The translations under genes were made by a program, and so were the position numbers. A stretch of DNA of 64,000 bases. It comes from Escherichia coli. Lineage in GTDB: Bacteria; Pseudomonadota; Gammaproteobacteria; Enterobacterales; Enterobacteriaceae. Below, piece by piece: positions 1 to 64,000 of this stretch. The notes under the pieces were generated by a model. The model worked only from the letters and a program-made list of their open reading frames with translations, was not told where the DNA came from and ran no database searches. The DNA lies in the NCBI RefSeq assembly GCF_030384885.1, contig NZ_CP128613.1. The stretch is one strand, 5' to 3'. The first letter of the stretch is position 1. The number at the start of each line of letters is the position of its first letter.

Positions 1-1
1 C

Positions 2-64
2 GGGCAGTCGTTAATTGTCGATGGTGGCTTTATGCTGGCGAATCCGCAGTTCAACCCAGAATAG
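2..64 (+). CDS. 3' end of a CDS truncated by the window edge (tail ...GGFMLANPQFNPE*), possibly the yohF-like short-chain dehydrogenase
   Basis: Open frame from position 2 ending at TAG 62-64; identity inferred only from expected gene order next to yohD. Confidence 0.3.
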   Translation, partial: GQSLIVDGGFMLANPQFNPE

Positions 65-111
65 CACAGTGAGGTGCGTGGTTATTTCAATGGGTAATAT
101 TTGGTAGGCAT

Positions 112-186
112 GGTAAGACGTGCAAGCGTCGCATCAGGCATGGTGCGACGGATGTCGGATGCGGCGCAAACCACCTTATCCGAGGC
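112..186. repeat. REP-like palindromic element
   Basis: gcatcaggcatggtgcgac...tgtcggatgcggcg...ccttatccg matches the REP consensus family (GGATGCGGCG / CCTTATCC motifs). Confidence 0.55.
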
Positions 187-193
187 AATGGTT

Positions 194-772
194 TTACGCC
201 TGATCATCCGGCTTTTTCTTCCCGCGCCGTTTCAGCCACCAGCGCACGCCAACCACCAGAACCACGACCAGGATCAACCAGACCCAGTGCTTCAAATGCT
301 GGTCGAGATTGTGCAACCACGGCGCAATCACCTGACCACCAGCATAACCGATAGTGGTAAAAATCAACGCCCAGGCAAATGCGCCGAGAATATTCAGCGG
401 CAGAAAGATTTTCGGCGGCAGCTGGCTGGCACCAATCAGCGTCGGGCCAATGACCCGAAAGCCATACATAAAACGCGTACCAATGACAAACAGATACGGA
501 TGGCGCTGGATAAGTTTCTGCGCCCGCTCAATTTTATCCTGATGCTTAGAGAAGCGGCGTAACAGCTTGCCACCAAACCGCCGCCCGCACAGATAAAGCA
601 CCTGGTCGCCAATCATGCCGCCAAGCGCTACAGAAAGTACCACCAGCGGGAACTTTAATAACCCCTGATGTGCCGCAACGCCTCCCAGCAACGTCACGGT
701 TTCACCTTCCGCCAGACTTCCGAGCACCAGCGCAGCATAACCATATTGTGAGATGAGTGTATTGAGATCCAT
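194..772 (-). CDS. yohD: DedA-family inner membrane protein YohD
   Basis: ORF 194-808(-); internal start at 772 gives 192 aa beginning MDLNTLISQYGYAALV; hydrophobic DedA-like protein. Confidence 0.9.
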   Translation of the reverse strand: MDLNTLISQYGYAALVLGSLAEGETVTLLGGVAAHQGLLKFPLVVLSVALGGMIGDQVLYLCGRRFGGKLLRRFSKHQDKIERAQKLIQRHPYLFVIGTRFMYGFRVIGPTLIGASQLPPKIFLPLNILGAFAWALIFTTIGYAGGQVIAPWLHNLDQHLKHWVWLILVVVLVVGVRWWLKRRGKKKPDDQA

Positions 773-941
773 AGGCCCGTCTGTCTCCCTTTGGTTGCTT
801 GTAAGCATACACCCTGTGAATCATTCACGCTGAAAAAGGACGCTCATCAGACGGTGCAAATTCTATGAATGCACAAAAAATAATCACAAGCTGACTTATA
901 CTTGAACTGTCAGGTTCATGAACTCACAACAAGGGGGCGGT

Positions 942-1529
942 ATGAGCCATGTCTGGGGACTGTTTTCCCATCCCGATCGTGAAATGCAGGTGATTAATCG
1001 CGAAAACGAAACGATTTCTCATCACTACACCCACCACGTTTTGCTGATGGCGGCGATTCCGGTGATTTGCGCCTTCATTGGCACTACACAGATTGGCTGG
1101 AATTTTGGCGATGGCACTATCCTGAAGTTATCCTGGTTCACCGGACTGGCGCTGGCCGTCTTGTTTTATGGCGTTATGCTGGCTGGGGTCGCGGTGATGG
1201 GGCGGGTCATTTGGTGGATGGCACGCAATTACGCGCAGCGTCCGTCGCTTGCGCACTGTATGGTCTTCGCGGGCTACGTTGCGACGCCGCTGTTTTTAAG
1301 CGGTCTGGTGGCGCTTTACCCGCTGGTCTGGTTGTGTGCGCTGGTCGGCACGGTGGCGCTGTTTTACACCGGCTACCTGCTTTACCTCGGTATTCCAAGC
1401 TTCCTGAATATCAACAAAGAGGAAGGCCTTAGCTTCTCCAGTTCGACGCTGGCGATTGGCGTGCTGGTACTGGAAGTGCTGCTCGCCCTTACCGTTATAC
1501 TATGGGGCTACGGTTATCGTTTGTTCTAG
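942..1529 (+). CDS. yohC: Inner membrane protein YohC (Yip1 family)
   Basis: ORF 918-1529; internal start at 942 gives 195 aa beginning MSHVWGLFSHPDREMQV; multi-TM. Confidence 0.9.
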   Translation: MSHVWGLFSHPDREMQVINRENETISHHYTHHVLLMAAIPVICAFIGTTQIGWNFGDGTILKLSWFTGLALAVLFYGVMLAGVAVMGRVIWWMARNYAQRPSLAHCMVFAGYVATPLFLSGLVALYPLVWLCALVGTVALFYTGYLLYLGIPSFLNINKEEGLSFSSSTLAIGVLVLEVLLALTVILWGYGYRLF

Positions 1530-1702
1530 CAAGTTCTTTTGCGTTGCATTGCTGGCGTAAATGTCAGCAATGCAGCATTTCCTCACGATTCTTCTTTGAC
1601 GATCGCACTTTTTGCTCGTTATGATGGCGTCGCTAGCCTCAGTAAATCCTTACTCCGGCGGTGCGCAACCTGTGCGCGTGAACCACTATCTGAATGCTCA
1701 TC

Positions 1703-2635
1703 ATGCCGAAATTTCGAGTTTCTTTATTTAGCCTGGCCCTGATGCTGGCTGTGCCTTTTGCACCGCAGGCCGTTGCGAAAACGGCAGCCGCTACCACCGC
1801 TTCACAGCCGGAAATTGCCTCCGGTAGCGCTATGATTGTTGATCTGAATACCAACAAAGTGATCTATTCGAACCACCCGGATCTGGTGCGTCCGATTGCG
1901 TCTATCAGCAAATTAATGACCGCGATGGTTGTGCTGGATGCACGATTGCCGCTGGATGAAAAACTGAAAGTGGATATCAGCCAGACGCCGGAGATGAAAG
2001 GGGTCTATTCGCGCGTACGACTGAACAGCGAAATCAGCCGTAAAGATATGCTGTTGCTGGCGCTGATGTCTTCAGAAAACCGCGCGGCGGCAAGCCTTGC
2101 GCACCATTATCCCGGTGGTTACAAAGCCTTTATTAAGGCGATGAATGCGAAAGCGAAATCGCTCGGAATGAACAACACGCGCTTTGTTGAACCGACCGGA
2201 TTGTCGGTGCATAACGTTTCAACTGCCCGTGACTTAACCAAACTGCTCATTGCCAGCAAACAATATCCGTTGATTGGTCAGTTAAGTACTACCAGGGAAG
2301 ATATGGCAACCTTCTCTAACCCGACGTATACGCTGCCGTTCCGCAATACTAACCATCTGGTGTATCGCGATAACTGGAATATTCAGTTAACCAAAACGGG
2401 CTTTACCAATGCGGCGGGCCATTGTCTGGTGATGCGTACGGTTATCAATAATAAACCGGTAGCGTTGGTGGTGATGGACGCGTTTGGCAAATATACCCAT
2501 TTTGCCGATGCCAGCCGCCTGCGTACCTGGATTGAAACCGGTAAAGTGATGCCTGTTCCGGCAGCAGCGTTGAGCTATAAAAAACAAAAAGCCGCCCAGA
2601 TGGCGGCGGCGGGGCAGACGGCGCAGAACGATTAA
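1703..2635 (+). CDS. pbpG: D-alanyl-D-alanine endopeptidase PBP7
   Basis: 310 aa from [25 protein letters not shown] (signal peptide); SxxK motif region [14 protein letters not shown]. Confidence 0.93.
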
Positions 2636-2637
2636 GG

Positions 2638-2820
2638 GTAGGCAGGATAAGGCGTTTACGCCGCATCAGGCATTCGGAGCACGATGCCTGATGCGATGCT
2701 TGCGCATCTTATCAGGCCTACAAACGTGACGCGTCCGTAGGCAGGATAAGGCGTTCACGCCGCATCCGGCATTCGGTGCACGATGCCTGATGCGATGCTT
2801 CTATTTGCATCAGGCATCCA
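2638..2820. repeat. REP/BIME cluster (at least two REP units) between convergent pbpG and dld
   Basis: Duplicated ggcaggataaggcgtt(t/c)acgccgcatc(a/c)ggcattcgg...gatgcctgatgcgatgctt units. Confidence 0.85.
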
Positions 2821-2827
2821 GCCGTAT

Positions 2828-4543
2828 TTACTCCACTTCCTGCCAGTTTTTCCGCTTACTGGTTTTACCGATCCCCGGATTCATGCTGTTGGTCGGATCG
2901 TTCTCGCGATAGAACTTCTGCAACGTCTCCGGTGCTTTATACAAATGACCGACGTTATGCTCGGCAGGGTATTGCGCGCCGCGCTGCTGTAGCAGTTCCA
3001 GCATCTGTTCTTTCAACGCATGCACATCCACGCCTTTTTTAACGATGTAATCCTGATGGAAGACATAGCACATAAAATGGCCGTAATAGAGCTTGTGCAC
3101 CAGCTGGCAGTCGATCTCCGGCGGTAAATGCTCATACCACTCGGTGTCGTTACGCCGCAGAGCGATATCCAGTGCCAGAATGTCTTCGACTTCATCGGAA
3201 TGCACCGCCTGATAACGAATTGCTGCGCCCGCAGCGGCGAAACGGTGTAAAAACGCTTTGCTGCCTTCTTCCGGCGTACAGACAAAGAAATCGCCCTCGG
3301 CCTGTTTGAAATAATCCACCAGCCACGATTTAGCTTCGCCGACGCCATCGCCCGCCATTTTTAACAGCAGATGATGTTCATATTTATCGCGCCAGCTTTT
3401 CATGCGCGGTGGTAAATGGCTGGGGAACAAGTGACCGAATTTTTGCATCGCACGGTCGGTAAAATGCGGACGGAAGAATTTCACTTTCTCCAGCATCGCA
3501 TCGGTGCGTCCCTTGAGATTAAAGAAGAACGGCATCTTGTCGGTGCCTAACTTATCAATCATCAGGAAGGTGTCTTTGCCGTATTTTTCCGCAATATCGT
3601 AGATATCCCGGTGCATATATTCCCCGGCAACTGGCAGATTTTCGAAATTAGCCAGGATATGGCGGCGGATTTCGGTCAGCACTTCCGGCTGGTTGGTGCC
3701 GATATAAAACACTTGCTGATTTTTTTCTGCTTCGAAGGTATCAAGACGTACCGCAAAGACGGCCAGTTTACCGGCGCAACCGGAGGATTCAAACAGGCGA
3801 TCCGGGTCGGCGTTATAACGTGCTGGTGTGTCGGCTTCAATATCACGAACGCGGTGGACATAGTCATAATCGTGGGCGTGACGACCATCGTGGCGCACAT
3901 CGTCATCTTTGATGCGATCGTCATCCAGCTTGCTAAGGATCTGCTCCGGCGTTTCGCCGAGATCAATCCCCAGATGGTTCACCAGCGTCAGTTTGCCGTC
4001 TTCATTTATACGCGCGAATAACGACATTTCGGTATACGCCGGGCCACGCTGCACCAGCGAGCCGCCGGAGTTGTTACAGATACCGCCGATGACTGATGCG
4101 CCTATACACGATGAGCCAATCACCGAGTGCGGTTCGCGTCCCAGCGGTTTGAGGGCTTTTTCCAGCGAATAAAGCGTGGTGCCCGGATAGGCCAGCACCT
4201 GTTCGCCCTTGCCAAGAACATGTAGTTTGTCGAGACGCAGGGTGCTGATGATCACGATATCGCGATCATAGTCGTTACCGTTTGGCGTCGAGCCTTCGGT
4301 CAGACCTGTATTGGCAGCCTGCATCAGAATAATTTTGTCGGCGGTGACGCAGGCTTTCAGCACCCGCCACAATTCCAGTAGTGAGCCAGGGAAAACGACA
4401 GCCAGCGCGTCGCCCTGACCAGAACGGAAGCCCTTGCGATAGCGGGCCGTTTTTGCGGGATCGGTGAGCAGGTGTGAATGACCGACCAGACGGGCAAGTT
4501 CATTCAAAAAGGCTTTATTATCAGTTGTTGTCATGGAAGACAT
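2828..4543 (-). CDS. dld: FAD-dependent D-lactate dehydrogenase
   Basis: ORF 2828-4576(-); start at 4543 (cat on + strand) gives 571 aa beginning MSSMTTTDNKAFLNELARLVG. Confidence 0.95.
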   Translation of the reverse strand: MSSMTTTDNKAFLNELARLVGHSHLLTDPAKTARYRKGFRSGQGDALAVVFPGSLLELWRVLKACVTADKIILMQAANTGLTEGSTPNGNDYDRDIVIISTLRLDKLHVLGKGEQVLAYPGTTLYSLEKALKPLGREPHSVIGSSCIGASVIGGICNNSGGSLVQRGPAYTEMSLFARINEDGKLTLVNHLGIDLGETPEQILSKLDDDRIKDDDVRHDGRHAHDYDYVHRVRDIEADTPARYNADPDRLFESSGCAGKLAVFAVRLDTFEAEKNQQVFYIGTNQPEVLTEIRRHILANFENLPVAGEYMHRDIYDIAEKYGKDTFLMIDKLGTDKMPFFFNLKGRTDAMLEKVKFFRPHFTDRAMQKFGHLFPSHLPPRMKSWRDKYEHHLLLKMAGDGVGEAKSWLVDYFKQAEGDFFVCTPEEGSKAFLHRFAAAGAAIRYQAVHSDEVEDILALDIALRRNDTEWYEHLPPEIDCQLVHKLYYGHFMCYVFHQDYIVKKGVDVHALKEQMLELLQQRGAQYPAEHNVGHLYKAPETLQKFYRENDPTNSMNPGIGKTSKRKNWQEVE

Positions 4544-4738
4544 TTTCCACTCCTTGTGGTGGCGAAAAAATATCACAAACTAGAATAGCGCCTTGTATGA
4601 CAATTCAGCGAGTGAATATTTTGAAAATTCAGACAATAAACTGAGCATTCTTTTTCTCTCTCCATCATGCTTATGGCAAACTACGGTTTTTGCACCATTT
4701 TCGCTGCCTCGTCGGGCAACAGAGGAAGAATAATCCAT

Positions 4739-7036
4739 ATGAAATGGCTATGTTCAGTAGGTATCGCGGTGAGTCTGGCCCTGCAACCAGCACTGGCGGA
4801 TGATTTATTCGGCAACCATCCATTAACGCCTGAAGCGCGGGATGCGTTCGTCACCGAACTGCTTAAGAAAATGACGGTTGATGAGAAAATTGGTCAGCTG
4901 CGCTTAATCAGCGTCGGCCCGGATAACCCGAAAGAGGCGATCCGCGAGATGATCAAAGACGGGCAGGTTGGGGCGATTTTCAACACCGTAACCCGTCAGG
5001 ATATCCGCGCCATGCAGGATCAGGTGATGGAATTAAGCCGCCTGAAAATTCCTCTTTTCTTTGCTTACGACGTGCTGCACGGTCAGCGCACGGTGTTCCC
5101 GATTAGCCTCGGTCTGGCCTCGTCTTTTAACCTCGATGCGGTGAAAACGGTCGGACGTGTCTCTGCTTATGAAGCGGCAGATGATGGCCTGAATATGACC
5201 TGGGCACCGATGGTCGATGTTTCGCGCGATCCGCGCTGGGGACGTGCTTCCGAAGGTTTTGGGGAAGATACGTATCTCACTTCGATTATGGGTAAGACTA
5301 TGGTGGAAGCGATGCAGGGTAAAAGCCCGGCAGATCGCTACTCGGTGATGACCAGCGTCAAACACTTTGCCGCTTACGGCGCGGTAGAAAGTGGTAAAGA
5401 GTACAACACCGTCGATATGAGTCCGCAGCGCCTGTTTAACGACTATATGCCGCCGTACAAAGCGGGGCTGGATGCAGGCAGCGGTGCGGTAATGGTGGCG
5501 CTGAACTCGCTGAATGGCACGCCAGCAACTTCCGACTCCTGGCTGCTGAAAGATGTGCTGCGCGATCAGTGGGGCTTTAAAGGCATTACCGTTTCCGATC
5601 ATGGCGCAATCAAAGAGCTGATTAAACATGGCACGGCGGCAGACCCGGAAGATGCGGTGCGCGTGGCACTGAAATCCGGCATCAACATGAGTATGAGCGA
5701 CGAGTACTACTCGAAGTATCTGCCCGGTTTGATCAAATCCGGCAAAGTGACGATGGCAGAGCTGGACGACGCTGCCCGCCACGTGCTGAACGTCAAATAT
5801 GATATGGGGCTGTTCAACGACCCATACAGCCACCTTGGACCGAAAGAGTCTGACCCGGTTGATACGAATGCTGAAAGCCGCCTGCACCGCAAAGAAGCGC
5901 GTGAAGTGGCGCGCGAAAGCCTGGTATTGCTGAAAAACCGCCTTGAAACGCTGCCGCTGAAAAAATCGGCAACCATTGCGGTGGTAGGGCCACTGGCGGA
6001 CAGCAAACGTGACGTGATGGGCAGCTGGTCCGCAGCCGGTGTTGCCGATCAATCTGTGACCGTACTGACCGGGATTAAAAACGCCGTCGGTGAAAACGGC
6101 AAGGTGCTGTATGCCAAAGGTGCGAACGTTACCAGTGATAAAGGCATTATCGATTTCCTGAATCAGTATGAAGAGGCGGTCAAAGTCGATCCGCGTTCGC
6201 CGCAAGAGATGATTGATGAAGCGGTGCAGACCGCGAAACAATCTGATGTGGTGGTGGCTGTGGTCGGTGAAGCTCAGGGGATGGCGCACGAAGCCTCCAG
6301 CCGTACCGATATCACTATTCCACAAAGCCAACGTGACTTGATTGCAGCGTTGAAAACCACTGGTAAACCGCTGGTGCTGGTGCTGATGAACGGGCGTCCG
6401 CTGGCGCTGGTGAAAGAAGATCAGCAGGCTGATGCGATTCTGGAAACCTGGTTTGCGGGGACTGAAGGCGGTAATGCAATTGCCGATGTATTGTTTGGCG
6501 ATTACAACCCGTCCGGCAAGCTGCCAATGTCCTTCCCGCGTTCTGTCGGGCAGATCCCGGTGTACTACAGCCATCTGAACACCGGGCGGCCGTATAATGC
6601 CGACAAGCCGAACAAATACACTTCGCGTTATTTTGATGAAGCTAACGGGGCGCTTTATCCGTTCGGCTATGGTCTGAGCTACACCACTTTCACCGTCTCT
6701 GATGTGAAACTTTCTGCGCCGACCATGAAGCGTGACGGCAAAGTGACCGCCAGTGTGCAGGTGACGAACACCGGTAAGCGCGAAGGGGCGACGGTAGTGC
6801 AGATGTACTTGCAGGATGTGACGGCTTCCATGAGTCGTCCGGTGAAGCAGCTGAAAGGCTTTGAGAAAATCACCCTGAAACCGGGCGAAACTCAGACCGT
6901 CAGCTTCCCAATTGATATCGAGGCGTTGAAGTTCTGGAATCAACAGATGAAATATGACGCCGAGCCTGGCAAGTTCAATGTCTTTATCGGCACTGATTCC
7001 GCACGCGTTAAGAAAGGCGAGTTTGAGTTGCTGTAA
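4739..7036 (+). CDS. bglX: Periplasmic beta-glucosidase BglX (GH3)
   Basis: ORF 4667-7036; ATG at 4739 gives 765 aa beginning MKWLCSVGIAVSLALQPALA (signal peptide). Confidence 0.95.
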   Translation: MKWLCSVGIAVSLALQPALADDLFGNHPLTPEARDAFVTELLKKMTVDEKIGQLRLISVGPDNPKEAIREMIKDGQVGAIFNTVTRQDIRAMQDQVMELSRLKIPLFFAYDVLHGQRTVFPISLGLASSFNLDAVKTVGRVSAYEAADDGLNMTWAPMVDVSRDPRWGRASEGFGEDTYLTSIMGKTMVEAMQGKSPADRYSVMTSVKHFAAYGAVESGKEYNTVDMSPQRLFNDYMPPYKAGLDAGSGAVMVALNSLNGTPATSDSWLLKDVLRDQWGFKGITVSDHGAIKELIKHGTAADPEDAVRVALKSGINMSMSDEYYSKYLPGLIKSGKVTMAELDDAARHVLNVKYDMGLFNDPYSHLGPKESDPVDTNAESRLHRKEAREVARESLVLLKNRLETLPLKKSATIAVVGPLADSKRDVMGSWSAAGVADQSVTVLTGIKNAVGENGKVLYAKGANVTSDKGIIDFLNQYEEAVKVDPRSPQEMIDEAVQTAKQSDVVVAVVGEAQGMAHEASSRTDITIPQSQRDLIAALKTTGKPLVLVLMNGRPLALVKEDQQADAILETWFAGTEGGNAIADVLFGDYNPSGKLPMSFPRSVGQIPVYYSHLNTGRPYNADKPNKYTSRYFDEANGALYPFGYGLSYTTFTVSDVKLSAPTMKRDGKVTASVQVTNTGKREGATVVQMYLQDVTASMSRPVKQLKGFEKITLKPGETQTVSFPIDIEALKFWNQQMKYDAEPGKFNVFIGTDSARVKKGEFELL

Positions 7037-7184
7037 TGCTTTAGTAAGGGCGCGACGTCTGCGCCCTTTAAGTATTTCTCTGATTCTGCAATTGAATCCC
7101 TCCGCTCAGGCTAACCCCGCCATTATCAACTATGCTTTTCTCTTAATTCGCTGAAAACAACAGTAAAAGAATGAGGAAAGCATC

Positions 7185-8102
7185 ATGCCACTCTCAAAGC
7201 TCTGGGCAGGTTCACTGGTTTTGTTGGCAGCCGTGAGCCTGCCGCTACAGGCGGCTTCTGCCGTTAAAGTCGGTTCAAAAATCGATACCGAAGGCGCGCT
7301 ACTCGGCAACATTATTTTGCAAGTGCTGGAAAGCCACGGCGTACCGACGGTGAATAAAGTCCAGTTGGGAACCACGCCGGTGGTGCGCGGCGCGATCACT
7401 TCTGGCGAGCTGGATATCTATCCGGAATATACCGGTAATGGCGCTTTCTTCTTTAAAGATGAAAATGATGCGGCGTGGAAAAATGCCGGACAAGGCTACG
7501 AGAAAGTCAAAAAGCTCGATGCAGAGCAAAACAAGTTAATCTGGCTAACGCCCGCGCCTGCAAATAACACCTGGACCATCGCCGTGCGTCAGGATGTGGC
7601 AGAGAAAAATAAACTCACTTCGCTTGCCGACCTGAGTCGTTATCTGAAAGAGGGTGGCACCTTCAAACTGGCAGCCTCGGCTGAGTTTATCGAACGCGCC
7701 GATGCCTTACCCGCTTTTGAAAAAGCCTACGACTTTAAACTCGGTCAGGATCAGTTGCTGTCACTGGCCGGTGGCGACACGGCGGTGACAATCAAAGCTG
7801 CTGCCCAGCAAACATCCGGCGTTAATGCGGCGATGGCTTACGGCACCGACGGCCCGGTCGCGGCGCTGGGGCTGCAAACCTTAAGCGATCCGCAAGGCGT
7901 GCAACCTATCTACGCGCCTGCACCAGTGGTGCGTGAATCGGTGTTGAAGGAGTATCCGCAAATGGCACAGTGGCTACAGCCAGTCTTCGCCAGCCTCGAT
8001 GCAAAAACATTGCAGCAACTGAATGCCAGCATTGCTGTGGAAGGACTGGATGCCAAAAAAGTGGCTGCCGACTACCTGAAACAAAAAGGGTGGACGAAGT
8101 AA
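7185..8102 (+). CDS. osmF: Osmoprotectant ABC transporter periplasmic binding protein
   Basis: 305 aa, signal peptide MPLSKLWAGSLVLLAAVSLPLQAASA; first gene of osmF-yehYXW. Confidence 0.9.
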   Translation: MPLSKLWAGSLVLLAAVSLPLQAASAVKVGSKIDTEGALLGNIILQVLESHGVPTVNKVQLGTTPVVRGAITSGELDIYPEYTGNGAFFFKDENDAAWKNAGQGYEKVKKLDAEQNKLIWLTPAPANNTWTIAVRQDVAEKNKLTSLADLSRYLKEGGTFKLAASAEFIERADALPAFEKAYDFKLGQDQLLSLAGGDTAVTIKAAAQQTSGVNAAMAYGTDGPVAALGLQTLSDPQGVQPIYAPAPVVRESVLKEYPQMAQWLQPVFASLDAKTLQQLNASIAVEGLDAKKVAADYLKQKGWTK

Positions 8103-8108
8103 TTTCCC

Positions 8109-9266
8109 GTGACTTATTTCCGTATTAATCCTGTTCTGGCGCTGCTGCTGTTGCTGACGGCAATCGCAGCGGCGCTGCCGTTTATCAGTTACGCGCCTAA
8201 TCGTTTAGTCTCGGGTGAGGGGCGTCATCTCTGGCAGCTGTGGCCGCAAACGATCTGGATGCTGGTGGGCGTTGGTTGCGCCTGGCTGACCGCCTGTTTT
8301 ATTCCCGGTAAAAAAGGCAGCATTTTTGCACTCATTCTGGCGCAATTCGTCTTCATATTGCTGGTGTGGGGCGCGGGAAAGGCGGCGACACAACTGGCGC
8401 AAAATGGCAGTGCGCTGGCGCGTACCAGCCTCGGCAGTGGTTTCTGGCTGGCTGCGGCGCTGGCACTGCTGGCCTGTAGCGATGCCATCCGCCGAATCTC
8501 CACGCATCCGCTGTGGCGCTGGTTGTTGCATATGCAGATTGCCATTATTCCGCTGTGGTTGCTGTATTCCGGCGCGCTTAACGATCTCTCGCTAATGAAA
8601 GAATACGCCAACCGTCAGGATGTGTTTAATGACGCGCTGGCGCAACATCTGACGTTGCTGTTTGGTGCGGTGCTGCCTGCGTTAGTGATTGGTGTGCCGC
8701 TGGGCGTCTGGTGCTACTTTTCCACTGCGCGGCAGGGGGCGATTTTTTCTCTGCTGAATGTCATTCAGACCGTGCCTTCGGTGGCGCTCTTTGGCCTGTT
8801 GATTGCGCCGCTTGCCGCGCTGGTTACGGCCTTTCCGTGGCTGGGAACGCTCGGCGTAGCAGGAACCGGAATGACACCCGCACTGATTGCCCTGGTGCTC
8901 TATGCCTTGCTGCCGCTGGTGCGCGGTGTGGTAGTCGGCTTGAACCAGATCCCGCGCGATGTGCTGGAGAGCGCCAGAGCGATGGGCATGAGCGGGGCGC
9001 AGCGATTCCTGCATGTTCAGTTACCGCTGGCGTTACCGGTATTTCTGCGCAGCCTGCGGGTGGTGATGGTGCAAACCGTCGGCATGGCGGTGATTGCGGC
9101 GTTAATCGGCGCAGGTGGTTTTGGTGCGCTGGTTTTCCAGGGGCTGCTAAGCAGTGCCATTGATTTAGTGTTGCTGGGGGTGATCCCGGTAATCGTACTG
9201 GCGGTGCTGATCGACGCACTGTTCGATCTGGTTATCGCACTGCTGAAGGTGAAAAGTAATGATTGA
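8109..9266 (+). CDS. yehY: Osmoprotectant ABC transporter permease
   Basis: 385 aa, GTG start, multi-TM; overlaps yehX start (9259). Confidence 0.9.
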
Positions 9267-10185
9267 ATTTAGCCATGTCAGCAAACTGTTCGGCACACAA
9301 AAAGCCGTTAACGATCTCAACCTCAATTTTCAGGAAGGGAGTTTCTCGGTGCTGATTGGTACATCAGGCTCCGGTAAATCCACCACATTGAAAATGATCA
9401 ACCGTCTGGTAGAGCATGACAGCGGAGTGATCCGCTTTGCCGGAGAAGAAATTCGCTCGCTGCCAGTGCTGGAGTTACGCCGCCGGATGGGCTATGCCAT
9501 TCAATCTATTGGCCTGTTTCCCCACTGGAGCGTGGCGCAAAACATTGCTACTGTGCCGCAATTACAAAAATGGTCGCGGGCGCGGATCGACGACCGTATC
9601 GACGAATTAATGGCGCTACTGGGGCTGGAGCCAAATTTGCGTGAGCGTTATCCGCATCAGCTTTCCGGTGGTCAGCAGCAACGTGTGGGAGTGGCCCGCG
9701 CGTTGGCTGCCGATCCGCAAGTCTTACTGATGGATGAACCTTTTGGCGCACTGGACCCGGTAACGCGTGGTGCGTTGCAACAAGAGATGACGCGTATTCA
9801 CCGTTTGTTAGGGCGCACCATTGTGCTGGTCACTCATGATATTGATGAGGCGCTACGGTTGGCAGAACATCTGGTATTGATGGATCACGGTGAAGTGGTG
9901 CAGCAGGGCAATCCTCTGGCGATGCTGACTCGTCCGGCGAATGATTTCGTCCGCCAGTTTTTTGGCCGTAGTGAACTGGGGGTCCGCCTGCTTTCGTTAC
10001 GTAGCGTGGCGGATTATGTGCGCCGCGAAGAACGGGCAGAAGGTGAGGCACTGGCAGAAGAGATGACGCTACGCGATGCGCTCTCCCTGTTTGTCGCGCG
10101 GGGATGCGAAGTGCTGCCGGTGGTAAACACGCAGGGCCAGCCTTGCGGCACGCTGCATTTTCAGGATCTGCTGGTGGAGGCGTAA
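9259..10185 (+). CDS. yehX: Osmoprotectant ABC transporter ATP-binding protein
   Basis: Walker [13 protein letters not shown] signature LSGGQQQR, Walker B LLMDEP. Confidence 0.93.
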
Positions 10186-10189
10186 GCGT

Positions 10190-10921
10190 ATGAAGATGTT
10201 GCGCGATCCGCTGTTCTGGCTCATTGCTCTGTTTGTGGCACTGATTTTCTGGCTGCCTTACAGCCAGCCGCTGTTTTCTGCCTTGTTCCCACAACTGCCA
10301 CGCCCCGTTTATCAGCAAGAAAGTTTTGCTGCTCTGGCACTGGCTCATTTCTGGCTGGTGGGAATTTCGAGTTTGTTTGCGGTGATCATTGGCACAGGTG
10401 CCGGAATTATTGTTACTCGCCCGTGGGGTGCGGAATTTCGCCCACTGGTGGAAACTATTGCCGCCGTTGGGCAGACTTTTCCGCCCGTTGCGGTGCTGGC
10501 GATTGCCGTTCCGGTGATTGGGTTTGGTCTGCAACCGGCGATTATCGCCTTGATCCTGTACGGTGTGCTGCCCGTCCTGCAGGCGACACTTGCCGGGCTG
10601 GGAGCGATTGATGTCAGCGTGACAGAAGTTGCGAAAGGTATGGGAATGAGCCGTGGTCAGCAACTGCGTAAGGTCGAGCTACCGCTGGCGGCTCCGGTGA
10701 TTCTGGCGGGCGTGCGAACTTCGGTGATTATCAACATTGGTACGGCGACGATCGCCTCAACGGTAGGGGCCAGCACGCTGGGTACGCCCATCATCATCGG
10801 GCTTAGCGGATTTAATACCGCGTATGTGATCCAGGGGGCGTTACTGGTGGCACTGGCGGCGATCATCGCAGACCGCCTGTTTGAAAGGCTGGTGCAGGCG
10901 CTTAGCCAGCACGCAAAATAA
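10190..10921 (+). CDS. yehW: Osmoprotectant ABC transporter permease
   Basis: 243 aa multi-TM ORF immediately after yehX. Confidence 0.9.
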
Positions 10922-11009
10922 AGGTATAACCTGCGAGCATGACGCCACCAATTCCGCCTAACGCCATAAAAAGGAACAGGGCGATGACCCCAATTTTAGC
11001 TATGCGCAT
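10902..11009 (-). CDS. yohO: Small membrane protein YohO (35 aa)
   Basis: Minus-strand ATG (cat at 11007-11009) preceded by an AGGAG-like SD; translates to [35 protein letters not shown]; overlaps yehW 3' end by 20 nt convergently. Confidence 0.75.
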
Positions 11010-11068
11010 AATGCACTCCTTATGTTAACGAAAGGATTGTACAGTAAAGCGCATTTGTTAACGAATCA

Positions 11069-11800
11069 TTAAATGCCGAGTGGGAAAATATCATGGCCTT
11101 GTTCCTGCCAACTGGTAAGTTGCTGCTGTTGGGCAGAGGTTCGATTTTCACCGCACCACACCAGCAATGTACGGCCTTCGAACAGTTCTGGGCGTAGTTG
11201 ATTGAGCGAGTGGGCGAGGACATCAATGCGCCATCCTTGTTGACTGGCAATCCAGCCCTCTAGCCACAGACGGGTGGTATCCTGAATATTCCAGCCAACC
11301 ACCAGCGCATCTTTACCCTGTTTTTTACGTGCCGAAGCCAGACAAATGGCGATGTAGTTGATCAGTACGCCGTCGAGGATCGCCAGCAGCGCCTGGAGAG
11401 TCGGTTGTTGGCACTGAAGCCGTCGGCGCAGAGGAATAAACAGGTGCGTGGTGAGTGTCTGGGCGGGGTAATCCTGACCGCGCTCTTTGATCCACGTTCG
11501 CAGGCTATGCAGATTGCCGCTTTGCAGGTAAGTCAGTAATGTTTCTTGCTGATCGCGCCAGCCGTTCTGCACATCAACATTTTCATTACTGAGCAGCATT
11601 TTAACTTTGCTGACCTGCACGCCGTTGTCGATCCAGCGTTTGATCTCGCGGATCCGGTCAATATCGGCATCATTGAACAGCCGATGACCGCCGTCTGTCC
11701 GTTGCGGTTTCAGCAATCCGTAACGCCTCTGCCACGCGCGTAACGTGACAGGGTTAATATCACAAAGCAACGCCACTTCACCAATTGTGTAAAGCGCCAT
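11069..11800 (-). CDS. mlrA: MerR-family transcriptional regulator MlrA
   Basis: 243 aa, N-terminal MerR HTH (YTIGEVALLCDINPVTLRAWQRRYGL). Confidence 0.92.
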   Translation of the reverse strand: MALYTIGEVALLCDINPVTLRAWQRRYGLLKPQRTDGGHRLFNDADIDRIREIKRWIDNGVQVSKVKMLLSNENVDVQNGWRDQQETLLTYLQSGNLHSLRTWIKERGQDYPAQTLTTHLFIPLRRRLQCQQPTLQALLAILDGVLINYIAICLASARKKQGKDALVVGWNIQDTTRLWLEGWIASQQGWRIDVLAHSLNQLRPELFEGRTLLVWCGENRTSAQQQQLTSWQEQGHDIFPLGI

Positions 11801-12021
11801 CGTCTCACCCTTGCTCGCGAGGTCCCAGTTTAACTTTAGACGCAGTTTTGCGAACCAGGTAGTTTTGCCCGTTTTTTGTTCATCTATAGGGTGATTTTAT
11901 TTTTGCCAGGCGATTTTGAGTGATCGTACTCACGAATTCTCATTTTTCTGCAAGAGTTCAAAGAAAGTTAAACGCAGGCAATGTATGTTACGCGTTTTAA
12001 AGGGAAGTGTGGTTTGCGGGT

Positions 12022-13707
12022 ATGTACGATTTTAATCTGGTGTTGCTGCTGCTTCAGCAGATGTGCGTTTTTTTAGTCATTGCGTGGTTAATGAGTAAAA
12101 CGCCATTATTCATACCGTTAATGCAGGTCACGGTTCGTCTGCCGCATAAATTTCTCTGCTACATCGTCTTTTCCATCTTCTGCATCATGGGCACCTGGTT
12201 TGGGCTGCACATTGACGATTCTATTGCCAATACCCGTGCGATTGGTGCGGTAATGGGCGGCTTACTCGGCGGTCCGGTCGTCGGTGGGCTGGTTGGTCTG
12301 ACCGGCGGGTTACATCGATATTCGATGGGGGGCATGACCGCGCTAAGTTGCATGATCTCGACCATCGTTGAAGGATTGCTCGGCGGCCTGGTACACAGCA
12401 TCCTGATCCGTCGCGGGCGTACTGATAAAGTCTTTAATCCCATTACCGCGGGTGCCGTCACGTTCGTCGCTGAAATGGTGCAAATGCTGATCATCCTGGC
12501 TATCGCCCGACCTTATGAAGATGCGGTGCGTCTGGTGAGTAATATTGCTGCGCCAATGATGGTCACCAATACCGTCGGCGCGGCGCTGTTTATGCGTATA
12601 TTGCTCGATAAACGCGCGATGTTTGAAAAATACACCTCGGCTTTTTCTGCCACCGCACTGAAAGTGGCGGCTTCGACGGAAGGCATTTTGCGCCAGGGTT
12701 TTAACGAAGTGAACAGCATGAAAGTGGCACAGGTGCTGTATCAGGAGCTGGATATTGGTGCAGTCGCGATTACCGATCGAGAGAAATTGCTGGCTTTTAC
12801 CGGAATTGGTGACGACCACCATTTACCCGGCAAACCGATTTCTTCGACTTATACCTTAAAAGCGATTGAAACCGGTGAAGTGGTCTACGCTGATGGCAAC
12901 GAAGTACCTTATCGTTGCTCTTTGCATCCGCAATGCAAACTGGGGTCGACGCTGGTAATTCCGTTGCGTGGTGAAAATCAGCGGGTGATGGGTACCATCA
13001 AATTGTATGAAGCCAAAAACCGTTTATTCAGTTCAATCAATCGCACGCTGGGCGAGGGGATTGCGCAATTGCTTTCGGCGCAGATCCTCGCTGGGCAATA
13101 TGAGCGGCAAAAAGCGATGCTCACCCAGTCAGAGATCAAACTACTTCACGCCCAGGTGAACCCCCATTTTCTGTTCAATGCGCTTAACACCATTAAAGCG
13201 GTGATCCGACGCGACAGCGAACAGGCCAGTCAGCTGGTGCAGTATCTTTCCACTTTTTTCCGTAAAAACTTAAAGCGGCCTTCGGAGTTTGTGACTCTCG
13301 CCGACGAAATTGAACATGTGAATGCTTATCTGCAAATTGAAAAGGCGCGCTTCCAGTCGCGGTTGCAGGTCAACATTGCTATTCCGCAAGAATTATCCCA
13401 GCAGCAACTGCCCGCGTTTACCCTGCAACCGATAGTGGAAAACGCTATTAAACATGGGACATCACAACTGCTCGATACAGGGCGAGTGGAAATCAGCGCC
13501 CGACGTGAGGGGCAACATTTGATGCTGGAGATCGAAGACAATGCTGGTTTGTATCAACCGGTAACCAATGCCAGTGGGCTGGGGATGAATCTGGTGGATA
13601 AGCGTTTACGTGAACGGTTTGGCGATGACTATGGGATAAGCGTCGCCTGTGAACCTGATAATTACACCCGAATAACGTTACGACTGCCATGGAGGGACGA
13701 GGCATGA
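12022..13707 (+). CDS. btsS: LytS-type sensor histidine kinase BtsS (YehU)
   Basis: ORF 12007-13707; ATG at 12022 gives 561 aa beginning [13 protein letters not shown]; 5TM-LytS N-terminus, GAF, His kinase motifs (HFLFNALN). Confidence 0.93.
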
Positions 13708-14423
13708 TTAAAGTCTTAATTGTCGATGACGAACCGTTAGCACGGGAGAACCTGCGCGTATTTTTGCAGGAGCAGAGTGATATTGAAATTGTCGGCGAGT
13801 GTTCAAACGCTGTAGAAGGGATCGGCGCGGTGCATAAACTGCGCCCGGACGTGCTGTTTCTCGATATCCAGATGCCGCGTATTAGCGGTCTGGAAATGGT
13901 GGGGATGCTCGACCCGGAACATCGTCCGTATATCGTTTTTCTCACCGCGTTTGACGAATACGCCATTAAAGCCTTTGAAGAACATGCATTTGATTATCTC
14001 CTGAAGCCAATTGATGAAGCGCGGCTGGAGAAAACGCTGGCGCGTTTGCGTCAGGAGCGCAGCAAGCAGGATGTTTCGCTGTTACCGGAAAATCAACAGG
14101 CGCTGAAATTTATCCCTTGTACGGGGCATAGTCGGATTTATTTGCTGCAAATGAGAGATGTAGCATTTGTCAGCAGTCGGATGAGCGGTGTCTACGTTAC
14201 CAGCCACGAAGGGAAAGAAGGTTTTACCGAACTGACTTTGCGCACCCTGGAGAGCCGTACACCACTACTGCGCTGCCATCGTCAGTACCTGGTTAACCTC
14301 GCGCATTTACAGGAGATTCGTCTGGAAGATAACGGCCAGGCCGAGTTGATTTTACGTAATGGCTTAACTGTTCCGGTCAGCCGCCGCTATCTGAAAAGTT
14401 TAAAAGAGGCGATTGGCCTGTAA
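13704..14423 (+). CDS. btsR: LytTR-family response regulator BtsR (YehT)
   Basis: 239 aa beginning [16 protein letters not shown]; start overlaps btsS stop (ATGA). Confidence 0.93.
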
Positions 14424-14469
14424 AAGACTGCTAAAATGGTTTTTTGCCTCATCAACACCTGAAGGCCTC

Positions 14470-14940
14470 ATGCTAAGTAACGATATTCTGCGCAGCGTGC
14501 GCTACATTTTGAAAGCCAATAATAACGACCTGGTGCGCATTCTGGCGCTGGGTAATGTCGAAGCCACTGCGGAACAGATCGCCGTCTGGCTACGCAAAGA
14601 AGACGAAGAAGGGTTTCAGCGTTGTCCGGACATTGTTCTGTCTTCATTCCTGAATGGCCTGATTTATGAAAAACGTGGCAAGGATGAGTCAGCTCCGGCA
14701 CTGGAGCCGGAACGTCGCATTAATAACAACATCGTGCTGAAAAAATTACGTATCGCGTTTTCGCTGAAAACTGATGATATTCTGGCGATCCTTACCGAAC
14801 AGCAGTTCCGCGTTTCGATGCCGGAAATTACGGCGATGATGCGTGCACCGGATCATAAAAACTTTCGTGAATGCGGCGATCAATTCATGCGTTATTTTCT
14901 GCGTGGGCTGGCAGCGCGCCAGCATGTGAAGAAAAGCTAA
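14470..14940 (+). CDS. yehS: Uncharacterised protein YehS (DUF1456 tandem domain)
   Basis: ORF 14413-14940; ATG at 14470 gives 156 aa beginning MLSNDILRSVRYILK. Confidence 0.85.
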   Translation: MLSNDILRSVRYILKANNNDLVRILALGNVEATAEQIAVWLRKEDEEGFQRCPDIVLSSFLNGLIYEKRGKDESAPALEPERRINNNIVLKKLRIAFSLKTDDILAILTEQQFRVSMPEITAMMRAPDHKNFRECGDQFMRYFLRGLAARQHVKKS

Positions 14941-14982
14941 GACGGGTATGGCGGCCATGCGAAGAACATGGCCGCCGACAGA

Positions 14983-15444
14983 TTATTTCACTTCTTTAAA
15001 ACCAGCGGCTTTCATCACCAGTTCCATTTGCGCCATAGTGATACCTTTTTTGGCATCTTCAGCAGAAACGTTGATACCTGAAATACCCTGCAGGGCTTTA
15101 AAATCAACTTTTTCCATATCGATAGTCACGTTTTCCTGAGCATAGGTATCGGTAAAGGTTAATTTTTCTTCAACGCCAGGGATGTTTTTATATTTGGCAC
15201 TTAACGGCTCAAGTGTCTTGGCAGCATCTTCTTTGGTGGTTGCACCAATGGAGGCAAATTGAATTTTGGTTTCAGAAGATTGCTTAAGAACCTTGTCACC
15301 TTTGTAGACATAGGTAATAGCAATTTCAGTACCGTTCAGATTAGCGCTAAATTTCTTCGATTCTTCTTTGTCACCGCAGCCAGCAAGAGAGAAAACCAGA
15401 ACAGATGCAACAACAAGGGAAAACAGCTTATTGAAAGCCTTCAT
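14983..15444 (-). CDS. yehR: Lipoprotein YehR (DUF1307)
   Basis: 153 aa beginning MKAFNKLFSLVVASVLVFSLAGCGDKEE (lipobox LAGC). Confidence 0.88.
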   Translation of the reverse strand: MKAFNKLFSLVVASVLVFSLAGCGDKEESKKFSANLNGTEIAITYVYKGDKVLKQSSETKIQFASIGATTKEDAAKTLEPLSAKYKNIPGVEEKLTFTDTYAQENVTIDMEKVDFKALQGISGINVSAEDAKKGITMAQMELVMKAAGFKEVK

Positions 15445-15575
15445 GTAAAACTCCATTTTATTTAATCAAGGAACTGGTGACCACACCAGGGGCCATATAG
15501 GATATGCCTAATACCTTGGCGTGAGCAGTCCGGAACTGGAGTAGAACTCTTTGTAAAAAGCACTATTTGTTCTTG

Positions 15576-17567
15576 TTACTCAAGCAAGGTTAATAATTGT
15601 TCGCAAAGCAAAACGCAGTTATTCATTGCTTCTCCCCGTGCCTCGCCTTCTGTATTACGAAATTGTCCCAACACATGTGCCAGCCGATAAAAACCCATCG
15701 CGGTGAGTTCATTGACCAGCAACTCTGACTGACTAATGGCACTCTGTTCCTGATAGCGCCAGCCATTATGGAGCAGTTGAATAAGCAACGCCTGACAGCG
15801 CATCAGTAACTGATGAGTGGTAGACGGTACAGGCAGAACGCTGGTAGAAGGTAGCGGTGCCACAGGCGAAGTTTCTGCGTCCAGTGCCCAGGCGCGGGTT
15901 TGCGTCATCATTACTCGTGGTTCCAGTGTCAATTGCCCCTCAGCAAAATTGATAAACCCAGAAACCAGACTAACGGGATCTTCTGTTTGTTGTAACAGAG
16001 CTGCCATGCGTTCAACAGCAAAGGGCGCACTGGCTGAAGCTGGCAGTGATAACGTCAGCACATTATCGTCACCTTCGCCACTGATTACCTGCGCATCCAG
16101 TGTCTGCCGACTGCTGTCCCAACCGAGTGAAATGCACTCTTCTACTGGCAGAATAAATAAGTTATCGACCTGGTTAAGCGGTCGTATGGCGGCTGGCGGA
16201 CGTTGGCGTAAATATTCCCGCAAAGCCACAATGCCCGGCTGGCGCAGTGGTGCGCTCAACATTTGCCAGGCATCAGGCGACAGCGGAACAACACTGCTTA
16301 AGCGGTTGCGGGTAGCTAACAGCAACTCGCCATCGGCACTGCGTTTTGCTGCTTGTGAAACAATTTGCCCACCCGCCAGCGCGCCAGCCTGAAAACTAAA
16401 CAGCCGCCGTTTTGCCGCTGGAGAGTTATCCTGTTCACTTCTCGGCCAACTGCGCGAAAGATGCAAAATACTGCCGGTGTCGGGATCGGTGAACCAGATG
16501 CGTAAACCATACCGCTCATTATCCTGCCAGCAACGCATACCTAGTGACACCAGCCGCAAATGATCAAGCTTTGCTTCGCCAGCAATGCCTGCGCCGACGA
16601 GCGTGCGCCACGGTATGGGCGGTACCTCACCGACACTGTCACGTCGCGCCATCTCTTGTGCACTGTTCAAGCGACTGGTTAACGCCGCAATCTGGCACAA
16701 GCATTTTCCGGCATGATAGTGGCTGGCGCGGGCGTGGAAGGCATCAACGCTTGCCCGTAGCTGTCGTAGTGATTCACTTACCCAACGCCAGTTGCAGCGT
16801 TCCGCCGCTTGCTGCGCGCGGCTGAAAGCGGCCTCGTAGTGGATTGGCGGTTGGCTGATCCCGCCCAGCCATAATGCCTGACTTAATTGCTGAACATATT
16901 GACGACATGCTTTACCTTCGTCGCTGGAAAACGGATCGTCAGATGATGTGACGTGTTCACTGTGCATCTGCCAGATCAAATGAGTAAATTCCGCTTGTTG
17001 ATTTTTGGCCTCGACGAAGGCCTGCACAGCCAGTGCTACGTGTTCACACAGCGTTCCTTCAATACAATCACAACGGGCGAAACGAATGCTGCTGCGGGAA
17101 TAAAAACGCACATCGCTCATCGGTAAGCGGGCAGAGGGAATTTCGCCCGGTGTGCAGAACAACTCAATGGTGATGCCTTTAGCGACCAGCGCCTGCGCGC
17201 GTTTACGCGTGGTATTGGGCAGGGTAGCCAGTTCTTCCTGCCAGATTGCCGGATCCCACTCTTCTTCTTTTTCCGTAGGCTGGGCGGTGGCACAAAGTCG
17301 TTGATAACTTAACACCAGCATCACGCGATGACGGCACATGCCGCTGGCCCCGCAGCTACATTGAGCCTCTTTCAGTGCCTGACTGTTCGCCAGCCGGGTA
17401 CGGACACCGTCACTGAAGGTGGCGATTAAAGCGCCGTTCTCATGGCAGATTTCCGGGACATTGCCATTTTCCAGTTCCTTAAGGCTGCGCTTCACAAAAC
17501 CAGCATTGCTTAACGCCGTCAGGGCCTGCGGTGTCAGTTCTAATAATTCCGGACGTAGTGAATTCAT
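15576..17567 (-). CDS. yehQ: SWIM zinc-finger protein YehQ
   Basis: ORF 15576-17672(-); start chosen at 17567 where ATG overlaps yehP stop (ATGA); two CxC...CxH SWIM-like motifs (CSCGASGMCRH, CDCIEGTLCEH). Confidence 0.85.
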   Translation of the reverse strand: MNSLRPELLELTPQALTALSNAGFVKRSLKELENGNVPEICHENGALIATFSDGVRTRLANSQALKEAQCSCGASGMCRHRVMLVLSYQRLCATAQPTEKEEEWDPAIWQEELATLPNTTRKRAQALVAKGITIELFCTPGEIPSARLPMSDVRFYSRSSIRFARCDCIEGTLCEHVALAVQAFVEAKNQQAEFTHLIWQMHSEHVTSSDDPFSSDEGKACRQYVQQLSQALWLGGISQPPIHYEAAFSRAQQAAERCNWRWVSESLRQLRASVDAFHARASHYHAGKCLCQIAALTSRLNSAQEMARRDSVGEVPPIPWRTLVGAGIAGEAKLDHLRLVSLGMRCWQDNERYGLRIWFTDPDTGSILHLSRSWPRSEQDNSPAAKRRLFSFQAGALAGGQIVSQAAKRSADGELLLATRNRLSSVVPLSPDAWQMLSAPLRQPGIVALREYLRQRPPAAIRPLNQVDNLFILPVEECISLGWDSSRQTLDAQVISGEGDDNVLTLSLPASASAPFAVERMAALLQQTEDPVSLVSGFINFAEGQLTLEPRVMMTQTRAWALDAETSPVAPLPSTSVLPVPSTTHQLLMRCQALLIQLLHNGWRYQEQSAISQSELLVNELTAMGFYRLAHVLGQFRNTEGEARGEAMNNCVLLCEQLLTLLE

Positions 17568-18700
17568 GACTGAAGATTCTCCGCAAGCCAGGTAGCCAGT
17601 TCGCCCGGTGTCATGGCAGCTATTTGTGCGCCGACATTTACCAGCGCCTGGGCTGTATCGCGGTCGTAGCAAGGTGTTGCGGTGCTATCGAGCGCTGCCA
17701 GTCCCAGCACTTTGATGCCGCTCTGGACACACTTTTTCACCTGATGCGTCAGCAAAGATGATGAACCCCCTTCATAAAAATCGCTCACGAGTATGATGAC
17801 GCTTTTCGCTGGTTGTTCAATAAGTTGCCGACCATATTCCACGGCACTGGCGATATTGGTCCCGCCGCCCAATTGTACTTTCATTAATAACTCTACCGGA
17901 TCGGCAACGTCGGCAGTGAGATCGACGACGTTAGTGTCAAAAGCGACCAGATGGGTACGAATGCCGGGTAACTGCCATAAACAGGCCGCCATCACCGCTG
18001 AGTGGATCACCGAGTCAACCATCGATCCGCTTTGATCAACCAGTAACACCAGCTGCCATTGTTCGCTATGGCGCTTAATGCGACTGTTAAAGCGGGGGGA
18101 TTCGATATACAACTTGCCGTGTTGCGGGTGCCAGTGTTGCAGGTTGGCGCGCAGAGTACTTTTGAAATCGAAATTACGCGCCAGTGGAATAAATGAGCGG
18201 CGACGGCGATCGCGGACACCAGAAAAAGCCTGACGAACTTCCTTTGCCAGTCGCGCCATAATTTCTTCAACAACCTGGCGCACTATCCGGCGGGCGGCAG
18301 CCAGCACTTCGGGATTCATCAGATGTTTGGTGTGCAAAACGGCGCGTAACAGGCTTTCAGAGGGCTGCATACGTTCCAGCACGTCGAGATTTGTCACTAC
18401 ATCTTCAATGCCATAGCGCAGTACAGCATCGCTTTCCAGCCGCTCAATCACCTGTTGCGGAAACAGCGTGTGAATACTGTTGATCCAATCAGGGGTGGTG
18501 AGATTTGAGCCACCTAATCCACCGGAGCGTTCACCACGCTGGAGCCGTTCAGGATCGCGCCCGTACAGCCACTCCAGCGCGTGGTCCATCCGCCGGGCGT
18601 TGTCATCCAGCCCACAAAGCGTCGTTTCTGCCGCTTCGCCAAGAATTAATCGCCAGCGTTGTAGCTCACGAGTGGTCAGAAGATCGTTCAGTTCAGACAT
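17564..18700 (-). CDS. yehP: von Willebrand factor A domain protein YehP
   Basis: 378 aa beginning MSELNDLLTTRELQRW; MIDAS motif LVLLVDQSGSM; start overlaps yehM stop. Confidence 0.9.
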   Translation of the reverse strand: MSELNDLLTTRELQRWRLILGEAAETTLCGLDDNARRMDHALEWLYGRDPERLQRGERSGGLGGSNLTTPDWINSIHTLFPQQVIERLESDAVLRYGIEDVVTNLDVLERMQPSESLLRAVLHTKHLMNPEVLAAARRIVRQVVEEIMARLAKEVRQAFSGVRDRRRRSFIPLARNFDFKSTLRANLQHWHPQHGKLYIESPRFNSRIKRHSEQWQLVLLVDQSGSMVDSVIHSAVMAACLWQLPGIRTHLVAFDTNVVDLTADVADPVELLMKVQLGGGTNIASAVEYGRQLIEQPAKSVIILVSDFYEGGSSSLLTHQVKKCVQSGIKVLGLAALDSTATPCYDRDTAQALVNVGAQIAAMTPGELATWLAENLQS

Positions 18701-20972
18701 GGAAAACTCCCCAGTGTTGCAGTGATGCCAGTGCCTGCTGTTCGAGCTGTTGATGATGTGCAATGGCTTGCGGTGGGCAATGCAACGGCATTTGCAGCGC
18801 CGAAACGGGAAGCTGAGCGAGCTGGTAATGCTCAAGCACCTGATGCGCCAGCGTCCCGCGTTCTCGTGGCGGTAGCCAGGCCATCGCCGCGCGTAAATCG
18901 GGCAGGGCGTTAATAAAATCGGCGTCACTCAGTTGATTCAAATGGCTGCTGAAACCGGCGATAAATGCAGGCTGACTGGCCAGTTGATGGCGGGCTAATG
19001 CCAGCAAACCGTGCAGCGCCTCGCCAGATTGTGCCGGGGATAATTGTGCCAGCATCGTCAGCGCCGCTTCGGCACTGGCGTTGGGATGTTCCAGACGCAT
19101 CAGCGCGCCAAGGGCCGCACCGCGATCCAGCGCTGGGGCATGAATCGCCTGACTGCGACGTTCCAGTAAGGCTACCGCCGCAGAAAGCGAAACGCCGGGT
19201 AAATTAACGCCGCTATTTAGATCGCGCAGGATATGGCAAAGCGCCTGCCAGCTATGCAGGTGAGCGTGAAACTCCTTCTCATCCGGCCTGCCGTTGGATT
19301 CACATAGCCACAGTGTGCGATCGATAGCCGCGTATAACGTCGTCTGTAATATCTGCGCGCCTTGCATACCGCTGATTTCATCGAGCTGCCACAAGGCGTA
19401 AAGCACTTCCAGCGCCTGGCCCATTTCGGCAAACTGATTTTCCTGGGCGATTAATAATGTGAGTTGTTCCAGTAATTGCTGACTGAAGGACGCCAGACCC
19501 GCTAACGCTGCCTGGCTAAGACATGTGGTGATGCCGCTGATTCCACCCGCGTCCAGCATATCGGCTTCTAATTTATTGCGTGCGGCCTCCTGGAGTGTGG
19601 CACCAAAGCAGGCGGCTTCAATCAATGCCGCATGTTGGCTAAGTGGCTGGGTTAATGTCCAGCGTTCTTCACCGTTGCCCGCCAGCGTCAGTGTACTTCC
19701 TTGCTCGCGCACAATGCCGGGAATCTCCAGTATTGCCAACCGATGTAGCACCTGACTTTGCGCCAGTCCATCGGGGGTAAAGCGATTTAAGGTAAGCTCC
19801 GCCGGAAGAGAGATTCCGGTACGTTCCAGTTCGCAGGTGACATCTTTTGGCAGAGGTGGCTGTGGCGTCGAGGGGGCAAGTTTACCGAATCCGTCACCTG
19901 CTAATGTGTCTATCAACGTTACCAGTATCGGATCGGTATCGGGATGAATAACGCCGCGATAGCTCCACGGCAACGGCGCATTCAAGGCTTCTTTAATCAG
20001 CGAGCCTGCTATGGCATCCAGCCAGTCAGCGCGTAACGGTAGTGTATGACCGCGCAGCTGTGCCAGCGCCATCGCATGTAGATGAGCGGCAGCCATATCC
20101 GCGGTTGAAGCAGGCAAGTGGTGCTGGCGCAAACGGGTAAGAACCGTTTTTAGTAGTTGTTCACCTGCCTGCTGCAAACCTGACTGCCAGCACCAGTTTT
20201 GCCAGACCGGGGCTGGCATTCCTGAAAGGTATCCTGCCAGCACATCAAGGCGCTTTTCACTGTATGGCGTGAGATAGCAACCTGTAACGGCATCATCCTG
20301 TGAGAGCAATTCTGGCTTGTTAATTTCTTGCGGGCATTCGCGCCACATTTTTGCAAGTGCCGGAGCGTGCCAGCCTCCGCAGACGACTAATACGTCGCCA
20401 TTATTTTGCTGCATCGCCCATGCAATCCAGCGGGCCATAAAGGCTTCGCGCTGACGATTGAGTGCATCGCCGGAGGCGTCGCCCCGCAGTTGTGCAAAAT
20501 AGTGCGCCAGTGCAGAGGGTAATATAGTTTGCTGGCTTTCATCTTCGAACAAGTGATCCCACAAGGTGTCGCTGTTATCCATGCGGGTGGCACGCAGCAG
20601 CAAGGCCTGGCTTTCCTCTTGCATATCAGGCGAATCATCCTCTTCTTCACTTTGTGCCCAGCAAGGCAAATCGATGAAGTAAGTTTGTGCCTGAATACGA
20701 CGTGCGGCTTGTAGCGCCTGCCACTCCGGCGAAAATTCAGCAAATGGCGTCCAGGCACCACGCCCAGGGGCCGCACCGTCCTGATACTGGCAATAACTGT
20801 AAATAGCTACCGGAAGCTGGTGGGCTAACAACAGTTCGTCTACCCGGTCATTAAAATCAGCAGGGCCTTCAATCAATACGTATCGTGGCCGCTGTCTTTC
20901 GATTAACGATTTCACCAGCCTGGCACAGGCTGGGCTATGATGCCGGATGCCGACAATTAACGGCTCGCTCAT
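18693..20972 (-). CDS. yehM: Uncharacterised protein YehM (759 aa)
   Basis: ORF 18693-21113(-); start at 20972 gives 759 aa beginning MSEPLIVGIRHHSPACARL; start overlaps yehL stop. Confidence 0.88.
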   Translation of the reverse strand: MSEPLIVGIRHHSPACARLVKSLIERQRPRYVLIEGPADFNDRVDELLLAHQLPVAIYSYCQYQDGAAPGRGAWTPFAEFSPEWQALQAARRIQAQTYFIDLPCWAQSEEEDDSPDMQEESQALLLRATRMDNSDTLWDHLFEDESQQTILPSALAHYFAQLRGDASGDALNRQREAFMARWIAWAMQQNNGDVLVVCGGWHAPALAKMWRECPQEINKPELLSQDDAVTGCYLTPYSEKRLDVLAGYLSGMPAPVWQNWCWQSGLQQAGEQLLKTVLTRLRQHHLPASTADMAAAHLHAMALAQLRGHTLPLRADWLDAIAGSLIKEALNAPLPWSYRGVIHPDTDPILVTLIDTLAGDGFGKLAPSTPQPPLPKDVTCELERTGISLPAELTLNRFTPDGLAQSQVLHRLAILEIPGIVREQGSTLTLAGNGEERWTLTQPLSQHAALIEAACFGATLQEAARNKLEADMLDAGGISGITTCLSQAALAGLASFSQQLLEQLTLLIAQENQFAEMGQALEVLYALWQLDEISGMQGAQILQTTLYAAIDRTLWLCESNGRPDEKEFHAHLHSWQALCHILRDLNSGVNLPGVSLSAAVALLERRSQAIHAPALDRGAALGALMRLEHPNASAEAALTMLAQLSPAQSGEALHGLLALARHQLASQPAFIAGFSSHLNQLSDADFINALPDLRAAMAWLPPRERGTLAHQVLEHYQLAQLPVSALQMPLHCPPQAIAHHQQLEQQALASLQHWGVFHV

Positions 20973-20982
20973 GCATCTTTCC

Positions 20983-22071
20983 TCACGGCAGGCGGTGGCG
21001 AGCTTGATAATAAGCCTGCCAGTGAGCTTCTTTATGTGTAGCGACACGCTGTTCGAAGTAACGGCGCAGACGTGCGCGATCTTCTTCGTTATCTTTGACG
21101 ATGGTTCCGGCAATACAGTCTACCAGGTCGGCAGGCTCCCCAGCGCGATTCGCTAAAAACCAGGCGCGGAAACCCACGGCGTGTGCTACGTTAACGGCTT
21201 CAGCGGTGGACATAATCGCTGTAAGGGTATCCATTGAGGTTTTCTTTTCGCCGTTGGCACGCAGATCGCGGAAGGTGCGGACCAGTAACTCCAGTACCGC
21301 GTCAGGCACTTTATGCGGAATACCGCTATGGGCCAGCAAACGTGCCGAAGCGCTGGCGACAAGCTCCAGCTCCTGGGCGAAATCCATAATCGGAAAGACA
21401 GTTTCAAAATCGAAGCGACGCTTGAGTGCGGCACTCATTTCATTGACGCCGCGATCGCGGGTATTGGCAGTAGCAATAATATTAAAGCCTTCCCGCGCAT
21501 AGAGCTGACTGGCTTCACCAGTGAGTTCCGGCACCGTCATAACCCTGTCAGAAAGCATACCTAACAGACAGTCTTGTACTTCCAGTGGTGTACGCGTTAT
21601 CTCTTCAAAACGGACAATTTTGCCGTCGCGCATTCCCTGGTAGAGCGGGGCAGGGACCAGCGCTTCCGTTGACGGACCATGGTTGATAAGCAGGGCGTAG
21701 TTCCAGCCGTACTTGATTTGATCTTCGGTGGTAGATGCGCCGCCCTGGATGGTTAACCCGGCATCGCCGCTAATAGCGGTTGCCAGTAATTCAGACAGGA
21801 GCGATTTTGCGGTGCCAGGTTCCCCCACCAACATCAAACCGCGCCCGGTAGCGAGAGTGACTAACATGCGTTCGACAGCGGAGGGGCTAATCACGACTTT
21901 ACGGCTAATATTTTGTGCTTCGTCGCCAAGGATAAAAACACGGGCCGCAGGCAAACTTAACTGCCAACCGGGCGGGCAAGGTGCGTGATCATTTTGTTTT
22001 AATTTTGCCAGTTCATCGGCGTATAACACAGCGGCAGGCGGACGCTGCAGATGATTATTCTGCGGTGACAT
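20983..22071 (-). CDS. yehL: MoxR-type AAA+ ATPase YehL
   Basis: 362 aa beginning MSPQNNHLQRPPAAV; Walker A GEPGTAKS; CbbQ/NorQ-like. Confidence 0.9.
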   Translation of the reverse strand: MSPQNNHLQRPPAAVLYADELAKLKQNDHAPCPPGWQLSLPAARVFILGDEAQNISRKVVISPSAVERMLVTLATGRGLMLVGEPGTAKSLLSELLATAISGDAGLTIQGGASTTEDQIKYGWNYALLINHGPSTEALVPAPLYQGMRDGKIVRFEEITRTPLEVQDCLLGMLSDRVMTVPELTGEASQLYAREGFNIIATANTRDRGVNEMSAALKRRFDFETVFPIMDFAQELELVASASARLLAHSGIPHKVPDAVLELLVRTFRDLRANGEKKTSMDTLTAIMSTAEAVNVAHAVGFRAWFLANRAGEPADLVDCIAGTIVKDNEEDRARLRRYFEQRVATHKEAHWQAYYQARHRLP

Positions 22072-22182
22072 ATATTCATCCCTGAAATGTATTAATGAAA
22101 TAAACGATATTTTACGCGCAATAAATGTTTGGCGCATTAGTTGTTTGAGCGGAAAATATCTGGAAAGCAGATCACAGTAAAT

Positions 22183-22265
22183 AAAAAAACCTGCTGGTGA
22201 GGCAGGTTCTTTTATTTACTACTTTCAGGCCTAACACCACGGCCTGTGCAACATCGTGTTCCAAC
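22183..22265 (-). ncRNA. orzO: OrzO-like type I antitoxin sRNA (boundaries estimated)
   Basis: Minus-strand -35 TTGCAA (22295-22300), 17-nt spacer, -10 TATAAT (rc of 22272-22277); intrinsic terminator at 22182-22214; 5' ~20 nt (rc of 22246-22265) complementary to toxin 5'UTR 22412-22431 with one mismatch. Confidence 0.6.
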
Positions 22266-22271
22266 GAACGA

Positions 22272-22322
22272 ATTATAACCATCGGTGGACCCCGTTGCAA
22301 TTAAGATAATGAGATTTATAAT
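22272..22322. promoter_or_regulatory. Divergent overlapping sigma70 promoters for the antitoxin sRNA (-) and the toxin mRNA (+)
   Basis: Palindromic TTGCAA serves as -35 on both strands; + strand -10 TATAAT at 22317-22322 places the TSS near 22330. Confidence 0.55.
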
Positions 22323-22503
22323 CCTGACTGTTGGGACGTTGCGCCGGATCGAACCCATTTCAAGTCCTGGCTACCGGACGGGTGGTGCCGCAGGTAGTGC
22401 CCTGATCCGGAGTGCAACATCGTGGTCCAACATACGTAAACCAGTATCGACAGGCAGTGTAAGGGTAAGATGCTGGTGTTGCGCTCCTTAATAAGGAGAG
22501 CGG

Positions 22504-22593
22504 ATGGACACGCTGACACAAAAGTTAACCGTGCTCATTGCCGTACTGGAGTTATTAGTGGCTCTGTTACGGCTGATTGATTTGTTGAAGTAA
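22504..22593 (+). CDS. zorO: Type I toxin, ZorO-like 29-aa hydrophobic peptide
   Basis: ATG at 22504 preceded by SD AAGGAG; translates to MDTLTQKLTVLIAVLELLVALLRLIDLLK; ~174-nt 5'UTR; recognised from memory as ZorO/ZorP family (which paralog is uncertain). Confidence 0.75.
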   Translation: MDTLTQKLTVLIAVLELLVALLRLIDLLK

Positions 22594-22616
22594 CGGGCAA
22601 ATTGAAACGCATCTAA

Positions 22617-22641
22617 GGGGGAAAATACCGCTTCCCCCTTT
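22617..22641 (+). terminator. Hairpin terminator downstream of the toxin ORF
   Basis: gggggaa-aataccgc-ttccccc stem-loop followed by a U-rich tract. Confidence 0.5.
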
Positions 22642-22759
22642 AATAAAATGATTATTGCTTCCATTAATTCACCCGATAACTTTTTTCTTATTTATTAATT
22701 CATCGATTTTATAATTAACGTACATTTGACCGGGATGTGAGTATTTATGGTGGCTATTG

Positions 22760-22972
22760 GCGAAAAATATCTGGAAACCAGATCGCGGAAAATAAAAAAA
22801 CCTGCTGGTGAGGCAGGTTCTTTTATTTACTACTTTGACGATAACTTGCTGATTGTGCAACATTTCGTACCAACGAGTAAATTATAACCATATCCACACT
22901 CCATTGCAATTCAGTGAGTGAGATTTATAATCCTGCCCCTTGGGAGGTTGTGCCGGATCGGACCAATTTGAA
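22760..22972. repeat. Copy 2 of the repeat; truncated toxin-antitoxin unit with no toxin ORF
   Basis: Homology to copy 1 ends about 15 nt before the yehK stop codon; terminator and both promoters conserved. Confidence 0.85.
22793..22876 (-). ncRNA. Second Orz-like sRNA gene (OrzP-like), apparently orphan
   Basis: Minus-strand -10 (rc of attata 22882-22887) and -35 ttgcaa 22904-22909; terminator at 22793-22825; 5' pairing region diverged (gtgcaacatttcgtaccaac). Confidence 0.5.
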
Positions 22973-22986
22973 TTATTTAGAGTATA

Positions 22987-23304
22987 TTATTCTATTTCTT
23001 GGTTGAATATGTTCTGTAGTTCACGATTAAAAATGGCTATTACCGTTTCTGGTGATTCACCTCGTAATTTTCGCTCATCAATAAATTCATCTCTTATATA
23101 AATCAACGCATCATTTATTAGCGGGTCGGCATCTTCTCCATCACGTTGATGAAATGTTGGACGTAGCCGGAATCGTTCCTGTCGATAGACGGAACCTGTA
23201 AATAATTCAGAGCATTTATGGATCTCAAGTCTGAAGGAAAACGGATCTTCAGGTACAGGGACTTCATAATCATAAGTAGCGACCAGCTCTTTTTGCACGA
23301 TCAT
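22987..23304 (-). CDS. yehK: Uncharacterised protein YehK (105 aa)
   Basis: 105-aa ORF 60 nt downstream of yehI on the same strand. Confidence 0.8.
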   Translation of the reverse strand: MIVQKELVATYDYEVPVPEDPFSFRLEIHKCSELFTGSVYRQERFRLRPTFHQRDGEDADPLINDALIYIRDEFIDERKLRGESPETVIAIFNRELQNIFNQEIE

Positions 23305-23364
23305 CGCTTTTCCCGGTGGTAAGTCGTGTTGATAACGGGCAGTCGCATCACTGCCCGCTGTGTT

Positions 23365-26300
23365 TTAATGGAAAATGACGTCAGGTGCGCTTAACGCTTC
23401 ACTCAAATCAAACGTATCGAGTTCGGCAAAAGTGACAGATTTATTGTCACGGTACACTCGAAGAGAACGGAAGCTCATTAGCGCTTTGCTATCAGCACTG
23501 TAGTGGTTAAAACCGGGTGAAAACTTAAGGACCAGCCGATACTCGCCCAGGTCATAGACACATGCGTCCTCAAAACCTGACTCCCAGCCTTTGTATCGCA
23601 TTCCCATAAGTTGCCCAACGGTTGCGGATTTACCTTCCCAGCGAGTCAGGCTGTTACTGGCTGACTCGTCAGGTGTGAGCAGCACTGTGCGCCGCATCAA
23701 CTGGCGAAAAGGCGGCATAATTTCGTAATCGGCAAAAACCTGTGCAAATTCACTGCGCATTTCTGCTGTCATTTCTAACGGGTGGGCAATGCCAATCAGA
23801 GCATCCGCAGGCAGGTCAATTGGCTCATCTTGTGCGTTGCAGAACTCCCTCTCAGCGGCCACACGAAAGGCGTTAAGTAAACGACGCGGTTCATTTGCCG
23901 GATAAACCGCCCATATTAATCGCTGAGTAACCAGGCGAGTAAAGGGATGATTAACAAACAGAGAATGAAAATCTGCCAGCGACCAGCGTCGAGTGGTGCG
24001 TAGGGCAGTTTCAAGACGCGGGAGCAGGTTTTTGCTCACCTGAGTGGCATCTTTTTTTAGCCCTTTTAGTCGGGCCAGTGCCTCGGGTGCTTTCAGCTGA
24101 TCGTCATCGGCGCGCAACCGGGGAACACTTTTCTGGCGAACGTTTTGCTGATCAAAGATAACCGGGTTGAGGTTTTCATCGAAGCGAACGGTAAACTGCC
24201 GGGGTCCAAAATCAAATATCAACGCCTGCGGATCATCCAGGCCCAGTGTTGGGACTAATCTGTCCGCTAACTCTTCCTGGCTTAGTCCACGATTTTCTGC
24301 GACCACCTGAAGAAATTCCGCCGCGTTATCACGTAAGGGACGGGATTTCGCCCGTTGCGATATATGATGCAGCTGTATCAGCGCCATATCATTATTCATC
24401 AGGGTAAGTATATTCAGACCACTGACAGCACGGGCAGATTTGCCCTCTTGAGGCCAGGCAAGGATCTGTGTCGTCAGATCCCGTGCCGTGCTTTCGTCGC
24501 CAAAGAGACTTAACGCCAGAAATGCCCAGTTGTCTTTTGCGGGAGCACCAGCTTGTTGCCACGCGGTGAAAAGATCCCAGGCAAAAGCGGCCAGCGTTTG
24601 TGGCTGGCAGAACGTTTTCAGTTGTTCCAGCCCGCAATAAAAACGTCCGCCCTGGGTAAAGCGCAGCATTTCGCCAATAATTTCCAGAGCGTCATCAGTA
24701 ACAGGTTGATTATTCGTGATAAGTCTCGGTCTGGACCACATTGTCGGATGCCAGAAATCAGGAGCTTTTGGAATGCGTGTTGGGTAAATCTCTATTGGAC
24801 TCTGTTTAAGTAATTGATCCAGGGCAGGCCATACATCTGTACGCTGCCAGCGGTTTGCCACGGTTTGCAGTAATTCGCCATGCCCTTGTTCATACAGTAA
24901 ACGCAGAGCGCTGAGTGCCGCTTCGCTGTTATCGCCAGACCTGGCAAAGATTAATGGGATCAGCGCCGTAGCCGTATGCTCCGGCCATTGTAAAATCCAC
25001 TGGCGAGCCAGATTACGCTGGCCCGCAAAACGATGCCAGACGCGGGCAACGGGCAGCGCCAGTTCTGTTGCGCCAAAATGAATCAGCAGCGGAAATATCT
25101 CTTTGGGATGTCGGGCAAAGGCGGTGATTAATCCGGGCAAAGCATCGGTACCCAGGACACTTAACAGATATTCTACCCCGGTGTAATGAAAATCAGCCGC
25201 AACAATTTGTTGCCAGCACGATACCGCCATTTCGCGCGGCATCTGCGCGATAAGGTACAGATTCCACACTCCCCAACGCTTTTCATCAGTGTAATTAAAT
25301 TTGCGTTGGAAAGTTCGCCACCCCTCCATCAACGCAACGCTATCTTGTGCCAGTAATGCGCTGGCGGCCTCTTCCCGGTAGTGTTTATTTTCAGTCTGTT
25401 TTGCCTGATAATTGAGCAATCTTCCTAATGAAGTATGTGTCTCTAGTTGATCGGTATCCAGAGCATCCAACTGTCCTGTGAGAATAAACTCATTAAACTT
25501 CCACCTGTGATCTTCAAAACCTAATTCCCGCAAGAAGGTATCTGCCCCTCTGCTTACGAGACGTTCGTCAAAAGACATGGCGCTAAAATGGTCAATTGCA
25601 GTTTGCTGTTCCGGCGTCCAGTGTTTATTCGGCGACCTATACGCTTGCGGTACAAGCGTAAGTTCAGGTAGCGAAAAGTGAGTTATGGAAGTCTTTTTCC
25701 TGCCACGCCATGGTGGTGAAACGAGGATTTCAGGCAGACTGCTGTTATCGGTGCTATCAATAACCGGTTTTGGCGATGCCGATAAATAACTATTCACCAC
25801 TGCCCGGGCTTGAGTACTTAACCACGGGATCACCTCTTCTGCCAGTTGTGGCTGCGATGCCATCAGCGTTTGTAACAGCGTACGCCAGTATTCATCACGT
25901 GCTTTTTGCTGTGCAGGCAGCTTTTTGTCTTCGATGATAGGATAACCAGGGCGCGTAGGGGGGGCTTTTAACGCCAGTAGTTCTGCCAGTGCGGCGAGCG
26001 TCGCATGGGGAAAGTTTTTACTGTATTTAGCCACACGCTGCAGGCTGGGTTTGTTTTTATCGGCAACTAACAGCAAGATGCGAATAATTTGCGGATGGTT
26101 AATTTGTACCAGCAGGCTACCGCAATCTTCTTTATGGGCATACATTGCCAGGTGTGGAATGGCTGCCAGTCCTTGTTCGCGCAAAAGGGCAGCGCAGGCC
26201 GCGTAGCCGAAGTGGTTTTCATGCGACATGTAGCTGGCTTCCCGATCGCTAAATATATCCTGGCTCCAGTAGCGTTCGAGTTTTTTCACCGCTCTGGGGT

Positions 26301-27015
26301 CATTAGCAACAACTTTTAACCACTCCTTAGAATGAAAATGAGTCCGCGGGCATTCAAGGCCTACCAACTCATTGGCGATTTCTGGTTTCTCCGGGAGGAT
26401 GAGTGCAATAAAAGGACGGCGAACTTTGGGTATTCCTGGCAGTGCGGCAATGAGTTTGTCGGCGCAACGCTGCCAGCAGCTTTCCTCTGCCAGAGAGAGA
26501 TGCTTACGCAGTCGGAGATCGAATTCGTTATAGGTTTCTGAGCGATAACCATAACCATCGTCCTCGTTCTGATACTGCAATGTTACTACCAGAGGATCAC
26601 TCTCATAACACCGTACAATAAACTGGCGTGCAATCACCACTTCAGTCGCATATTCCAGTCCCTCTTGTTGGACGATTTCGTCGAGCAACTGTTGGCTATC
26701 ATTTTGCGCGATACAGGCTAGCGCCGCCATTGTCCGGGCCGGAATTGAGGGTTTGTGCTCGCCGATCAAGTTGATGGCTTGCGTAATGGCCGACTGCCAC
26801 TCCAGTGAAAAATTTTCATAACGCCAGACGATGTTTTTTTTCTTCTCAGCAATGTGTAGCAATTTATCACCCAGTGTCTGGATGAGGCTTTCAGTGATAA
26901 CAGGCACCGGTTCGCCCGGCCAATTGCGATGGCTGAGTGGTGTTTTGCCTTTTTTATATTTCAGTTCCAGTTGGGCGTTATCCGCCAGCCACGGTAATTC
27001 CTTGTCCATGCTCAT
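23365..27015 (-). CDS. yehI: Large DUF4132-family protein YehI (MolR paralog lacking the WGR domain)
   Basis: 1216-aa ORF; C-terminal two-thirds alignable with both MolR-like genes (GAPAKDNWAF...FGPRQFTV...YEIMPPFRQL); begins at the position homologous to just after their WGR domain. Confidence 0.88.
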   Translation of the reverse strand: MSMDKELPWLADNAQLELKYKKGKTPLSHRNWPGEPVPVITESLIQTLGDKLLHIAEKKKNIVWRYENFSLEWQSAITQAINLIGEHKPSIPARTMAALACIAQNDSQQLLDEIVQQEGLEYATEVVIARQFIVRCYESDPLVVTLQYQNEDDGYGYRSETYNEFDLRLRKHLSLAEESCWQRCADKLIAALPGIPKVRRPFIALILPEKPEIANELVGLECPRTHFHSKEWLKVVANDPRAVKKLERYWSQDIFSDREASYMSHENHFGYAACAALLREQGLAAIPHLAMYAHKEDCGSLLVQINHPQIIRILLLVADKNKPSLQRVAKYSKNFPHATLAALAELLALKAPPTRPGYPIIEDKKLPAQQKARDEYWRTLLQTLMASQPQLAEEVIPWLSTQARAVVNSYLSASPKPVIDSTDNSSLPEILVSPPWRGRKKTSITHFSLPELTLVPQAYRSPNKHWTPEQQTAIDHFSAMSFDERLVSRGADTFLRELGFEDHRWKFNEFILTGQLDALDTDQLETHTSLGRLLNYQAKQTENKHYREEAASALLAQDSVALMEGWRTFQRKFNYTDEKRWGVWNLYLIAQMPREMAVSCWQQIVAADFHYTGVEYLLSVLGTDALPGLITAFARHPKEIFPLLIHFGATELALPVARVWHRFAGQRNLARQWILQWPEHTATALIPLIFARSGDNSEAALSALRLLYEQGHGELLQTVANRWQRTDVWPALDQLLKQSPIEIYPTRIPKAPDFWHPTMWSRPRLITNNQPVTDDALEIIGEMLRFTQGGRFYCGLEQLKTFCQPQTLAAFAWDLFTAWQQAGAPAKDNWAFLALSLFGDESTARDLTTQILAWPQEGKSARAVSGLNILTLMNNDMALIQLHHISQRAKSRPLRDNAAEFLQVVAENRGLSQEELADRLVPTLGLDDPQALIFDFGPRQFTVRFDENLNPVIFDQQNVRQKSVPRLRADDDQLKAPEALARLKGLKKDATQVSKNLLPRLETALRTTRRWSLADFHSLFVNHPFTRLVTQRLIWAVYPANEPRRLLNAFRVAAEREFCNAQDEPIDLPADALIGIAHPLEMTAEMRSEFAQVFADYEIMPPFRQLMRRTVLLTPDESASNSLTRWEGKSATVGQLMGMRYKGWESGFEDACVYDLGEYRLVLKFSPGFNHYSADSKALMSFRSLRVYRDNKSVTFAELDTFDLSEALSAPDVIFH

Positions 27016-27018
27016 TCC

Positions 27019-30000
27019 TTATTCAAACAGGGCTTCGATGTCGTTAATTAACTCGCTAGCGGTGATGTCATCGAGTGCGGAGAACAGCGCTTCCTGTGTT
27101 GAATTAATCCCCCAGCCATAGCTTTCTGCTTTGCCTTCCCATAGCCACAGCTTGCTTAAGAGTTGCTCGGCACTGAGTTCGGCTGGCGACATACCAACTG
27201 CAAATCCTTCATCGATTTCCATGATTAATGACCAGCGGCCCAGAGGTTTGATCATCCAGCCGATCCAGCCACCGTCCTGCGGTTCACCACGCACCCAGCC
27301 TTTATTCGACAGCCCCATAACCCGACCGCTCGGGCATTTTCTGCCTGCCCAGCGGGTTAGTTCGCTGGTGTTTCGTTCGACTTCAGTCAGGGCATAACTG
27401 TTGCGGTCGAGCTGGCGGAACGGCGGTAACAGCTCGTAGTCGGCAAAAAGCTGACCAAAGGCGGCGGCATCCGTCGGTGATATTTCCAGAACGTGAGGAA
27501 TACCTATAGAGATATCGCCTTCCGGCAGGGTGAAAAGATCATCGTCAGCGGTGCTGTAGCTGTTATCTTCCGCCACACGGAAGCACGCCAGTAACTGGTT
27601 GTCTGCGCTATAAATGCCCCAAATCAGACGGCGGGTTAAGTGGCAGACCAGCGGATTCTCAACCAGAAAGAGCTGAAAGTTTTCTGGCGACCAGCGGCGG
27701 CGCAGGCACATGGCGGATTCCAGCCTTGCCACCTGCTGGGCGGCAACGGTACGCGCATCTTTTTTCAGCAGTTTGTAGCGGTTAACTGCATCGTTCGCTT
27801 GGGTTTCATCATCGCTTTTGTTCGGTTTAGGCAAGTCTTTCAGGCGGCTGCCGGAAGCATCACGCACAAACGGTTTTAAGGTTTCATCAAAGCTGACGGT
27901 GAACTGCCGTGGCCCGAAATCCAGCAGCAGCGAACCGTTATCATCCAGACCGAGATCGGGCGCTAAGCGATCTTCAAGTTCTGCCACTGTGAGTTCGCGG
28001 CTTTCGGCAATGTCGGCAATTTTTTCTTTTGCCCGCTCCTGTAATGCTTTGAATTTCAGTTTCTGGGCGATGCCGTTAAGCTGCATCAGGGCGATATCAC
28101 TACCGATAGCAGCGAGAATATCCAGCCCGACGGTGGCGCGTTTATGCTGGGATTCACCAGGCCAGGCGCGGATTAATGGCGTCAGTTTGCGGGCGGTGTC
28201 ATCGTTGCCAAGAACACCTAATGCAGTGAACGCCCAGCTCTCTTTCGACGGCGCGCCAGCGGTCTCCCAGGCGGTAAACAGATCCCAGGCAAACTCAGCC
28301 AGTGAGTCGGCAGTACAGGCGTCTTTCACCTGTAATAACCCCGCATACAGCGTATCTTCCTGAGGGAAGCGGAGCATTTCACCGAGGTGGAAGAGGGCGC
28401 TATCTGGCAGTGATTGGGCGTTTGCTTTTAATACCGGGCGTGTCCAGAGCGATGGCTGATAAAAGGCCGGAAGTGTCGGGATTTTAGTCGGGTGATTATC
28501 TAAGGGATCGAGCGCAAGTAGAGCGTTCACCGCATCGGTTACTTCCGGCTGGTTATAACGCTGGGCGATTTCTTGCAGTAATGACGGATAACCACTTTCA
28601 ATCAACATACGTAAGGCGGCGCGGGCGTTATCCTGGGCTTCACCAGCTTTGCCGAGTGCCGCAGGCAACAGGCCGATAATGGCATGTTCCGGATATTTCA
28701 GCAGCCAGGTGCGGGCGTCTTGTCGTAGAGTTTTGAGTTTGTTAAAGGCGCGGGCGACGGCAGGAGCCAGCTCACTCGCTGCGAAGTAATTCGTTATGGG
28801 CAAGGCTTCCTGTGGATAGCGTGCAAGTGAGTTTACTAACCCAGGTAATCCTTTGAGTCCAAAATGTAACATGGCGTATTCGGTATCGGTATGCGGAGAT
28901 ACAGTAAGGGCATTCCATGCTCTTATTGCTTTCTCCAGCGGCAATGTTGTCAAAATCCCCAAATGCCAATAATGCCCGGTAGGTGAATGAAACACCTTAA
29001 ATTCACTTATTAAGGTTGAATAATCTTCATTTAGCCATGCCTCAACTACCGCTTCGGGAGCTTTAATATATGTACCAGCGATCCGTCGTTGAAAACCCAT
29101 CCTTGCCAACAGATTGGCAGTACTTTCTTCATGACTAACCGTGATGTGTTTTGAATACCAGATATATTTCGCCAAAAGTTGATTACTGATTTCTTCTGTC
29201 AGATAACTGATTGGCTCAATGCCTAATGGTGCTAAATCAAGCACCGGAATCGACGATTTTTTCTTTTTCGAAAGCCATGGTGGGGAGACTACTATGGCCG
29301 GCAGTAGATCGGTGCTGGCATGGTTTGAGGGCTGTGTCAGTTGTTGCTGGCATGATTTCAGCACTGCAGCTGCGGGTGTCGAAAGCCAGGGAATGACCTG
29401 TTCTGCCAGTGCTGGTTGCGAGATAAGCATCGTCATTAGCATAATGCGCCAACTATTCTCTTCTTTTTGCACTAGAAGTTCCGCCAGTGCTGCCAGTGCT
29501 GCGTGTGGGAACGCAGCGCAGGCTTTCGTCATTCGATCGTGACAGCGTTTAGTATGCCCGGCTACACGTATAAGCAGTGTTAATGCGAACGGATGATTGA
29601 TATGACGCAACACATCGGCGCAGTAGTCACTTGCGGCATAGGGAGCAAATCGGGGCAGGGCTGCAACACCTTGCTCCTGTAATACGGTGGCTGACCATAT
29701 CGCACCACAATAGTAATCATCAAAAATGGCATATGGCTCGTGATATTTTTCTAATGAGGCAAGAATGTGCTCATCAGTCGCCACTATTTTTAGCCACTCA
29801 AGCGAGGGTAATTTTTTTTTCCCCAGTAGACGCTGGGCAATTTCATGTGCAATTTCTGGTTTTTCGGGTAATAACAAAGCAATTAATGGTTGCCGCCATT
29901 CTGGAATATGTGGAATTGCGGCAATGAGTTTTTGTGCACATTTTTGCCAGAGAGACTCTTCCGCCAGTGATAAATGTTTCCGTAGGCGTAATTCAAAACT

Positions 30001-30813
30001 GGAATATTGCTGCAAGTTATCAGGTGCAATGCCAGACGGCAGAATAATAATGATATTATTCGCATAATTCCATTCAATATCAATCTGTTGAAGGTGTATT
30101 ATTACATCAGTAGCATATTCCAGACCGCCTTCCTGAATGATCTGATCCATAACATCCTCACGCACTTTATATCTTGTGCATTTCATTTCAAGTGCCGTGA
30201 GTACAGCCATTACTGGTGATGGTAACTGTGTTGTTTTCAGGCAGTCGATCTGACTGATCGCCTGGGCGACGGTGTTTTGCCATACTAAAGAACAGGCGCT
30301 GAAGTCAAATGTGGCTGTTTTATTATCCCGTTGCGACACGCTACAGGCTAAGCGACGTAACTGGGTCAAGTTGTCTGCTTGCTGAACAGGAACTCCGGGA
30401 AAGCGGCGATGGCTTAACGTGGTGTGTACAACTTCGGGCGGAAAAACGACAGCAATATCTTTCGCCAGCCACGGTAAAACATCATCTGTATTTTTGTCAG
30501 CCACACGGGCTTCTGCTACGCAAAAGGGTTGTTCCTGAATAATGGTGGATAAGGCCGCTACCTTGAGAGAATCCGTTACCGTTTGGGAAGGTTGCAAAGA
30601 ATTATCCTTCGCTTGCTCCACATACCCCTTCTTCATCTTCTCCGCAATCAGCCTCAGTTCCGCTTTTTCCGCCGCCGCAGCATCAGCAAAGCTTTTTACC
30701 TGGCTTTGCCCGTTGGTACCAACTTTGCCCCAACTAATATGCAGCTCGTTTCCCTGTTGCTCCACTGCCCAGAATTTATGTGATTTTTCGTCCTGATAAA
30801 TATAGGTTTTCAT
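27019..30813 (-). CDS. molR: MolR-like protein, WGR domain plus DUF4132 (1264 aa), copy A
   Basis: N-terminus MKTYIYQDEKSHKFWAVEQQGNELHISWGKVGTNGQ is a WGR domain; C-terminal DUF4132-like region; 3-nt gap to yehI start; which copy corresponds to K-12 molR is uncertain. Confidence 0.85.
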   Translation of the reverse strand: MKTYIYQDEKSHKFWAVEQQGNELHISWGKVGTNGQSQVKSFADAAAAEKAELRLIAEKMKKGYVEQAKDNSLQPSQTVTDSLKVAALSTIIQEQPFCVAEARVADKNTDDVLPWLAKDIAVVFPPEVVHTTLSHRRFPGVPVQQADNLTQLRRLACSVSQRDNKTATFDFSACSLVWQNTVAQAISQIDCLKTTQLPSPVMAVLTALEMKCTRYKVREDVMDQIIQEGGLEYATDVIIHLQQIDIEWNYANNIIIILPSGIAPDNLQQYSSFELRLRKHLSLAEESLWQKCAQKLIAAIPHIPEWRQPLIALLLPEKPEIAHEIAQRLLGKKKLPSLEWLKIVATDEHILASLEKYHEPYAIFDDYYCGAIWSATVLQEQGVAALPRFAPYAASDYCADVLRHINHPFALTLLIRVAGHTKRCHDRMTKACAAFPHAALAALAELLVQKEENSWRIMLMTMLISQPALAEQVIPWLSTPAAAVLKSCQQQLTQPSNHASTDLLPAIVVSPPWLSKKKKSSIPVLDLAPLGIEPISYLTEEISNQLLAKYIWYSKHITVSHEESTANLLARMGFQRRIAGTYIKAPEAVVEAWLNEDYSTLISEFKVFHSPTGHYWHLGILTTLPLEKAIRAWNALTVSPHTDTEYAMLHFGLKGLPGLVNSLARYPQEALPITNYFAASELAPAVARAFNKLKTLRQDARTWLLKYPEHAIIGLLPAALGKAGEAQDNARAALRMLIESGYPSLLQEIAQRYNQPEVTDAVNALLALDPLDNHPTKIPTLPAFYQPSLWTRPVLKANAQSLPDSALFHLGEMLRFPQEDTLYAGLLQVKDACTADSLAEFAWDLFTAWETAGAPSKESWAFTALGVLGNDDTARKLTPLIRAWPGESQHKRATVGLDILAAIGSDIALMQLNGIAQKLKFKALQERAKEKIADIAESRELTVAELEDRLAPDLGLDDNGSLLLDFGPRQFTVSFDETLKPFVRDASGSRLKDLPKPNKSDDETQANDAVNRYKLLKKDARTVAAQQVARLESAMCLRRRWSPENFQLFLVENPLVCHLTRRLIWGIYSADNQLLACFRVAEDNSYSTADDDLFTLPEGDISIGIPHVLEISPTDAAAFGQLFADYELLPPFRQLDRNSYALTEVERNTSELTRWAGRKCPSGRVMGLSNKGWVRGEPQDGGWIGWMIKPLGRWSLIMEIDEGFAVGMSPAELSAEQLLSKLWLWEGKAESYGWGINSTQEALFSALDDITASELINDIEALFE

Positions 30814-30825
30814 TGCAAAGTCCTT

Positions 30826-33800
30826 TTAATCAAAAAGTGATTCAACATCGTTAATCAACTCGCTGGCGGTGATGTCGTCGAGCATGGAAAAAGTAAGTAA
30901 AGGTTGTTTACCGTAGCGATCATCTGGCGAGGTGATTTTTACGCTTTCAACAGGTAACAGGTCGCCATAACCTGTTTCACCATAAATTAATGAAAAATGT
31001 TCTGTTTCAAGTTCGAGATCGCCATAAGGGGTAGATTTGCGCATCGCATAGACGCTGCCGCTTTCTTCCAGACGTTGCCAGCCTCGGCGCTCTAGCCCGA
31101 CAATACGTCCGGCCTGACAGAGCTGTCCTTGCCAGCGTGTCAGGTCGTGGGTATTCCGTTCATTATCAGCAAGACGATAACTACCACGATCGAGCTGTTG
31201 GAAGGGGGGAAGCAGTTCGTAATCAGCGTAAATTTGCCTGAATGCAGCGGCAGATTCAGGGGGGATTTCCAGCACATGCGGTATACCGATGTTTCCTGCT
31301 GGCAGCGTGAATAACTCATCCTGCGCATCGCTGTAAGTGCTGTCTTCTGCGACCCGGAAGCAGGCAATCAGCGTGTTTTCTTCAGTATATACTCCCCATA
31401 ACAGCCGTCGGGTTAAGTGACGTACCAGCGGATGCTCCACCAGAAACAGGCGGAACTGTTCTGCCGTCCAGCGTCTGCGCTGGCACATAGCCTGCTCCAG
31501 ACGATCAATCTGCTGACTGGCAATGGCGCGCACATCTTTCTTCAATTGTTTGAAGAGGTTAACGGCGTCAGTTGCCAGTGTTTTATCATCGCTCTGATTT
31601 GGTTTGGGTAAATCTTTCAGGACTTTGCCGTTTGCATCGCGCACTACAGGTTTTAAGGTTTCGTCAAAACCAACGGTGAATTGACGTGGGCCGAAATTAA
31701 GTATCAGCGAGCCGTTGATATCAAGCCCTAAATCTGGAGCCAGGCGGTCTTCCAGTTCGGCCATAGTCAGCCCACGGTTTTCAGCAACTATGTTGATTTT
31801 CTCGCGGGCATGTTCCTGTAATACAACGAATTTAATCTTTTTCGCAATGCCATTAAGCAGCATTAGCGCAACATCGCTGCCAATATCAGCTAATACATCC
31901 AACCCGGACACCGCCCGTTTATGCTGTGATTCCCCAGGCCAGGCACTGATAAGCGGGGTTAATTTACGCGCGGTGTCGTCATTGCCTAAAATCCCCAGCG
32001 AAGTAAATGCCCAGTTTTCTTTTGCGGGTGCGCCAGCTTCTGTCCAGGCGGTATACAGATCCCAGCCAAAGTCAGCCAGTGATTCGCGAGTGAAGGTTTC
32101 TTTGATGATCTCCAGCCCAGCGTAGGCGGTAATGTCGCGAGGAAAGCTCAGCATAGTGCCCAGGTGGCGCATAGCGTCATCTGGTAGAGGCAGGTTGTTA
32201 CTTTTAAGCCGTGGTCTGCGCCATAAGGTGAACTGATAAAAGCCGGGCAGTGGGGCGATTTTTGCGGGATATTCTTCCAGAGGATCGCTATCAAATAATG
32301 TTGCCAGCGCAGCTAAAACATCAGGTTGATTATATCCTTGCGCGATTTTCTCAATCGTTTCTCGCTGGTTTAATTTCACTAGCAGGCGGAGCGCCTGGCG
32401 GGCATATTCCCGATTTTGGCACGGTTTGCCCAGTGCCAAAGGCAGTAGCCCGGCGGCGGCATGGCGCGGGTTATTTGCCAGCCAATTAACGGCATCCTTG
32501 TAAGCCATTTTTTTCTGTAACCGCTGCGCCATTGGTAAGGCTAGTTCACTGGCCCCAATAAAGAGGGTGAATATCCACAGTCGTTGATGATCTCGTTGCA
32601 AGCAGGTCATAAACGCAGGAATGGCCGTACTACCAAAAACTGCCAGAATCTCTTTCTCACCTGAATATCGCTCCTCAATGATTATTTGGTTGAGAAATGA
32701 AATCGCCTGTTGTCCCGGTAAGTAACAAAGCGCAGATAAATTCCAGCTTTTGTTGGCATTGTTGTGATATTTCGCAAACTCAGCTTTTAGTGCTGGAAAA
32801 TCAAAGCGCAACAAGGCATCAACAGCGCTTTGCGGTATGTATTTTTTTTCATGTAAGTCATCTTCGCAATGCAGCCATTCATTAAAACCTAATTGCCAAA
32901 GGATTTGTTGTTCTGGTGTAAAAGGAATGAAAGATGTCTCCCAGCTTTCTTTTTCAATTAGTGGTAGGTCGGTAAATAAGGTTTGCTGTGATGCCTGATA
33001 TTTCGCGATTTCACTGAATCTGGATATGTCAGTGTGACTGATTAACTCTGTAATTCCTGGTGTGATATCCGTGACGGCAGGAATGGGAAGCACAGGTAAA
33101 TCAAATACGGGTATTACATTTTTCTTCTTATTTATTATCCACGGTGGAGCGACAAATAGCTGCGGCAACATATCCGCAGTGGCATACTCACATTCTTTAG
33201 CTACTGACTGAGGACGACATTCAGATAAGATGCCTGCCGCTTTAGCATTAACCCAGGGAATGACGTCAGTGACTAACTCTGGCGTGACGGTAATCAGTTT
33301 GACAAGCGCGTTGCGCCACTGTGCATCTTCATGTATTGCCAGCAAAGTAGCATAAGCGGCAATAGCCGCAGCGGGATGTTTTTGGCAGGCTTTGCTTAAG
33401 TATTCCAGGTGCTTTTTCTTGCCATTTACACCGAGGATCAGAATTTGAATCGCATCCGGGTGATTCGTTTTCCATAGCCATTTGACAAGATCTTCAGTCT
33501 CGCTGATGCGCTCGAAGAGATAAGTGGGATTGTCAGAATGCTCTTCCACAAACTCAGTAAGTATCCGGCTTACACCGCGCCCCCCATTATTTGCCAGCAA
33601 CATTGCCAGATAAGCGCGAAAATCACGATACAACGGTGGGAAGTCGTATTTTTCTGCTGTAGTCAGAGCTATATCATCGGTTACTACCAGTCTTAACCAG
33701 GTTATCGCCGGAACGTTTTGGTCTGCATAATGTAGCGCCATAGCATTGGCAATATCCGGGCGTTCAGGGAGCAGTAACGCGGCAAAAGGTTGCCGTGCTG

Positions 33801-34623
33801 GGGATAGCGTCGGAATAGCAGTAAGCACTTTATCCACACAGCGTTGCCACTCATCTTCTGAAGCGAGTGAAAGATGATGACATAGACGTTGATGCCAACT
33901 CGGTAGCGATTCTGCTTCGTGATTAGGTGGAATGATGGTGGTTACTGCGCCTTTTACTGGTTTATATTTGAGTTGAAGAGCGAGAAGGGCGATTTCAACG
34001 GCACTTTCCAGACCACAGCGAATGACTAAGTCATCGACCAGTTCATCTTGAGAGTAAGAGTTCCAAAAGCCCCAGAGCAATGCTGCATCAGATTGCGCAC
34101 TCCCTGTCGGTTGATTACCCTGAACTCGCATTTGTAACTCAGCAAAAGCCTGCTGCCAGTTTTCTGGATAAGAGCGGTAATTATTGTCGGGGTCATATGC
34201 CCTGGTGTTATTCGCGATGCGCTTCCATATTTGACCATCTTTGTGCAGATAATTGATATCTCTGGGGCGAGAGCGATGTGGAAAAGCAAATCGGTTAATA
34301 TCGTCGGTTAGCGGAATGACTGCATCATCAGCCAGCCATGGGCGTTTGTTTTTACTCTCGGGTGAAGTTTCAACGTCAGGAGTGACTTTGGTGACGGGGG
34401 GGATATGCACGTTTGCCGAAGCGTCTTCCACATAGCCTTTTTTCGTTTTCTCAGCGATAAGCTTCAGTTCCGCTTTTTCCGCCGCCGCAGCATCCGCAAA
34501 GCTTTTTATCTGGCTTTGCCCTTGGGTGCCAACTTTTCCCCAACTGATATGCAACTCGTTACCTTGCTGCCCCACCGCCCAGAATTTATGCGATTTTTCG
34601 TCCTGGTAGATATAACTCTTCAT
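30826..34623 (-). CDS. MolR-like protein, WGR domain plus DUF4132 (1265 aa), copy B
   Basis: N-terminus MKSYIYQDEKSHKFWAVGQQGNELHISWGKVGTQGQ; diverged central region; conserved C-terminus; 12-nt gap to copy A. Confidence 0.85.
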   Translation of the reverse strand: MKSYIYQDEKSHKFWAVGQQGNELHISWGKVGTQGQSQIKSFADAAAAEKAELKLIAEKTKKGYVEDASANVHIPPVTKVTPDVETSPESKNKRPWLADDAVIPLTDDINRFAFPHRSRPRDINYLHKDGQIWKRIANNTRAYDPDNNYRSYPENWQQAFAELQMRVQGNQPTGSAQSDAALLWGFWNSYSQDELVDDLVIRCGLESAVEIALLALQLKYKPVKGAVTTIIPPNHEAESLPSWHQRLCHHLSLASEDEWQRCVDKVLTAIPTLSPARQPFAALLLPERPDIANAMALHYADQNVPAITWLRLVVTDDIALTTAEKYDFPPLYRDFRAYLAMLLANNGGRGVSRILTEFVEEHSDNPTYLFERISETEDLVKWLWKTNHPDAIQILILGVNGKKKHLEYLSKACQKHPAAAIAAYATLLAIHEDAQWRNALVKLITVTPELVTDVIPWVNAKAAGILSECRPQSVAKECEYATADMLPQLFVAPPWIINKKKNVIPVFDLPVLPIPAVTDITPGITELISHTDISRFSEIAKYQASQQTLFTDLPLIEKESWETSFIPFTPEQQILWQLGFNEWLHCEDDLHEKKYIPQSAVDALLRFDFPALKAEFAKYHNNANKSWNLSALCYLPGQQAISFLNQIIIEERYSGEKEILAVFGSTAIPAFMTCLQRDHQRLWIFTLFIGASELALPMAQRLQKKMAYKDAVNWLANNPRHAAAGLLPLALGKPCQNREYARQALRLLVKLNQRETIEKIAQGYNQPDVLAALATLFDSDPLEEYPAKIAPLPGFYQFTLWRRPRLKSNNLPLPDDAMRHLGTMLSFPRDITAYAGLEIIKETFTRESLADFGWDLYTAWTEAGAPAKENWAFTSLGILGNDDTARKLTPLISAWPGESQHKRAVSGLDVLADIGSDVALMLLNGIAKKIKFVVLQEHAREKINIVAENRGLTMAELEDRLAPDLGLDINGSLILNFGPRQFTVGFDETLKPVVRDANGKVLKDLPKPNQSDDKTLATDAVNLFKQLKKDVRAIASQQIDRLEQAMCQRRRWTAEQFRLFLVEHPLVRHLTRRLLWGVYTEENTLIACFRVAEDSTYSDAQDELFTLPAGNIGIPHVLEIPPESAAAFRQIYADYELLPPFQQLDRGSYRLADNERNTHDLTRWQGQLCQAGRIVGLERRGWQRLEESGSVYAMRKSTPYGDLELETEHFSLIYGETGYGDLLPVESVKITSPDDRYGKQPLLTFSMLDDITASELINDVESLFD

Positions 34624-34720
34624 CCGCGTTCCCTGTATTTATATCCAGTTATAAGCGGATGCTAGCAGTTAATGAAAAAAATTAAGAGCGTTGAACAAAC
34701 AAGAAAACAACTTTAGGAAT

Positions 34721-34753
34721 TCATAAAGAAAAGGCGCTGTCGATGCAGCGCCT
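34721..34753 (-). terminator. Intrinsic terminator of metG
   Basis: Minus-strand hairpin ggcgctg-catcga-cagcgcc followed by ttttctttat, 10 nt after the metG stop. Confidence 0.7.
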
Positions 34754-34763
34754 TGAAGGGGGA

Positions 34764-36797
34764 TTATTTCACCTGATGGCCCGGTTTAGCACCGGCATCC
34801 GGGCTTAGCAGGAAAATATCTTTCCCGCCAGGACCAGCAGCCATCACCATGCCTTCAGAGATACCGAAGCGCATTTTACGTGGTGCCAGGTTAGCCACCA
34901 TAATGGTGTGACGACCAATCAGTGCCTGCGGATCCGGGTAGGCAGAACGAATGCCGGAGAAGACATTGCGTTTTTCACCGCCGAGATCCAGCGTCAGGCG
35001 CAGCAGTTTGTCAGAACCTTCAACAAACTCTGCGTTTTCAATCAGCGCCACGCGCAGGTCAACTTTAGCGAAGTCGTCAAAGGTGATGGTTTCCTGAATC
35101 GGATCATCTGCCAGCGGGCCAGTCACGGGGGCGGCAGTGGCTTTCACTTCTTCTTTAGACGCTTCCACCAGTGCTTCAACCTGCTTCATGTCAATACGGT
35201 TATACAGCGCCTTGAACGGATTCACTTTGTGGCCCAGCAGCGGTTGCTGGATACCATGCCAGGTCAGTTCCGTATTGAGGAATGCTTCTGCACGCTCGGT
35301 CAGTTTCGGCAGTACCGGCTTCAGGTAAGTCATCAGCACGCGGAACAGGTTTATGCCCATCGAGCAAATTGCCTGCAGGTCGGCATCGCGGCCTTCCTGT
35401 TTCGCCACCACCCACGGAGCCTGTTCATCGACATAGCGGTTAGCCAGATCAGCCAGCGCCATAATTTCGCGCACTGCTTTACCAAATTCGCGGCTTTCCC
35501 ATGCTTCACCAATCACTTCAGCGGCATCCGTGAAGGTTTTGTACAACTGCGGGTCAGCCAGTTCGCTTGCCAACACGCCGTCAAAACGCTTGTTGATAAA
35601 GCCCGCGTTACGGGATGCCAGGTTTACAACCTTATTAACGATATCGGCATTCACGCGCTGGACGAAATCCTCGAGGTTGAGATCGATATCATCAATGCGC
35701 GAAGAGAGTTTCGCAGTGTAGTAGTAACGCAGGCTGTCAGCGTCAAAATGATTCAGCCAGGTGCTGGCTTTAATAAAGGTGCCGCGAGACTTGGACATCT
35801 TCGCGCCGTTCACCGTTACATAGCCGTGAACAAACAGGTTGGTCGGCTTGCGGAAGTTGCTACCTTCCAACATGGCAGGCCAGAACAGGCTGTGGAAGTA
35901 AACGATATCTTTACCGATGAAGTGGTACAGTTCGGCGGTGGAGTCTTTCTTCCAGTATTCATCGAAGCTTACGCTGTCGCCGCGCTTGTCGCACAGATTC
36001 TTGAAGGAACCCATGTAGCCAATCGGCGCGTCCAGCCAGACGTAGAAATATTTGCCCGGCGCGTTCGGAATTTCAAAACCGAAGTACGGTGCATCGCGGG
36101 AGATATCCCACTGTTGCAGACCGGACTCAAACCACTCCTGCATTTTGTTTGCCACCTGCTCCTGCAACGCGCCGCTGCGGGTCCATGCCTGCAACATTTC
36201 GCTGAAAGAAGGCAGATCAAAGAAGAAGTGTTCAGAATCACGCATTACCGGGGTAGCGCCAGAAACCACCGATTTCGGCTCGATCAGTTCAGTCGGGCTG
36301 TAGGTCGCGCCGCAGACTTCGCAGTTATCGCCGTATTGATCCGGGGATTTACATTTCGGGCAGGTGCCTTTTACAAAACGGTCCGGCAGGAACATGCCTT
36401 TTTCCGGATCGTACAGCTGAGAGATGGTGCGGTTTTTAATAAAACCGTTTTCTTTCAGGCGAGAATAGATAAGTTCTGACAACTGGCGGTTCTCTTCGCT
36501 GTGCGTCGAGTGATAGTTGTCATAGCTGATGTTAAAGCCTGCAAAATCAGTCTGATGTTCCTGACTCATTTCGCCAATCATCTGCTCCGGAGTGATACCA
36601 AGCTGCTGAGCTTTCAGCATGATCGGTGTACCGTGGGCATCGTCGGCGCAGATGAAGTTGACCTCGTGGCCGCGCATTCGCTGGTAACGGACCCAGACAT
36701 CAGCCTGGATGTGCTCCAGCATATGGCCGAGGTGGATTGAGCCGTTAGCGTACGGCAGTGCGCACGTCACCAGAATTTTCTTCGCGACTTGAGTCAT
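34764..36797 (-). CDS. metG: Methionine--tRNA ligase
   Basis: 677 aa beginning [29 protein letters not shown] (HIGH motif), KMSKS present. Confidence 0.97.
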
Positions 36798-36928
36798 AGT
36801 AGGCATTACTTCTTAATAGTGAAAAGGGGTTAGATAGTACCAAATGGGAAAATGTTAAGTAAGTACTTCTCTATATTCTTCAGGTAAACTATCAGCTGAT
36901 GGTTTATCTATACAAAAAAGGAGTCGGG

Positions 36929-38038
36929 ATGAACGAACAATCCCAGGCCAAATCACCAGAAGCCTTGCGCGCAATGGTCGCCGGGACACTGGCCAATTTT
37001 CAGCACCCAACCCTGAAGCATAACCTCACCACGCTGAAAGCGTTGCACCATGTCGCCTGGATGGACGACACGTTGCATGTGGAACTGGTTATGCCATTCG
37101 TCTGGCATAGCGCGTTCGAAGAGTTAAAAGAGCAATGTAGCGCTGAACTGCTGCGCATCACCGGGGCGAAAGCTATCGACTGGAAACTGTCGCACAATAT
37201 CGCCACCTTAAAACGCGTGAAGAATCAGCCGGGAATTAACGGCGTGAAGAACATCATTGCGGTCAGCTCCGGTAAAGGCGGCGTGGGTAAATCCTCCACG
37301 GCGGTAAATCTGGCGCTGGCACTGGCGGCGGAAGGGGCGAAAGTCGGCATTCTGGACGCCGATATCTACGGCCCATCAATACCCACCATGCTGGGCGCAG
37401 AAAATCAGCGTCCAACTTCGCCGGACGGTACCCATATGGCACCGATTATGTCTCATGGACTGGCAACCAATTCAATTGGTTATCTGGTCACTGACGACAA
37501 TGCGATGGTGTGGCGTGGTCCGATGGCGAGCAAGGCGTTAATGCAGATGTTGCAGGAAACCTTGTGGCCGGATCTCGACTATCTGGTGCTTGATATGCCG
37601 CCAGGCACCGGTGACATTCAATTGACACTGGCACAAAACATTCCAGTAACTGGCGCGGTAGTGGTCACCACCCCGCAGGACATTGCGTTGATCGATGCGA
37701 AAAAAGGCATTGTGATGTTCGAGAAAGTCGAGGTTCCGGTGCTCGGTATTGTCGAGAACATGAGTGTGCATATTTGCAGTAACTGTGGTCACCATGAACC
37801 GATTTTCGGTACCGGTGGTGCAGAGAAACTGGCCGAGAAATACCACACGCAGTTGCTGGGGCAGATGCCGTTACACATTTCCTTACGTGAAGATCTCGAT
37901 AAAGGCACGCCAACAGTTATCAGCCGTCCGGAGAGCGAATTTACCGCTATCTACCGCCAGCTGGCTGACCGCGTTGCAGCCCAGCTTTATTGGCAGGGAG
38001 AAGTCATTCCTGGCGAGATTTCCTTCCGCGCGGTCTGA
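36929..38038 (+). CDS. apbC: Fe-S cluster carrier ATPase ApbC (Mrp)
   Basis: 369 aa beginning MNEQSQAKSPEALRAMVAG; P-loop GKGGVGKSS; SD AAGGAG upstream. Confidence 0.95.
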   Translation: MNEQSQAKSPEALRAMVAGTLANFQHPTLKHNLTTLKALHHVAWMDDTLHVELVMPFVWHSAFEELKEQCSAELLRITGAKAIDWKLSHNIATLKRVKNQPGINGVKNIIAVSSGKGGVGKSSTAVNLALALAAEGAKVGILDADIYGPSIPTMLGAENQRPTSPDGTHMAPIMSHGLATNSIGYLVTDDNAMVWRGPMASKALMQMLQETLWPDLDYLVLDMPPGTGDIQLTLAQNIPVTGAVVVTTPQDIALIDAKKGIVMFEKVEVPVLGIVENMSVHICSNCGHHEPIFGTGGAEKLAEKYHTQLLGQMPLHISLREDLDKGTPTVISRPESEFTAIYRQLADRVAAQLYWQGEVIPGEISFRAV

Positions 38039-38300
38039 CGCGTATTAACCTTTTTGGTTGTTTTTCATACACCGCAGAGATGTTACATTGATGCGGTGTA
38101 TTTGCTTTTGCCGCATTAATGAACACTTATTTAATGCTGCGAATATTCTGCGGACCTTCGTCCGAAACTCTATAAAGTCGATTGATCGTACAGGCAATGC
38201 ATCATTATCATCCTTCGTGGCTGTGTAGTGGATGTACAGCTATAGTTTGTTATGCACTCATTCTATCCAGGCATAACCTTTACTACAGGGATAACGTTCA

Positions 38301-38582
38301 ATGAATAAGTACTGGCTATCAGGAATTATTTTTCTTGCCTATGGAATGGCTTCTCCCGCGTTCTCTTCACAGACTGCCACATTAACGATTAATGGCAGGA
38401 TCAGTCCCCCAACATGCAGTATGGCTATGGTTAATGGTCAACCTCAACAGCATTGTGGTCAGTTAACGTATGATGTTGATACCCGTCATCAGGTTTCTTC
38501 GCCAGTCAAAGGTGTGACGACAGAAGTGGTTGTTGCAGGTAGTGATAGCAAACGTCGAATCGTGTTAAATCGCTACGATTAA
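38301..38582 (+). CDS. yehE: Small secreted protein YehE
   Basis: 93 aa with signal peptide MNKYWLSGIIFLAYGMASPAFS. Confidence 0.8.
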   Translation: MNKYWLSGIIFLAYGMASPAFSSQTATLTINGRISPPTCSMAMVNGQPQQHCGQLTYDVDTRHQVSSPVKGVTTEVVVAGSDSKRRIVLNRYD

Positions 38583-38877
38583 TTTGCCACCCTGGTTTTT
38601 TAAGCGGATTTAGAAAGCTGAAATCATTCGCGTGAATGATTTCAGCTTTTTTATTGATATTAATAATACCATTTAAAAAAATCTGCATTAATTAATAGAT
38701 GTGATAAATATTTAATATGCTTAAGTATTTGTTGTATTTATATTGCAATAGTTAATTTGTTTTAAATCAATAAAACAATATGTTTACATTGCGGCAACTT
38801 TTTTGATGTGAGAAATTTGTTTCCAAGAGATACAGACTCTTAACAACCAAAAAATAAATTTTATTAAGGAACATATT

Positions 38878-39420
38878 ATGAAACGTTCAATTATTGCTGC
38901 CGCTGTCTTTTCTTCTTTTTTTATGAGCGCTGGGGTATTTGCCGCAGACGTTGATACCGGAACATTAACCATTAAAGGGAATATTGCAGAATCTCCGTGT
39001 AAATTCGAAGCAGGTGGCGATTCAGTAAGTATTAATATGCCAACTGTACCAACCACTGTCTTTGAAGGTAAAGCTAAATACTCGACCTATGATGATGCAG
39101 TCGGTGTAACCAGCAGCATGTTAAAAATTAGCTGTCCGAAAGAAGTTGCTGGTGTAAAACTCTCGTTGATTACCAACGATAAAATAACCGGAAACGATAA
39201 GGCGATAGCCAGTAGCAACGATACCGTGGGGTACTATCTCTATTTAGGTGATAACAGTGATGTCCTGGATGTTTCTGCACCTTTTAACATTGAGAGTTAT
39301 AAAACAGCGGAAGGTCAATATGCTATTCCGTTTAAAGCAAAATACCTGAAGCTGACAGATAATTCAGTGCAATCAGATGATGTGTTATCTTCTCTGGTTA
39401 TGCGTGTGGCGCAGGATTAA
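38878..39420 (+). CDS. yehD: Chaperone-usher fimbrial major subunit
   Basis: 180 aa, signal peptide, fimbrial subunit fold signature (C...C, C-terminal donor-strand region). Confidence 0.88.
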   Translation: MKRSIIAAAVFSSFFMSAGVFAADVDTGTLTIKGNIAESPCKFEAGGDSVSINMPTVPTTVFEGKAKYSTYDDAVGVTSSMLKISCPKEVAGVKLSLITNDKITGNDKAIASSNDTVGYYLYLGDNSDVLDVSAPFNIESYKTAEGQYAIPFKAKYLKLTDNSVQSDDVLSSLVMRVAQD

Positions 39421-39500
39421 TAAATAAAATTTCAAATTTCTCCAGGTAATAAACATGGCCGCTATCCCCATGGCGGCCTTTTAATTTAAGAGGCATTAAG

Positions 39501-40175
39501 ATGAAAGGATTATTAGCTTTACTCATTTCTTCTATGGTCCTTCCTGCGCATGCCGGAATTGTTATCTACGGGACGCGCATTATTTACCCGGCAGAAAATA
39601 AAGAAGTGATGGTGCAGTTGATGAACCAGGGAAACCGTTCTTCGCTGCTGCAGGCGTGGATTGATGATGGCGATACGTCGTTACCACCTGAAAAAATTCA
39701 GGTTCCTTTCATGTTAACGCCACCAGTGGCAAAAATAGGGGCAAATTCCGGGCAGCAAGTAAAAATCAAAATTATGTCGAATAAACTGCCCACTAATAAA
39801 GAGAGCATTTTTTATCTGAATGTTCTGGATATTCCACCAAATAGTCCAGAGCAAGAGGGCAAGAATGCACTGAAATTTGCAATGCAAAACAGAATCAAAT
39901 TGTTTTACCGGCCTGCGGGTATTGCACCGGTAAATAAAGCGACATTTAAAAAGTTACTGGTAAATCGCAGTGGCAATGGATTGGTGATAAAAAATGACTC
40001 AGCAAATTGGGTAACGATTTCGGATGTCAAAGCTAATAATGTCAAAGTCAATTATGAAACTATTATGATTGCCCCCTTGGAAAGTCAGAGTATTAATGTC
40101 AAAAGTAATAATGCGAATAACTGGTATCTGACCATTATCGATGACCATGGCAACTATATTAGTGACAAAATTTAA
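39501..40175 (+). CDS. yehC: Periplasmic fimbrial chaperone (PapD-like)
   Basis: 224 aa, signal peptide, GTRIIYP motif typical of pilus chaperones. Confidence 0.9.
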   Translation: MKGLLALLISSMVLPAHAGIVIYGTRIIYPAENKEVMVQLMNQGNRSSLLQAWIDDGDTSLPPEKIQVPFMLTPPVAKIGANSGQQVKIKIMSNKLPTNKESIFYLNVLDIPPNSPEQEGKNALKFAMQNRIKLFYRPAGIAPVNKATFKKLLVNRSGNGLVIKNDSANWVTISDVKANNVKVNYETIMIAPLESQSINVKSNNANNWYLTIIDDHGNYISDKI

Positions 40176-40190
40176 TTGCAGGAGCTGCCT

Positions 40191-42671
40191 ATGTTGAGAA
40201 TGACCCCACTTGCATCAGCAATCGTAGCGTTATTGCTCGGCATTGAAGCTTATGCAGCTGAAGAAACCTTTGATACCCATTTTATGATAGGTGGAATGAA
40301 AGACCAGCAGGTTGCAAATATTCGTCTTGATGATAATCAACCCTTGCCGGGGCAGTATGACATCGATATTTATGTCAATAAGCAATGGCGCGGGAAATAT
40401 GAGATTATTGTTAAAGACAACCCGCAAGAAACATGTTTATCCAGGGAAATTATCAAGCGGTTAGGCATTAATACCGATAACTTTGCCAGCGGTAAGCAAT
40501 GTTTAACATTTGAGCAACTTGTTCACGGTGGGAGCTATACCTGGGATATCGGAGTTTTTCGTCTCGATTTCAGTGTACCGCAGGCGTGGGTGGAAGAACT
40601 GGAAAGTGGCTATGTTCCACCGGAAAACTGGGAGCGGGGTATTAATGCGTTTTATACCTCTTATTATGTGAGTCAGTATTACAGCGACTATAAAGCGTCG
40701 GGTAATAGCAAGAGTACATATGTACGTTTTAACAGCGGGTTAAATTTACTGGGGTGGCAACTGCATTCTGATGCCAGTTTCAGTAAAACAAATAGCAATC
40801 CAGGGGTGTGGAAAAGCAATACCCTGTATCTGGAACGTGGATTTGCCCAACTTCTCGGCACGCTTCGCGTGGGTGATATGTACACATCAAGCGATATTTT
40901 TGATTCTGTTCGCTTCAGCGGTGTGCGGTTGTTTCGTGATATGCAGATGTTGCCTAACTCGAAACAAAATTTTACTCCACGGGTGCAGGGGATTGCTCAG
41001 AGTAACGCGCTGGTAACTATTGAACAGAACGGTTTTGTGGTTTATCAGAAAGAGGTTCCTCCTGGCCCGTTTGCGATTACAGATTTGCAGTTGGCCGGTG
41101 GTGGAGCAGATCTTGATGTCAGCGTGAAAGAGGCGGACGGTTCGGTAACCACCTATCTGGTGCCTTATGCAGCAGTGCCGAATATGCTGCAACCCGGCGT
41201 GTCGAAATATGATTTTGCGGCAGGTCGTAGCCATATTGAAGGGGCGAGCAAACAAAGTGATTTTGTTCAGGCGGGTTATCAGTATGGTTTTAATAACTTA
41301 TTGACGCTGTATGGCGGATCGATGGTCGCGAATAATTATTACGCGTTCACTTTGGGGACTGGCTGGAATACACGCATTGGTGCCATTTCCGTCGATGCCA
41401 CGAAGTCGCATAGTAAACAAGACAACGGCGATGTGTTTGACGGGCAAAGTTATCAAATTGCCTACAACAAATTTGTGAGCCAAACGTCGACGCGTTTTGG
41501 TCTGGCGGCCTGGCGTTATTCGTCGCGTGATTACCGGACATTTAACGATCACGTTTGGGCAAACAATAAAGATAATTATCGCCGTGATGAAAACGATATC
41601 TATGACATTGCCGATTATTACCAGAACGATTTTGGCCGTAAAAATAGCTTTTCTGCCAATATGAGCCAGTCATTGCCAGAAGGCTGGGGTTCTGTGTCCT
41701 TAAGTACGTTATGGCGAGATTACTGGGGGCGTAGCGGCAGCAGTAAGGATTATCAGTTGAGTTATTCCAACAACCTGCGACGGATAAGCTATACCCTCGC
41801 AGCAAGCCAGGCTTATGACGAGAATCATCATGAAGAGAAACGTTTTAATATTTTTATATCGATTCCCTTTGATTGGGGTGATGACGTTACGACGCCTCGT
41901 CGGCAAATATATATGTCTAACTCAACGACATTTGATGATCAGGGTTTTGCCTCAAATAATACGGGATTATCGGGAACCGTTGGAAGCCGGGATCAATTTA
42001 ACTATGGGGTCAACCTGAGTCATCAGCATCAGGGAAATGAAACGACAGCTGGAGCGAATTTAACCTGGAACGCGCCGGTGGCAACGGTGAATGGCAGTTA
42101 TAGTCAGTCGAGTACTTATCGACAGGCTGGAGCCAGTCTTTCAGGGGGCATTGTCGCCTGGTCGGGTGGCGTTAATCTGGCGAACCGTCTTTCCGAAACG
42201 TTTGCTGTGATGAATGCGCCAGGAATTAAAGATGCTTATGTCAATGGGCAAAAATATCGCACAACAAACCGTAATGGAGTGGTGGTATACGACGGAATGA
42301 CACCTTATCGGGAAAATCACCTGATGCTGGATGTGTCGCAAAGCGATAGCGAAGCAGAATTACGTGGCAACCGGAACATTGCCGCCCCTTTTCGCGGCGC
42401 GGTTGTACTGGTTAATTTTGATACCGATCAGCGCAAGCCCTGGTTTATAAAAGCGTTAAGAGCGGATGGGCAACCATTAACGTTTGGTTATGAAGTCAAT
42501 GATATCCACGGTCACAATATTGGTGTTGTCGGTCAGGGAAGCCAGTTATTTATTCGCACTAATGATGTACCGCCATCGGTTAATGTGGCAATTGATAAAC
42601 AACAAGGGCTCTCATGCACAATCACCTTCGGTAAAGAGATTGATGAAAATAGGAACTATATTTGCCAGTAA
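40191..42671 (+). CDS. yehB: Fimbrial outer membrane usher
   Basis: ORF track starts at a TTG (40176); ATG at 40191 with an upstream AGGAG gives 826 aa beginning MLRMTPLASAIVALLLG. Confidence 0.9.
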   Translation: MLRMTPLASAIVALLLGIEAYAAEETFDTHFMIGGMKDQQVANIRLDDNQPLPGQYDIDIYVNKQWRGKYEIIVKDNPQETCLSREIIKRLGINTDNFASGKQCLTFEQLVHGGSYTWDIGVFRLDFSVPQAWVEELESGYVPPENWERGINAFYTSYYVSQYYSDYKASGNSKSTYVRFNSGLNLLGWQLHSDASFSKTNSNPGVWKSNTLYLERGFAQLLGTLRVGDMYTSSDIFDSVRFSGVRLFRDMQMLPNSKQNFTPRVQGIAQSNALVTIEQNGFVVYQKEVPPGPFAITDLQLAGGGADLDVSVKEADGSVTTYLVPYAAVPNMLQPGVSKYDFAAGRSHIEGASKQSDFVQAGYQYGFNNLLTLYGGSMVANNYYAFTLGTGWNTRIGAISVDATKSHSKQDNGDVFDGQSYQIAYNKFVSQTSTRFGLAAWRYSSRDYRTFNDHVWANNKDNYRRDENDIYDIADYYQNDFGRKNSFSANMSQSLPEGWGSVSLSTLWRDYWGRSGSSKDYQLSYSNNLRRISYTLAASQAYDENHHEEKRFNIFISIPFDWGDDVTTPRRQIYMSNSTTFDDQGFASNNTGLSGTVGSRDQFNYGVNLSHQHQGNETTAGANLTWNAPVATVNGSYSQSSTYRQAGASLSGGIVAWSGGVNLANRLSETFAVMNAPGIKDAYVNGQKYRTTNRNGVVVYDGMTPYRENHLMLDVSQSDSEAELRGNRNIAAPFRGAVVLVNFDTDQRKPWFIKALRADGQPLTFGYEVNDIHGHNIGVVGQGSQLFIRTNDVPPSVNVAIDKQQGLSCTITFGKEIDENRNYICQ

Positions 42672-42686
42672 TAATCGGGTGGCTCT

Positions 42687-43721
42687 ATGAAAATTCGCAT
42701 AATGTTATTTATATTAATTATGATGGTAATGCCTGTGAGTTATGCAGCATGTTATGGAGAGTTATCTGCCCAGCATAATTTTGCTGTTCAGGGGGATTTT
42801 GCACTGACTCAAACACAAACGGCAACATATGAGCATAATTTTAATGATTCGTCATGCGTGAGTACAAATACTATCACCCCTATGAGCCCGTCGGATATTA
42901 TTGTTGGACTTTATAACGATACCATTAAATTAAATTTACATTTTGAATGGACCAATAAAAACAACATCACGTTGTCAAATAATCAGACCAGTTTCACCAA
43001 TGGTTATTCGGTAACGGTGACACCTGCGGCCAGTAATGCAAAAGTGAATGTTTCTGCGGGGGGCGGCGGTTCAGTGATGATTAATGGTGTTGCGACATTA
43101 TCCAGTGCTTCATCATCGACACGCGGGAGTGCTGCAGTACAATTTTTACTGTGTTTATTCGGTGGCAAGTCATGGGATGCATGTGTAAATAGCTACAGAA
43201 ATGCATTGGCACAAAATGCAGGTGTCTATTCCTTTAATCTGACATTGTCATACAACCCGATAACCACAACCTGCAAACCGGACGATTTATTAATTACTTT
43301 AGAGAGTATTCCCGTTTCACAATTACCAGCTACAGGTAACAAAGCAACAATAAATAGTAACAAAGGGGATATTGTTCTGCGTTGTAAAAACTTATTAGGT
43401 CAACAAAATCAAACATCACGGAAAATGCAGGTGTATTTATCAAGTTCTGACTTGTTAACCAACAGCAACACAATACTGAAAGGTGCGGAAGATAATGGCG
43501 TAGGATTTATTCTTGAAAGTAATGGTTCTCCAGTCACACTTTTAAATATCACTAACAGCAGTAAAGAATACACAAATTTAAAAGAAATTGCGGCAAAGTC
43601 AAAACTTACAGATACAACGGTTTCAATTCCGATAACTGCCAGTTACTACGTCTACGATACAAATAAAATTAAATCTGGCGCACTGGAGGCAACCGCATTA
43701 ATCAACGTGAAATACGACTAA
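42687..43721 (+). CDS. yehA: Fimbrial adhesin-like protein
   Basis: 344 aa with signal peptide; last gene of the yehDCBA operon. Confidence 0.85.
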   Translation: MKIRIMLFILIMMVMPVSYAACYGELSAQHNFAVQGDFALTQTQTATYEHNFNDSSCVSTNTITPMSPSDIIVGLYNDTIKLNLHFEWTNKNNITLSNNQTSFTNGYSVTVTPAASNAKVNVSAGGGGSVMINGVATLSSASSSTRGSAAVQFLLCLFGGKSWDACVNSYRNALAQNAGVYSFNLTLSYNPITTTCKPDDLLITLESIPVSQLPATGNKATINSNKGDIVLRCKNLLGQQNQTSRKMQVYLSSSDLLTNSNTILKGAEDNGVGFILESNGSPVTLLNITNSSKEYTNLKEIAAKSKLTDTTVSIPITASYYVYDTNKIKSGALEATALINVKYD

Positions 43722-43802
43722 TAACAAGCAAGACGAGCAAGTGGCTAATAATAAAAAATAACAAGGTGTCTGCATTTCCACCTCATGATGAGGGGGCTTT
43801 TT

Positions 43803-44141
43803 TTAGCGATGATAAAAAATCTCACCATCGTAGGCTTTAATGATTTTACCGTCGGTGTCGCTGATCAACACGTACGCGCCACCCATATAGGTCCAGTGCG
43901 TCCCGGCATCAGGCGCGGGCAGGTTACGTAACTGCCACTGCTTAATGTTGTACTCATCGGTGCGGTACATCTCTGGGACGGTATCGCCTGGTTTGAAATG
44001 CTTAAAGTCAGCAATGAAACTGCTTAACTCATACTTAGAAATTCCCGAGGTATTGGTCGAACCCGCGGTGGCTGGTGCGGCCCAGGCGGCACTGGTAACC
44101 AGCAAAAGCACACCCAGCAACATCTTATTTTTAATGGTCAT
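43803..44141 (-). CDS. rcnB: Periplasmic nickel/cobalt homeostasis protein RcnB (YohN)
   Basis: ORF 43803-44321(-); start at 44141 gives 112 aa beginning MTIKNKMLLGVLLLVTSAAWA. Confidence 0.88.
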   Translation of the reverse strand: MTIKNKMLLGVLLLVTSAAWAAPATAGSTNTSGISKYELSSFIADFKHFKPGDTVPEMYRTDEYNIKQWQLRNLPAPDAGTHWTYMGGAYVLISDTDGKIIKAYDGEIFYHR

Positions 44142-44359
44142 AAACTCTCCACTTTGGGGATCTGTAATATCAGTCGCATATCTTTCCTGCCATACAATAT
44201 AACTGACAAGCGATATTTTGTTAGTGATCCCATGATTTCGTAAAAAGTGTAAATGAAAGGATGCCCTAAAAGCATCCTTAGCGAGCAGAGAGCCAGCGGA
44301 AATAGCTGATTTAAGAATCATCCTGGGCTGAAGATAACATGCAAGCCTAAAGGATTGAG

Positions 44360-45181
44360 TTATCGTATTATGCCCATAAAGCCATGTACGCCCATATACA
44401 CACCAACTAAGCCAATCAACAGACTGGAAAAATAGGGGGCGCGTTTAGCGAGAGTGTTAAATCCGCTCCAGCGTTTTGCGACCTGCTGAACGCTGATTGC
44501 TGCGCCAATGCCTACGGTGACCAGCGTTAACGCAAGGCCAATGCTGAAACTGACGACCAGTGTTGCGCCCAGTGTCAGGGCTTTCAACTGAATGCAAATC
44601 AACAGCACGGTAATTGCTGCCGGGCAGGGGATAAGGCCACCGGTTAAGCCAAATAACAAAATTTGCCAGTTGGTGACCTCTCTACCATCGAAGCGTCGTT
44701 TAATGTCATTGGCATGGGCTCGTGCATGAGCATCCTGATACTCCCCATGTTCGTGATGGTGATGATGTCCATGGTCGTGGTGATCTTCGTGATCGTGATG
44801 ATACTCATGATCATGCCCGTGCATATTCTCCAGCCAGTTGCGTTCGCCGCGCCAGGTACGCCAGAACATCCAGAACGCGGTGCCAATAATGATCACCGCG
44901 GAAATCAACTGGAGCCACGGTTCTGCAGATTGAGCAGTAAAACGTTTGCTGATCACCATCCCGCCAAAGGCAATCAACCAGACCACCGCGGTATGCGAAA
45001 TGGTTGCTGCCAGTCCGAGCATCACCGCCTGTTTAATGGTGCCTTTGATGGCGATGATAAACGCCGCCATCATCGTTTTTGAGTGCCCTGGTTCCAGGCC
45101 ATGAAGCGCACCAAGTAAGATGGCGCTGGGGATGAAGAACCAGGCATTTCCTTGCTGAAGAAGAGTGGTAAATTCGGTCAT
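44360..45181 (-). CDS. rcnA: Nickel/cobalt efflux protein RcnA
   Basis: 273 aa membrane protein with His-rich loop HGHDHEYHHDHEDHHDHGHHHHHEHGEY. Confidence 0.93.
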   Translation of the reverse strand: MTEFTTLLQQGNAWFFIPSAILLGALHGLEPGHSKTMMAAFIIAIKGTIKQAVMLGLAATISHTAVVWLIAFGGMVISKRFTAQSAEPWLQLISAVIIIGTAFWMFWRTWRGERNWLENMHGHDHEYHHDHEDHHDHGHHHHHEHGEYQDAHARAHANDIKRRFDGREVTNWQILLFGLTGGLIPCPAAITVLLICIQLKALTLGATLVVSFSIGLALTLVTVGIGAAISVQQVAKRWSGFNTLAKRAPYFSSLLIGLVGVYMGVHGFMGIIR

Positions 45182-45218
45182 GATAATAATTCTTAGTATT
45201 AATTCGGCAATCCGATTC

Positions 45219-45253
45219 TACTCCCCCCCAGTACCTGATACTACCCCCCAGTA
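45219..45253. promoter_or_regulatory. Two tandem RcnR operator sites in the rcnA-rcnR divergent promoter region
   Basis: tactcccccccagta (45219-45233) and tactaccccccagta (45239-45253), i.e. TACT-C(6-7)-AGTA inverted repeats. Confidence 0.8.
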
Positions 45254-45301
45254 GAATAATAGTGCTATGATTTTTCATGTTCTTGTTAACCAGGTGTTGC
45301 C

Positions 45302-45574
45302 ATGTCTCATACAATCCGTGATAAACAGAAACTGAAAGCGCGTGCCAGTAAGATTCAGGGTCAGGTCGTGGCGCTCAAGAAAATGCTCGACGAGCCGCAC
45401 GAATGCGCAGCTGTTCTACAACAGATTGCTGCTATCCGTGGCGCGGTAAACGGCCTGATGCGCGAAGTGATTAAGGGGCATCTGACGGAACACATCGTTC
45501 ACCAGGGGGATGAGCTAAAACGTGAAGAAGATCTGGATGTCGTTCTGAAGGTGTTGGATTCATATATCAAATAA
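45302..45574 (+). CDS. rcnR: Ni/Co-responsive repressor RcnR (CsoR/RcnR family)
   Basis: 90 aa beginning [22 protein letters not shown]. Confidence 0.93.
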
Positions 45575-45667
45575 TTTCACAACGTTATTGTAATCCCGCC
45601 GTTTTTCCTCGTTTACAACGTGTGCGCGGGACATTACCATCCATCTCTGCGATTCATCATCGCAACC

Positions 45668-45790
45668 AAACGACTCGGGGTGCCCTTCTGCGTGAAGGCT
45701 GAGAAATACCCGTATCACCTGATCTGGATAATGCCAGCGTAGGGAAGTCACAGACCACCAGGTCATTGCTTCTTCACGTTATGGCAGGAG
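45668..45790 (+). ncRNA. TPP (thi-box) riboswitch in the thiM leader
   Basis: cgactcggggtgcccttctgcgtgaaggctgagaaatacccgtatcacctgatctggataatgccagcgtagggaagtc matches the thiM TPP aptamer; expression platform runs to the SD of thiM. Confidence 0.9.
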
Positions 45791-45796
45791 CAAACT

Positions 45797-46585
45797 ATGC
45801 AAGTCGACCTGCTGAGTTCCGCGCAATCAGCGCACGCGTTAAACCTCTTTTACCAACACTCTCCTCTTGTGCATTGCATGACCAATGATGTGGTGCAAAC
45901 CTTTACTGCCAATACTTTACTGGTGCTCGGTGCATCGCCAGCGATGGTTATCGAAGCAGAAGAGGCCAGTCAGTTTGCGGCTATCGCCAGTGCCTTGCTA
46001 ATTAACGTCGGCACGCTGACGCAGCCACGCGCACAGGCAATGCGTGCTGCCGTTGAACAGGCAACACACTCCCAAACGCCCTGGACGCTTGATCCGGTCG
46101 CGGTTGGCGCACTCGATTATCGTCGCCATTTTTGTCATGAACTTTTATCTTTTAAACCGGCAGCGATACGTGGTAATGCTTCGGAAATCATGGCATTAGC
46201 TGGCGTTGCTAATGGTGGACGGGGAGTGGACACCACTGACGCCGCGGCTAACGCGATACCTGCTGCACAAACACTGGCACGGGAAACTGGCGCAATCGTC
46301 GTGGTCACTGGCGAGGTGGATTATATTACCGATGGTCGTCGCACCGTTGGCATTCACGGCGGCGATCCGTTAATGACCAAAGTGGTAGGAACTGGCTGTG
46401 CATTATCGGCGGTTGTCGCTGCCTGTTGTGCGTTACCAGGTGATACGCTGGAAAATGTCGCATCTGCCTGTCACTGGATGAAACAAGCCGGAGAACGCGC
46501 CGTCGCCAGAAGTGAAGGGCCTGGCAGTTTTGTTCCCCATTTTCTTGATGCGCTCTGGCAATTGACGCAGGAGGTGCAGGCATGA
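45797..46585 (+). CDS. thiM: Hydroxyethylthiazole kinase
   Basis: 262 aa; start [32 protein letters not shown]. Confidence 0.93.
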
Positions 46586-47382
46586 AACGAATTAACGCTC
46601 TGACGATTGCCGGTACTGATCCGAGCGGTGGCGCAGGGATTCAGGCCGATCTTAAAACCTTCTCGGCACTTGGCGCTTATGGTTGCTCAGTTATTACTGC
46701 ACTGGTGGCGCAAAATACCCGTGGCGTACAGTCGGTGTATCGCATTGAGCCTGATTTTGTCGCCGCCCAGCTCGATTCGGTGTTCACTGATGTGCGAATC
46801 GACACCACTAAAATCGGTATGTTGGCGGAAACCGATATTGTTGAAGCGGTGGCAGAACGGTTGCAACGTTATCAGATCCAAAACGTGGTACTCGACACCG
46901 TTATGCTGGCAAAAAGCGGCGACCCTCTGCTTTCACCTTCGGCGGTTGCCACGCTGCGCAGTCGATTATTGCCACAGGTTTCATTAATAACGCCAAACTT
47001 GCCCGAAGCTGCCGCCTTGCTCGACGCGCCACACGCGCGCAACGAACAGGAAATGCTGGAACAAGGGCGATCGCTGTTGGCGATGGGTTGTGGCGCAGTG
47101 CTAATGAAAGGTGGTCATCTGGATGATGAGCAAAGCCCGGACTGGCTGTTTACCCGAGAGGGGGAACAACGGTTTACTGCACCGCGCATTATGACCAAAA
47201 ACACCCACGGCACTGGTTGTACGCTCTCTGCGGCGTTGGCTGCACTACGCCCGCGCCATACAAACTGGGCTGACACCGTACAGGAGGCAAAAAGCTGGCT
47301 TTCATCGGCGTTAGCCCAGGCCGACACGCTGGAAGTTGGCGACGGTATTGGTCCGGTTCACCACTTCCACGCCTGGTGGTGA
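46582..47382 (+). CDS. thiD: Hydroxymethylpyrimidine/phosphomethylpyrimidine kinase
   Basis: 266 aa; start overlaps thiM stop; [27 protein letters not shown]. Confidence 0.93.
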
Positions 47383-47437
47383 GCACCGTACTATAGCTGC
47401 TTTGGTTATTGTCAGTCTTTGGCGCTGACATTCAGGG

Positions 47438-48265
47438 ATGAAACCAATGCAACTGAGAATCACCAGTCGAAAAAAATTCACCGCTTTATTATGCGCTCTG
47501 GGGCTCATTTCTATCGTTGCGATTTATCCGCGTCAGACGGTGAATTTTTTCTATTCGACAGCAATTCAGATTAAAGACTACATCCACTTCTACGGTTATC
47601 GCCCGGTCAAATCTTTTTCTATTCGCATTCCTGCCGCTTATACCATTCACGGAATAGATGTTTCGCGCTGGCAGGAGCGGATCGACTGGCAGCGGGTGGC
47701 TAAAATGCGCGATAACGGTATTCGCTTGCAATTTGCCTTTATCAAGGCGACGGAAGGCGAAAAGCTGGTGGATCCGTATTTTTCGCGTAACTGGCAACTA
47801 AGCCGCGAAAATGGCTTGCTGCGCGGGGCGTATCATTATTTCTCCCCGTCGGTATCCGCTTCAGTTCAGGCGCGATTATTTCTGCAAACGGTGGATTTCT
47901 CACAAGGCGATCTCCCTGCCGTGCTGGACGTAGAAGAACGGGGAAAATTATCGGCAAAAGAATTACGCAAGCGGGTAAGTCAGTGGCTAAAAATGGTCGA
48001 AAAACGCACGGGAAAAAAGCCGATTATTTACTCAGGAGCCGTTTTTTATCACACCAATCTGGCGGGCTATTTCAATGAATATCCGTGGTGGGTGGCTCAC
48101 TATTATCAACGTCGTCCGGACAATGACGGCATGGCCTGGCGCTTCTGGCAGCATTCCGACCGTGGACAGGTAGATGGCATTAATGGTCCGGTGGATTTTA
48201 ATGTGTTTAATGGCACGGTGGAGGAGTTGCAGGCATTCGTTGATGGGATTAAAGAAACGCCTTAA
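47438..48265 (+). CDS. yegX: Glycoside hydrolase family 25 (lysozyme-like) protein YegX
   Basis: 275-aa ORF (start could be 47447); GH25-like sequence with N-terminal membrane anchor. Confidence 0.8.
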   Translation: MKPMQLRITSRKKFTALLCALGLISIVAIYPRQTVNFFYSTAIQIKDYIHFYGYRPVKSFSIRIPAAYTIHGIDVSRWQERIDWQRVAKMRDNGIRLQFAFIKATEGEKLVDPYFSRNWQLSRENGLLRGAYHYFSPSVSASVQARLFLQTVDFSQGDLPAVLDVEERGKLSAKELRKRVSQWLKMVEKRTGKKPIIYSGAVFYHTNLAGYFNEYPWWVAHYYQRRPDNDGMAWRFWQHSDRGQVDGINGPVDFNVFNGTVEELQAFVDGIKETP

Positions 48266-48316
48266 ATAAGAAGCAGTGATATACTCCCACCAGACTCCCT
48301 GGCAGGAAAAAGACAA

Positions 48317-49063
48317 ATGGAACAAGCGCATACCCAGCTGATTGCCCAACTGAACGAACGTATTTTAGCGGCGGATAACACGCCGCTTTATATTAAGTTT
48401 GCCGAAACGGTGAAAAATGCCGTGCGCAGCGGGGTGCTGGAACATGGCAATATTTTACCCGGCGAGCGCGATTTAAGTCAGTTAACTGGCGTTTCGCGCA
48501 TTACGGTGCGCAAGGCGATGCAGGCGCTGGAAGAAGAGGGGGTGGTGACGCGTTCGCGCGGTTATGGCACGCAGATCAACAACATCTTCGAATACTCGTT
48601 GAAAGAAGCGCGAGGTTTTTCTCAGCAGGTGGTATTGCGCGGGAAAAAGCCCGATACGCTATGGGTTAACAAGCGTGTCGTGAAATGTCCCGAAGAAGTC
48701 GCGCAGCAGCTGGCGGTCGAAGCGGGAAGTGATGTCTTTTTGCTTAAGCGTATTCGCTATGTCGATGAAGAAGCGGTATCGATTGAGGAATCGTGGGTTC
48801 CGGCGCATTTAATTCATGATGTTGATGCCATCGGAATTTCTCTTTATGACTACTTCCGCAGCCAGCACATTTACCCACAACGTACCCGTTCCCGCGTTAG
48901 CGCCCGGATGCCGGATGCCGAGTTTCAGTCACATATTCAATTAGATAGTAAAATACCGGTGCTGGTGATCAAGCAAGTGGCGCTTGACCAACAGCAACGG
49001 CCTATTGAGTACAGCATCAGCCACTGTCGCAGTGATCTATACGTTTTTGTGTGCGAGGAGTAG
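48317..49063 (+). CDS. yegW: GntR-family transcriptional regulator YegW
   Basis: 248 aa; N-terminal GntR HTH and UTRA-like C-terminus. Confidence 0.85.
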   Translation: MEQAHTQLIAQLNERILAADNTPLYIKFAETVKNAVRSGVLEHGNILPGERDLSQLTGVSRITVRKAMQALEEEGVVTRSRGYGTQINNIFEYSLKEARGFSQQVVLRGKKPDTLWVNKRVVKCPEEVAQQLAVEAGSDVFLLKRIRYVDEEAVSIEESWVPAHLIHDVDAIGISLYDYFRSQHIYPQRTRSRVSARMPDAEFQSHIQLDSKIPVLVIKQVALDQQQRPIEYSISHCRSDLYVFVCEE

Positions 49064-50002
49064 TTCCTCGCGGGTTGGCGCGCAATCACCGCCGCGATGC
49101 CCGACAACCCACGACGCCACTGCATTGCCCAGCAATACGGCATCCGGCAGTGGCAGACCAGAGGCCAGCCCGGCAAGTACGCCACCGGCATGACTGTCGC
49201 CCGCCCCAATGGTGTCTACAACTTGCGTTGGAAATGCCGGAATGCAGCCAGAAGCGTCGTTGCTGAAATACCATGCGCCTTCTTTATCGAGACGAACGAT
49301 CAACGGCGCGGCAAATTTCTCCTGCCATTGCTTGCCAAGTGTTGTTATCTCTGCGGATAAAGCAAAACGTTCGGCGGCAATCTCAGCCTCCTGACGATTG
49401 AGTGACACTAAAGGTCGACAGGCCATGATCCGCGCCAGTAATGCGTCCGGGATATCGCCAATACGTGGGCCAAAATCGATAAACGGCGTCACGTCTTGCA
49501 GCTTTTCCAGCCATTCCACTAACAATTCGCCGCAGGGCGAGGCCAGTTGATAACCGGAAAAATAGAGCAGGCTGCCAGGCGCAACGGTTAATCGCGCCAA
49601 CCATTGGCGATTCCACTGATTTTCCACACCGCTGAATGACATAAAAGTGCGTTCGCCATCCGGCTCAACCAGCGCCAGACACCAGCCGTTATCACCTTCG
49701 GCGTTATCGATCTGGCTGATTAAGCCCTCTTTTGCCATCCGGTTGCGAATAATCTCCGCCCAAACCCCCTGACCGAGCGGCAAGGCATTACCCGCTTCGA
49801 TGCCGAGGCGCTTTAACGCCACGGCAATATTCAGTGCGCAGCCGCCAACGTTAACGCTCTGCTGTTTCAGTTCGATATCGCACCCACGCCAGGGGAGGGC
49901 ATAAGCGTCGGCGATCACGTCAATGACCGCCGCGCCGACGACCATCACCGGCTGACGCGTGGTTAATTCAGGCAGCAGCGTGTGTAATCGAGCGCCGCTC
50001 AT
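49037..50002 (-). CDS. yegV: PfkB-family sugar/nucleoside kinase YegV
   Basis: 321 aa; ribokinase-like GAGD motif (DTIGAGDSHAGG); 3' end overlaps yegW 3' end by 27 nt. Confidence 0.85.
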   Translation of the reverse strand: MSGARLHTLLPELTTRQPVMVVGAAVIDVIADAYALPWRGCDIELKQQSVNVGGCALNIAVALKRLGIEAGNALPLGQGVWAEIIRNRMAKEGLISQIDNAEGDNGWCLALVEPDGERTFMSFSGVENQWNRQWLARLTVAPGSLLYFSGYQLASPCGELLVEWLEKLQDVTPFIDFGPRIGDIPDALLARIMACRPLVSLNRQEAEIAAERFALSAEITTLGKQWQEKFAAPLIVRLDKEGAWYFSNDASGCIPAFPTQVVDTIGAGDSHAGGVLAGLASGLPLPDAVLLGNAVASWVVGHRGGDCAPTREELLLAHKNV

Positions 50003-51003
50003 ACCGCCTCCCGTTGTTGACGATACTTCGCCAGCGCTGTGGCATAGCGGTTGAAATCAAGCTGATTTACCGCATCCAGTTCCGCCTTTAACGCAGGATC
50101 GATAGCGTTAACGCCATGCAACGCGCCGCAAATTGCCGTCGCCATAGCACCGATGGTGTCTGTGTCGCCGCCAAGGTTAGCGCACAGGACGGCGCAACGG
50201 TTCGGGTCGGTTTGTGCCAGTTCAACCAGCGCAATGGCGCACGGAACGGACTCAATAGTGCTGGTACCTGCGCCAATGACCTGGTAAAGCTGTTCGCTGG
50301 CGGATTCGGTGCCGTCGGCATTGCGCACAATTTTCAGCGCAATCTCCAGGCGTGCCGCCAGTGAGGCGCTGAAGGTGGTGATGCGTTTTTGCTGTGCATG
50401 TCGCGCAATCGAGGGTAGAGAATCAACAATCGCTGACCAGCTTTCTCCGTCAATGGCACGGGAAATCGCCCATGCGATGACTACCGCACCTGCAACCGCC
50501 AGATCGGATTTATGGGTCGGGCTGGACGCCAGCGCCACATCATCAATAAAGGAATCAACATCGCGCGCCGGAAGCAAACAACCTAATGGCGAGACGCGCA
50601 TCGCTGCGCCGTTGGTCACGCCATTGTTTTCCAGTTCAGCAACGGGTTTACCGTCGCGAATGGCGTTGAGAGCAATCTTCGAGGTCGGACCTAGTACGTT
50701 TTTGTTAAAGGCGTCGAAACGCAGCGCCCAGTCGAGAATATTACGCCCAATCAGATCCGGATCGATCTCGCCTTCACGTTCCAGTAACGCATCCGCCAGA
50801 CACAGCGCCATTGAGGTATCGTCGGTGAATTCGGCGCGGTTAAAATAACAGGCCGCGTTATTCTCCTTTGGGCCAGGCAAAAAACGGTCAATCCAGCCAA
50901 AGTGTGCTTTAACGCGGCTGCGTGGCCAAAGCTCGGACGGCATCCCCATCGCATCCCCTAACGCCTGCCCGTAAAGAGCACCGAGAATACGTTCTGTTTT
51001 CAT
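49999..51003 (-). CDS. yegU: ADP-ribosylglycohydrolase-family protein YegU
   Basis: 334 aa; 4-nt overlaps with yegT and yegV. Confidence 0.85.
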   Translation of the reverse strand: MKTERILGALYGQALGDAMGMPSELWPRSRVKAHFGWIDRFLPGPKENNAACYFNRAEFTDDTSMALCLADALLEREGEIDPDLIGRNILDWALRFDAFNKNVLGPTSKIALNAIRDGKPVAELENNGVTNGAAMRVSPLGCLLPARDVDSFIDDVALASSPTHKSDLAVAGAVVIAWAISRAIDGESWSAIVDSLPSIARHAQQKRITTFSASLAARLEIALKIVRNADGTESASEQLYQVIGAGTSTIESVPCAIALVELAQTDPNRCAVLCANLGGDTDTIGAMATAICGALHGVNAIDPALKAELDAVNQLDFNRYATALAKYRQQREAV

Positions 51004-52277
51004 TTAACTTCCCCTTGTGTCAACGCAATATCGCGATCATCGACCTTGATAGCCGTAATTTCGTTGTCGGATTCGCGGAAAAAAATCATGAACAGCACGG
51101 CGATAATGGCAATCATCACCGCGCCGAAAGTCCACATCCCGGACCAGTTGAAAGTCAGTCCGTTTACCGGTTCCGGATAAGCGAACATCTTTTCCATCAT
51201 CACACCGCCAAGACGATAGCCGAGCAAACTGCCGAATCCCTGGCAGCAGAGCGTGATCAGCCCCTGCGCAGCGGTACGCATATGCACGGGGGCTTTTTTA
51301 TCGACATAGATGTAAGCGGTAACGTAGTAAAAATCGTAACTTACTCCATGCAGCAAAATGCCGAGGAACAGTAACGCGTAGGTGAAATATTCATCCGCAC
51401 TACCGTAAATAAAGAAGCCATAGCGGATCGCAGCGGTGACCAGACCAAGTAATAATACCTTTTTGATACCAAAGCGTTTGGTAAAAAACGGCAATGCCAG
51501 CATAAAGAAGATTTCAGAGAACTGGCCGAGCGTCATCCAGCCGGTGGCATTTTTCATGCCGACTTCGGTCAGATAACCGTTGGCAAAGATGTAATAGAAC
51601 GCCAACGGCATCGCAAACAGGAATGAACAGAAGAAAAAGACGAGGAAGTTTTTATCGCGCAGCAGGATCAGCGCATCCAGTCCGAGCATGACTTTAATGT
51701 CCATTTTGCCGGTGCTTTTTGGCGGCGTGTCAGGCAGGAAAAACGCAAACACACCGAGCAGAGCAGAACTTCCGGCGGTAATCAGCAGCGGGATGTTAGT
51801 CGGAGAGATATCGGCATAACCCAGCATTTGCGGCAAGAATCCACATGCCAGACCGGAGGCAATCCAGCCGATAGTGCCCATCACACGAATGCGTGGGAAA
51901 TCACGCTCCACATCCGGCACGTTGGCAAAAGCGATACTGTTAGTCAGCGCAATGGTCGGCATATAGGTTAGCGAGTAGGCCAGCAGTAACGGGAAGAAGC
52001 CGGCAAAAGTGGTCTGTTGCGCAGCGAAATACATCAGCGCCGCACCAGCGAACATCAATACCGCCAGCACTTTCTGCGCCGAGAAAAAGCGGTCAGTGAT
52101 GGAGCCAACCAGAATTGGCGACAGGATCGCTGCAATGGCGGTACAGGCATACGACCAACCAATTTCTCCGGCACTAAAACCGCTTTTACTTAACCACAAC
52201 CACAATGGCACAAACCACGCGCCCCAGATAAACCATTCAACAAACATCATGAACGACAGCTTTGCTGTTGTTTTCAT
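51000..52277 (-). CDS. yegT: Nucleoside:H+ symporter-family transporter YegT
   Basis: 425 aa, 12-TM MFS-like. Confidence 0.85.
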   Translation of the reverse strand: MKTTAKLSFMMFVEWFIWGAWFVPLWLWLSKSGFSAGEIGWSYACTAIAAILSPILVGSITDRFFSAQKVLAVLMFAGAALMYFAAQQTTFAGFFPLLLAYSLTYMPTIALTNSIAFANVPDVERDFPRIRVMGTIGWIASGLACGFLPQMLGYADISPTNIPLLITAGSSALLGVFAFFLPDTPPKSTGKMDIKVMLGLDALILLRDKNFLVFFFCSFLFAMPLAFYYIFANGYLTEVGMKNATGWMTLGQFSEIFFMLALPFFTKRFGIKKVLLLGLVTAAIRYGFFIYGSADEYFTYALLFLGILLHGVSYDFYYVTAYIYVDKKAPVHMRTAAQGLITLCCQGFGSLLGYRLGGVMMEKMFAYPEPVNGLTFNWSGMWTFGAVMIAIIAVLFMIFFRESDNEITAIKVDDRDIALTQGEVK

Positions 52278-52533
52278 CTTTTAATTCCTTCATGACAGGT
52301 AATGTAAGGTACGCGATGACAATACCATTTAATAATACCTTTTAAATACCTTTGTGGTGAAAAATTGACCGCGGTAACATTTTTTCTGATGAATCGAGCC
52401 AACAGAAAACGCTGAAAAAACATCCAAAAGATGGAAAAACTCGCCTGTAACGACCAGGATTATGATTGCCCGCAAAAGGCGGGCCAGGACAATCCATAGC
52501 CGATATCCAATCGGAATTTACGGGAGCATAGTA

Positions 52534-53586
52534 ATGACAGATATTGCGCAGTTGCTTGGCAAAGACGCCGACAACCTTTTACAGCACCGTTGTATGACTA
52601 TTCCTTCTGACCAGCTTTATCTCCCCGGACATGACTACGTAGACCGCGTGATGATTGACAATAATCGCCCGCCAGCGGTGTTACGTAATATGCAGACGTT
52701 GTACAACACTGGGCGTCTGGCTGGCACAGGATATCTTTCTATTCTGCCGGTTGACCAGGGCGTTGAGCACTCTGCCGGAGCTTCATTTGCCGCTAACCCG
52801 CTCTACTTTGACCCGAAAAACATTGTTGAACTGGCGATCGAAGCGGGCTGTAACTGTGTGGCGTCAACCTACGGCGTGCTGGCATCGGTATCGCGGCGTT
52901 ACGCGCATCGCATTCCATTCCTCGTCAAACTTAATCACAACGAGACGCTAAGTTACCCGAATACCTACGATCAAACGCTGTATGCCAGCGTGGAGCAGGC
53001 GTTCAACATGGGCGCGGTGGCGGTTGGGGCGACTATCTATTTTGGCTCGGAAGAGTCACGTCGCCAGATTGAAGAAATTTCTGCGGCCTTTGAACGCGCG
53101 CATGAGCTGGGCATGGTGACCGTGCTGTGGGCCTATTTGCGTAACTCCGCCTTTAAGAAAGATGGCGTTGATTACCATGTTTCCGCCGACCTGACAGGTC
53201 AGGCGAACCATCTGGCGGCAACCATAGGTGCAGATATCGTCAAACAAAAAATGGCGGAAAATAACGGCGGTTATAAAGCGATTAATTACGGTTATACCGA
53301 CGATCGCGTGTACAGCAAGTTGACCAGCGAAAACCCGATTGATCTGGTGCGTTATCAGTTAGCTAACTGCTATATGGGCCGGGCAGGGTTGATAAACTCC
53401 GGCGGTGCTGCAGGCGGTGAAACTGACCTCAGCGATGCAGTGCGTACTGCGGTCATCAACAAACGCGCTGGCGGAATGGGGCTGATTCTTGGACGTAAGG
53501 CGTTCAAGAAATCGATGGCTGACGGCGTGAAACTGATTAACGCCGTGCAGGACGTTTATCTCGATAGCAAAATTACTATCGCCTGA
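52534..53586 (+). CDS. fbaB: Class I fructose-bisphosphate aldolase
   Basis: ORF 52462-53586; ATG at 52534 gives 350 aa beginning [32 protein letters not shown]. Confidence 0.93.
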
Positions 53587-53609
53587 TACGCCTCATACGA
53601 ACAGCACTA

Positions 53610-53648
53610 CCCCGTAGGGCGGATAAGGCGTTCGCGCCGCATCTGACA
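53610..53648. repeat. REP element
   Basis: ccccgtagggcggataaggcgttcgcgccgcatctgaca. Confidence 0.8.
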
Positions 53649-53671
53649 TAAAACAACGTGCACTTTGTTAC

Positions 53672-53698
53672 GGCTTCCCCCGGGAGGCCGTTTTTATT
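53672..53698 (+). terminator. Putative intrinsic terminator after fbaB
   Basis: ggcttcccccgggaggcc hairpin followed by gtttttatt. Confidence 0.55.
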
Positions 53699-53801
53699 GC
53701 CTGTCATTCTGGATTGATTTTCATATTGTCTTTTTTGTGATCGATATCGCGACATTTGGAAACAAAAAATTTCATTATATTTTGAAATCGAAAATAAATA
53801 A

Positions 53802-55959
<2,158 letters not shown>

Positions 55960-55968
55960 GGACGGTAT

Positions 55969-56418
55969 ATGACTAACCTGTTTGTTCGTAGCGGAATTTC
56001 TTTTGTCGATCGTAGCGAAGTTTTAACCCATATCGGTAATGAGATGATCGCGAAAGGTGTGGTTCATGAAACCTGGCCACAGGCATTAATTGCCAGAGAA
56101 GCAGAATTCCCCACCGGGATAATGCTTGAACAGCACGCCATTGCAATACCGCATTGTGAGGCGATTCATGCTAAGTCGTCAGCCATTTATCTGTTAAGAC
56201 CGGCGAATAAAATAAAGTTTCAGCAAGCTGATGATGATAACGACGTGGCGGTGTCGTTGATTATCGCGCTGATTGTCGAAAATCCGCAGCAGCAACTGAA
56301 GCTTTTGCGGTGCTTATTTGGCAAGTTGCAGCAACCAGATATCGTTGAAACGCTAATCACCATTTCTGAATCGCAATTAAAGGAATATTTCACACAGCAT
56401 ATTTTAGATTCCGAATAA
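55969..56418 (+). CDS. gatA: Galactitol PTS enzyme IIA
   Basis: 149 aa PTS IIA-like. Confidence 0.9.
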   Translation: MTNLFVRSGISFVDRSEVLTHIGNEMIAKGVVHETWPQALIAREAEFPTGIMLEQHAIAIPHCEAIHAKSSAIYLLRPANKIKFQQADDDNDVAVSLIIALIVENPQQQLKLLRCLFGKLQQPDIVETLITISESQLKEYFTQHILDSE

Positions 56419-56452
56419 CCAAAAACCTCTGTACCAATAAAAAGGATTGATT

Positions 56453-56737
56453 ATGAAACGCAAGATTATTGTCGCTTGCGGAGGCGCGGTTGCGACCTCT
56501 ACGATGGCGGCGGAAGAAATTAAAGAGTTGTGCCATAGCCATAATATCCCCGTTGAAGTAATCCAGTGTCGGGTTAATGAAATAGAAACCTATATGGATG
56601 GTGTACATCTTATTTGTACTACCGCCAGAGTTGACCGCAGTTTTGGCGATATTCCGTTAGTTCACGGCATGCCTTTTGTTTCTGGTGTCGGTATCGAAGC
56701 ATTACAAAATAAAATTCTGACTATCTTACAGGGGTGA
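56453..56737 (+). CDS. gatB: Galactitol PTS enzyme IIB
   Basis: 94 aa from ATG 56453 ([16 protein letters not shown]; active-site Cys). Confidence 0.9.
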
Positions 56738-56740
56738 CCT

Positions 56741-58096
56741 ATGTTTTCAGAAGTCATGCGTTATATTCTCGACCTCGGCCCTACGGTCATGTTGCCGATT
56801 GTCATCATTATTTTTTCTAAGATATTAGGCATGAAGGCAGGCGATTGCTTTAAAGCGGGTCTGCATATCGGGATTGGCTTTGTTGGCATCGGCCTGGTGA
56901 TTGGCTTAATGCTGGATTCCATTGGCCCGGCGGCGAAAGCGATGGCGGAAAATTTCGACCTGAATCTGCATGTGGTCGATGTCGGCTGGCCGGGCTCTTC
57001 ACCAATGACCTGGGCGTCGCAAATTGCGCTGGTGGCGATTCCGATTGCGATTCTGGTTAACGTGGCGATGCTACTGACCCGTATGACGCGGGTGGTAAAT
57101 GTTGATATATGGAATATCTGGCATATGACCTTCACCGGCGCATTGCTGCATCTGGCAACCGGTTCATGGATGATAGGGATGGCGGGTGTGGTAATTCACG
57201 CGGCGTTTGTTTATAAGCTCGGCGACTGGTTTGCCCGCGATACCCGAAATTTCTTTGAGCTGGAAGGCATTGCTATTCCGCACGGTACGTCGGCGTATCT
57301 GGGGCCAATTGCGGTGCTGGTGGATGCTATCATCGAGAAAATCCCAGGCGTTAACCGTATTAAATTTAGCGCCGACGATATTCAGCGCAAATTTGGCCCA
57401 TTTGGCGAACCTGTCACTGTGGGCTTTGTTATGGGGCTGATTATCGGCATCCTCGCGGGTTACGATGTCAAAGGTGTATTGCAGCTGGCGGTAAAAACGG
57501 CGGCAGTTATGCTGCTGATGCCACGGGTGATTAAACCCATCATGGATGGTTTAACGCCCATCGCTAAGCAGGCCCGTAGTCGTTTACAGGCGAAGTTCGG
57601 CGGTCAGGAGTTCCTGATTGGCCTTGATCCGGCGTTGCTGCTGGGGCATACGGCGGTGGTATCGGCAAGCCTGATTTTTATCCCGCTCACCATTTTAATT
57701 GCTGTTTGTGTTCCGGGTAATCAGGTACTGCCGTTTGGCGACCTTGCCACCATCGGCTTCTTTGTTGCGATGGCAGTTGCCGTGCATCGTGGAAATCTGT
57801 TCCGCACCTTAATCTCGGGTGTCATCATTATGAGCATCACCCTGTGGATCGCGACGCAAACTATTGGTTTGCACACCCAACTGGCGGCTAATGCTGGGGC
57901 GTTAAAAGCCGGGGGCATGGTGGCTTCAATGGATCAGGGCGGTTCTCCCATTACCTGGTTACTGATTCAGGTTTTCTCCCCGCAAAATATTCCCGGTTTC
58001 ATTATTATCGGTGCCATTTATCTTACCGGTATTTTCATGACCTGGCGTAGAGCGCGCGGCTTTATTAAACAAGAGAAAGCCGTTCTCGCAGAATAA
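56741..58096 (+). CDS. gatC: Galactitol PTS enzyme IIC
   Basis: 451 aa multi-TM. Confidence 0.93.
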   Translation: MFSEVMRYILDLGPTVMLPIVIIIFSKILGMKAGDCFKAGLHIGIGFVGIGLVIGLMLDSIGPAAKAMAENFDLNLHVVDVGWPGSSPMTWASQIALVAIPIAILVNVAMLLTRMTRVVNVDIWNIWHMTFTGALLHLATGSWMIGMAGVVIHAAFVYKLGDWFARDTRNFFELEGIAIPHGTSAYLGPIAVLVDAIIEKIPGVNRIKFSADDIQRKFGPFGEPVTVGFVMGLIIGILAGYDVKGVLQLAVKTAAVMLLMPRVIKPIMDGLTPIAKQARSRLQAKFGGQEFLIGLDPALLLGHTAVVSASLIFIPLTILIAVCVPGNQVLPFGDLATIGFFVAMAVAVHRGNLFRTLISGVIIMSITLWIATQTIGLHTQLAANAGALKAGGMVASMDQGGSPITWLLIQVFSPQNIPGFIIIGAIYLTGIFMTWRRARGFIKQEKAVLAE

Positions 58097-58143
58097 TTTT
58101 TACCTGAGGGGGAGTTTATCCCCCTTAATAATCAGGAGTTTTT

Positions 58144-59184
58144 ATGAAATCAGTGGTGAATGATACTGATGGTATCGTACGCGTTGCCCAACGAGTCATT
58201 CCTGAAATTAAACATCAGGATGAGGTGCGGGTAAAAATTGCCAGCTCGGGATTATGTGGTTCCGATTTACCCAGAATTTTTAAAAATGGTGCACATTATT
58301 ATCCAATAACGTTAGGCCATGAATTTAGCGGCTATATTGATGCTGTGGGATCCGGTGTTGATGATTTACATCCTGGCGATGCGGTTGCCTGTGTGCCGTT
58401 ATTACCCTGTTTTACTTGTCCAGAGTGTCTGAAAGGGTTTTATTCCCAGTGCGCAAAATATGATTTTATTGGCTCACGGCGTGATGGTGGGTTTGCCGAA
58501 TATATTGTCGTTAAGCGGAAAAATGTCTTTGCTCTACCTGCGCATATGCCTATTGAGGATGGGGCTTTTATTGAACCGATTACCGTTGGCCTGCATGCTT
58601 TCCATTTAGCGCAAGGTTGTGAGAATAAAAACGTTATTATTATTGGTGCCGGAACCATTGGCCTGCTGGCCATTCAGTGCGCTGTCGCGCTGGGAGCAAA
58701 GAGTGTGACGGCTATCGACATTAGCTCAGAAAAACTGGCACTGGCAAAATCTTTCGGTGCGATGCAAACATTTAACAGCCTTGAAATGAGCGCGCCGCAA
58801 ATGCAGCCCGTTTTACGCGAGCTGCGCTTTAATCAGCTTATCCTCGAGACGGCTGGCGTCCCGCAAACCGTCGAACTGGCGGTAGAGATTGCCGGGCCTC
58901 ATGCCCAGCTGGCGCTGGTGGGCACGTTGCATCAGGATCTGCATTTAACATCGACAACGTTTGGCAAAATATTACGTAAAGAGCTGACGGTTATCGGCAG
59001 TTGGATGAACTACTCCAGCCCTTGGCCGGGGCAGGAGTGGGAAACGGCGAGCCGGTTGCTGACAGAACGTAAGTTAAGCCTGGAGCCATTAATCGCTCAC
59101 CGTGGAAGCTTTGAAAGCTTCGCCCAGGCGGTGCGTGACATCGCTCGTAATGCTATGCCGGGCAAAGTGTTGCTTATTCCCTGA
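58144..59184 (+). CDS. gatD: Galactitol-1-phosphate 5-dehydrogenase (Zn-dependent)
   Basis: 346 aa; MDR family with Zn-binding Cys/His motifs (GHEFSG, CxxCxxC). Confidence 0.93.
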   Translation: MKSVVNDTDGIVRVAQRVIPEIKHQDEVRVKIASSGLCGSDLPRIFKNGAHYYPITLGHEFSGYIDAVGSGVDDLHPGDAVACVPLLPCFTCPECLKGFYSQCAKYDFIGSRRDGGFAEYIVVKRKNVFALPAHMPIEDGAFIEPITVGLHAFHLAQGCENKNVIIIGAGTIGLLAIQCAVALGAKSVTAIDISSEKLALAKSFGAMQTFNSLEMSAPQMQPVLRELRFNQLILETAGVPQTVELAVEIAGPHAQLALVGTLHQDLHLTSTTFGKILRKELTVIGSWMNYSSPWPGQEWETASRLLTERKLSLEPLIAHRGSFESFAQAVRDIARNAMPGKVLLIP

Positions 59185-59289
59185 AACCGCGGGCCAGCGT
59201 GATGCTGGCCCGGTATTGTGCAAAACAGATCATTCACCAATGGTCCCCCTTCGTTTACACTAGCCACAATTGAATATGGGTAAATGACG

Positions 59290-60063
59290 ATGAATTCATT
59301 CGAGCGAAGGAATAAGATCATCCAATTAGTGAATGAACAGGGAACCGTGCTTGTTCAGGATCTGGCGGGAGTATTTGCTGCCTCGGAAGCGACAATCCGT
59401 GCCGATTTGCGCTTTCTCGAACAAAAAGGCGTGGTTACGCGCTTTCATGGCGGTGCGGCGAAAATAATGTCCGGTAATAGTGAAACCGAGACCCAGGAAG
59501 TCGGGTTTAAAGAGCGATTTCAGCTCGCCAGCGCACCGAAAAACAGAATAGCGCAGGCGGCAGTCAAAATGATCCACGAAGGGATGACCGTTATTCTCGA
59601 CAGCGGAAGTACGACAATGCTTATCGCCGAAGGTTTAATGACCGCCAAAAATATCACGGTGATTACCAACAGTCTCCCGGCGGCGTTTGCCCTTTCCGAA
59701 AATAAAGACATTACTCTGGTCGTCTGTGGTGGCACGGTCCGCCATAAAACGCGCTCGATGCATGGCTCCATTGCCGAGCGTTCATTGCAGGATATTAATG
59801 CCGATTTAATGTTTGTCGGTGCTGATGGTATTGATGCGGTTAATGGTATTACGACCTTTAATGAAGGTTATTCGATTAGCGGTGCGATGGTCACAGCCGC
59901 TAATAAAGTGATTGCCGTTCTCGATTCATCGAAATTTAACCGTCGCGGTTTTAATCAGGTACTACCAATCGAAAAAATTGACATTATTATTACCGATGAT
60001 GCCGTGTCAGAGGTGGATAAACTGGCATTGCAGAAGACACGGGTGAAATTAATTACGGTGTAG
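59290..60063 (+). CDS. gatR: DeoR-family repressor of the gat operon (intact)
   Basis: 257 aa from ATG 59290 (alternative start 59284); DeoR HTH N-terminus; uninterrupted reading frame. Confidence 0.88.
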   Translation: MNSFERRNKIIQLVNEQGTVLVQDLAGVFAASEATIRADLRFLEQKGVVTRFHGGAAKIMSGNSETETQEVGFKERFQLASAPKNRIAQAAVKMIHEGMTVILDSGSTTMLIAEGLMTAKNITVITNSLPAAFALSENKDITLVVCGGTVRHKTRSMHGSIAERSLQDINADLMFVGADGIDAVNGITTFNEGYSISGAMVTAANKVIAVLDSSKFNRRGFNQVLPIEKIDIIITDDAVSEVDKLALQKTRVKLITV

Positions 60064-60144
60064 CATTGTTCTTTATGCCGGATAAGGTGTGTACACCGAA
60101 TCCGGCATCACTGATACTCCCTGAATTAAGAAAGAGAAATTTGA

Positions 60145-61044
60145 TTAACGCAATAATGGACAATCCGGTGGTAATCGACAGCGCAATGCTGCCGGAAGTA
60201 TTTCAATATGAAAGTTTTGTCCACTCAACGGTTCGCCATCAAGATTAAAGGTAATTTCGTGTGGCGCTTGTATATCGAACCACGCCGAAGCACCTTCGAT
60301 AATATTCGGGTTATCTTCGTCAGATTTTAAGGTTGATACGAGAGCCGGAAGAATTTCATCGCCGGTGAAAATGCGCAGTTGCAGTAAGCCGTCGTTAATT
60401 AATGCGTTCGGGCACAATTGCTGACCGCCACCTGCCTGACGGCCGTTACCAATACCAATGACTAGTGCGTCACCTTGCCAGTGAAAGTTTTCACCGCGGA
60501 TTTCACAACGGTCCGGTTGCAGTGTATCCATGCGCATTAAGCCGTGAATGATGTAAGAGACGCCACCCAGCGCTGCTTTTAATTTTTCCGGCGTTTCTGT
60601 GGTAATACGTGTCCCAAACCCACCCGTTGCCATATTAATAAAACAGGTTTGTTTGTTGACCTGCGCCATATCAATCGCAATAGCGTCACCAGCAATTGCT
60701 TGTTTCAGCGCCTTATCCAGTGCCTCAGGAATCCCTACACTGGTGGCAAAATCATTGGCGGTTCCTAATGGCAAAATTCCCAGCGCGGGTATGTCATCCC
60801 CCTCACACTGAATCAACGCCGTAGAAACTTCATTAATGGTGCCATCGCCACCACCGGCAATCACCGTTGCGACGCCCAACTTCCGGGCCTCTTCTACAAA
60901 TCGGGCGGCATCGCCTTTCTCCCAGGTGACCCGCACATGGATCGTCATTCCTTCCTCGCGCAACAGCATAATTGCTTCGCGCAAGGGTTGATTGTCAGTA
61001 CTTTTGCCGTTAAGAATCAGTAAGCTGGCGGGAAATTCTGCCAT
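60145..61044 (-). CDS. yegS: Lipid kinase YegS (DAGK-like catalytic domain)
   Basis: 299 aa; GGDGT motif ([11 protein letters not shown]). Confidence 0.92.
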
Positions 61045-61457
61045 AATCGTATGCCTTTATGATTGGTCTGTAGATAGTGTAGAGCAGAAAAGAAAAGGTG
61101 GAGTCAGAACAGGATGAAAATCGGAGGATAAAAAGTCAGTTCAAGTATGGGGGATTCAGTGGTTACCACCAGGAGCTTGCAATGGGGACAGTGAATGTTA
61201 ACGGTAGCCACCGATAAATTTCAAAAAAGAACATATACCTAATATTCAACTAAACAGTGGCATCTTCAATATCTTATTCTAAATATATTAAAGCCCTCAT
61301 GGGGGTACCTGGGAAGGGCCTTCATGTTTGTAATTCCTACTTATGTAGGAAATGTTGTACAGAACATTTATTATAATCCTATTCAATTATAATAATCATG
61401 CCATTATTATATTTAAACACCATAGCGTGTCGTTGGTATTTAATGGGGGAAGGTGAG

Positions 61458-61775
61458 ATGAAAAAGACAGCTGCTATATCATTAATTAGTGTTTTTCTTA
61501 TGTCTGGTTGTGCTGTGCATAATGATGAGACAAGTATCGGTAAATTCGGTCTTGCCTATAAAAGTAATATCCAGCGTAAACTCGATAACCAATACTACAC
61601 TGAAGCCGAAGCATCTTTAGCCAGGGGAAGAATATCTGGTGCGGAAAATATAGTGAAAAATGATGCAGCTAATTTCTGTGTTACTCAGGGCAAAAAAATG
61701 CAGATAGTTAACCTGAAGACTGAAGGGGCAGGATTACATGGCGTCGCGCGTCTGACATTCAAATGTGGAGAGTGA
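61458..61775 (+). CDS. yegR: Small lipoprotein YegR
   Basis: ATG at 61458 after SD; 105 aa beginning MKKTAAISLISVFLMSGCAV (lipobox). Confidence 0.8.
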   Translation: MKKTAAISLISVFLMSGCAVHNDETSIGKFGLAYKSNIQRKLDNQYYTEAEASLARGRISGAENIVKNDAANFCVTQGKKMQIVNLKTEGAGLHGVARLTFKCGE

Positions 61776-61945
61776 GAATATTTTTTTGTAAGCGTCAAAC
61801 ATGCGCGTTCTGGTTGTGCGTAGCCGGAGCCTGTACGAGCACGATGCCGTTAAGTGAAAGGCATCGTGCTATGAAGGGGGATTCTATCGATGTGGTCAAT
61901 GGAAGACGGTCACCTGGGATCAATCCGTCTCTATGGTTTATGCAT

Positions 61946-62032
61946 AAAAAATAAGCCCGTGTAAGGGAGATTACACAGGCTAAGGAGGTGGTTCCTGGTA
62001 CAGCTAGCATTTTATGGGTTATGTTTTTCAGC
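61946..62032 (-). ncRNA. cyaR: CyaR (RyeE) Hfq-dependent sRNA
   Basis: Minus strand reads GCTGAAAAACATAACCCATAAAATGCTAGCTGTACCAGGAACCACCTCCTTAGCCTGTGTAATCTCCCTTACACGGGCTTATTTTTT, matching CyaR including its terminator, as recalled. Confidence 0.9.
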
Positions 62033-62116
62033 GAAACGGATGATAACCTTAATAAATGCAGCTGTATGTGATCGGTTTCTAAGAATTTTCCATCCGGGAA
62101 AAATAATCGAAATTAA

Positions 62117-63478
62117 TCACTTACCGTGGGGGTTACGCGTGGTTTCCCCGGAGAAATTACGCATCAGCAGCGCGTAATTTAGCTCAAGATCCTGCGGGAC
62201 CGGGATCCACACAGTATAACCATCGCCCGGTGCGACCGGCATTGCTTCGCCTTTGGCGTTTTCCATATGCTCAAGGGTAAAGTTAATGTTCCCTTGCGGC
62301 GTCATCAGCTCAAGGCTGTCGCCAACGGAGAATTTATTTTTCACCGCTACCGCCGCGAGGTCGCCCTTGCGCTCACCGGTAAACTCACCAACAAACTGCT
62401 GGCGGTCAGAAACTGAATAACCGTATTCGTAGTTCTGATAATCGTCGTGAGTATGACGACGCAGGAAACCTTCGGTATAGCCACGATGCGCCAGACCTTC
62501 CAGAGTTTCCAGCAGGCTGGTATCGAATGGTTTTCCCGCAGCTGCGTCATCGATAGCTTTACGGTAAACCTGCGCGGTGCGTGCGCAATAGTAGAAAGAT
62601 TTTGTACGACCTTCGATTTTCAGCGAATGCACGCCCATTTTGGTCAGGCGTTCTACGTGGGCAATGGCGCGCAAATCTTTTGAGTTCATGATGTAAGTGC
62701 CGTGCTCATCTTCAAACGCGGTCATATACTCGCCCGGACGCTGGGCTTCTTCGATCATAAACACTTTGTCGGTTGGCGCGCCGATACCCAGCGTCGGCTC
62801 AACATTTTGCACCGGAATTGGCTCGTACTTGTGTACGATGTTGCCAACGTCATCTTCTTTACCTTCCTGGACGTTGTACTCCCAGCGGCAGGCGTTGGTG
62901 CAGGTGCCCTGGTTCGGATCGCGCTTGTTGATATAACCAGAGAGCAGGCAGCGACCAGAGTAGGCCATGCACAGCGCGCCGTGAACGAAGATTTCGAGTT
63001 CCATATCCGGCACCTGATTGCGGATCTCTTCAATCTCTTCCAGCGACAGTTCGCGAGAGAGGATCACGCGGGTCAGGCCCATTTGCTGCCAGAATTTCAC
63101 CGTCGCCCAGTTCACTGCGTTAGCCTGTACCGAGAGATGGATCGGCATTTCAGGGAAGTGCTCACGCACCAGCATAATCAGCCCTGGATCGGACATAATC
63201 AGCGCATCCGGCCCCATTTCCACCACCGGTTTCAGGTCACGGATAAAGGTTTTCAACTTAGCGTTGTGCGGTGCAATGTTGACCACGACATAAAACTTTT
63301 TCCCCAGCGCGTGGGCTTCATTAATGCCGAGCTGAAGATTTTCGTGGTTGAATTCGTTGTTGCGCACACGCAGGGAGTAACGCGGCTGGCCCGCATAAAC
63401 AGCATCTGCGCCATAAGCGAAAGCGTAACGCATATTTTTCAGCGTTCCCGCCGGGGAAAGGAGTTCCGGTTTAAACAT
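62117..63478 (-). CDS. yegQ: Peptidase U32-family protein YegQ (TrhP, tRNA U34 hydroxylation)
   Basis: 453 aa beginning MFKPELLSPAGTLKNMRYAFAYGADAVYAGQPRYSLRVRNNEF; U32 Cys-rich region. Confidence 0.93.
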   Translation of the reverse strand: MFKPELLSPAGTLKNMRYAFAYGADAVYAGQPRYSLRVRNNEFNHENLQLGINEAHALGKKFYVVVNIAPHNAKLKTFIRDLKPVVEMGPDALIMSDPGLIMLVREHFPEMPIHLSVQANAVNWATVKFWQQMGLTRVILSRELSLEEIEEIRNQVPDMELEIFVHGALCMAYSGRCLLSGYINKRDPNQGTCTNACRWEYNVQEGKEDDVGNIVHKYEPIPVQNVEPTLGIGAPTDKVFMIEEAQRPGEYMTAFEDEHGTYIMNSKDLRAIAHVERLTKMGVHSLKIEGRTKSFYYCARTAQVYRKAIDDAAAGKPFDTSLLETLEGLAHRGYTEGFLRRHTHDDYQNYEYGYSVSDRQQFVGEFTGERKGDLAAVAVKNKFSVGDSLELMTPQGNINFTLEHMENAKGEAMPVAPGDGYTVWIPVPQDLELNYALLMRNFSGETTRNPHGK

Positions 63479-63681
63479 AATTCTCTCGTTCTGATGACAG
63501 GTCAGATCCGCTTCACCTGATGAAGCGGTTGGGGGAGTGCCCCCACTTTAAGGGCGGGCATTGTAGCGCAATCGGTGGGGTTGACTCCAGTGACAATGTT
63601 AAGGGAAAGACTGCGCATTTATTTCGTTTTGACTCCGATAGTCGTCAGGTTCAATTGTTATCAGTTGACCTTAATTTGGTG

Positions 63682-63951
63682 TTAAAGAAAGGGAATATAA
63701 CCCCATAACTTGTTGTGAAGTTCCGGATTGCAGGTAAAAAGCGCCTGAAGTTGCTGACGCTGAGGAGCATTTGGTTGAATGCCCGAAAGATTGAAATTGC
63801 GTTGCCATATCGCGAGCTGTTTACCTGCAAATTCTTCAGTTAGCTTGTGTTGCGATTGCAGAAGAAGAATTAAACAGGCCCATTTGTTCAAGTTATGATA
63901 CAGCCGACAATATGCGCAAGCATGTTTAACTGACGGTGCGTTTTCCAGCAA
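63682..63951 (-). CDS. Hypothetical 89-aa ORF of doubtful coding status
   Basis: Only an open frame (MLENAPSVKHACAYCRLYHNLNKWACL...); no recognisable family and no clear SD checked. Confidence 0.15.
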   Translation of the reverse strand: MLENAPSVKHACAYCRLYHNLNKWACLILLLQSQHKLTEEFAGKQLAIWQRNFNLSGIQPNAPQRQQLQALFTCNPELHNKLWGYIPFL

Positions 63952-64000
63952 CTTACGTATTTCCTCGAACGTAAGCGGAACTCGACACCATACACAGATG

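What the first reader, a model, noticed from the sequence alone, without database searches (positions are those of the whole stretch)
23365..34623. Three tandem DUF4132 paralogs, two with an N-terminal WGR domain and one (YehI) starting exactly after it
The two MolR-like genes open with a near-identical WGR domain (MK(T/S)YIYQDEKSHKFWAV...ISWGKVGT), a domain known from PARP-type nucleic-acid-binding proteins. YehI aligns with both from the segment immediately after WGR (LPWLADNAQLEL vs LPWLAKDIAVVF / RPWLADDAVIPL) through the conserved C-terminus (FGPRQFTV..., YE(L/I)(L/M)PPFRQL). Central regions are strongly diverged. This points to a duplicated and diversifying sensor-like family with modular loss or gain of WGR.
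Basis: seen in the sequence. Interest (0 to 1): 0.65.

Follow-up and report, generated by a model that had tools for sequence, protein, structure and literature searches.

The report
Tandem MolR/YehI paralogs of E. coli
Three neighbouring E. coli genes (two molR-like genes and yehI) are old copies of one large, already catalogued protein of unknown function; they belong to a widely conserved gene cluster with an ATP-driven MoxR/VWA machine, and each carries a middle segment that differs sharply between strains.

Summary
Window 23365-34623 (minus strand) holds three full-length paralogs (32-44% identity, BLASTP E=0). Two carry an N-terminal WGR domain and YehI lacks it; all three have DUF4132. 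This is the annotated metG-molR-yehI-yehK-yehLMPQ locus of E. coli, and RefSeq already uses the name 'WGR and DUF4132 domain-containing protein', so the finding itself is not new.

What the tools add:
- The duplication is old. Synonymous sites are saturated, and Klebsiella has the same trio.
- The family is large (5,877 cluster representatives). In 54 of 74 loci from other species it lies beside, and co-directional with, YehL (MoxR AAA+); 49 of these also carry YehM (DUF5682), YehP (VWA) and YehQ (SWIM).
- The predicted structure runs WGR, disordered linker, HEAT-like solenoid, then a DUF4132 alpha/beta module with no enzyme-like fold match.
- Each paralog has a central cassette that varies within the species (24-60% identity between strains, flanks above 90%).
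- Copy number varies, and pseudogenes are common (K-12, O157).
- K-12 molR is a chimera left by a 3.8-kb deletion between the two WGR-coding repeats.

My best reading is that these proteins are exchangeable recognition subunits of the YehLMPQ motor, possibly acting in a biological conflict. That function is inferred, not shown.

The parts
30826..34623 (-). Paralog A: WGR + solenoid + DUF4132 protein, 1265 aa. It is the metG-proximal molR-like gene and is absent from K-12.
   Evidence: ORF. Pfam WGR at residues 8-69 and DUF4132 at 999-1182. RefSeq WP_106907450.1. An A-type gene is present at >=80% coverage in 1629 of 5426 complete E. coli genomes.
34417..34623 (-). WGR-coding 5' end of A (residues 1-69). 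It forms a direct repeat with the 5' end of B.
   Evidence: Pfam. Nucleotide identity between A and B is 76-100% per 25-nt window across about 175 nt. This repeat was the substrate of the deletion that produced the K-12-type chimeric molR.
32374..33126 (-). Central variable cassette of A (about residues 500-750).
   Evidence: 98% identical to strains AHB30 and FDAARGOS_1370, but 68-70% to CREC-U1, O157 and E. whittamii, and 42% to Klebsiella.
27019..30813 (-). Paralog B: ortholog of K-12 molR/yehH, WGR + solenoid + DUF4132, 1264 aa, intact in this strain.
   Evidence: 93.6% nucleotide identity over the full length to K-12. Pfam. AlphaFold2 model of residues 1-1200 with pLDDT 88.3. Its start lies 12 nt after the stop of A.
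30607..30813 (-). WGR-coding 5' end of B (residues 1-69).
28714..29316 (-). Central variable cassette of B (about residues 500-700). In the model it is an irregular insert within the solenoid.
   Evidence: 94-98% identical to K-12, FDAARGOS_1370 and 7_12_15B, but 51-54% to CREC-U1, AHB30 and ST80, and 47-49% to Klebsiella. It is the least conserved stretch family-wide, with a conservation index of 0.14 at residues 551-600.
27022..27996 (-). C-terminal DUF4132 alpha/beta module of B (residues 940-1264), ending in a conserved helix with near-invariant S1253 and E1254.
23365..27015 (-). Paralog C = yehI, WGR-less (1216 aa from the first ATG, 1214 aa from the RefSeq start at 27009).
   Evidence: ORF and annotation. 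84% identical to K-12 YehI overall. Pfam finds DUF4132 only. Present in 5212 of 5426 genomes. Its start lies 3-9 nt after the stop of B.
25108..25694 (-). Central variable cassette of yehI (about residues 437-640). This strain carries a rare allele.
   Evidence: No blastn match to K-12 here, while the flanks are 92-93% identical. Protein identity falls to 24-54% in this segment against 82-100% in almost all of the flanks. Only 48 of 5426 genomes share this cassette. It is 37-42% identical to every other Escherichia YehI and to Klebsiella YehI, whereas residues 700-900 are 95-97% identical to other E. coli.
34624..34763 (-). metG-A intergenic region, holding the metG terminator (34754-34731) and the presumed promoter of the operon.
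   Evidence: Terminator-like hairpin with 9 pairs and a T-run. The region aligns with the K-12 metG-molR intergenic region, at 66-100% identity per 50-nt window, lowest next to the gene start. In K-12 that promoter is activated by BglJ-RcsB (PMC3950696).
22987..23304 (-). yehK, 105 aa, no recognisable domain. It was found only in Escherichia loci.
   Evidence: Annotation. No Pfam, NCBIfam or PADLOC hit. Present in 2 of 74 related loci, both Escherichia.
20983..22071 (-). yehL, a MoxR-family AAA+ ATPase (YehL subfamily).
   Evidence: Pfam AAA_5, E=2.6e-34. Walker A GEPGTAKS is intact. Its closest solved relatives are the AAA modules of Midasin, E=7e-10. Subfamily naming is from PMC3893208.
18693..20972 (-). 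yehM, a DUF5682 protein.
   Evidence: Pfam DUF5682, E=1.1e-97. No PDB relative.
17564..18700 (-). yehP, a VWA protein with an intact MIDAS motif.
   Evidence: Pfam VWA_CoxE, E=2.2e-71. The sequence contains DQSGS...GGGT...SDF.
15576..17567 (-). yehQ, a SWIM zinc-finger family protein.
   Evidence: RefSeq product name. The Pfam SWIM hit is weak, E=3.6e-3. Homologs occupy the same position in 51 of 74 loci.

Best explanation
The three genes are ancient tandem paralogs of one widespread protein family. The architecture is an optional N-terminal WGR domain and a disordered linker, then a HEAT-like alpha-solenoid of about 850 residues interrupted by a hypervariable insert, then a conserved DUF4132 alpha/beta module that ends in a helix with a near-invariant Ser-Glu pair.

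Shown by the tools:
- The three proteins are full-length homologs.
- Their domain content and predicted fold are as described above.
- Family members lie in a conserved, co-directional cluster with YehL (MoxR AAA+), YehM (DUF5682), YehP (VWA with an intact MIDAS motif) and YehQ (SWIM).
- Copy number of the DUF4132 gene varies from 1 to 6 between species, while YehLMPQ stays single.
- Within E. coli each paralog exists as mosaic alleles that differ in a central cassette.

Inferred:
- The DUF4132 proteins are exchangeable recognition (adaptor or sensor) subunits. They dock through the conserved C-terminal module on the YehL-YehP motor. The terminal Ser-Glu helix may be the ligand of the YehP MIDAS site, as acidic residues are for other MoxR/Midasin-VWA pairs.
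- The variable solenoid insert sets which partner is recognised.
- WGR adds recognition of nucleic acid (ends) in A and B, and YehI is a WGR-less variant of the same adaptor.

Most speculative step: the partners recognised are foreign or invading molecules, which would make this a conflict or surveillance system. This would explain the cassette polymorphism, the copy-number changes and the frequent gene decay.
For: Homology and domains:
- Full-length alignments and Pfam hits.
- Full-length model pLDDT 88.3. The WGR fold matches 2ra8 and the PARP1/PARP3 WGR domains. The body matches HEAT/ARM solenoids such as SF3B1, CAND1 and karyopherins.

Selection on the paralogs:
- dN/dS is 0.07 in WGR and 0.08 in residues 851-1150, with dS at or above 1. 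The paralogs are old and constrained.

Cluster conservation:
- Of 74 loci from other species, 54 have YehL adjacent and 49 have all of YehLMPQ, co-directional.
- The taxa include Klebsiella, Erwinia, Serratia, Variovorax, Massilia, Burkholderia, Lysobacter, Trichlorobacter and Mycolicibacterium.
- Precomputed Pfam context shows the same cluster in Cystobacter, Hydrogenophaga, Burkholderia and two further contigs.

The window's own downstream genes:
- AAA_5 2.6e-34, DUF5682 1.1e-97 and VWA_CoxE 2.2e-71.
- Walker A and the MIDAS motif are intact.

Variable front end, constant back end:
- DUF4132 copy number is 1 in 55 loci and 2-6 in 19 loci.

Conservation pattern:
- The C-terminal 450 residues are the most conserved part family-wide (index 0.5-0.73), and the central insert is the least conserved (0.14).
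- S1253 and E1254 are each present in 99% of sequences.

Polymorphism within E. coli:
- Central cassettes are 24-60% identical between strains, with flanks above 90%.
- This strain's YehI cassette is as far from other E. coli (37-42%) as from Klebsiella (41%).
- It is shared by only 48 of 5426 genomes.
- The A-type gene is found in 1629 genomes, the B-type in 4010, and all three genes in 640.
- Pseudogenes or disruptions occur in K-12, O157, ST80, AHB30 and FDAARGOS_1370.

Precedent: MoxR-vWA-centred counter-invader systems with rapidly evolving sensors are described in the literature.
Against: - No toxin or effector domain was recognised in any of the nine proteins.
- None of them hits PADLOC-DB v2.
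- The DUF4132 module has no enzyme-like structural neighbour.
- The family is absent from 50,697 phage records. It is found in only 31 of 72,556 plasmid records, several of them chromosome-sized.
- The characterised MoxR-VWA pairs named in the paper read here act in the maturation of enzyme complexes, not in defence (PMC3893208).
- No physical interaction between DUF4132 proteins and YehLMPQ has been tested here.
- In E. coli the two gene blocks are separated by yehK and an 850-nt toxin-antitoxin insert.
- Cassette divergence is too deep for dN/dS, because dS is saturated. Positive selection is therefore not demonstrated, and relaxed constraint combined with recombination could give a similar picture.
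- The WGR motif is WGK in A and B rather than WGR.
Confidence: 0.45

Rival explanations
1. The cluster is a housekeeping maturation chaperone. YehL-YehP would act like CoxD-CoxE, NorQ-NorD, CbbQ-CbbO or RavA-ViaA, assembling or repairing a metalloenzyme or protein complex, possibly one linked to molybdenum. The DUF4132 solenoids would serve as client-specific scaffolds.
For: YehP matches the CoxE-type VWA family (2.2e-71), and YehL is a MoxR ATPase. The MoxR-VWA pairs described in PMC3893208 are maturation factors. The historical gene name is 'molybdate metabolism regulator'. The family is chromosomal rather than carried on mobile elements.
Against: No client enzyme gene is conserved next to the cluster, and the flanking genes differ in every taxon examined. 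Tandem expansion to 6 copies, cassette alleles within one species and frequent pseudogenes are unusual for a dedicated chaperone. K-12 carries molR as a pseudogene. I could not read the 1990 molR paper.
Confidence: 0.2
2. The cluster is a Midasin-like remodeller of nucleic-acid-protein complexes in normal physiology, for example ribosome or nucleoid transactions. WGR and SWIM would provide nucleic-acid contact, and the solenoids would grip the particle.
For: YehL's closest solved relatives are the AAA modules of Midasin (E=7e-10). WGR and SWIM are both domains associated with nucleic-acid binding. Deleting molR_1 in K-12 is synthetically slow-growing with deletion of lepA, a translation factor (PMC4245954).
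Against: K-12 molR is already a pseudogene, so that genetic interaction may be a polar effect on the adjacent metG. The family has a patchy distribution, variable copy number and frequent decay, which argue against a core housekeeping role. The SWIM match is weak (3.6e-3).
Confidence: 0.12
3. In E. coli the genes are decaying relics with no current function. On this view the variation reflects relaxed constraint and recombination, not selection.
For: Pseudogenes or disruptions appear in 5 of 8 sampled genomes. A resistance transposon sits in this region in a successful ST131 subclade (PMC9334617). No phenotype is known.
Against: In this strain all three ORFs of about 1,200 codons, and yehLMPQ, are intact. 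dN/dS is 0.07-0.08 in WGR and the C-terminal region over saturated dS. YehI is retained at >=80% coverage in 5212 of 5426 genomes. The trio is conserved in Klebsiella. Catalytic motifs are intact in YehL and YehP.
Confidence: 0.12

Closest known systems
E. coli K-12 molR (yehG/yehH, pseudogene) and yehI; Pfam DUF4132 (PF13569) and WGR (PF05406)
   Same: B is the ortholog of molR (93.6% nucleotide identity) and C is yehI (84% amino-acid identity). They have the same Pfam domains, and RefSeq already names such proteins 'WGR and DUF4132 domain-containing protein'.
   Different: This strain has an extra intact paralog A and an intact B, whereas K-12 has one chimeric pseudogene. It also carries a rare yehI central cassette.
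WGR domains of PARP1, PARP2 and PARP3, and of B. fragilis Q64V53 (PDB 2ra8, WGR + LRR)
   Different: There is no PARP catalytic domain and there are no zinc fingers. The C-terminal partner is a solenoid plus DUF4132. The central motif reads WGK. Nucleic-acid binding is untested.
MoxR-VWA chaperone pairs (RavA-ViaA, CoxD-CoxE, NorQ-NorD, CbbQ-CbbO); YehL subfamily of MoxR
   Same: An AAA_5 MoxR ATPase is followed by a VWA protein of the CoxE type with an intact MIDAS motif. YehL is the name-giving member of one of the seven MoxR subfamilies (PMC3893208).
   Different: Three further conserved partners are present (DUF5682, SWIM, DUF4132 with or without WGR), and no client enzyme is conserved nearby.
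vWA-MoxR ternary counter-invader systems (VMAP or iSTAND type; Kaur et al. 2020, as summarised in bioRxiv 10.1101/2023.09.22.558884 and PMC12839542)
   Same: Both have a MoxR + vWA core combined with a rapidly diversifying, repeat-rich third component proposed to act as a sensor. Here the central cassette and the copy number diversify.
   Different: No VMAP-C, iSTAND, peptidase, TIR, cyclase or other effector domain was detected. The bpMoxR match is only 2.4e-3. There are no PADLOC hits. Diversification is by recombination and allelic cassettes, not by a retroelement.
Midasin/Rea1
   Same: Midasin's AAA modules are the closest solved relatives of YehL. From general knowledge, Midasin also carries a MIDAS (VWA-type) domain that binds a conserved acidic residue on its substrates.
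   Different: Midasin is a single giant eukaryotic polypeptide that acts on pre-60S ribosomes. Here the modules are separate bacterial proteins, and the substrate is unknown.
HEAT/ARM solenoid adaptors (karyopherins, CAND1, SF3B1)
   Different: Similarity is only at the level of fold class (TM-scores 0.05-0.19), with no sequence relationship.

Membership tests
WGR domain (PF05406) | Match to the family HMM | tested here: met
   A and B match with E=1.6e-17; YehI does not match. phmmer hit to the 2ra8 WGR domain, E=7e-17.
WGR domain (PF05406) | Fold: small antiparallel sheet packed on a helix, as in PARP WGR domains | tested here: met
WGR domain (PF05406) | Central Trp-Gly-Arg motif | tested here: inconclusive
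   A and B read ISWGKVGT, a conservative change of Arg to Lys. The family consensus here is GRIGT.
WGR domain (PF05406) | Binding of nucleic acid | not testable with these tools
   This needs EMSA or similar assays with the purified domain.
DUF4132 (PF13569) | Match to the family HMM over its full length | tested here: met
   All three proteins match; in A, E=2.8e-51 over model positions 1-179 of 179.
MoxR-VWA systems (YehL subfamily) | MoxR-type AAA+ ATPase and a VWA/MIDAS protein encoded together | tested here: met
   yehL matches AAA_5 at 2.6e-34 and yehP matches VWA_CoxE at 2.2e-71. Walker A and the MIDAS motif are intact. The adjacency is conserved in 53-54 of 74 loci.
vWA-MoxR-VMAP/iSTAND ternary conflict systems | Third component with a VMAP-C or iSTAND module, plus an effector domain (peptidase, cyclase, TIR, EAD) | tested here: not met
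   Pfam on YehK, YehL, YehM, YehP, YehQ and on A, B, C shows none of these.
Known or candidate anti-phage defence systems (PADLOC-DB v2.0.0) | Match of any component to a defence-system model | tested here: not met
   All nine proteins gave 0 families at E<=0.01.
Poly(ADP-ribose) polymerases | PARP catalytic domain C-terminal to WGR | tested here: not met
   Pfam finds only WGR and DUF4132. The body is a solenoid.
Molybdate metabolism regulator (the historical name MolR) | A demonstrated role in molybdate utilisation or regulation, and a DNA-binding regulator architecture | not tested
   The name comes from Lee et al. 1990, cited in PMC4245954. That paper is not held. No regulator-type DNA-binding domain was found by Pfam.

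The most novel reading that the evidence does not exclude
The YehLMPQ core (MoxR AAA+, DUF5682, VWA, SWIM), together with one to six WGR-solenoid-DUF4132 proteins, is a previously undescribed multi-subunit surveillance or counter-invader system. Tandem paralogs and recombining central cassettes would supply a repertoire of recognition specificities. WGR would read nucleic-acid ends. K-12 would have hidden this function because its molR is a deletion-derived pseudogene.
Probability: 0.25. Interest if true: 0.75.

Novelty: already known. Interest (0 to 1): 0.38.

Why it matters
The finding as written restates existing annotation: molR, yehI, and the WGR and DUF4132 families.

The follow-up does make a set of long-standing E. 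coli 'y-genes' more approachable in four ways:
- molR, yehI and yehLMPQ should be studied as one conserved system.
- K-12 is a poor model for it, because its molR is a chimeric pseudogene. Strains such as 2013C-4282 or CREC-U1 carry intact versions.
- The central cassette is a natural candidate for a specificity determinant.
- The terminal Ser-Glu helix and the YehP MIDAS motif are candidate docking contacts.

If the conflict reading holds, this would add a new architecture to the MoxR-VWA-centred immune systems.

Tried and rejected
- **Recent gene conversion as the cause of the near-identical WGR domains.** Rejected as the main cause, because dS in WGR is about 1.1 and dN/dS is 0.07, which points to purifying selection. 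dS is nevertheless lower than elsewhere, and variants are shared between A and B across strains. Occasional exchange in this segment is therefore likely.
- **YehI as an ancient WGR-less clade shared across phyla.** Not supported. In a tree of the C-terminal regions, paralogs group by genome, and YehI orthologs are found only in Escherichia and Klebsiella. WGR loss is recurrent.
- **A known defence system.** There are no PADLOC hits.
- **Phage or plasmid origin.** There are no phage matches and few plasmid matches. The PHROG hits probably come from chromosomal DNA that was included in prophage calls.
- **Solved structures for YehM, YehP, YehQ.** None were found.
- **Literature.** Only four papers mention DUF4132 and none deals with function. 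One search was uninformative because 'SWIM' matched 'swimming'. The 1990 molR paper could not be read.
- **Positive-selection test on the cassettes.** Not feasible, because the allele classes are saturated at synonymous sites.

Full report
**Identity of the locus.** The window is 100% identical to E. coli strain 2013C-4282 (NZ_CP027579.1). The region is the annotated locus apbC / metG / three 'DUF4132 domain-containing protein' genes / yehK / yehL / yehM / yehP / SWIM-protein gene (yehQ) / yehR. This strain is about 94-95% identical to K-12 even in the flanking core genes, so it belongs to a divergent Escherichia lineage.

**Check of the observation.**
- Three minus-strand ORFs fill 23365-34623: A 30826-34623 (1265 aa), B 27019-30813 (1264 aa) and C/YehI 23365-27015 (1216 aa; RefSeq starts at 27009).
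- They are spaced by 12 nt and by 3-9 nt.
- BLASTP aligns them end to end: A-B 44%, B-C 37%, A-C 32%, all with E=0.
- Pfam finds WGR in A and B (1.6e-17) and DUF4132 in all three (2.8e-51).
- YehI begins at the LPWLAD motif, which in A and B follows WGR and the linker.
- Identity along A-B is 92% in residues 1-50, 14-16% in 101-250, 24-26% in 551-650, 64-82% in 851-1150, 22-36% in 1151-1250 and 79% in the last 14 residues.

**Structure.**
- An AlphaFold2 model of B residues 1-1200, built on 61 homologs, has mean pLDDT 88.3 and pTM 0.76.
- Residues 1-66 form four strands and a helix. Residues 70-109 are disordered. Residues 126-950 are an alpha-solenoid with an irregular insert at about 494-640. 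Residues 960-1200 are alpha/beta.
- The body matches HEAT/ARM solenoids only at the level of fold class.
- The tail helix carries S1253 and E1254, each present in 99% of 94 family members.

**Age of the paralogs.**
- Synonymous sites are saturated between all pairs. In WGR, pS is 0.58, dS about 1.1 and dN/dS 0.07. In residues 851-1150, dN/dS is 0.08.
- The near-identity of the two WGR domains is therefore mainly purifying selection. Shared variants between A and B across strains also suggest occasional exchange in that segment.
- Klebsiella oxytoca, K. spallanzanii, E. whittamii and Escherichia sp. E1V33 have the same order: WGR+, WGR+, WGR-less. Identity to B over the C-terminal region falls into three tiers (76-79%, 63-65% and 40%) that follow gene order in the Klebsiella loci, and YehI groups with the third Klebsiella gene in a tree of that region.
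- YehI is a long-branch outlier, 37-42% identical to everything else in the C-terminal 470 residues.

**The family and its genomic context.**
- A search of 1.84 billion cluster representatives gave 5,877 relatives at E<=1e-3 and 2,605 at E<=1e-30.
- Of the best 140, 93 have an N-terminal WGR and 25 are full-length without it.
- Called-gene contexts in Cystobacter, Hydrogenophaga, Burkholderia, a contig labelled Mycobacterium talmoniae and a metagenome contig all show DUF4132 gene(s) next to AAA_5, DUF5682, VWA and, where the contig extends far enough, a protein of about 620-750 aa that in Burkholderia has a faint SWIM hit.
- A scan of one genome per species found at least 572 relatives. In the 74 loci kept, tblastn found YehL in 54, YehM in 53, YehP in 53, YehQ in 51 and all four in 49, always on the same strand as the DUF4132 gene(s).
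- The loci lacking these genes are mostly cut by contig ends or are extra arrays, as in Massilia.
- DUF4132 copy number is 1 in 55 loci and 2-6 in 19.
- The window's own genes match AAA_5 (2.6e-34), DUF5682 (1.1e-97), VWA_CoxE (2.2e-71) and, weakly, SWIM (3.6e-3). YehL keeps Walker A and YehP keeps a DxSxS...T...D MIDAS motif.
- The closest solved relatives of YehL are the AAA modules of Midasin.
- YehL is the type member of one of seven MoxR subfamilies (PMC3893208).

**Variation within E. coli.** Among 5,426 complete genomes:
- An A-type gene is present at >=80% coverage in 1,629, a B-type gene in 4,010 and yehI in 5,212.
- In 640 genomes a single match covers at least 80% of the 15-kb region that spans all three genes.

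The single molR of K-12, 7_12_15B and ST80 has the A-type promoter and first codons (98-100% identical to A of CREC-U1). Beyond the WGR-coding segment it switches to the B-type body. The two-gene form therefore arose by a 3.8-kb deletion between the two WGR-coding repeats.

In eight annotated genomes the states were as follows:
- All genes intact: 2013C-4282 and CREC-U1.
- B intact and A absent: 7_12_15B.
- B a pseudogene: K-12.
- A and B both pseudogenes: O157:H7.
- yehI with an internal stop: ST80.
- B split by about 1.4 kb: AHB30.
- A deletion running from yehI into yehM: FDAARGOS_1370.

**Central cassettes.**
- Comparing orthologs between strains, each paralog has a central segment of low identity, while the flanks are mostly above 90% identical, apart from a variable N-terminal region of B in some strains. 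The segment is at about residues 430-650 in YehI (24-54%), about 500-700 in B (29-62%, in CREC-U1 and ST80) and about 500-750 in A (51-74%, in CREC-U1).
- The yehI cassette of this strain has no blastn match in K-12 and is shared by 48 of 5,426 genomes.
- It is 37-42% identical to YehI of every other Escherichia examined and 39-41% to Klebsiella. The adjacent residues 700-900 are 95-97% identical to other E. coli and 69% to Klebsiella.
- B has at least two or three classes that are as far from each other as from Klebsiella.
- The same segment is the least conserved across the whole family.
- This pattern indicates replacement or long-term retention of allelic cassettes by recombination. Whether selection drives it could not be tested, because synonymous sites are saturated.

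**Function.**
- Nothing in the searchable literature addresses the function of DUF4132. Only four papers mention it, and the one with the most mentions concerns a resistance transposon inserted in this region in ST131.
- The K-12 molR promoter is activated by BglJ-RcsB.
- A molR_1 deletion is synthetically slow-growing with a lepA deletion. Since K-12 molR is a pseudogene next to metG, this result is hard to interpret.
- None of the nine proteins matches PADLOC.
- The family is absent from phage records and rare on plasmids.
- MoxR-vWA-centred counter-invader systems with fast-evolving sensor components are described. Their defining third components and effectors are not present here.

**Reading.**
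- The conserved C-terminal module, the constant YehLMPQ core, the variable copy number and the variable central insert fit best with DUF4132 proteins acting as exchangeable recognition subunits of a MoxR-VWA motor. WGR would be an optional nucleic-acid-reading head.
- A role in biological conflict is plausible but unproven.
- A maturation-chaperone role, a Midasin-like housekeeping role, and plain decay in E. coli are the rivals.

**Verdict.** The feature itself is already catalogued. The new value lies in the system-level context, the cassette polymorphism, the origin of the K-12 pseudogene, and concrete experiments.

Noticed in passing
window 22172-22930 (yehK-yehL intergenic region): A zor-orz type I toxin-antitoxin locus interrupts the cluster. 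Rfam OrzO-P matches twice (22183-22258 and 22794-22867, minus strand; 98.9 and 90.6 bits), each with a promoter-like site. A 29-aa hydrophobic ORF (MDTLTQKLTVLIAVLELLVALLRLIDLLK) lies at 22504-22593 on the plus strand. Only one ZorO-like ORF was seen for the two sRNA copies. The locus was described at this site in O157:H7 (PMC2887945) and is absent from K-12.
   Followed up: partly
L002 10998-11195 (K-12 derivative), compared with window 34427-34623 and 30607-30813: K-12 molR is a chimera. Its promoter and first codons are A-type and its body is B-type. This implies a 3.8-kb deletion by recombination between the two WGR-coding repeats.
   Followed up: yes
whole window; measured on 19000-22363 and 34427-40000: The strain is only about 94-95% identical to K-12 in core genes (metG, apbC, yehL, yehM). 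In the 15-kb search only 57 of 5,643 matching records reach 95% identity. It therefore comes from a divergent Escherichia lineage filed as E. coli.
   Followed up: partly
L011 3624-7316 (E. coli FDAARGOS_1370): A deletion joins a 5' part of yehI to a 3' part of yehM and removes yehK and yehL, while both WGR paralogs stay intact.
   Followed up: no
L014 5415-9176 (E. coli AHB30): Paralog B is split by about 1.4 kb of unannotated DNA, possibly an insertion sequence. PMC9334617 reports the resistance transposon TnMB1860 in the same metG/DUF4132/yeh region in ST131.
   Followed up: no
window 22987-34623 (proteins A, B, YehI, YehK): PHROG families phrog_20839, 28101, 36602 and 36295 match these chromosomal proteins almost perfectly, yet none of 50,697 phage records encodes a relative. 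These PHROGs probably come from host DNA that was swept into prophage calls.
   Followed up: partly
L033, L054, L060, L061, L067, L079, L089, L090 (Massilia species): Massilia genomes carry tandem arrays of up to six DUF4132 genes and several separate loci per genome. Some of these have no YehLMPQ within 10 kb.
   Followed up: partly
L006 12575-12700 (Hydrogenophaga, second paralog): This paralog is listed as DUF4132-only, but its N-terminus (MRRFEAQERTKTYFWEIW...GRVGKGGQ) looks like a degenerate WGR domain. Some 'WGR-less' members may therefore be eroded rather than truncated.
   Followed up: no
L004, L005, L085 (contigs labelled Mycobacterium talmoniae): These contigs carry the same WGR+, WGR+, WGR-less trio followed by the MoxR cluster, with 53-56% identity to the E. 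coli protein. Whether they are truly mycobacterial or come from a contaminant was not checked.
   Followed up: no
window 22000-37000 (query): The 15-kb query gave 223 matching places on E. coli plasmids, whereas the three genes alone gave only 1-4. Which part of the region recurs on plasmids was not determined.
   Followed up: no
window 30607-30813 and 34417-34623 (WGR domains of A and B): NCBIfam NF047464 (Leptospira LIC_11051 'fibronectin-binding protein') matches only the WGR domain (residues 1-78, E about 1e-16), far below its cut-off. That family evidently starts with a WGR domain too.
   Followed up: no

What the first reader, a model, noticed from the sequence alone, without database searches (positions are those of the whole stretch)
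27019..34623. MolR-like genes are intact here, whereas K-12 carries this locus as a fragmented pseudogene (from memory)
Both WGR-DUF4132 genes are uninterrupted 1264/1265-codon frames. My recollection is that K-12 has molR split into pseudogene fragments, so this strain may retain a function lost in the laboratory strain. That would partly explain why the module is uncharacterised.
Basis: partly seen in the sequence, partly recalled or inferred. Interest (0 to 1): 0.4.

Follow-up and report, generated by a model that had tools for sequence, protein, structure and literature searches.

The report
Intact molR-like gene pair in E. coli
This wild E. coli strain carries two intact copies of a large gene of unknown function; K-12 holds only one, as a broken pseudogene, which was already known, but intact copies are normal in wild strains and sit beside a conserved, uncharacterised ATPase module.

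Summary
Observation confirmed. Window 27019-30813 (copy A, 1264 aa) and 30826-34623 (copy B, 1265 aa), both on the minus strand, are uninterrupted WGR + DUF4132 genes. A third paralog, yehI, lacks the WGR domain.

K-12 has one locus here (yehF + pseudogene yehH). It is the ortholog of copy A (93.5% nt). It carries two lesions: TTA to TGA at codon 275, and a +G frameshift at codon ~949. Copy B is absent from K-12.

The stop codon is shared with wild isolates (706 of 5426 complete genomes). The frameshift looks K-12-only (352 genomes).

Intact genes are the norm. Copy A was intact in 8 of 10 sampled strains. Copy B is present in about 30% of genomes. Klebsiella has B-, A- and YehI-like orthologs in the same order, so K-12's lineage lost copy B.

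But this strain is not special, and K-12 keeps yehI and yehLMPQ.

Function is inferred. The genes form an operon behind an Escherichia-specific LexA box. They evolve fast (dN/dS 0.15-0.29). In 44 of 56 informative loci from diverse bacteria, 1 to 6 or more tandem DUF4132 genes precede MoxR-DUF5682-VWA-SWIM genes. They are probably interchangeable adaptors of that ATPase machine.

The parts
34731..34754 (-). metG intrinsic terminator, which marks the upstream boundary of the molR-like operon
   Evidence: Terminator-like hairpin with 9 pairs (6 GC) plus a T-run. It is conserved in K-12's metG-yehF intergenic region.
34633..34648 (.). LexA (SOS) box, CTGGATATAAATACAG on the coding strand, 10-25 nt upstream of the copy B start codon
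   Evidence: It is the only match to CTGTATATATATACAG with up to 2 mismatches in the 64-kb window; chance expectation is 0.02. It sits at -25 in all 12 E. coli loci examined, before whichever gene comes first. molR is listed among LexA-regulated genes with a known SOS box (PMC6590174).
30826..34623 (-). Copy B: intact WGR-HEAT-like-DUF4132 gene (1265 aa), next to metG, with no K-12 counterpart
   Evidence: An ortholog with at least 80% coverage is present in 1629 of 5426 genomes, at 88-94% nt identity. A B-like ortholog occupies the first position in Klebsiella spallanzanii.
27019..30813 (-). Copy A: intact WGR-HEAT-like-DUF4132 gene (1264 aa), ortholog of K-12 yehF+yehH (molR)
   Evidence: 93.5% nt identity to K-12 over the full length with one gap. 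It is 93-94% aa identical to the intact single-copy genes of wild strains. An ortholog with at least 80% coverage is present in 4010 of 5426 genomes.
29989..29991 (-). Codon 275 of copy A (TTA, Leu), the site of the K-12 nonsense mutation (TGA) that ends YehF
   Evidence: TTA is found in all intact A-type genes sampled.
27967..27969 (-). Codon ~949 of copy A, the site of the K-12 +1 G frameshift (GATCGGTTAG becomes GATCGGGTTAG in K-12-like alleles)
23365..27009 (-). yehI-like third paralog (1214 aa by the RefSeq start): DUF4132 without a WGR domain, intact here and in K-12
   Evidence: Pfam DUF4132 E 3e-47, no WGR. It aligns to copy A from residue ~107 at 37% aa identity. It starts 9 nt after the copy A stop codon.
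22987..23304 (-). yehK, a small gene (105 aa) at the end of the array with no family assignment
   Evidence: No homolog was detected in the non-Escherichia loci.
20983..22071 (-). yehL: MoxR-type AAA+ ATPase (AAA_5)
   Evidence: Pfam AAA_5 E 1.7e-34. Homologs of 59-90% identity lie directly downstream of DUF4132 genes in 44 of 56 informative loci.
18693..20972 (-). yehM: DUF5682 protein
   Evidence: Pfam DUF5682 E 9e-98. Its synteny is conserved.
17564..18700 (-). yehP: VWA (CoxE-like) protein, the presumed partner of the MoxR ATPase
   Evidence: Pfam VWA_CoxE E 1.5e-71. Its synteny is conserved.
15576..17567 (-). yehQ: SWIM zinc-finger protein
   Evidence: Pfam SWIM E 3.5e-7. Its synteny is conserved.

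Best explanation
What it is (shown). metG is followed by a tandem array of three paralogous genes: copy B, copy A and yehI. Each encodes a protein of about 1200-1265 aa built from an optional N-terminal WGR domain, a long HEAT-like helical solenoid, and a C-terminal alpha/beta DUF4132 domain. The genes are separated by only 9-12 nt and follow a single LexA box, so they very probably form one SOS-repressed operon.

Relation to K-12 (shown). The three-gene array predates the Escherichia/Klebsiella split. Copy B is a presence/absence polymorphism, found in about 30% of E. coli. K-12's lineage lacks copy B. K-12's copy A was inactivated first by a nonsense mutation at codon 275, which is shared with wild relatives. 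A K-12-only +G frameshift followed.

How copy B was lost (inferred). It was probably deleted by recombination between the homologous WGR-coding 5' ends of copies B and A.

How it most likely works (inferred). The DUF4132 proteins are non-enzymatic, interchangeable target-recognition or adaptor subunits of the downstream YehL (MoxR AAA+) - YehM (DUF5682) - YehP (VWA) - YehQ (SWIM) remodelling machine. The conserved DUF4132 region docks onto the shared machine. The fast-evolving parts of the solenoid and the C-terminal tail set target specificity. The WGR domain, where present, adds nucleic-acid binding. In Escherichia, expression is tied to DNA damage through LexA.

Confidence. I put identity, orthology and lesions at about 0.95. 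I put the adaptor-of-YehLMPQ mechanism at about 0.45, which is the figure given as the confidence of this explanation. The biological target is unknown.
For: Anatomy: (junctions of 12 nt and 9 nt; the metG terminator is).

LexA box: it is unique in the window and sits at -25 in 12 of 12 E. coli loci. molR is listed with a known SOS box (PMC6590174).

Orthology and lesions.

Population: the TGA allele is in 706 genomes and the +G allele in 352, with only K-12 derivatives sampled among the latter. JP538 is 99.96% identical to K-12, with TGA but no +G.

Ancestry: Klebsiella spallanzanii has B-like, A-like and YehI-like genes in the same order, while K. grimontii lacks the B-like gene.

Loss of copy B: the first 198 nt of the K-12-type single-copy genes (K-12, JNU, OkiPb01700, 503025) are closest to a copy-B 5' end, at 92.9-93.4% against 89% or less for any copy-A 5' end, and TUM14697's is closest to E14's copy B at 93.4%; UTI89's single gene does not follow this.

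The genes are functional: dN/dS is 0.15-0.19 for A and B even between intact alleles, and 0.29 for yehI, against 0-0.03 for metG, apbC and yehL.

Linkage to the machine: 44 of 56 informative loci from Gamma-, Beta- and Deltaproteobacteria, Mycolicibacterium, Myxococcota and Thermoanaerobaculia have YehL-M-P-Q homologs in the same order directly downstream. DUF4132 genes are expanded to between 1 and 6 or more tandem copies.

Mosaic conservation between A and B: WGR 92%, DUF4132 region 64-84%, residues 100-250 only 14-23%, residues 1144-1240 only 17-40%.

Structure: the AF2 models have pLDDT 94-95. The solenoid matches HEAT and alphaRep repeat proteins. The DUF4132 domain matches no enzyme fold.
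Against: No physical interaction or shared phenotype between DUF4132 proteins and YehLMPQ has been shown. The link is synteny only.

Some family members stand alone with no MoxR module within 10 kb (P0135 and P0212; 12 of 56 informative loci).

The LexA box is absent upstream of the array in 0 of 53 non-Escherichia loci, including Klebsiella, Erwinia and Serratia. The DNA-damage link is therefore not a property of the family.

WGR is missing from yehI and from whole arrays in some Betaproteobacteria, so nucleic-acid binding is not essential to the core function.

The yehK-yehL gap of about 850 bp holds a zor/orz toxin-antitoxin insert. Co-transcription of the array with yehLMPQ is therefore doubtful in this strain.

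Invariant Arg, His and Arg residues in DUF4132 leave open an unrecognised catalytic or ligand-binding site.

The signal for a copy-B 5' end in single-copy genes rests on about 8 nt differences in 198 nt.
Confidence: 0.45

Rival explanations
1. The array plus yehLMPQ is an anti-phage or anti-mobile-element immune system. This would be analogous to the MoxR-vWA 'ternary' conflict systems. The diversifying DUF4132 paralogs would be invader sensors, and the ATPase/VWA pair would set an activation threshold.
For: The DUF4132 component evolves several-fold faster than its neighbours and exists as deeply divergent alleles: 72-99% aa identity for A-type genes and 82-99% for YehI within one species. 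It is expanded in tandem (1 to 6 or more copies) and shows presence/absence polymorphism. It is frequently pseudogenised or deleted. YehP is a CoxE-type VWA protein paired with a MoxR ATPase, as in the conflict systems of PMC7159879. A type I toxin-antitoxin locus and IS or transposon insertions gather at this locus.
Against: No protein in the cluster matches any of the 5027 PADLOC models. No effector domain (nuclease, protease, TIR and so on) is detectable by Pfam or by fold search. The locus sits at a fixed chromosomal position in nearly all E. coli and also in Klebsiella, rather than in a mobile island. dN/dS stays well below 1. The third components that define the described ternary systems (VMAP, iSTAND, FtsH, beta-propeller) are absent, and that paper mentions no SWIM, DUF4132 or WGR.
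Confidence: 0.2
2. The legacy annotation is correct: MolR is a DNA-binding transcription regulator, acting through its WGR domain, that controls molybdate uptake or metabolism.
For: The gene name and product 'molybdate metabolism regulator' derive from Lee et al. 1990, as cited. The WGR domain is described as a DNA-binding domain of 'MolR-like TFs' in PMC7824862.
Against: Pfam finds no HTH, Mop/TOBE or other molybdate-related domain in any of the three paralogs. The K-12 gene, on which the genetics would have been done, is a pseudogene with two lesions. A size of about 1260 aa with a HEAT-like solenoid is atypical for a bacterial transcription factor. The conserved genomic partners are MoxR, VWA, SWIM and DUF5682 genes, not mod or moa genes. 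In Deinococcus, molybdate genes did not co-vary with the induced WGR and DUF4132 genes (PMC8533742). I could not read the 1990 paper, so I could not check whether the genetically mapped molR is this locus.
Confidence: 0.05
3. The DUF4132 proteins act independently of yehLMPQ. They might be SOS-induced nucleic-acid-binding scaffolds in DNA repair, or clients rather than adaptors of the chaperone. The synteny would then reflect co-regulation or history only.
For: Stand-alone family members exist; one lies next to ssb and a uvrA-like gene. Escherichia has a LexA box. Deinococcus DRA0166 (DUF4132) and DR2173 (WGR) are strongly induced when DdrO is depleted (PMC8533742). The WGR domain is homologous to that of PARPs. 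An insert of about 850 bp separates the array from yehL in this strain.
Against: The gene order [DUF4132]n-YehL-M-P-Q is kept across phyla, with the ATPase gene typically starting within about 50-150 nt of the last DUF4132 gene. That is hard to explain without functional coupling. The LexA box is not conserved outside Escherichia. WGR is dispensable in many members.
Confidence: 0.2
4. The genes are dispensable remnants drifting toward loss. Their intactness in this strain carries no functional meaning.
For: There is recurrent independent inactivation: K-12 (stop plus frameshift), O157:H7 (both copies), MB46 (stop plus deletion), PSS-08-2 (IS1 deletion), JP538 (yehI frameshift), and ST131 L1a (transposon TnMB1860). 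K-12 grows well without them.
Against: dN/dS of 0.15-0.29 between intact alleles shows purifying selection. Frames of 3.8 kb stay open in most sampled strains. Orthologs of each paralog persist in Klebsiella. The family has 8748 clusters at 50% identity.
Confidence: 0.05

Closest known systems
E. coli K-12 molR / yehF (b2115) + yehH (b4499) pseudogene
   Same: Copy A is its positional and sequence ortholog. It is 93.5% nt and 93% aa identical after repair, lies between metG (here, copy B) and yehI, and has the same LexA box and the same downstream junction.
   Different: Here the gene is intact. K-12 has TGA at codon 275 and a +G at codon ~949. An additional paralog, copy B (43.5% aa identical to A), lies between the promoter and copy A and is absent from K-12.
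MoxR AAA+ / VWA chaperone pairs (CoxD-CoxE, NorQ-NorD, RavA-ViaA, CbbQ-CbbO)
   Same: YehL is an AAA_5 MoxR-type ATPase and YehP is a CoxE-type VWA protein, encoded side by side. By established knowledge of these pairs, summarised in PMC7159879, the VWA protein tethers a specific client or adaptor to the ATPase ring.
   Different: No metalloenzyme client is encoded nearby. Instead the module always includes DUF5682 and SWIM proteins and 1 to 6 or more large DUF4132 proteins. No function is known.
MoxR-vWA-centric ternary conflict systems (Kaur, Burroughs, Iyer, Aravind 2020, PMC7159879)
   Same: A conserved MoxR-vWA core is combined with a variable, diversifying extra component. Paralogs are expanded and distribution is patchy.
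   Different: The extra components here are DUF4132, DUF5682 and SWIM proteins, not VMAP, iSTAND, FtsH or beta-propeller proteins. No effector domains were found. The system is not mentioned in that paper. It is present in unicellular enterobacteria at a fixed core-genome position.
WGR-domain proteins (PARP1-3 WGR; Bacteroides fragilis Q64V53, PDB 2ra8)
   Same: The N-terminal ~70 residues match the WGR family. The E-value is 7e-17 to 2ra8 with the single sequence and 1.9e-22 with the profile; PARP3 WGR scores 0.01.
   Different: There is no PARP catalytic domain. The motif is WGK rather than WGR (sequence). The domain is absent from paralog YehI and from many family members.

Membership tests
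Pfam WGR (PF05406) | Score above the gathering threshold (22 bits) for the WGR profile | tested here: met
   Copy A scores 62.8 bits and copy B 64.7 bits, at residues 7-69. YehI has no hit.
Pfam DUF4132 (PF13569) | Score above the gathering threshold (27 bits), with full-length profile coverage | tested here: met
   Copy A scores 170 bits, copy B 175 bits and YehI 161 bits, covering profile positions 1-179 of 179.
Ortholog of K-12 molR (yehF+yehH) | Collinear, near-full-length nucleotide similarity and the same position next to yehI | tested here: met
   This row is for copy A. It is 93.5% identical over 3796 nt with one gap, and the junction with yehI is conserved.
Ortholog of K-12 molR (yehF+yehH) | The same test applied to copy B | tested here: not met
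   Only patches align to K-12: 70% over 912 nt and 86% over the first 186 nt. Protein identity to copy A is 43.5%.
E. coli LexA (SOS) regulon | A LexA box (CTGT-N8-ACAG type) in the promoter region | tested here: met
   CTGGATATAAATACAG at 34633-34648. It is unique in the window, with chance expectation 0.02, and is conserved in 12 of 12 E. coli loci.
E. coli LexA (SOS) regulon | LexA binding and DNA-damage induction of the transcript in this strain | not testable with these tools
   There is only the literature listing for K-12 molR (PMC6590174).
MoxR-vWA ternary conflict systems (PMC7159879) | Adjacent MoxR AAA+ and vWA genes | tested here: met
   YehL matches AAA_5 at 1.7e-34 and YehP matches VWA_CoxE at 1.5e-71.
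MoxR-vWA ternary conflict systems (PMC7159879) | A third component of VMAP, iSTAND, FtsH or beta-propeller type that carries effector domains | tested here: not met
   Pfam finds only DUF4132, WGR, DUF5682 and SWIM. Fold search finds no effector fold. The paper does not mention these domains.
Catalogued anti-phage defence systems (PADLOC-DB 2.0) | A match of any component to a defence-system protein model | tested here: not met
   None of the 8 proteins hit any model at E 0.01 or better.
Molybdate-responsive regulators (ModE-like) | An HTH DNA-binding domain plus a Mop/TOBE molybdate-binding domain | tested here: not met
   No such Pfam domains appear even at E up to 1. The fold is a solenoid plus a novel alpha/beta domain.
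MoxR/VWA chaperone-client modules (CoxD/E, NorQ/D type) | A physical complex of the VWA protein with a specific client or adaptor, and ATP-dependent remodelling | not testable with these tools
   There is only conserved synteny, in 44 of 56 loci.

The most novel reading that the evidence does not exclude
[DUF4132]n-YehL-YehM-YehP-YehQ is a widespread, so far undescribed class of MoxR-vWA-centred system, with 8748 DUF4132-family clusters at 50% identity. In it, a tandem, rapidly diversifying array of large HEAT-solenoid/DUF4132 proteins supplies alternative specificities to one ATPase machine. Some of these proteins carry a WGR nucleic-acid sensor domain. In Escherichia the system has been wired into the SOS response. 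It could be a new damage- or invader-triggered surveillance system. It escaped study because K-12 and O157:H7 both carry broken copies.
Probability: 0.3. Interest if true: 0.7.

Novelty: already known. Interest (0 to 1): 0.3.

Why it matters
The finding as written is ordinary. That K-12 molR/yehH is a pseudogene is in the reference annotation and in the literature ('disrupted in K12', PMC3950696). Intact orthologs are annotated in thousands of public genomes.

The follow-up adds three things:
- A precise map of the K-12 lesions and their order: a natural nonsense mutation first, then a K-12-only frameshift.
- The point that K-12 also lacks an entire ancient paralog, copy B.
- Evidence that these genes belong to a conserved, fast-evolving, uncharacterised multi-gene module built around a MoxR-VWA pair, which sits behind a LexA box in Escherichia.

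Anyone who wants to study this module should not use K-12 or O157:H7. Strains with intact genes include E. coli C and UTI89 (one intact WGR-DUF4132 copy plus intact yehI) and 2013C-4282, B25FEP and E14 (two intact WGR-DUF4132 copies plus intact yehI). Repairing two point lesions in K-12 would give an isogenic test system.

Tried and rejected
(1) PADLOC scan of all eight proteins: no hits. The module is not a catalogued defence system.

(2) NCBIfam: only sub-threshold domain-level hits, namely the WGR part of a Leptospira 'fibronectin-binding' model and GvpN or MadB for YehL. Not informative.

(3) Sequence and profile searches of the PDB: only WGR and HEAT/alphaRep repeats.

(5) Conservation of the LexA box outside Escherichia: 0 of 53 loci, with a positive control of 12 of 12 in E. 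coli. This rejects the idea that SOS control is a family-wide trait.

(6) The search for homologous proteins with copy A was saturated by near-identical E. coli proteins. It was useful only for showing that intact forms are abundant.

(7) The original 1990 molR paper is not in the library. I could not check whether the genetically defined molR maps to this locus.

(8) The delta-molR1/delta-lepA synthetic phenotype in K-12 (PMC4245954) concerns the YehF fragment next to metG. I did not use it as functional evidence.

(9) The simple sigma-70 scan found no promoter in the metG-copy B spacer. The promoter is known experimentally in K-12 (PMC3950696), but I did not map it here.

Full report
OBSERVATION. 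The window matches E. coli strain 2013C-4282 (NZ_CP027579.1, human stool, USA) at 100%. Both carry an N-terminal WGR domain (E 3e-17 and 8e-18) and a C-terminal DUF4132 domain (E 5e-50 and 2e-51). I call the metG-proximal gene copy B and the yehI-proximal gene copy A. A third paralog, yehI-like (23365..27009), has DUF4132 but no WGR and follows directly. Protein identities are A/B 43.5%, A/YehI 37% and B/YehI 32%, each over essentially the full length. The gaps between genes are 12 nt (B to A) and 9 nt (A to yehI), so the three genes almost certainly form one operon.

K-12 COMPARISON. MG1655 has, between metG and yehI, only yehF (b2115, 274 aa, annotated as a PF05406/WGR protein) and the pseudogene yehH (b4499). 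This 3796-nt stretch aligns end to end with copy A at 93.5% identity with a single gap. It aligns with copy B only in patches: 86% over the first 186 nt, 70% over 912 nt in the DUF4132 region, and 84% over the last 56 nt. K-12 therefore retains copy A and has no copy B. There are two lesions:
- Codon 275 is TTA in copy A and TGA in K-12 (window 29989-29991). This ends YehF.
- A +1 G at codon ~949 (window ~27967-27969) turns GATCGGTTAG into GATCGGGTTAG.
With both repaired in silico, the K-12 protein is 93% identical to copy A and 98.8-99.3% identical to intact genes of wild strains JNU, OkiPb01700 and 503025.

HISTORY OF THE K-12 LESIONS. I used 61-mers centred on each lesion. At that length only an exact match falls in the 99%-or-better identity band, and all matches covered at least 80% of the query.
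- The TGA allele is in 706 of 5426 complete genomes, including human, pig, chicken and bovine isolates.
- The +G allele is in 352 genomes. The five sampled are ER1709, a K-12 BZKR strain, J53, C600 and PJ-T13. PJ-T13 has the locus at the same coordinate as J53, so I infer it is a J53 transconjugant.
- About 4000 genomes match the frameshift query over 60 rather than 61 bases, so they lack the insertion.
Direct inspection agrees. Pig isolate JP538 is 99.96% identical to K-12 over the first 2800 nt, has TGA, lacks +G, and has a separate frameshift in yehI. PSS-08-2 has TGA plus an IS1-mediated deletion of the rest of molR, yehI and yehK. E. coli C has TTA and is intact. The nonsense mutation is therefore a natural founding lesion, and the frameshift is later decay in the K-12 line.

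POPULATION PICTURE. An ortholog of copy A with at least 80% coverage is found in 4010 of 5426 genomes; elsewhere the alleles are mosaic or divergent. A copy B ortholog is found in 1629 of 5426 genomes, at 88-94% nt identity. In ten genomes taken at even steps down the ranking:
- The A-position gene is intact in 8. It is broken in O157:H7 and MB46.
- Copy B is present in 5 and intact in 4. In O157:H7 it has TGG to TAG at codon 243.
- yehI is intact in 9.
All single-copy strains carry an A-type gene. Other two-copy strains carry a divergent A allele (72-75% aa identity to copy A here, 3750-3762 nt). The combination in this window, copy B with a 'single-copy-type' A, is uncommon; only 2 genomes match at 99% or better. 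Protein databases hold intact 1262-1264 aa clusters with up to 21,639 members. Intactness is thus the rule, and K-12 and O157:H7 are the exceptions.

ANCESTRY OF COPY B. Klebsiella spallanzanii has three genes in the same order. They are respectively most similar to B (55.6%), A (61%) and YehI (54%), and are followed by YehLMPQ homologs. Klebsiella grimontii has metG, an A-like gene and a YehI-like gene, with no B. The triplication therefore predates the Escherichia/Klebsiella split, and copy B is lost recurrently.

In the first 198 nt (the WGR-coding region), the K-12-type single-copy genes (K-12, JNU, OkiPb01700, 503025) are closer to a copy-B 5' end than to any copy-A 5' end. They are 92.9-93.4% identical to B25FEP copy B against 89% or less for any copy A. 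TUM14697's single gene is closest to E14's copy B at 93.4%; UTI89's single gene does not follow this pattern. This suggests that copy B was deleted by recombination between the homologous 5' ends, leaving the promoter and B's 5' end fused to A. That is an inference from about 8 nt differences in 198 nt.

SELECTION. Against K-12, flanking genes have dN/dS of 0-0.03 (metG, apbC, yehL), 0.04 (yehP), 0.075 (yehM) and 0.10 (yehQ). Copy A gives 0.15-0.17 even against intact alleles, copy B gives 0.18-0.19, and yehI gives 0.29. These genes are fast-evolving but constrained, so they are functional. The rest of the window (50000-58000) is 95-99% identical to 5420 genomes, whereas the metG-yeh locus is 90-95% identical. 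The locus is a divergence hotspot in an already deep lineage. Between A and B, conservation is mosaic: WGR 92%, residues 100-250 14-23%, the DUF4132 region 64-84%, residues 1144-1240 17-40%, and the last ~20 residues 77%.

REGULATION. The only LexA-box-like 16-mer in the 64-kb window is CTGGATATAAATACAG at 34633-34648, with chance expectation 0.02. It lies 10-25 nt upstream of the copy B start and just after the metG terminator. The same box sits at -25 in all 12 E. coli loci examined, before whichever gene comes first. molR is listed among LexA-regulated genes with a known SOS box (PMC6590174). In K-12 its promoter is also activated by BglJ-RcsB (PMC3950696). The box is absent upstream of the array in 0 of 53 loci from other genera, so SOS control is an Escherichia feature. 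Separately, a DUF4132 protein and a WGR protein of Deinococcus are strongly induced in the DdrO radiation response (PMC8533742).

FAMILY AND CONTEXT. The family is large: 8748 clusters at 50% identity have E of 1e-3 or better, and 2590 have E of 1e-30 or better. Most members are about 1200 aa, with the conserved core at residues ~650-1195. A scan of one genome per species returned 71 loci. In 44 of 56 informative loci, YehL-YehM-YehP-YehQ homologs follow the DUF4132 gene or genes in the same order. These loci come from Klebsiella, Erwinia, Serratia, Burkholderia, Variovorax, Acidovorax, Massilia, Stenotrophomonas, Mycolicibacterium, Trichlorobacter, Myxococcota and Thermoanaerobaculia. The DUF4132 component ranges from 1 to 6 or more tandem copies, with or without WGR. 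Some members stand alone. No component matches PADLOC. The MoxR-vWA ternary systems paper does not mention these domains.

INTERPRETATION. Shown:
- The anatomy, orthology, lesions and population frequencies.
- Purifying selection on all three paralogs.
- The LexA box in Escherichia.
- The conserved synteny with the MoxR module.
- The folds.
Inferred (about 0.45): the DUF4132 proteins are interchangeable adaptor or recognition subunits of the YehLMPQ MoxR-VWA machine. DUF4132 would be the shared docking module and the variable regions would set specificity.
Rivals:
- A dedicated immune system (0.2).
- DUF4132 proteins acting independently of yehLMPQ in a DNA-damage role (0.2).
- The legacy 'molybdate regulator' (0.05).
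- Functionless remnants (0.05).

VERDICT. However, the K-12 pseudogene is already known, intact copies are the norm in wild strains, and K-12 keeps yehI and yehLMPQ. The finding as written deserves a low score. The uncharacterised conserved module behind it is the more interesting lead.

Noticed in passing
window 22138-22986 (yehK-yehL gap): This is a zor/orz type I toxin-antitoxin locus. Two OrzO-P antitoxin sRNAs lie at 22183-22258 and 22794-22867 (minus strand; 99 and 91 bits). A 29-aa ZorO-like toxin ORF (MDTLTQKLTVLIAVLELLVALLRLIDLLK) lies at 22504-22593 (plus strand). Only one toxin ORF was seen for two antitoxin sRNAs. The locus is absent from MG1655 (PMC2887945).
   Followed up: partly
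window 23365-27009 (yehI-like): YehI of this strain is only 82-85% aa identical to every other E. coli YehI sampled, while those are 89-99% identical to each other. Its dN/dS against K-12 is 0.29. A middle segment (K-12 nt ~1316-1890) does not align at the nucleotide level. It is the most divergent gene in the cluster.
   Followed up: partly
window 15576-17567 (yehQ): yehQ is 1992 nt here but 1845 nt in K-12 (about 2004 nt in MB46), and only 91% aa identical. K-12's SWIM protein may be truncated as well.
   Followed up: no
whole window; strain 2013C-4282: The strain is a deep lineage. Only 2 of 5426 complete genomes are 99% or more identical in either region tested. dS against K-12 in flanking housekeeping genes is 0.13-0.25. 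It may belong to a divergent phylogroup or cryptic clade.
   Followed up: partly
L004 (O157:H7), L011 (MB46), L091 (PSS-08-2), hit H37 (O157:H7 F6321): The locus decays repeatedly and independently. O157:H7 has both WGR-DUF4132 copies broken, and some O157 strains have IS1203 in copy B. MB46 has a deletion that fuses yehI to yehM. PSS-08-2 has an IS1 deletion that removes yehI and yehK. ST131 sublineage L1a carries the blaCTX-M-15 transposon TnMB1860 in this region (PMC9334617).
   Followed up: partly
L040, L049, L050, L053 (Massilia spp.), L078 (Ramlibacter): Tandem arrays of 4 to 6 or more DUF4132 genes lie head to tail. Several arrays can occur per genome, and some arrays lack WGR entirely. 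This is an extreme paralog expansion of the same component that is duplicated in E. coli.
   Followed up: partly
L013 (metagenome contig, protein P0135): A stand-alone WGR-DUF4132 gene lies next to ssb and a uvrA-like gene, and near an anti-Pycsar Apyc1-like metallo-beta-lactamase gene. This may be a coincidence, or another hint of a link to DNA damage.
   Followed up: no
window 61949-62034, 45666-45762, 2641-2718, 1618-1698: Other Rfam matches are CyaR sRNA (minus strand), the TPP riboswitch upstream of thiM (plus strand), naRNA4 and the Peptidase-S11 RNA motif. All are ordinary for this chromosomal region.
   Followed up: no

Follow-up and report, generated by a model that had tools for sequence, protein, structure and literature searches.

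Gene content of the metG-yeh locus

We analysed a window of 64,000 nucleotides from the E. coli strain 2020CK-00188, whose list of open reading frames (ORFs) contains three tandem genes on the minus strand, here called A, B and C (Table 1). A and B, two tandem paralogues of ancient origin, encode large proteins with a WGR domain, helical repeats and DUF4132. The Pfam WGR model (PF05406) matched A with 64.7 bits and B with 62.8 bits at a cut-off of 22 (E-values of 3e-17 and 8e-18) and had no match in C. The DUF4132 model (PF13569) matched A, B and C at 161 to 175 bits, with a cut-off of 27. The N-terminus of C aligned with an LPWLA motif that follows the WGR domain and linker in A and B. The C-terminal 699 residues of B gave a confident AlphaFold2 model (pLDDT of 93.8); structure comparison returned no informative match, and the protein outside the WGR domain consists of HEAT/ARM-like repeats and DUF4132. 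By sequence, the PDB offered nothing beyond the WGR domain of 2ra8, a B. fragilis protein that is itself uncharacterised. In NCBIfam, the WGR portion of an unrelated family was the sole match and scored far under the cut-off.

Table 1. Positions of the genes, segments and signals at the locus in the window
Feature	Position	Strand	Description
Gene A	30826-34623	-	1265 aa, WGR + DUF4132; first in the array, adjoins metG; annotated as WP_074500745.1
Gene A domains			Pfam WGR at residues 8-69, DUF4132 at residues 999-1182
Gene B	27019-30813	-	1264 aa, WGR + DUF4132; its body (cassette class I) is orthologous to that of K-12 molR
Gene B domains			Pfam WGR at residues 7-69, DUF4132 at residues 988-1173
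Gene C	23365-27015	-	1216 aa, yehI-like paralogue, DUF4132 without WGR; annotated start at 27009
LexA-box-like motif, CTG-N10-CAG, CTGGATATAAATACAG	34633-34648	-	10-25 nt upstream of the A start (-25 to -10)
WGR-coding 5' segment of A	34429-34623	-	Gene nt 1-195, the stretch similar to B
Homogenised core of A	34459-34605	-	Gene nt 19-165, codons 7-55; 0 fixed differences from B in 29 alleles
DUF4132-coding part of A	31078-31629	-	From Pfam and the A/B alignment
Spacer from A stop to B start	30814-30825	-	12 nt, AAGGA ribosome-binding site
WGR-coding 5' segment of B	30619-30813	-	Gene nt 1-195, the stretch similar to A
Homogenised core of B	30649-30795	-	Gene nt 19-165
Junctions of two-gene chimeras (nt 111-168)			Within the homogenised core of B or at its 3' edge
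DUF4132-coding part of B	27295-27852	-	Second plateau of similarity to A, ~70% nt; not homogenised
Downstream context	15576-23304	-	yehK, zor-orz intergenic region, yehL, yehM, yehP, yehQ
Downstream products			yehL, AAA_5/MoxR; yehM, DUF5682; yehP, VWA_CoxE; yehQ, SWIM

The same locus in K-12 has the order metG - molR - yehI - yehK - yehLMPQ. Its molR (the yehG/yehH pseudogene, named 'molybdate metabolism regulator') and yehI belong to the same family, with WGR and DUF4132 or DUF4132 alone. However, only two genes are present in K-12, where molR is a frameshifted chimera, compared to three intact genes in the window. The label 'molybdate regulator' for molR is an old genetic assignment.

The short spacer and its AAGGA suggest that A and B are probably co-transcribed with coupled translation, and the two genes probably share one promoter near metG that includes the LexA-box-like motif CTGGATATAAATACAG. 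This motif, which has the AT-rich centre of a LexA box, was kept in all 16 of the 16 Escherichia loci checked. A relaxed LexA motif occurred 20 times across the window compared to 17.3 expected, which is the chance rate, and the weight of the putative box therefore rests on its position, its conservation and its listing in the literature, where molR appears among the LexA-controlled genes whose SOS box is known (PMC6590174).

Shared variation in the WGR-coding 5' ends

The original prediction, made from the window sequence, held that the 5' ends of A and B are about 90% identical while the gene bodies diverge. The near-identity stood, and the figure was slightly lower: 135 of 154 nucleotides (87.7%, i.e., 88%) were identical between 30660-30813 and 34470-34623. 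The longest identical run was 25 nt (CCGCTTTTTCCGCCGCCGCAGCATC, at 30660-30684 and 34470-34494), exactly the stretch that had been singled out. The similarity started at the ATG, and the 60 nt upstream matched at only 14 positions, which is chance level. Within the genes, 11 to 15 of every 15 nt matched up to nt 195 and 3 to 7 thereafter, and the similarity ended at about codon 65, where the WGR domain ends. In codon-aligned windows of 50 codons, the identity was 87% for nucleotides and 92% for amino acids in the first window and dropped to 32 to 40% for nucleotides beyond codon 75. The gene bodies thus diverged as predicted, with a synonymous divergence (pS) of ~0.73 that is saturated, but their C-terminal third, including DUF4132, retained 63 to 75% nucleotide and 64 to 84% amino acid identity. 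Under codon alignment, the divergence between A and B was strongly non-uniform along the genes.

Strong purifying selection on the WGR module, one of the two processes proposed for this pattern, was borne out by a dN/dS of 0.04 over codons 1 to 66 of the window pair. By a rough estimate, amino acid conservation alone would yield roughly 78 to 82% nucleotide identity, that is, most of the 88%. We considered whether the two 5' ends could have evolved independently since the old duplication, with selection on the WGR protein alone and repeated use of preferred codons. Several properties of the window pair are in line with this explanation. Roughly one in two synonymous sites differs (pS of 0.51 to 0.58 over codons 1 to 50 and 1 to 66), and residues that agree use the same codon only modestly more often than expected (63% compared to 45% expected, with 46% compared to 37% in the body). 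Furthermore, the 25-nt run encodes Asp-Ala-Ala-Ala-Ala-Glu-Lys-Ala, mostly with codons that we take to be commonly used in E. coli, such as GCG, GAA and AAA. However, in a tandem array of the same kind from an unrelated organism, which served as a control (L027), the WGR domains of the paralogues were only 52% identical in amino acids and 62% in nucleotides, so the WGR domain is not intrinsically ultra-conserved. DUF4132 was 76 to 86% identical in amino acids between the tandem paralogues of that array.

The population data largely refute selection alone, which we regard as unlikely. They comprised 14 A and 15 B alleles from 20 Escherichia loci, picked across the similarity ranking and not a random sample. 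Among these 29 alleles, the 147 nt from nt 19 to 165 (the core) showed no fixed difference between A and B and 28 shared polymorphisms, whereas the DUF4132 tail (900 nt), which is equally or less constrained, showed 64 fixed differences and 62 shared polymorphisms (Fisher p = 5e-8 against the core). Third-position distances in the core were 0.213 among A alleles, 0.169 among B alleles and 0.223 between the genes, as opposed to 0.16 to 0.18 within and 0.52 between the genes in the tail; the ratio of between to within was 1.17 for the core and 3.1 for DUF4132. The core pS between A and B (0.386, and 0.373 for the window pair) was that of alleles of one gene (0.371 among A, 0.307 among B) and not the saturated value of the bodies. 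In addition, the closest core relatives of several A genes, including A of the window, were B genes. A moderate signal came from the longest concordant tract between A and B alleles, which covered 29 polymorphic sites compared to an average of 18.2 over 500 permutations (P = 0.01), and the four-gamete test was failed by 263 of 1485 site pairs. Shared polymorphism was also present at 16% of the third positions in DUF4132, so parallel mutation contributes.

The 5' coding sequence could also act at the nucleotide level in both genes, as an RNA structure, a signal for translation initiation or coupling, or the site of a regulator. The identity does begin exactly at the start codon, and nt 1 to 18 were invariant in all B alleles, which may reflect translational coupling over the 12-nt spacer. 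However, 32 of the 49 third positions in the core were polymorphic, 21 of them in both genes, and the regions upstream of A and B are unrelated, which makes such an element highly implausible. An RNA structure in particular was rejected, as both 150-nt segments folded no better than their shuffled versions (z = -0.26 and -0.27). No Rfam family was found in the 5' region, and the only Rfam matches in the window were two OrzO-P sRNAs elsewhere.

A third possibility is that the WGR module passed from one gene to the other only once, fairly long ago, by partial duplication or conversion, after which the two copies diverged without further exchange. The substantial synonymous divergence of the window cores is consistent with such an event, as is the approximate agreement between the boundaries of the tract and those of the domain. 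However, fixed differences would be expected to arise after the transfer, and none exist. Shared polymorphisms and mosaic tracts with allele-specific end points also speak against it: the B alleles L003, L004 and L010 are A-type through nt 198, whereas others switch at nt 168. Furthermore, the chimera junctions of two-gene strains differ from each other, which indicates repeated recombination. We consider a single transfer very unlikely.

The 88% identity of the 5' ends is instead likely to reflect purifying selection on WGR together with recurrent exchange between A and B, and the same homology is likely to serve as a crossover point for fusions and changes in copy number. The exchange of WGR segments would be homologous, by gene conversion or ectopic recombination, and limited to about nt 19 to 165, with the A and B cores drawing on a common pool of mostly synonymous variants in Escherichia. 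Because of the recurrent exchange, one pool would be maintained and no fixed differences would build up in the core. We infer that the molecular events are homologous recombination of the RecA type.

Gene conversion, the other process originally proposed, left a weak signal in the window pair alone and was supported by the population data, through the missing fixed differences and the low ratio in the core. The cores of the window strain differ at 16 of 147 nt with a pS of 0.37, and this genome thus bears no visible trace of a recent conversion. In 14 pairs, the A-B core distance was 0.103 within a genome, barely lower than the 0.113 between genomes, and thus gave no clear sign of the genome-wise clustering of paralogues that is typical of frequent intrachromosomal conversion. 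The minimum distance between A and B (0.061) was that of one haplotype, present in three strains (L004, L007 and L020) whose A 5' sequences are the same, as are their B 5' sequences. Most of the exchange may take place when haplotypes that differ in copy number recombine, and not within one chromosome.

The tufA and tufB genes of Salmonella and E. coli undergo concerted evolution by RecA-dependent gene conversion. As in concerted evolution of this type, the divergence of the tract between A and B does not exceed the allelic diversity, polymorphisms are shared and fixed differences are absent. Unlike in tufA/tufB, the exchange is limited to a 5' tract of ~150 nt in 3.8-kb genes with saturated bodies, the copies are not near-identical (the cores differ by 6 to 14%), and the paralogues do not clearly cluster by genome.

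Chimeric genes and copy number in Escherichia

A comparison across E. coli genomes had been proposed as a check for copy-number variation and chimeric genes, and both exist. The A body was found in 1643 of 5426 complete E. coli genomes and was absent from 3783 at megablast sensitivity, and about 30% of sequenced E. coli thus keep the full array. We counted copies with the A body as the only query, as the alleles are so divergent that a query with the whole 12 kb under-counts three-gene genomes (615 at ≥80% coverage). Besides two and three genes, four genes were seen in one strain.

All six two-gene strains that we examined, including K-12, carried a chimera of an A 5' end (A-type nt 1 to 15) and a B body of class I. 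The junctions lay inside the WGR segment, at nt 111 to 141, 130 to 141 and 162 to 168, in agreement with the predicted role of this segment as a substrate for recombination between the copies, and their different positions indicate that it recombined repeatedly. In K-12, molR is a frameshifted chimera of this kind with its junction at nt ~162 to 168, and from nt ~200 on the pseudogene was 91 to 100% identical to B of the window per 100 nt. The loci of TUM14697 (two genes) and 24AR0070 (three genes) had identical flanks on both sides and differed only from the WGR segment to nt ~2200 of B.

Complete A, B and C genes were found in E. whittamii, Escherichia sp. E1V33 and E. fergusonii, and Escherichia sp. 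MOD1-EC7003 had B and C together with an upstream ORF that occupies the place of A and is truncated by the end of the contig. As three genes are also present in other Escherichia species, this is probably the ancestral arrangement, with the direction of change, deletion from a three-gene ancestor, following from parsimony. Unequal recombination at the ~150 to 200 bp of homology would have removed the A body in most E. coli and left the fusion of the A 5' end with the B body; the K-12 molR pseudogene appears to be such a fusion, left after deletion of one of three ancestral paralogues. The same homology would allow haplotypes with other cassettes and copy numbers (two, three or four genes) to be swapped.

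Fusions by unequal crossing-over of tandem paralogues are known from the haemoglobin Lepore delta-beta fusion and from opsin arrays. As in these cases, the chimera takes its promoter and 5' end from the upstream copy and its body from the downstream one, the gene in between is lost, the breakpoints lie within shared homology and the copy number is variable. However, the present locus is on a bacterial chromosome, where the events may also accompany recombination with imported DNA of another haplotype, and the homology between A and B covers only ~150 to 200 bp at about 88 to 94% identity. The locus is a new instance of known mechanisms and a clean bacterial example of a short domain-coding tract that is pooled between otherwise saturated paralogues and is also a copy-number breakpoint. 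The three-gene array is relevant to annotation, to orthology calls in pan-genomes and to reverse genetics of molR and yehI.

Allelic diversity and possible function

The sampled E. coli alleles differed by a mean of 8 to 20% of nucleotides in pairwise comparison (maxima of 14 to 32%), as opposed to 1.6% for apbC, which lies ~2 kb away. Positive selection as the cause of the body divergence was rejected, as the pairwise dN/dS among alleles was below 1 everywhere (0.05 to 0.48); the highest values (0.3 to 0.45) were in codons 66 to 350. The central cassettes fall into three highly divergent, probably ancient classes (I, II and III) with 50 to 65% nucleotide identity. Judged from these comparisons, adaptive change is not demonstrable, and the diversity of the bodies would reflect alleles or cassettes that are old.

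The linkage of MoxR (AAA_5), DUF5682, VWA_CoxE and SWIM genes was found in the window, in E. fergusonii and in two distant metagenomic homologues. MoxR AAA+ and VWA proteins form chaperone-like pairs, such as RavA-ViaA, CoxD-CoxE and NorQ-NorD. YehL, a MoxR-type ATPase (AAA_5), and YehP (VWA_CoxE) resemble these pairs, and the WGR-DUF4132 genes adjoin the pair in E. coli and in the distant metagenomic homologues. Unlike the characterised pairs, this one has DUF5682, SWIM and large WGR-DUF4132 proteins as extra partners. In poly(ADP-ribose) polymerases (PARPs), the WGR domain is a regulatory domain that binds DNA breaks. A and B share the Pfam WGR match with these enzymes, but have no PARP catalytic domain. 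The LexA-box-like motif and the listing of molR among SOS genes would fit a link to nucleic acids or DNA damage.

The metG-yeh locus could tentatively be read as a diversifying conflict system, possibly responsive to DNA damage or phage, with the WGR-DUF4132 proteins as interchangeable specificity or sensor subunits and with shuffling of cassettes; we consider this possible but doubtful. Under such a reading, the WGR-DUF4132 proteins may serve a machine of MoxR, VWA, DUF5682 and SWIM proteins. The WGR 5' ends and the DUF4132 3' parts would be built-in recombination handles, and the central cassettes would be swapped, stacked (two to four genes) or lost between strains and species. Concerted evolution of WGR would be a by-product of the cassette shuffling or an adaptation for it. 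The diversity hotspot lies inside a conserved, widespread and uncharacterised WGR-DUF4132/MoxR/DUF5682/VWA/SWIM operon with a LexA-box-like motif, and this combination makes it worth asking whether the system plays a part in DNA damage or in conflicts with mobile elements. Assignment of A, B or C to a known anti-phage defence system was rejected, as no family of PADLOC-DB 2.0 matched at E ≤ 0.01.

We found no literature on DUF5682 and none on DUF4132 that treats this pattern, and a mention of YehQ in a crosslinking paper proved to be a decoy from an entrapment database. A single-protein scan of genome contigs returned only Escherichia relatives and contaminant fragments. The matches of a word-indexed protein search were mostly E. 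coli entries. The DUF4132 family comprised 5891 cluster representatives at E ≤ 1e-3, with a typical length of 1200 to 1300 aa.

Array layout and similarity along genes A and B

Three tandem DUF4132 genes, A, B and C (C being yehI-like), lie downstream of metG, and yehK, yehL, yehM and further yeh genes follow them in the RefSeq annotation, which agrees with the Pfam domain content of A, B and C. The array is operon-like, because the A-B spacer is only 12 nt long, with an AAGGA ribosome-binding site in it, and the B-C gap measures just a few nucleotides. Two matches to the OrzO-P antitoxin sRNA (98.9 and 90.6 bits; gathering score 60) and a ZorO-like ORF constitute a zor-orz type I toxin-antitoxin locus in the window; this locus, described in O157:H7 from the yehI-yehL interval, is absent from K-12 (PMC2887945).

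Coordinates of the DUF4132 array and neighboring features in the window
Feature	Position	Strand	Description
OrzO-P sRNA match	22183-22258	-	yehK-yehL intergenic region
ZorO-like ORF	22504-22593	+	29 aa, MDTLTQKLTVLIAVLELLVALLRLIDLLK; yehK-yehL intergenic region
OrzO-P sRNA match	22794-22867	-	yehK-yehL intergenic region
Gene C	23365-27015	-	ORF, 1216 aa; Pfam DUF4132 only
Gene B	27019-30813	-	ORF, 1264 aa; Pfam WGR + DUF4132
Gene A	30826-34623	-	ORF, 1265 aa; Pfam WGR + DUF4132
LexA-box-like sequence	34633-34648		CTGGATATAAATACAG; 10-25 nt upstream of A start
metG	34764-36806	-	A, B and C lie downstream

The original prediction held that the 5' ends of A and B are about 90% identical. The near-identity was confirmed at a slightly lower value, 135/154 (87.7%, ungapped; 30660-30813 versus 34470-34623), and the 25-mer quoted as common to both ends is their longest identical run (30660-30684 and 34470-34494). 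The likeness begins at the ATG, the 60 nt upstream matching at only 14/60 positions, and lasts to about nt 195, after which it drops to a chance-like level. In the codon-based alignment, the first 50 codons showed 87% nucleotide and 92% amino acid identity and codons 76-275 showed 32-40% nucleotide identity, while the C-terminal third rose back to 63-75% nucleotide and 64-84% amino acid identity. A/B identity is thus strongly non-uniform along the gene, and the predicted divergence of the gene bodies holds with the qualification that the DUF4132 third forms a second, lower similarity plateau.

Purifying selection and probable A/B exchange in the WGR-coding segment

Nei-Gojobori counts for A and B of the window gave a dN/dS of 0.04 over codons 1-66, with heavy synonymous divergence in the WGR part (pS 0.51-0.58) and saturation in the body (pS ~0.73). 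At residues identical in both genes, the same codon was used in 63% of cases in the WGR part (45% expected from codon usage) and in 46% in the body (37% expected). By a rough estimate, amino acid conservation alone would yield ~78-82% nucleotide identity at the 5' ends. Given this same-codon excess and the pS counts, most of the 88% identity in the window genome is therefore explained by amino acid conservation, which leaves little excess. The window pair by itself cannot decide between selection and conversion.

We compared the locus in the window, 16 further complete E. coli genomes, E. whittamii, two more Escherichia sp. and E. fergusonii. In the core of the WGR-coding segment (gene nt 19-165, codons 7-55), 14 distinct A and 15 distinct B alleles had 28 polymorphisms in common and no fixed difference, and the nearest fixed A/B differences flank it at nt 15 and nt 168. 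The last 900 aligned nt, including DUF4132, contained 64 fixed differences and 62 shared polymorphisms (Fisher p = 5e-8 versus the core). Third-position distances in the core were 0.213 (A-A), 0.169 (B-B) and 0.223 (A-B), a ratio of 1.17; in DUF4132 they were 0.16-0.18 within each gene and 0.52 for A-B (ratio 3.1). The core pS was likewise 0.371 (A-A), 0.307 (B-B) and 0.386 (A-B), with 0.373 for the window pair, and the nearest core neighbor of several A genes, that of the window included, was a B gene.

The longest concordant A-B tract covered 29 polymorphic sites (mean 18.2, P = 0.01, GENECONV-like permutation), and 263/1485 site pairs failed the four-gamete test. The tract ends differed, some B alleles being A-type through nt 198 and others switching at nt 168. 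The original prediction of gene conversion or strong purifying selection on WGR was borne out on both counts, the low dN/dS and the shared polymorphism of the core indicating that both act. Together, purifying selection and recurrent A/B exchange probably keep the 5' ends alike, the exchange being confined to ~150 nt within the WGR-coding segment. As to its route, A-B distance was hardly smaller within genomes (0.103) than between them (0.113), a pattern that gives no clear sign of frequent intrachromosomal conversion; recombination between haplotypes with different numbers of genes would account for the exchange equally well.

As a control we used GCA_963511125.1, an unrelated organism (53.5% GC) with four tandem DUF4132 paralogues (812-14681). 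The WGR domains of its two WGR-bearing paralogues were only 52% identical in amino acids and 62% in nucleotides, and their DUF4132 regions 76-86% in amino acids, which argues against WGR being intrinsically ultra-conserved. Two paralogues with WGR precede two without it, mirroring the E. coli order, which suggests that DUF4132 arrays recur in the family.

Copy number, chimeras and haplotype diversity

The shared 5' ends had also been proposed as a substrate for recombination, and across E. coli genomes we indeed found copy-number variation (two, three or four genes) and chimeric genes. A megablast search with the A body alone detected it in 1643/5426 complete E. coli genomes; the remainder, K-12 among them, have the two-gene arrangement. 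In each of the six two-gene strains examined, the single WGR gene joined a B body of cassette class I to a start of A type (C at nt 15; MRHF/MKHF), and the frameshifted molR of K-12 is, judging from sequence, an A-5'/B-body fusion. The A-like part of these fusions ends between nt 111-141, 130-141 or 162-168, depending on the strain, and the A allele that it matches also varies. In TUM14697 (two genes) and 24AR0070 (three), the 677 nt upstream and the gene up to nt ~111 are identical, and the sequence from B nt ~2200 through the whole of yehI is near-identical; their sole difference is the A body plus the 5' two-thirds of a class-II B versus the class-I cassette. What separates the two strains is the replacement of a segment, and its left junction falls within the WGR segment.

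RM14723 carries a four-gene array (L026 1511-15765) of A, class-I B, class-III B and yehI, so that two "allelic" B classes stand in tandem in one genome; its A is frameshifted, and its class-III WGR gene is annotated as two pseudogene fragments. A, B and C all occur in E. fergusonii, E. whittamii and Escherichia sp. E1V33, which makes three genes the most parsimonious ancestral state. The mechanisms are well known, namely purifying selection, gene conversion or ectopic recombination, and unequal crossing-over that yields fusions; the present case, with K-12 molR as a chimera and a two-, three- and four-gene polymorphism, was not found in the searchable literature.

The locus is a diversity hotspot. 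In a sample picked for spread, whose percentages are not population estimates, mean pairwise nucleotide difference among E. coli alleles was 9.4% for A, 19.9% for B and 8.4% for C, versus 1.6% for apbC, about 2% for yehK, 3.9% for yehL and 2-5% for metG, into which the raised diversity seems to reach. The protein encoded by apbC, just beyond metG, was identical in nearly all sampled E. coli strains. The 5' two-thirds of B (nt ~200-2200; window 27019-30600) fall into three or more cassette classes with only 50-65% identity (window versus L003, L023 and L022), which occur in 4023, 690 and 410 genomes (≥80% coverage); in the 3' third the classes share 93-99% identity. Sub-cassettes also exist within B, e.g., nt 1600-2100 in L018 versus L016. 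Allelic dN/dS was 0.05-0.48, below 1 throughout, and allelic dS 0.1-0.7; the variants are therefore old and not demonstrably fast-evolving.

Among the collected gene copies, 11/62 were disrupted. Pseudogenes were frequent and affected loci L002, L004, L006, L008, L016, L017, L019, L025 and L026, the disrupted slot (A, B, AB chimera or C) varying by strain; yehK, yehL and yehM were likewise disrupted in some strains. The closest relative of the window haplotype (23365-34760, array and upstream intergenic region) was that of E. fergusonii rather than of any other sampled E. coli: identity was 95.3% for A and 96.4% for C, the initial 200 nt of B differed at 1 position, and the upstream intergenic region was of the same type. 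This resemblance suggests interspecies transfer or trans-species polymorphism. Resistance elements insert at the DUF4132 locus as well, since the blaCTX-M-15 transposon TnMB1860 has integrated in the metG/DUF4132/yeh region of ST131 sublineage L1a (PMC9334617).

Operon partners, structure and regulation

WGR-DUF4132 proteins form a large family (5891 cluster representatives), with conservation in the WGR domain and over the C-terminal ~600 aa and variation in the middle. Distant homologues share the operon content of E. coli, namely WGR-DUF4132, AAA_5 (MoxR), DUF5682, VWA_CoxE and a ~675-aa protein, which is SWIM in E. coli. The C-terminal 699 aa of B gave a confident AlphaFold2 model (pLDDT 93.8) that matched generic HEAT/ARM repeats only, and a PADLOC scan of A, B and C returned no hits. 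With low confidence, we propose that WGR-DUF4132 may be a helical-repeat adaptor, sensing nucleic acid through WGR, for a DNA-damage-induced MoxR-VWA remodelling machine. Reviews count molR as LexA-regulated, with a known SOS box (PMC6590174), and BglJ-RcsB activates the K-12 promoter (PMC3950696). In 16/16 Escherichia loci checked, a CTG-N10-CAG box was conserved 10-25 nt ahead of the first gene, although the intergenic sequence around it was of two very different types.

Follow-up and report, generated by a model that had tools for sequence, protein, structure and literature searches.

The yeh operon of Escherichia coli is described as cryptic, yet it functions when its expression is forced (PMC5797941, which cites Korea 2010; PMC7098969). 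It has been assigned to the gamma-4 class (PMC7098969), and published work equates Yeh with the Stc fimbriae of Salmonella (PMC3559732). The operon is placed in the H-NS regulon in PMC5797941, which cites Korea 2010 for repression by H-NS, and overexpression of SlyA raises yehDCBA 3.6-fold (PMC5797941). In the published table of promoter islands (PMC3661553 Table 1), the K-12 yehD/yehE spacer is listed as H-NS-bound in the Kahramanoglou and Oshima ChIP data; it is flagged as island DNA by IslandViewer and GIST, and as foreign by the Nakamura and Lawrence-Ochman predictions. In addition, yehEDCBA sits within a static silenced protein-occupancy domain, and both BolA and ethanolamine raise yeh expression, according to published data. 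Loss of protein occupancy alone is reported to be insufficient for expression of the operon, so there must be more to its control than silencing by H-NS. EHEC expresses the operon from its native promoter, and CsrA acts positively on it there (PMC11287998); because of this expression, the term "cryptic" depends on the strain and the condition.

The identity of the operon, its binding by H-NS, its cryptic status and several of its regulators are thus already known. Comparison of the sequences adds that the ArcA/FNR block forms a 42-nt footprint kept across genera, and that the yeh cassettes of E. coli fall into two deeply divergent types. We hold with high confidence that the present locus is a core Yeh cluster of two transcription units, silenced by H-NS, with ArcA/FNR/CsrA-type control of yehDCBA. 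The work on the regulators was done in K-12 or EHEC strains, and the strain analyzed here differs from K-12 by about 4% over the locus and by about 10% in the spacer between yehE and yehD.

Gene content of the yeh locus

Positions 38039-43721 of the window (the whole stretch of DNA analyzed, 64,000 nucleotides) correspond to the E. coli apbC/yehE/yehDCBA/rcnB locus, in which yehE, yehD, yehC, yehB and yehA are all intact. The genes and coordinates of the preliminary description were correct; apbC ends at 38038.

38301-38582, + strand: yehE, a 93-a.a. secreted DUF2574 protein (Pfam PF10836, E 1.4e-51)
38878-39420, + strand: yehD, major fimbrial subunit (Pfam Fimbrial; RefSeq annotation)
39457-39482, + strand: GC-rich hairpin and TTTT 3' of yehD, a probable partial terminator or mRNA stabilizer
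39501-40175, + strand: yehC, periplasmic chaperone (PapD_N, E 1.4e-41; PapD_C, E 2.8e-8)
40191-42671, + strand: yehB, outer-membrane usher (Usher, E 1.6e-195; PapC_N, E 4e-34; PapC_C, E 9.9e-9)
42687-43721, + strand: yehA, putative two-domain tip adhesin (pilin domain at residues 184-344, Pfam Fimbrial, E 2e-22)
43781-43803, + strand: terminator-like hairpin and T run after yehA, in the convergent gap between yehA and rcnB

The Pfam PapD_N/C, PapC_N/Usher/PapC_C and Fimbrial domains bear out the earlier assignment as a chaperone-usher fimbrial operon. YehC is a PapD-like chaperone with both domains, and YehB scored 1751.6 bits against NCBIfam NF011763 (cut-off 933). YehD barely exceeded the cut-off of Pfam Fimbrial (27.0 versus 25.6 bits) and fell under that of the NCBIfam YehD model (108.8 versus 136 bits). 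YehA scored 672 bits against NCBIfam NF011788, and its N-terminal 183 residues had no family match.

The genes are most likely transcribed as two units, yehE alone and yehDCBA. The hairpin after yehD has counterparts of different sequence at the corresponding place in O157, Salmonella and Citrobacter. Judging from other fimbrial operons, it probably keeps the subunit at a high ratio to the assembly machinery.

Residues 1-44 of YehD match the DUF2574 family PF10836 (E 8e-4), indicating that the N-terminus of YehE is pilin-like, and the YehE profile weakly matched the FimG precursor (E 0.16). The yehE gene is intact in 26 orthologues, is located 5' of yehD even where apbC is missing, and is linked to yeh-type operons. 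YehE thus accompanies the operon, and it might be a pilin-derived mini-subunit with a role in capping the fiber or tuning its assembly.

Distribution and origin of the cluster

The cluster is present at the same site, with yeh annotation, in 5423 of 5426 complete E. coli genomes. Its sequence is approximately 96% identical to K-12 b2108-b2112, and apbC and rcnB flank it as they do in K-12, indicating orthology to the K-12 yeh genes. The allele itself is rare: identity of at least 99% was found in only 3 of the 5426 genomes. The O157:H7 cassette is the other haplotype, with 75-87% identity and an unrelated N-terminal domain of the adhesin.

The locus had been proposed to be horizontally acquired. 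This is consistent with its AT-richness relative to the host and with the published predictors that call it foreign, but does not extend to a recent acquisition. The AT-richness of the entire operon is moderate (42.5% GC versus 49.5-52% in the flanks). If the cluster were a genomic island recently acquired by this strain, its GC content, 8 points under that of the flanks, would be expected, as would the IslandViewer and GIST flags (PMC3661553), the swap of the entire cassette in the O157:H7 lineage and the plasmid-borne Yeh-like operons between insertion sequences. However, the 5423 genomes carry the cluster at one site, and the order apbC-yehE-yehDCB-adhesin-rcnB is common to Escherichia species, Salmonella and Citrobacter, flanks included. 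No integrase, tRNA or flanking repeats were seen at the locus, and published work likewise places the cluster at a long-standing site (PMC3559732). A recent arrival is thus highly unlikely, and we regard the cluster as part of the E. coli core.

Base composition of the two intergenic spacers

Both intergenic regions, apbC-yehE (38039-38300) and yehE-yehD (38583-38877), had been described as unusually AT-rich leaders with many poly-A/T tracts. This holds for the second spacer and not for the first, and "leader" is imprecise for either, as each combines the terminator of the upstream gene with the promoter of the next. The yehE-yehD spacer has a GC content of 24.7%, versus 50.0% for the 64-kb window; only 0.09% of the windows of the same size are as low, and the minimum of the 64 kb falls within this spacer. 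It contains 8 A/T tracts of at least 4 bases (2.7 per 100 bases, versus approximately 1.1 in the flanks), its frequency of TpA steps is 0.109 (0.048 in the window), and the stretch 38656-38877 has 21% GC. The apbC-yehE spacer has just 3 A/T tracts, and its GC content of 40.5% (7.8th percentile) practically equals that of the yehD coding sequence (40.7%). It contains the following elements.

38067-38101, + strand: apbC intrinsic terminator hairpin, followed by a T-rich tail (inverted repeat; RNA fold -18.3 kcal/mol, z -4.9)
38182-38211, + strand: putative sigma-70 promoter of yehE (-35 TTGATC at 38182-38187, 18-nt spacer, -10 TATCAT at 38206-38211)

The apbC terminator is conserved in Escherichia, Salmonella and Citrobacter. 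In a consensus scan, the putative yehE promoter matched 9 of 12 consensus positions, and its TTGATC-18-TA..AT layout is retained in Salmonella and Citrobacter, from which we infer a sigma-70 promoter function for yehE.

The AT-richness might be nothing other than the ordinary composition of intergenic DNA that holds a terminator and a promoter, with no role in silencing. This is true of the first spacer, which combines the composition given above with a normal terminator and a normal-looking promoter. As a general account it is unlikely, since the second spacer is the AT-richest DNA of the 64 kb (0.09th percentile) and corresponds to a promoter island that is listed as H-NS-bound and lies within a silenced protein-occupancy domain; moreover, H-NS occupancy and derepression in an hns mutant have already been reported for K-12. 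The preferred reading, silencing by H-NS as put forward in the preliminary description, has published support for the K-12 orthologue from ChIP and from the silenced protein-occupancy domain.

A conserved control block upstream of yehD

The 295-bp yehE-yehD spacer consists, in order, of the yehE terminator, a hypervariable part with approximately 21% GC, a conserved control block of 120 nt and the ribosome-binding site.

38612-38657, + strand: yehE intrinsic terminator (18-bp stem, 4-nt loop, T run; -24 kcal/mol, z -5.7)
38656-38729, unstranded: hypervariable, extremely AT-rich spacer (51% identity between two E. coli haplotypes, with indels)
38730-38849, + strand: conserved control block upstream of yehD (95% identity between E. 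coli haplotypes)
38757-38770, unstranded: candidate FNR-type box TTGTT-TTAA-ATCAA (9/10 versus TTGAT-N4-ATCAA)
38758-38800, - strand: ArcA-P binding region, four direct repeats with 11-bp spacing
38789-38817, + strand: putative yehD promoter (-35 TTGCGG at 38789-38794, extended -10 TG at 38809-38810, -10 GAAATT at 38812-38817)
38866-38871, + strand: Shine-Dalgarno AAGGAA of yehD, with a CsrA-type GGA that is invariant across genera

Compared with K-12, the stem of the yehE terminator carries a compensatory change of T-A to C-G. The hypervariable part (38656-38729) is likely the main platform for H-NS nucleation and spreading. The control block retains its 95% identity where the neighboring genes are only 75-79% identical between the E. 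coli haplotypes, and blastn also found it in Salmonella, Citrobacter, Superficieibacter and paralogous operons. Within the block, the 42-nt ArcA/FNR core (38757-38798) has a mean pairwise identity of 81% and 14 of 42 invariant columns among 24 sequences from at least 6 genera, whereas the distal spacer adjoining it has a mean identity of 48% across genera and 3 of 74 invariant columns. In these cross-genus comparisons, the YehD proteins are only 30-35% identical. The core is retained in paralogous and plasmid copies as well. A motif scan for the H-NS high-affinity motif found no enrichment (84 matches versus 68.6 expected), with no match in the core.

The reverse complement of 38758-38800 matched the published K-12 ArcA site, AAGTTGCCGCAATGTAAACACATTGTTTTATTGATTTAAAACA, at 42 of 43 bases. 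In K-12, an ArcA ChIP-seq peak is located here, and mutation of arcA derepresses yehDCBA 5.4-fold (PMC3798270 supplements). The yehD region of K-12 is also bound by FNR in vivo (PMC2690998), and we infer that this binding is due to the box at 38757-38770, in which the invariant columns coincide with TTG and TCA(A). The FNR pattern by itself occurs 6 times in the window versus 2.9 expected, which is not significant alone. A perfect FNR box lies inside yehB (40327-40340), and the published ChIP signal might come from that box instead.

The putative yehD promoter has an invariant TTG, together with a near-invariant TG, A at -11 and T at -7 (24-26 sequences). The transcription start is predicted near A38825, which would put the FNR-type box approximately 61.5 bases upstream of the start; a class II arrangement, with the box at -41.5, is a possible alternative. 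At the ribosome-binding site, the gel shift by CsrA on the EHEC yeh 5'UTR requires the GG (PMC11287998). The earlier expectation of several regulator sites is supported for the second spacer, where ArcA-P direct repeats, in vivo FNR binding and CsrA at the ribosome-binding site have been published for K-12 or EHEC.

The conserved block might work as RNA (a structured leader, a riboswitch-like element or a small RNA) rather than as protein-binding DNA. Such a role would be in keeping with the perfect palindrome TTGTTTTA-N6-TAAAACAA (38757-38778), with a second possible stem, AAGAG/CTCTT (38825-38841), that has two-sided changes (7 cells in 4 pairs), and with the action of CsrA on the 5'UTR. However, RNAalifold gave no consensus structure, the palindrome has no compensatory change and each departure from it breaks a pair, nothing real was found in Rfam, and the same bases constitute the published ArcA-P DNA site. 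We consider a function as RNA very unlikely.

Phase variation is common among fimbrial operons, and the spacer could house a switch, either an invertible element of the fim type or Dam/Lrp sites of the pap type. A 15-nt inverted pair with 87% complementarity (38649-38663 and 38761-38775) does enclose 97 bases, but it lies in low-complexity AT-rich DNA with its left arm in the non-conserved part. Furthermore, 38583-38877 contains zero GATC sites, and there is no gene for a recombinase or a PapB/PapI-type regulator in or adjoining the locus. We give such a switch almost no credence, and interpret the block as a protein-binding control region.

Proposed regulation

In the mechanism that we propose, H-NS polymerizes across the AT-rich spacer and on over the operon, with its 42% GC, and so keeps the operon silent, as published ChIP and protein-occupancy data show for K-12. 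ArcA-P bound to the direct repeats at 38758-38800 would cover the -35 region and cause the anaerobic repression known from K-12. FNR, whose binding is shown, may act via the putative box at 38757-38770, given the predicted promoter and geometry. SlyA, BolA and ethanolamine would raise expression, and CsrA, on the GGA of the ribosome-binding site, would have the positive effect observed in EHEC. Finally, the hairpin after yehD probably brings the subunit into excess over the assembly machinery.

The ArcA/FNR block occurs in Escherichia, Salmonella, Citrobacter, Superficieibacter, a Klebsiella paralogue and plasmid copies between insertion sequences. We tentatively suggest, with somewhat more doubt than conviction, that these 42-60 nt are an ancestral redox switch, carried along as a constant component by every Yeh/Stc-type fimbrial operon. 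If so, the "cryptic" adhesin family would be an oxygen-gated colonization factor throughout the Enterobacteriaceae. The published ArcA/FNR site is the sole strongly constrained piece of a fast-evolving spacer, and the cross-genus footprint, although a modest addition, provides a precise target for studying when Yeh/Stc fimbriae are made.

Comparison with known systems

The Yeh clusters of K-12 (b2108-b2112) and EHEC O157:H7 (ECs2914-2918) have the same genes, order, flanks and control block as the present locus. The stcABCD cluster of Salmonella enterica shares the flanks, the upstream yehE and an ArcA/FNR core with 90% identity; position and usher indicate orthology (S. arizonae YehB 81% and YehC 71% identical), whereas the major subunits share only about 33% identity and no similarity was detected for the adhesin gene. 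The K-12 counterpart of 38583-38877 is among the 78 listed promoter islands (Panyukov and Ozoline 2013); it is H-NS-bound and transcriptionally quiet, and is the same object in another strain (PMC3661553).

The fim (type 1) and pap (P) operons resemble Yeh in their chaperone-usher architecture, repression by H-NS and hairpin after the major-subunit gene; in contrast to them, Yeh is without a fimS-type invertible switch, FimB/FimE recombinases, PapB/PapI and a Dam GATC pair. The hlyE (clyA) promoter of E. coli K-12 is silenced by H-NS, which SlyA antagonizes, and has an FNR/CRP site at -61.5. The yehD promoter is likewise AT-rich, H-NS-bound and SlyA-induced, with an FNR-type box at a predicted -61.5, but differs from hlyE in being also repressed by ArcA and bound by CsrA.

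The yeh locus and its published silencing

The locus, whose K-12 counterpart is b2108–b2113, was present in 5423 of 5426 complete E. coli genomes (megablast, window positions 37900–44000), and the matching genomes are annotated with apbC, yehE, yehD, yehC, yehB, yehA and rcnB. The gene names and limits in the preliminary description agreed with this annotation, Pfam and NCBIfam; the two domain databases were in accord, and all five reading frames from yehE to yehA are intact. The allele in the window is rare, since only 3 of the 5426 genomes reach at least 99% identity over 37900–44000, most showing 95–99%; its yehE–yehD part is only ~94.6% identical to K-12-type laboratory strains, a sign that the window does not come from K-12.

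Genes of the yeh locus (window coordinates, Pfam domains)
to 38038, end of apbC
38301–38582, yehE, DUF2574
38878–39420, yehD, Fimbrial (27.0 bits, barely over the cut-off of 25.6)
39501–40175, yehC, PapD_N and PapD_C
40191–42671, yehB, PapC_N, Usher and PapC_C
42687–43721, yehA, Fimbrial domain in the C-terminal half only

The preliminary description had regarded the operon as cryptic, silenced by H-NS and horizontally acquired. The locus is a known one and the description read it correctly: its interpretation and proposed checks are already answered in the literature, in its favor. Silencing and the cryptic state are backed by published K-12 data. The yehD/yehE spacer is bound by H-NS in the ChIP data of Kahramanoglou and of Oshima, and it is one of 78 "promoter islands" (PMC3661553, Table 1). 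The yehDCBA genes are listed as a cryptic operon of the H-NS regulon, induced 3.6-fold upon SlyA overexpression, and Korea et al. 2010, as cited in the same paper, found yeh to be functional when its expression was forced and repressed by H-NS (PMC5797941). The yehEDCBA genes lie within a static extended protein-occupancy domain, the loss of which is not sufficient for expression, and yehD and yehC are induced by BolA. The motif search was uninformative: the high-affinity H-NS motif TCGATAAATT, with up to two mismatches allowed, occurred 84 times where 68.6 matches would be expected, and never in the conserved core described below.

The claim of horizontal acquisition holds in part. The DNA is old and compositionally foreign, and the K-12 spacer is called island DNA by IslandViewer and GIST and foreign by two further methods (PMC3661553), but the locus is core to E. 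coli and its neighbors are kept across three genera. Yeh has been described as core-associated and as the equivalent of Salmonella Stc, at the same site in Citrobacter (PMC3559732), and was assigned to the gamma-4 class; ECs2914–2918, including yehE, produced thin, flexible fibers when driven from Ptet (PMC7098969).

Two spacers of different composition

Both spacers had been described as unusually AT-rich leaders, which proved true of the second only. The GC content of the second spacer (yehE–yehD, 38583–38877) is 24.7%, compared with 50.0% in the window, a value as low in only 0.09% of same-size windows, and the window-wide GC minimum falls within it. It contains eight A/T tracts of at least 4 bases and has a TpA frequency of 0.109, versus 0.048 in the window. 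The first spacer (apbC–yehE, 38039–38300) has 40.5% GC, at the 7.8th percentile, with three A/T tracts, and is not AT-richer than yehD (40.7%); the whole operon has 42.5% GC against 49.5–52% in the flanks. Neither spacer is simply a leader, as each opens with the terminator of the upstream gene.

Terminators and the yehE promoter-like site (window coordinates)
38067–38101, apbC terminator at the start of the first spacer (−18.3 kcal/mol, z −4.9)
38182–38211, promoter-like site for yehE in the first spacer, TTGATC-18-TATCAT
38612–38651 and the following T run, strong yehE terminator at the start of the second spacer (−24 kcal/mol, z −5.7)

The stem of the yehE terminator differs from that of K-12 by a compensatory T-A to C-G change. 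On these grounds, yehE and yehDCBA look like separate units, linked by read-through at most. The TTGATC-18 arrangement is kept in Citrobacter and Salmonella (TTGATC-18-TACAAT), which suggests, on sequence grounds, that yehE has its own promoter. In EHEC, the yeh locus is reported to form a single transcript from a native promoter, CsrA binds a GGA in the 5′UTR with a positive effect, and YehD is raised by ethanolamine and B12 (PMC11287998).

A conserved block upstream of yehD

We compared the anatomy of the second spacer among the window, K-12 and O157:H7. After the terminator, the two E. coli haplotypes share only 51% identity over a hypervariable stretch with indels (38656–38729), but 95% over the 120-nt block that follows (38730–38849), whereas the adjoining genes are 75–79% identical. 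One example of indel turnover in the hypervariable part is a short tandem repeat in O157:H7, ATTTACGGTA in ~2.5 copies (L003 6354–6400, around window position 38672), which is found in neither the window nor K-12.

A YehC scan with one genome per species recovered 80 loci. The order apbC-yehE-yehD-yehC-yehB-adhesin-rcnB is kept in several Escherichia species, Salmonella arizonae and diarizonae and many Citrobacter, and the second spacer has 24–32% GC in all loci with this order. Conservation was quantified from an alignment of 24–26 upstream regions; the identity of the YehD protein is only 30–35% in the same comparisons.

Second-spacer features (window coordinates)
38656–38729, distal spacer, mean pairwise identity 48%, 3 of 74 columns invariant
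38757–38798, core, mean pairwise identity 81%, 14 of 42 columns invariant
38789–38794, TTGCGG, −35 of a putative weak sigma-70 promoter of yehD
38809–38810, TG, extended −10 of the same promoter
38812–38817, GAAATT, −10 of the same promoter, which was fitted to near-invariant positions

The core occurs once per E. coli chromosome, and it also lies upstream of paralogous yeh-like operons without yehE and of a plasmid copy between IS1 and IS3. It overlies the published ArcA-P site, with 42 of 43 bases identical over 38758–38800. An ArcA ChIP-seq peak lies upstream of yehD, four direct repeats are mapped within AAGTTGCCGCAATGTAAACACATTGTTTTATTGATTTAAAACA, and yehDCBA is derepressed 5.4-fold in the arcA mutant (PMC3798270 supplements). 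The invariant core bases also spell an FNR-type box, TTGTT-TTAA-ATCAA (38757–38770), a pattern that by itself is not above chance (6 matches versus 2.9 expected). A perfect FNR consensus, TTGATGATAATCAA, lies at 40327–40340, 136 bases into yehB, identical in K-12 and with one change in O157:H7. This intragenic box could explain the FNR ChIP signal published for yeh, or contribute to it, so that the upstream box is only a candidate source of that signal.

A start near A38825 is predicted for yehD, which would put the FNR-type box around −61.5 and would have the ArcA repeats cover the −35. The sole tool-predicted promoter in the second spacer (38654–38682) was not adopted, as it falls in the non-conserved part, and a by-eye check of the conserved block revealed no convincing sigma-54, sigma-E or sigma-28 consensus. 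A 9-codon frame in the block (ATG TTT ACA TTG CGG CAA CTT TTT TGA, 38780–38806; GTG start in K-12), which lacks a ribosome-binding site, probably arises by chance from the conserved DNA motif.

Conservation of the block might instead reflect an RNA element, and an AAGAG/CTCTT stem in the leader has weak covariation support. However, RNAalifold returned no consensus structure for the leader, the palindrome at 38757–38778 (TTGTTTTA-N6-TAAAACAA) has zero compensatory changes as a hairpin, and Rfam (37900–44400, E up to 1) matched nothing but two chance microRNA models on the terminator hairpin. We thus consider an RNA element unlikely and regard the block as constrained as DNA. An invertible (fim-like) element or a pap-like switch was rejected as unlikely: the yeh locus has no recombinase or PapB/PapI gene, the second spacer has no GATC, and there are no convincing flanking inverted repeats.

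Cassette replacement and adhesin exchange

Two yeh cassettes that differ deeply from each other occur in E. coli (38100–43721 versus the O157:H7 locus L003 and the Escherichia sp. E1V33 locus L009). The breakpoints are sharp and lie immediately past the apbC terminator and at the stop codon of yehA. Identity of the O157:H7 cassette is 75–87% to the window and 98.5–99.6% to the cassette of E1V33, a different Escherichia species whose flanking apbC and rcnB show only 91–92% identity; the divergent class is present in roughly 407 of the 5446 records. Entire cassettes have thus been replaced within E. coli, and the identity pattern looks like recombination between species.

When YehA is compared between the haplotypes, the C-terminal pilin domain shows 43% identity, and no similarity is detectable in the N-terminal ~147 residues, the presumed receptor-binding domain, which lie in the N-terminal half of the yehA product (42687–43235). 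The adhesin gene of the Salmonella and most Citrobacter loci had no tblastn match whatsoever. The tip adhesin has thus been swapped while the chaperone and usher were kept.

A 116-kb E. coli plasmid carries a four-gene yeh-like operon with IS1 on one side and IS3 on the other (L086 1886–9289, NZ_JBWDPM010000001.1; also L026 and L028). This operon encodes a yehD-type subunit, chaperone, usher and adhesin, lacks yehE, and retains the upstream core (TTGAT-TTAA-ATCAC ... GTTTACATTGCG). On the chromosome, this type of operon forms a second locus in both E. whittamii and Escherichia sp. E1V33.

YehE and the hairpin after yehD

yehE (38301–38582; L016 3850–4131; L018 3846–4127) travels with the fimbrial operon and not with apbC; in Superficieibacter it is directly upstream of yehD although apbC is no neighbor. 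YehE is intact in 26 of 26 orthologs, with the conserved motifs ATLTINGR..PTC and RQIVLNRYD, a signal peptide and two conserved cysteines 13 residues apart. Its N-terminus is pilin-like, as the first 44 residues of YehD match DUF2574 (E 8e-4), and its profile weakly matches the FimG precursor (E 0.16). The C-terminal RQIVLNRYD has a penultimate tyrosine, typical of pilin C-termini. The mature protein, of ~70 residues, is too short for a full pilin, and YehE may be a mini-subunit or an assembly modulator. Its AlphaFold model (mean pLDDT 65, pTM 0.32) had no Foldseek match in the PDB at E ≤0.001, and a YehC-linker-YehE fusion, folded to probe donor-strand complementation, gave a low-confidence model (mean pLDDT 54).

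Finally, a GC-rich hairpin (39457–39482) lies 3′ of yehD, and O157, Salmonella and Citrobacter have a hairpin of other sequence at the same position. Analogy to other fimbrial operons suggests that the hairpin may control the subunit-to-machinery ratio.
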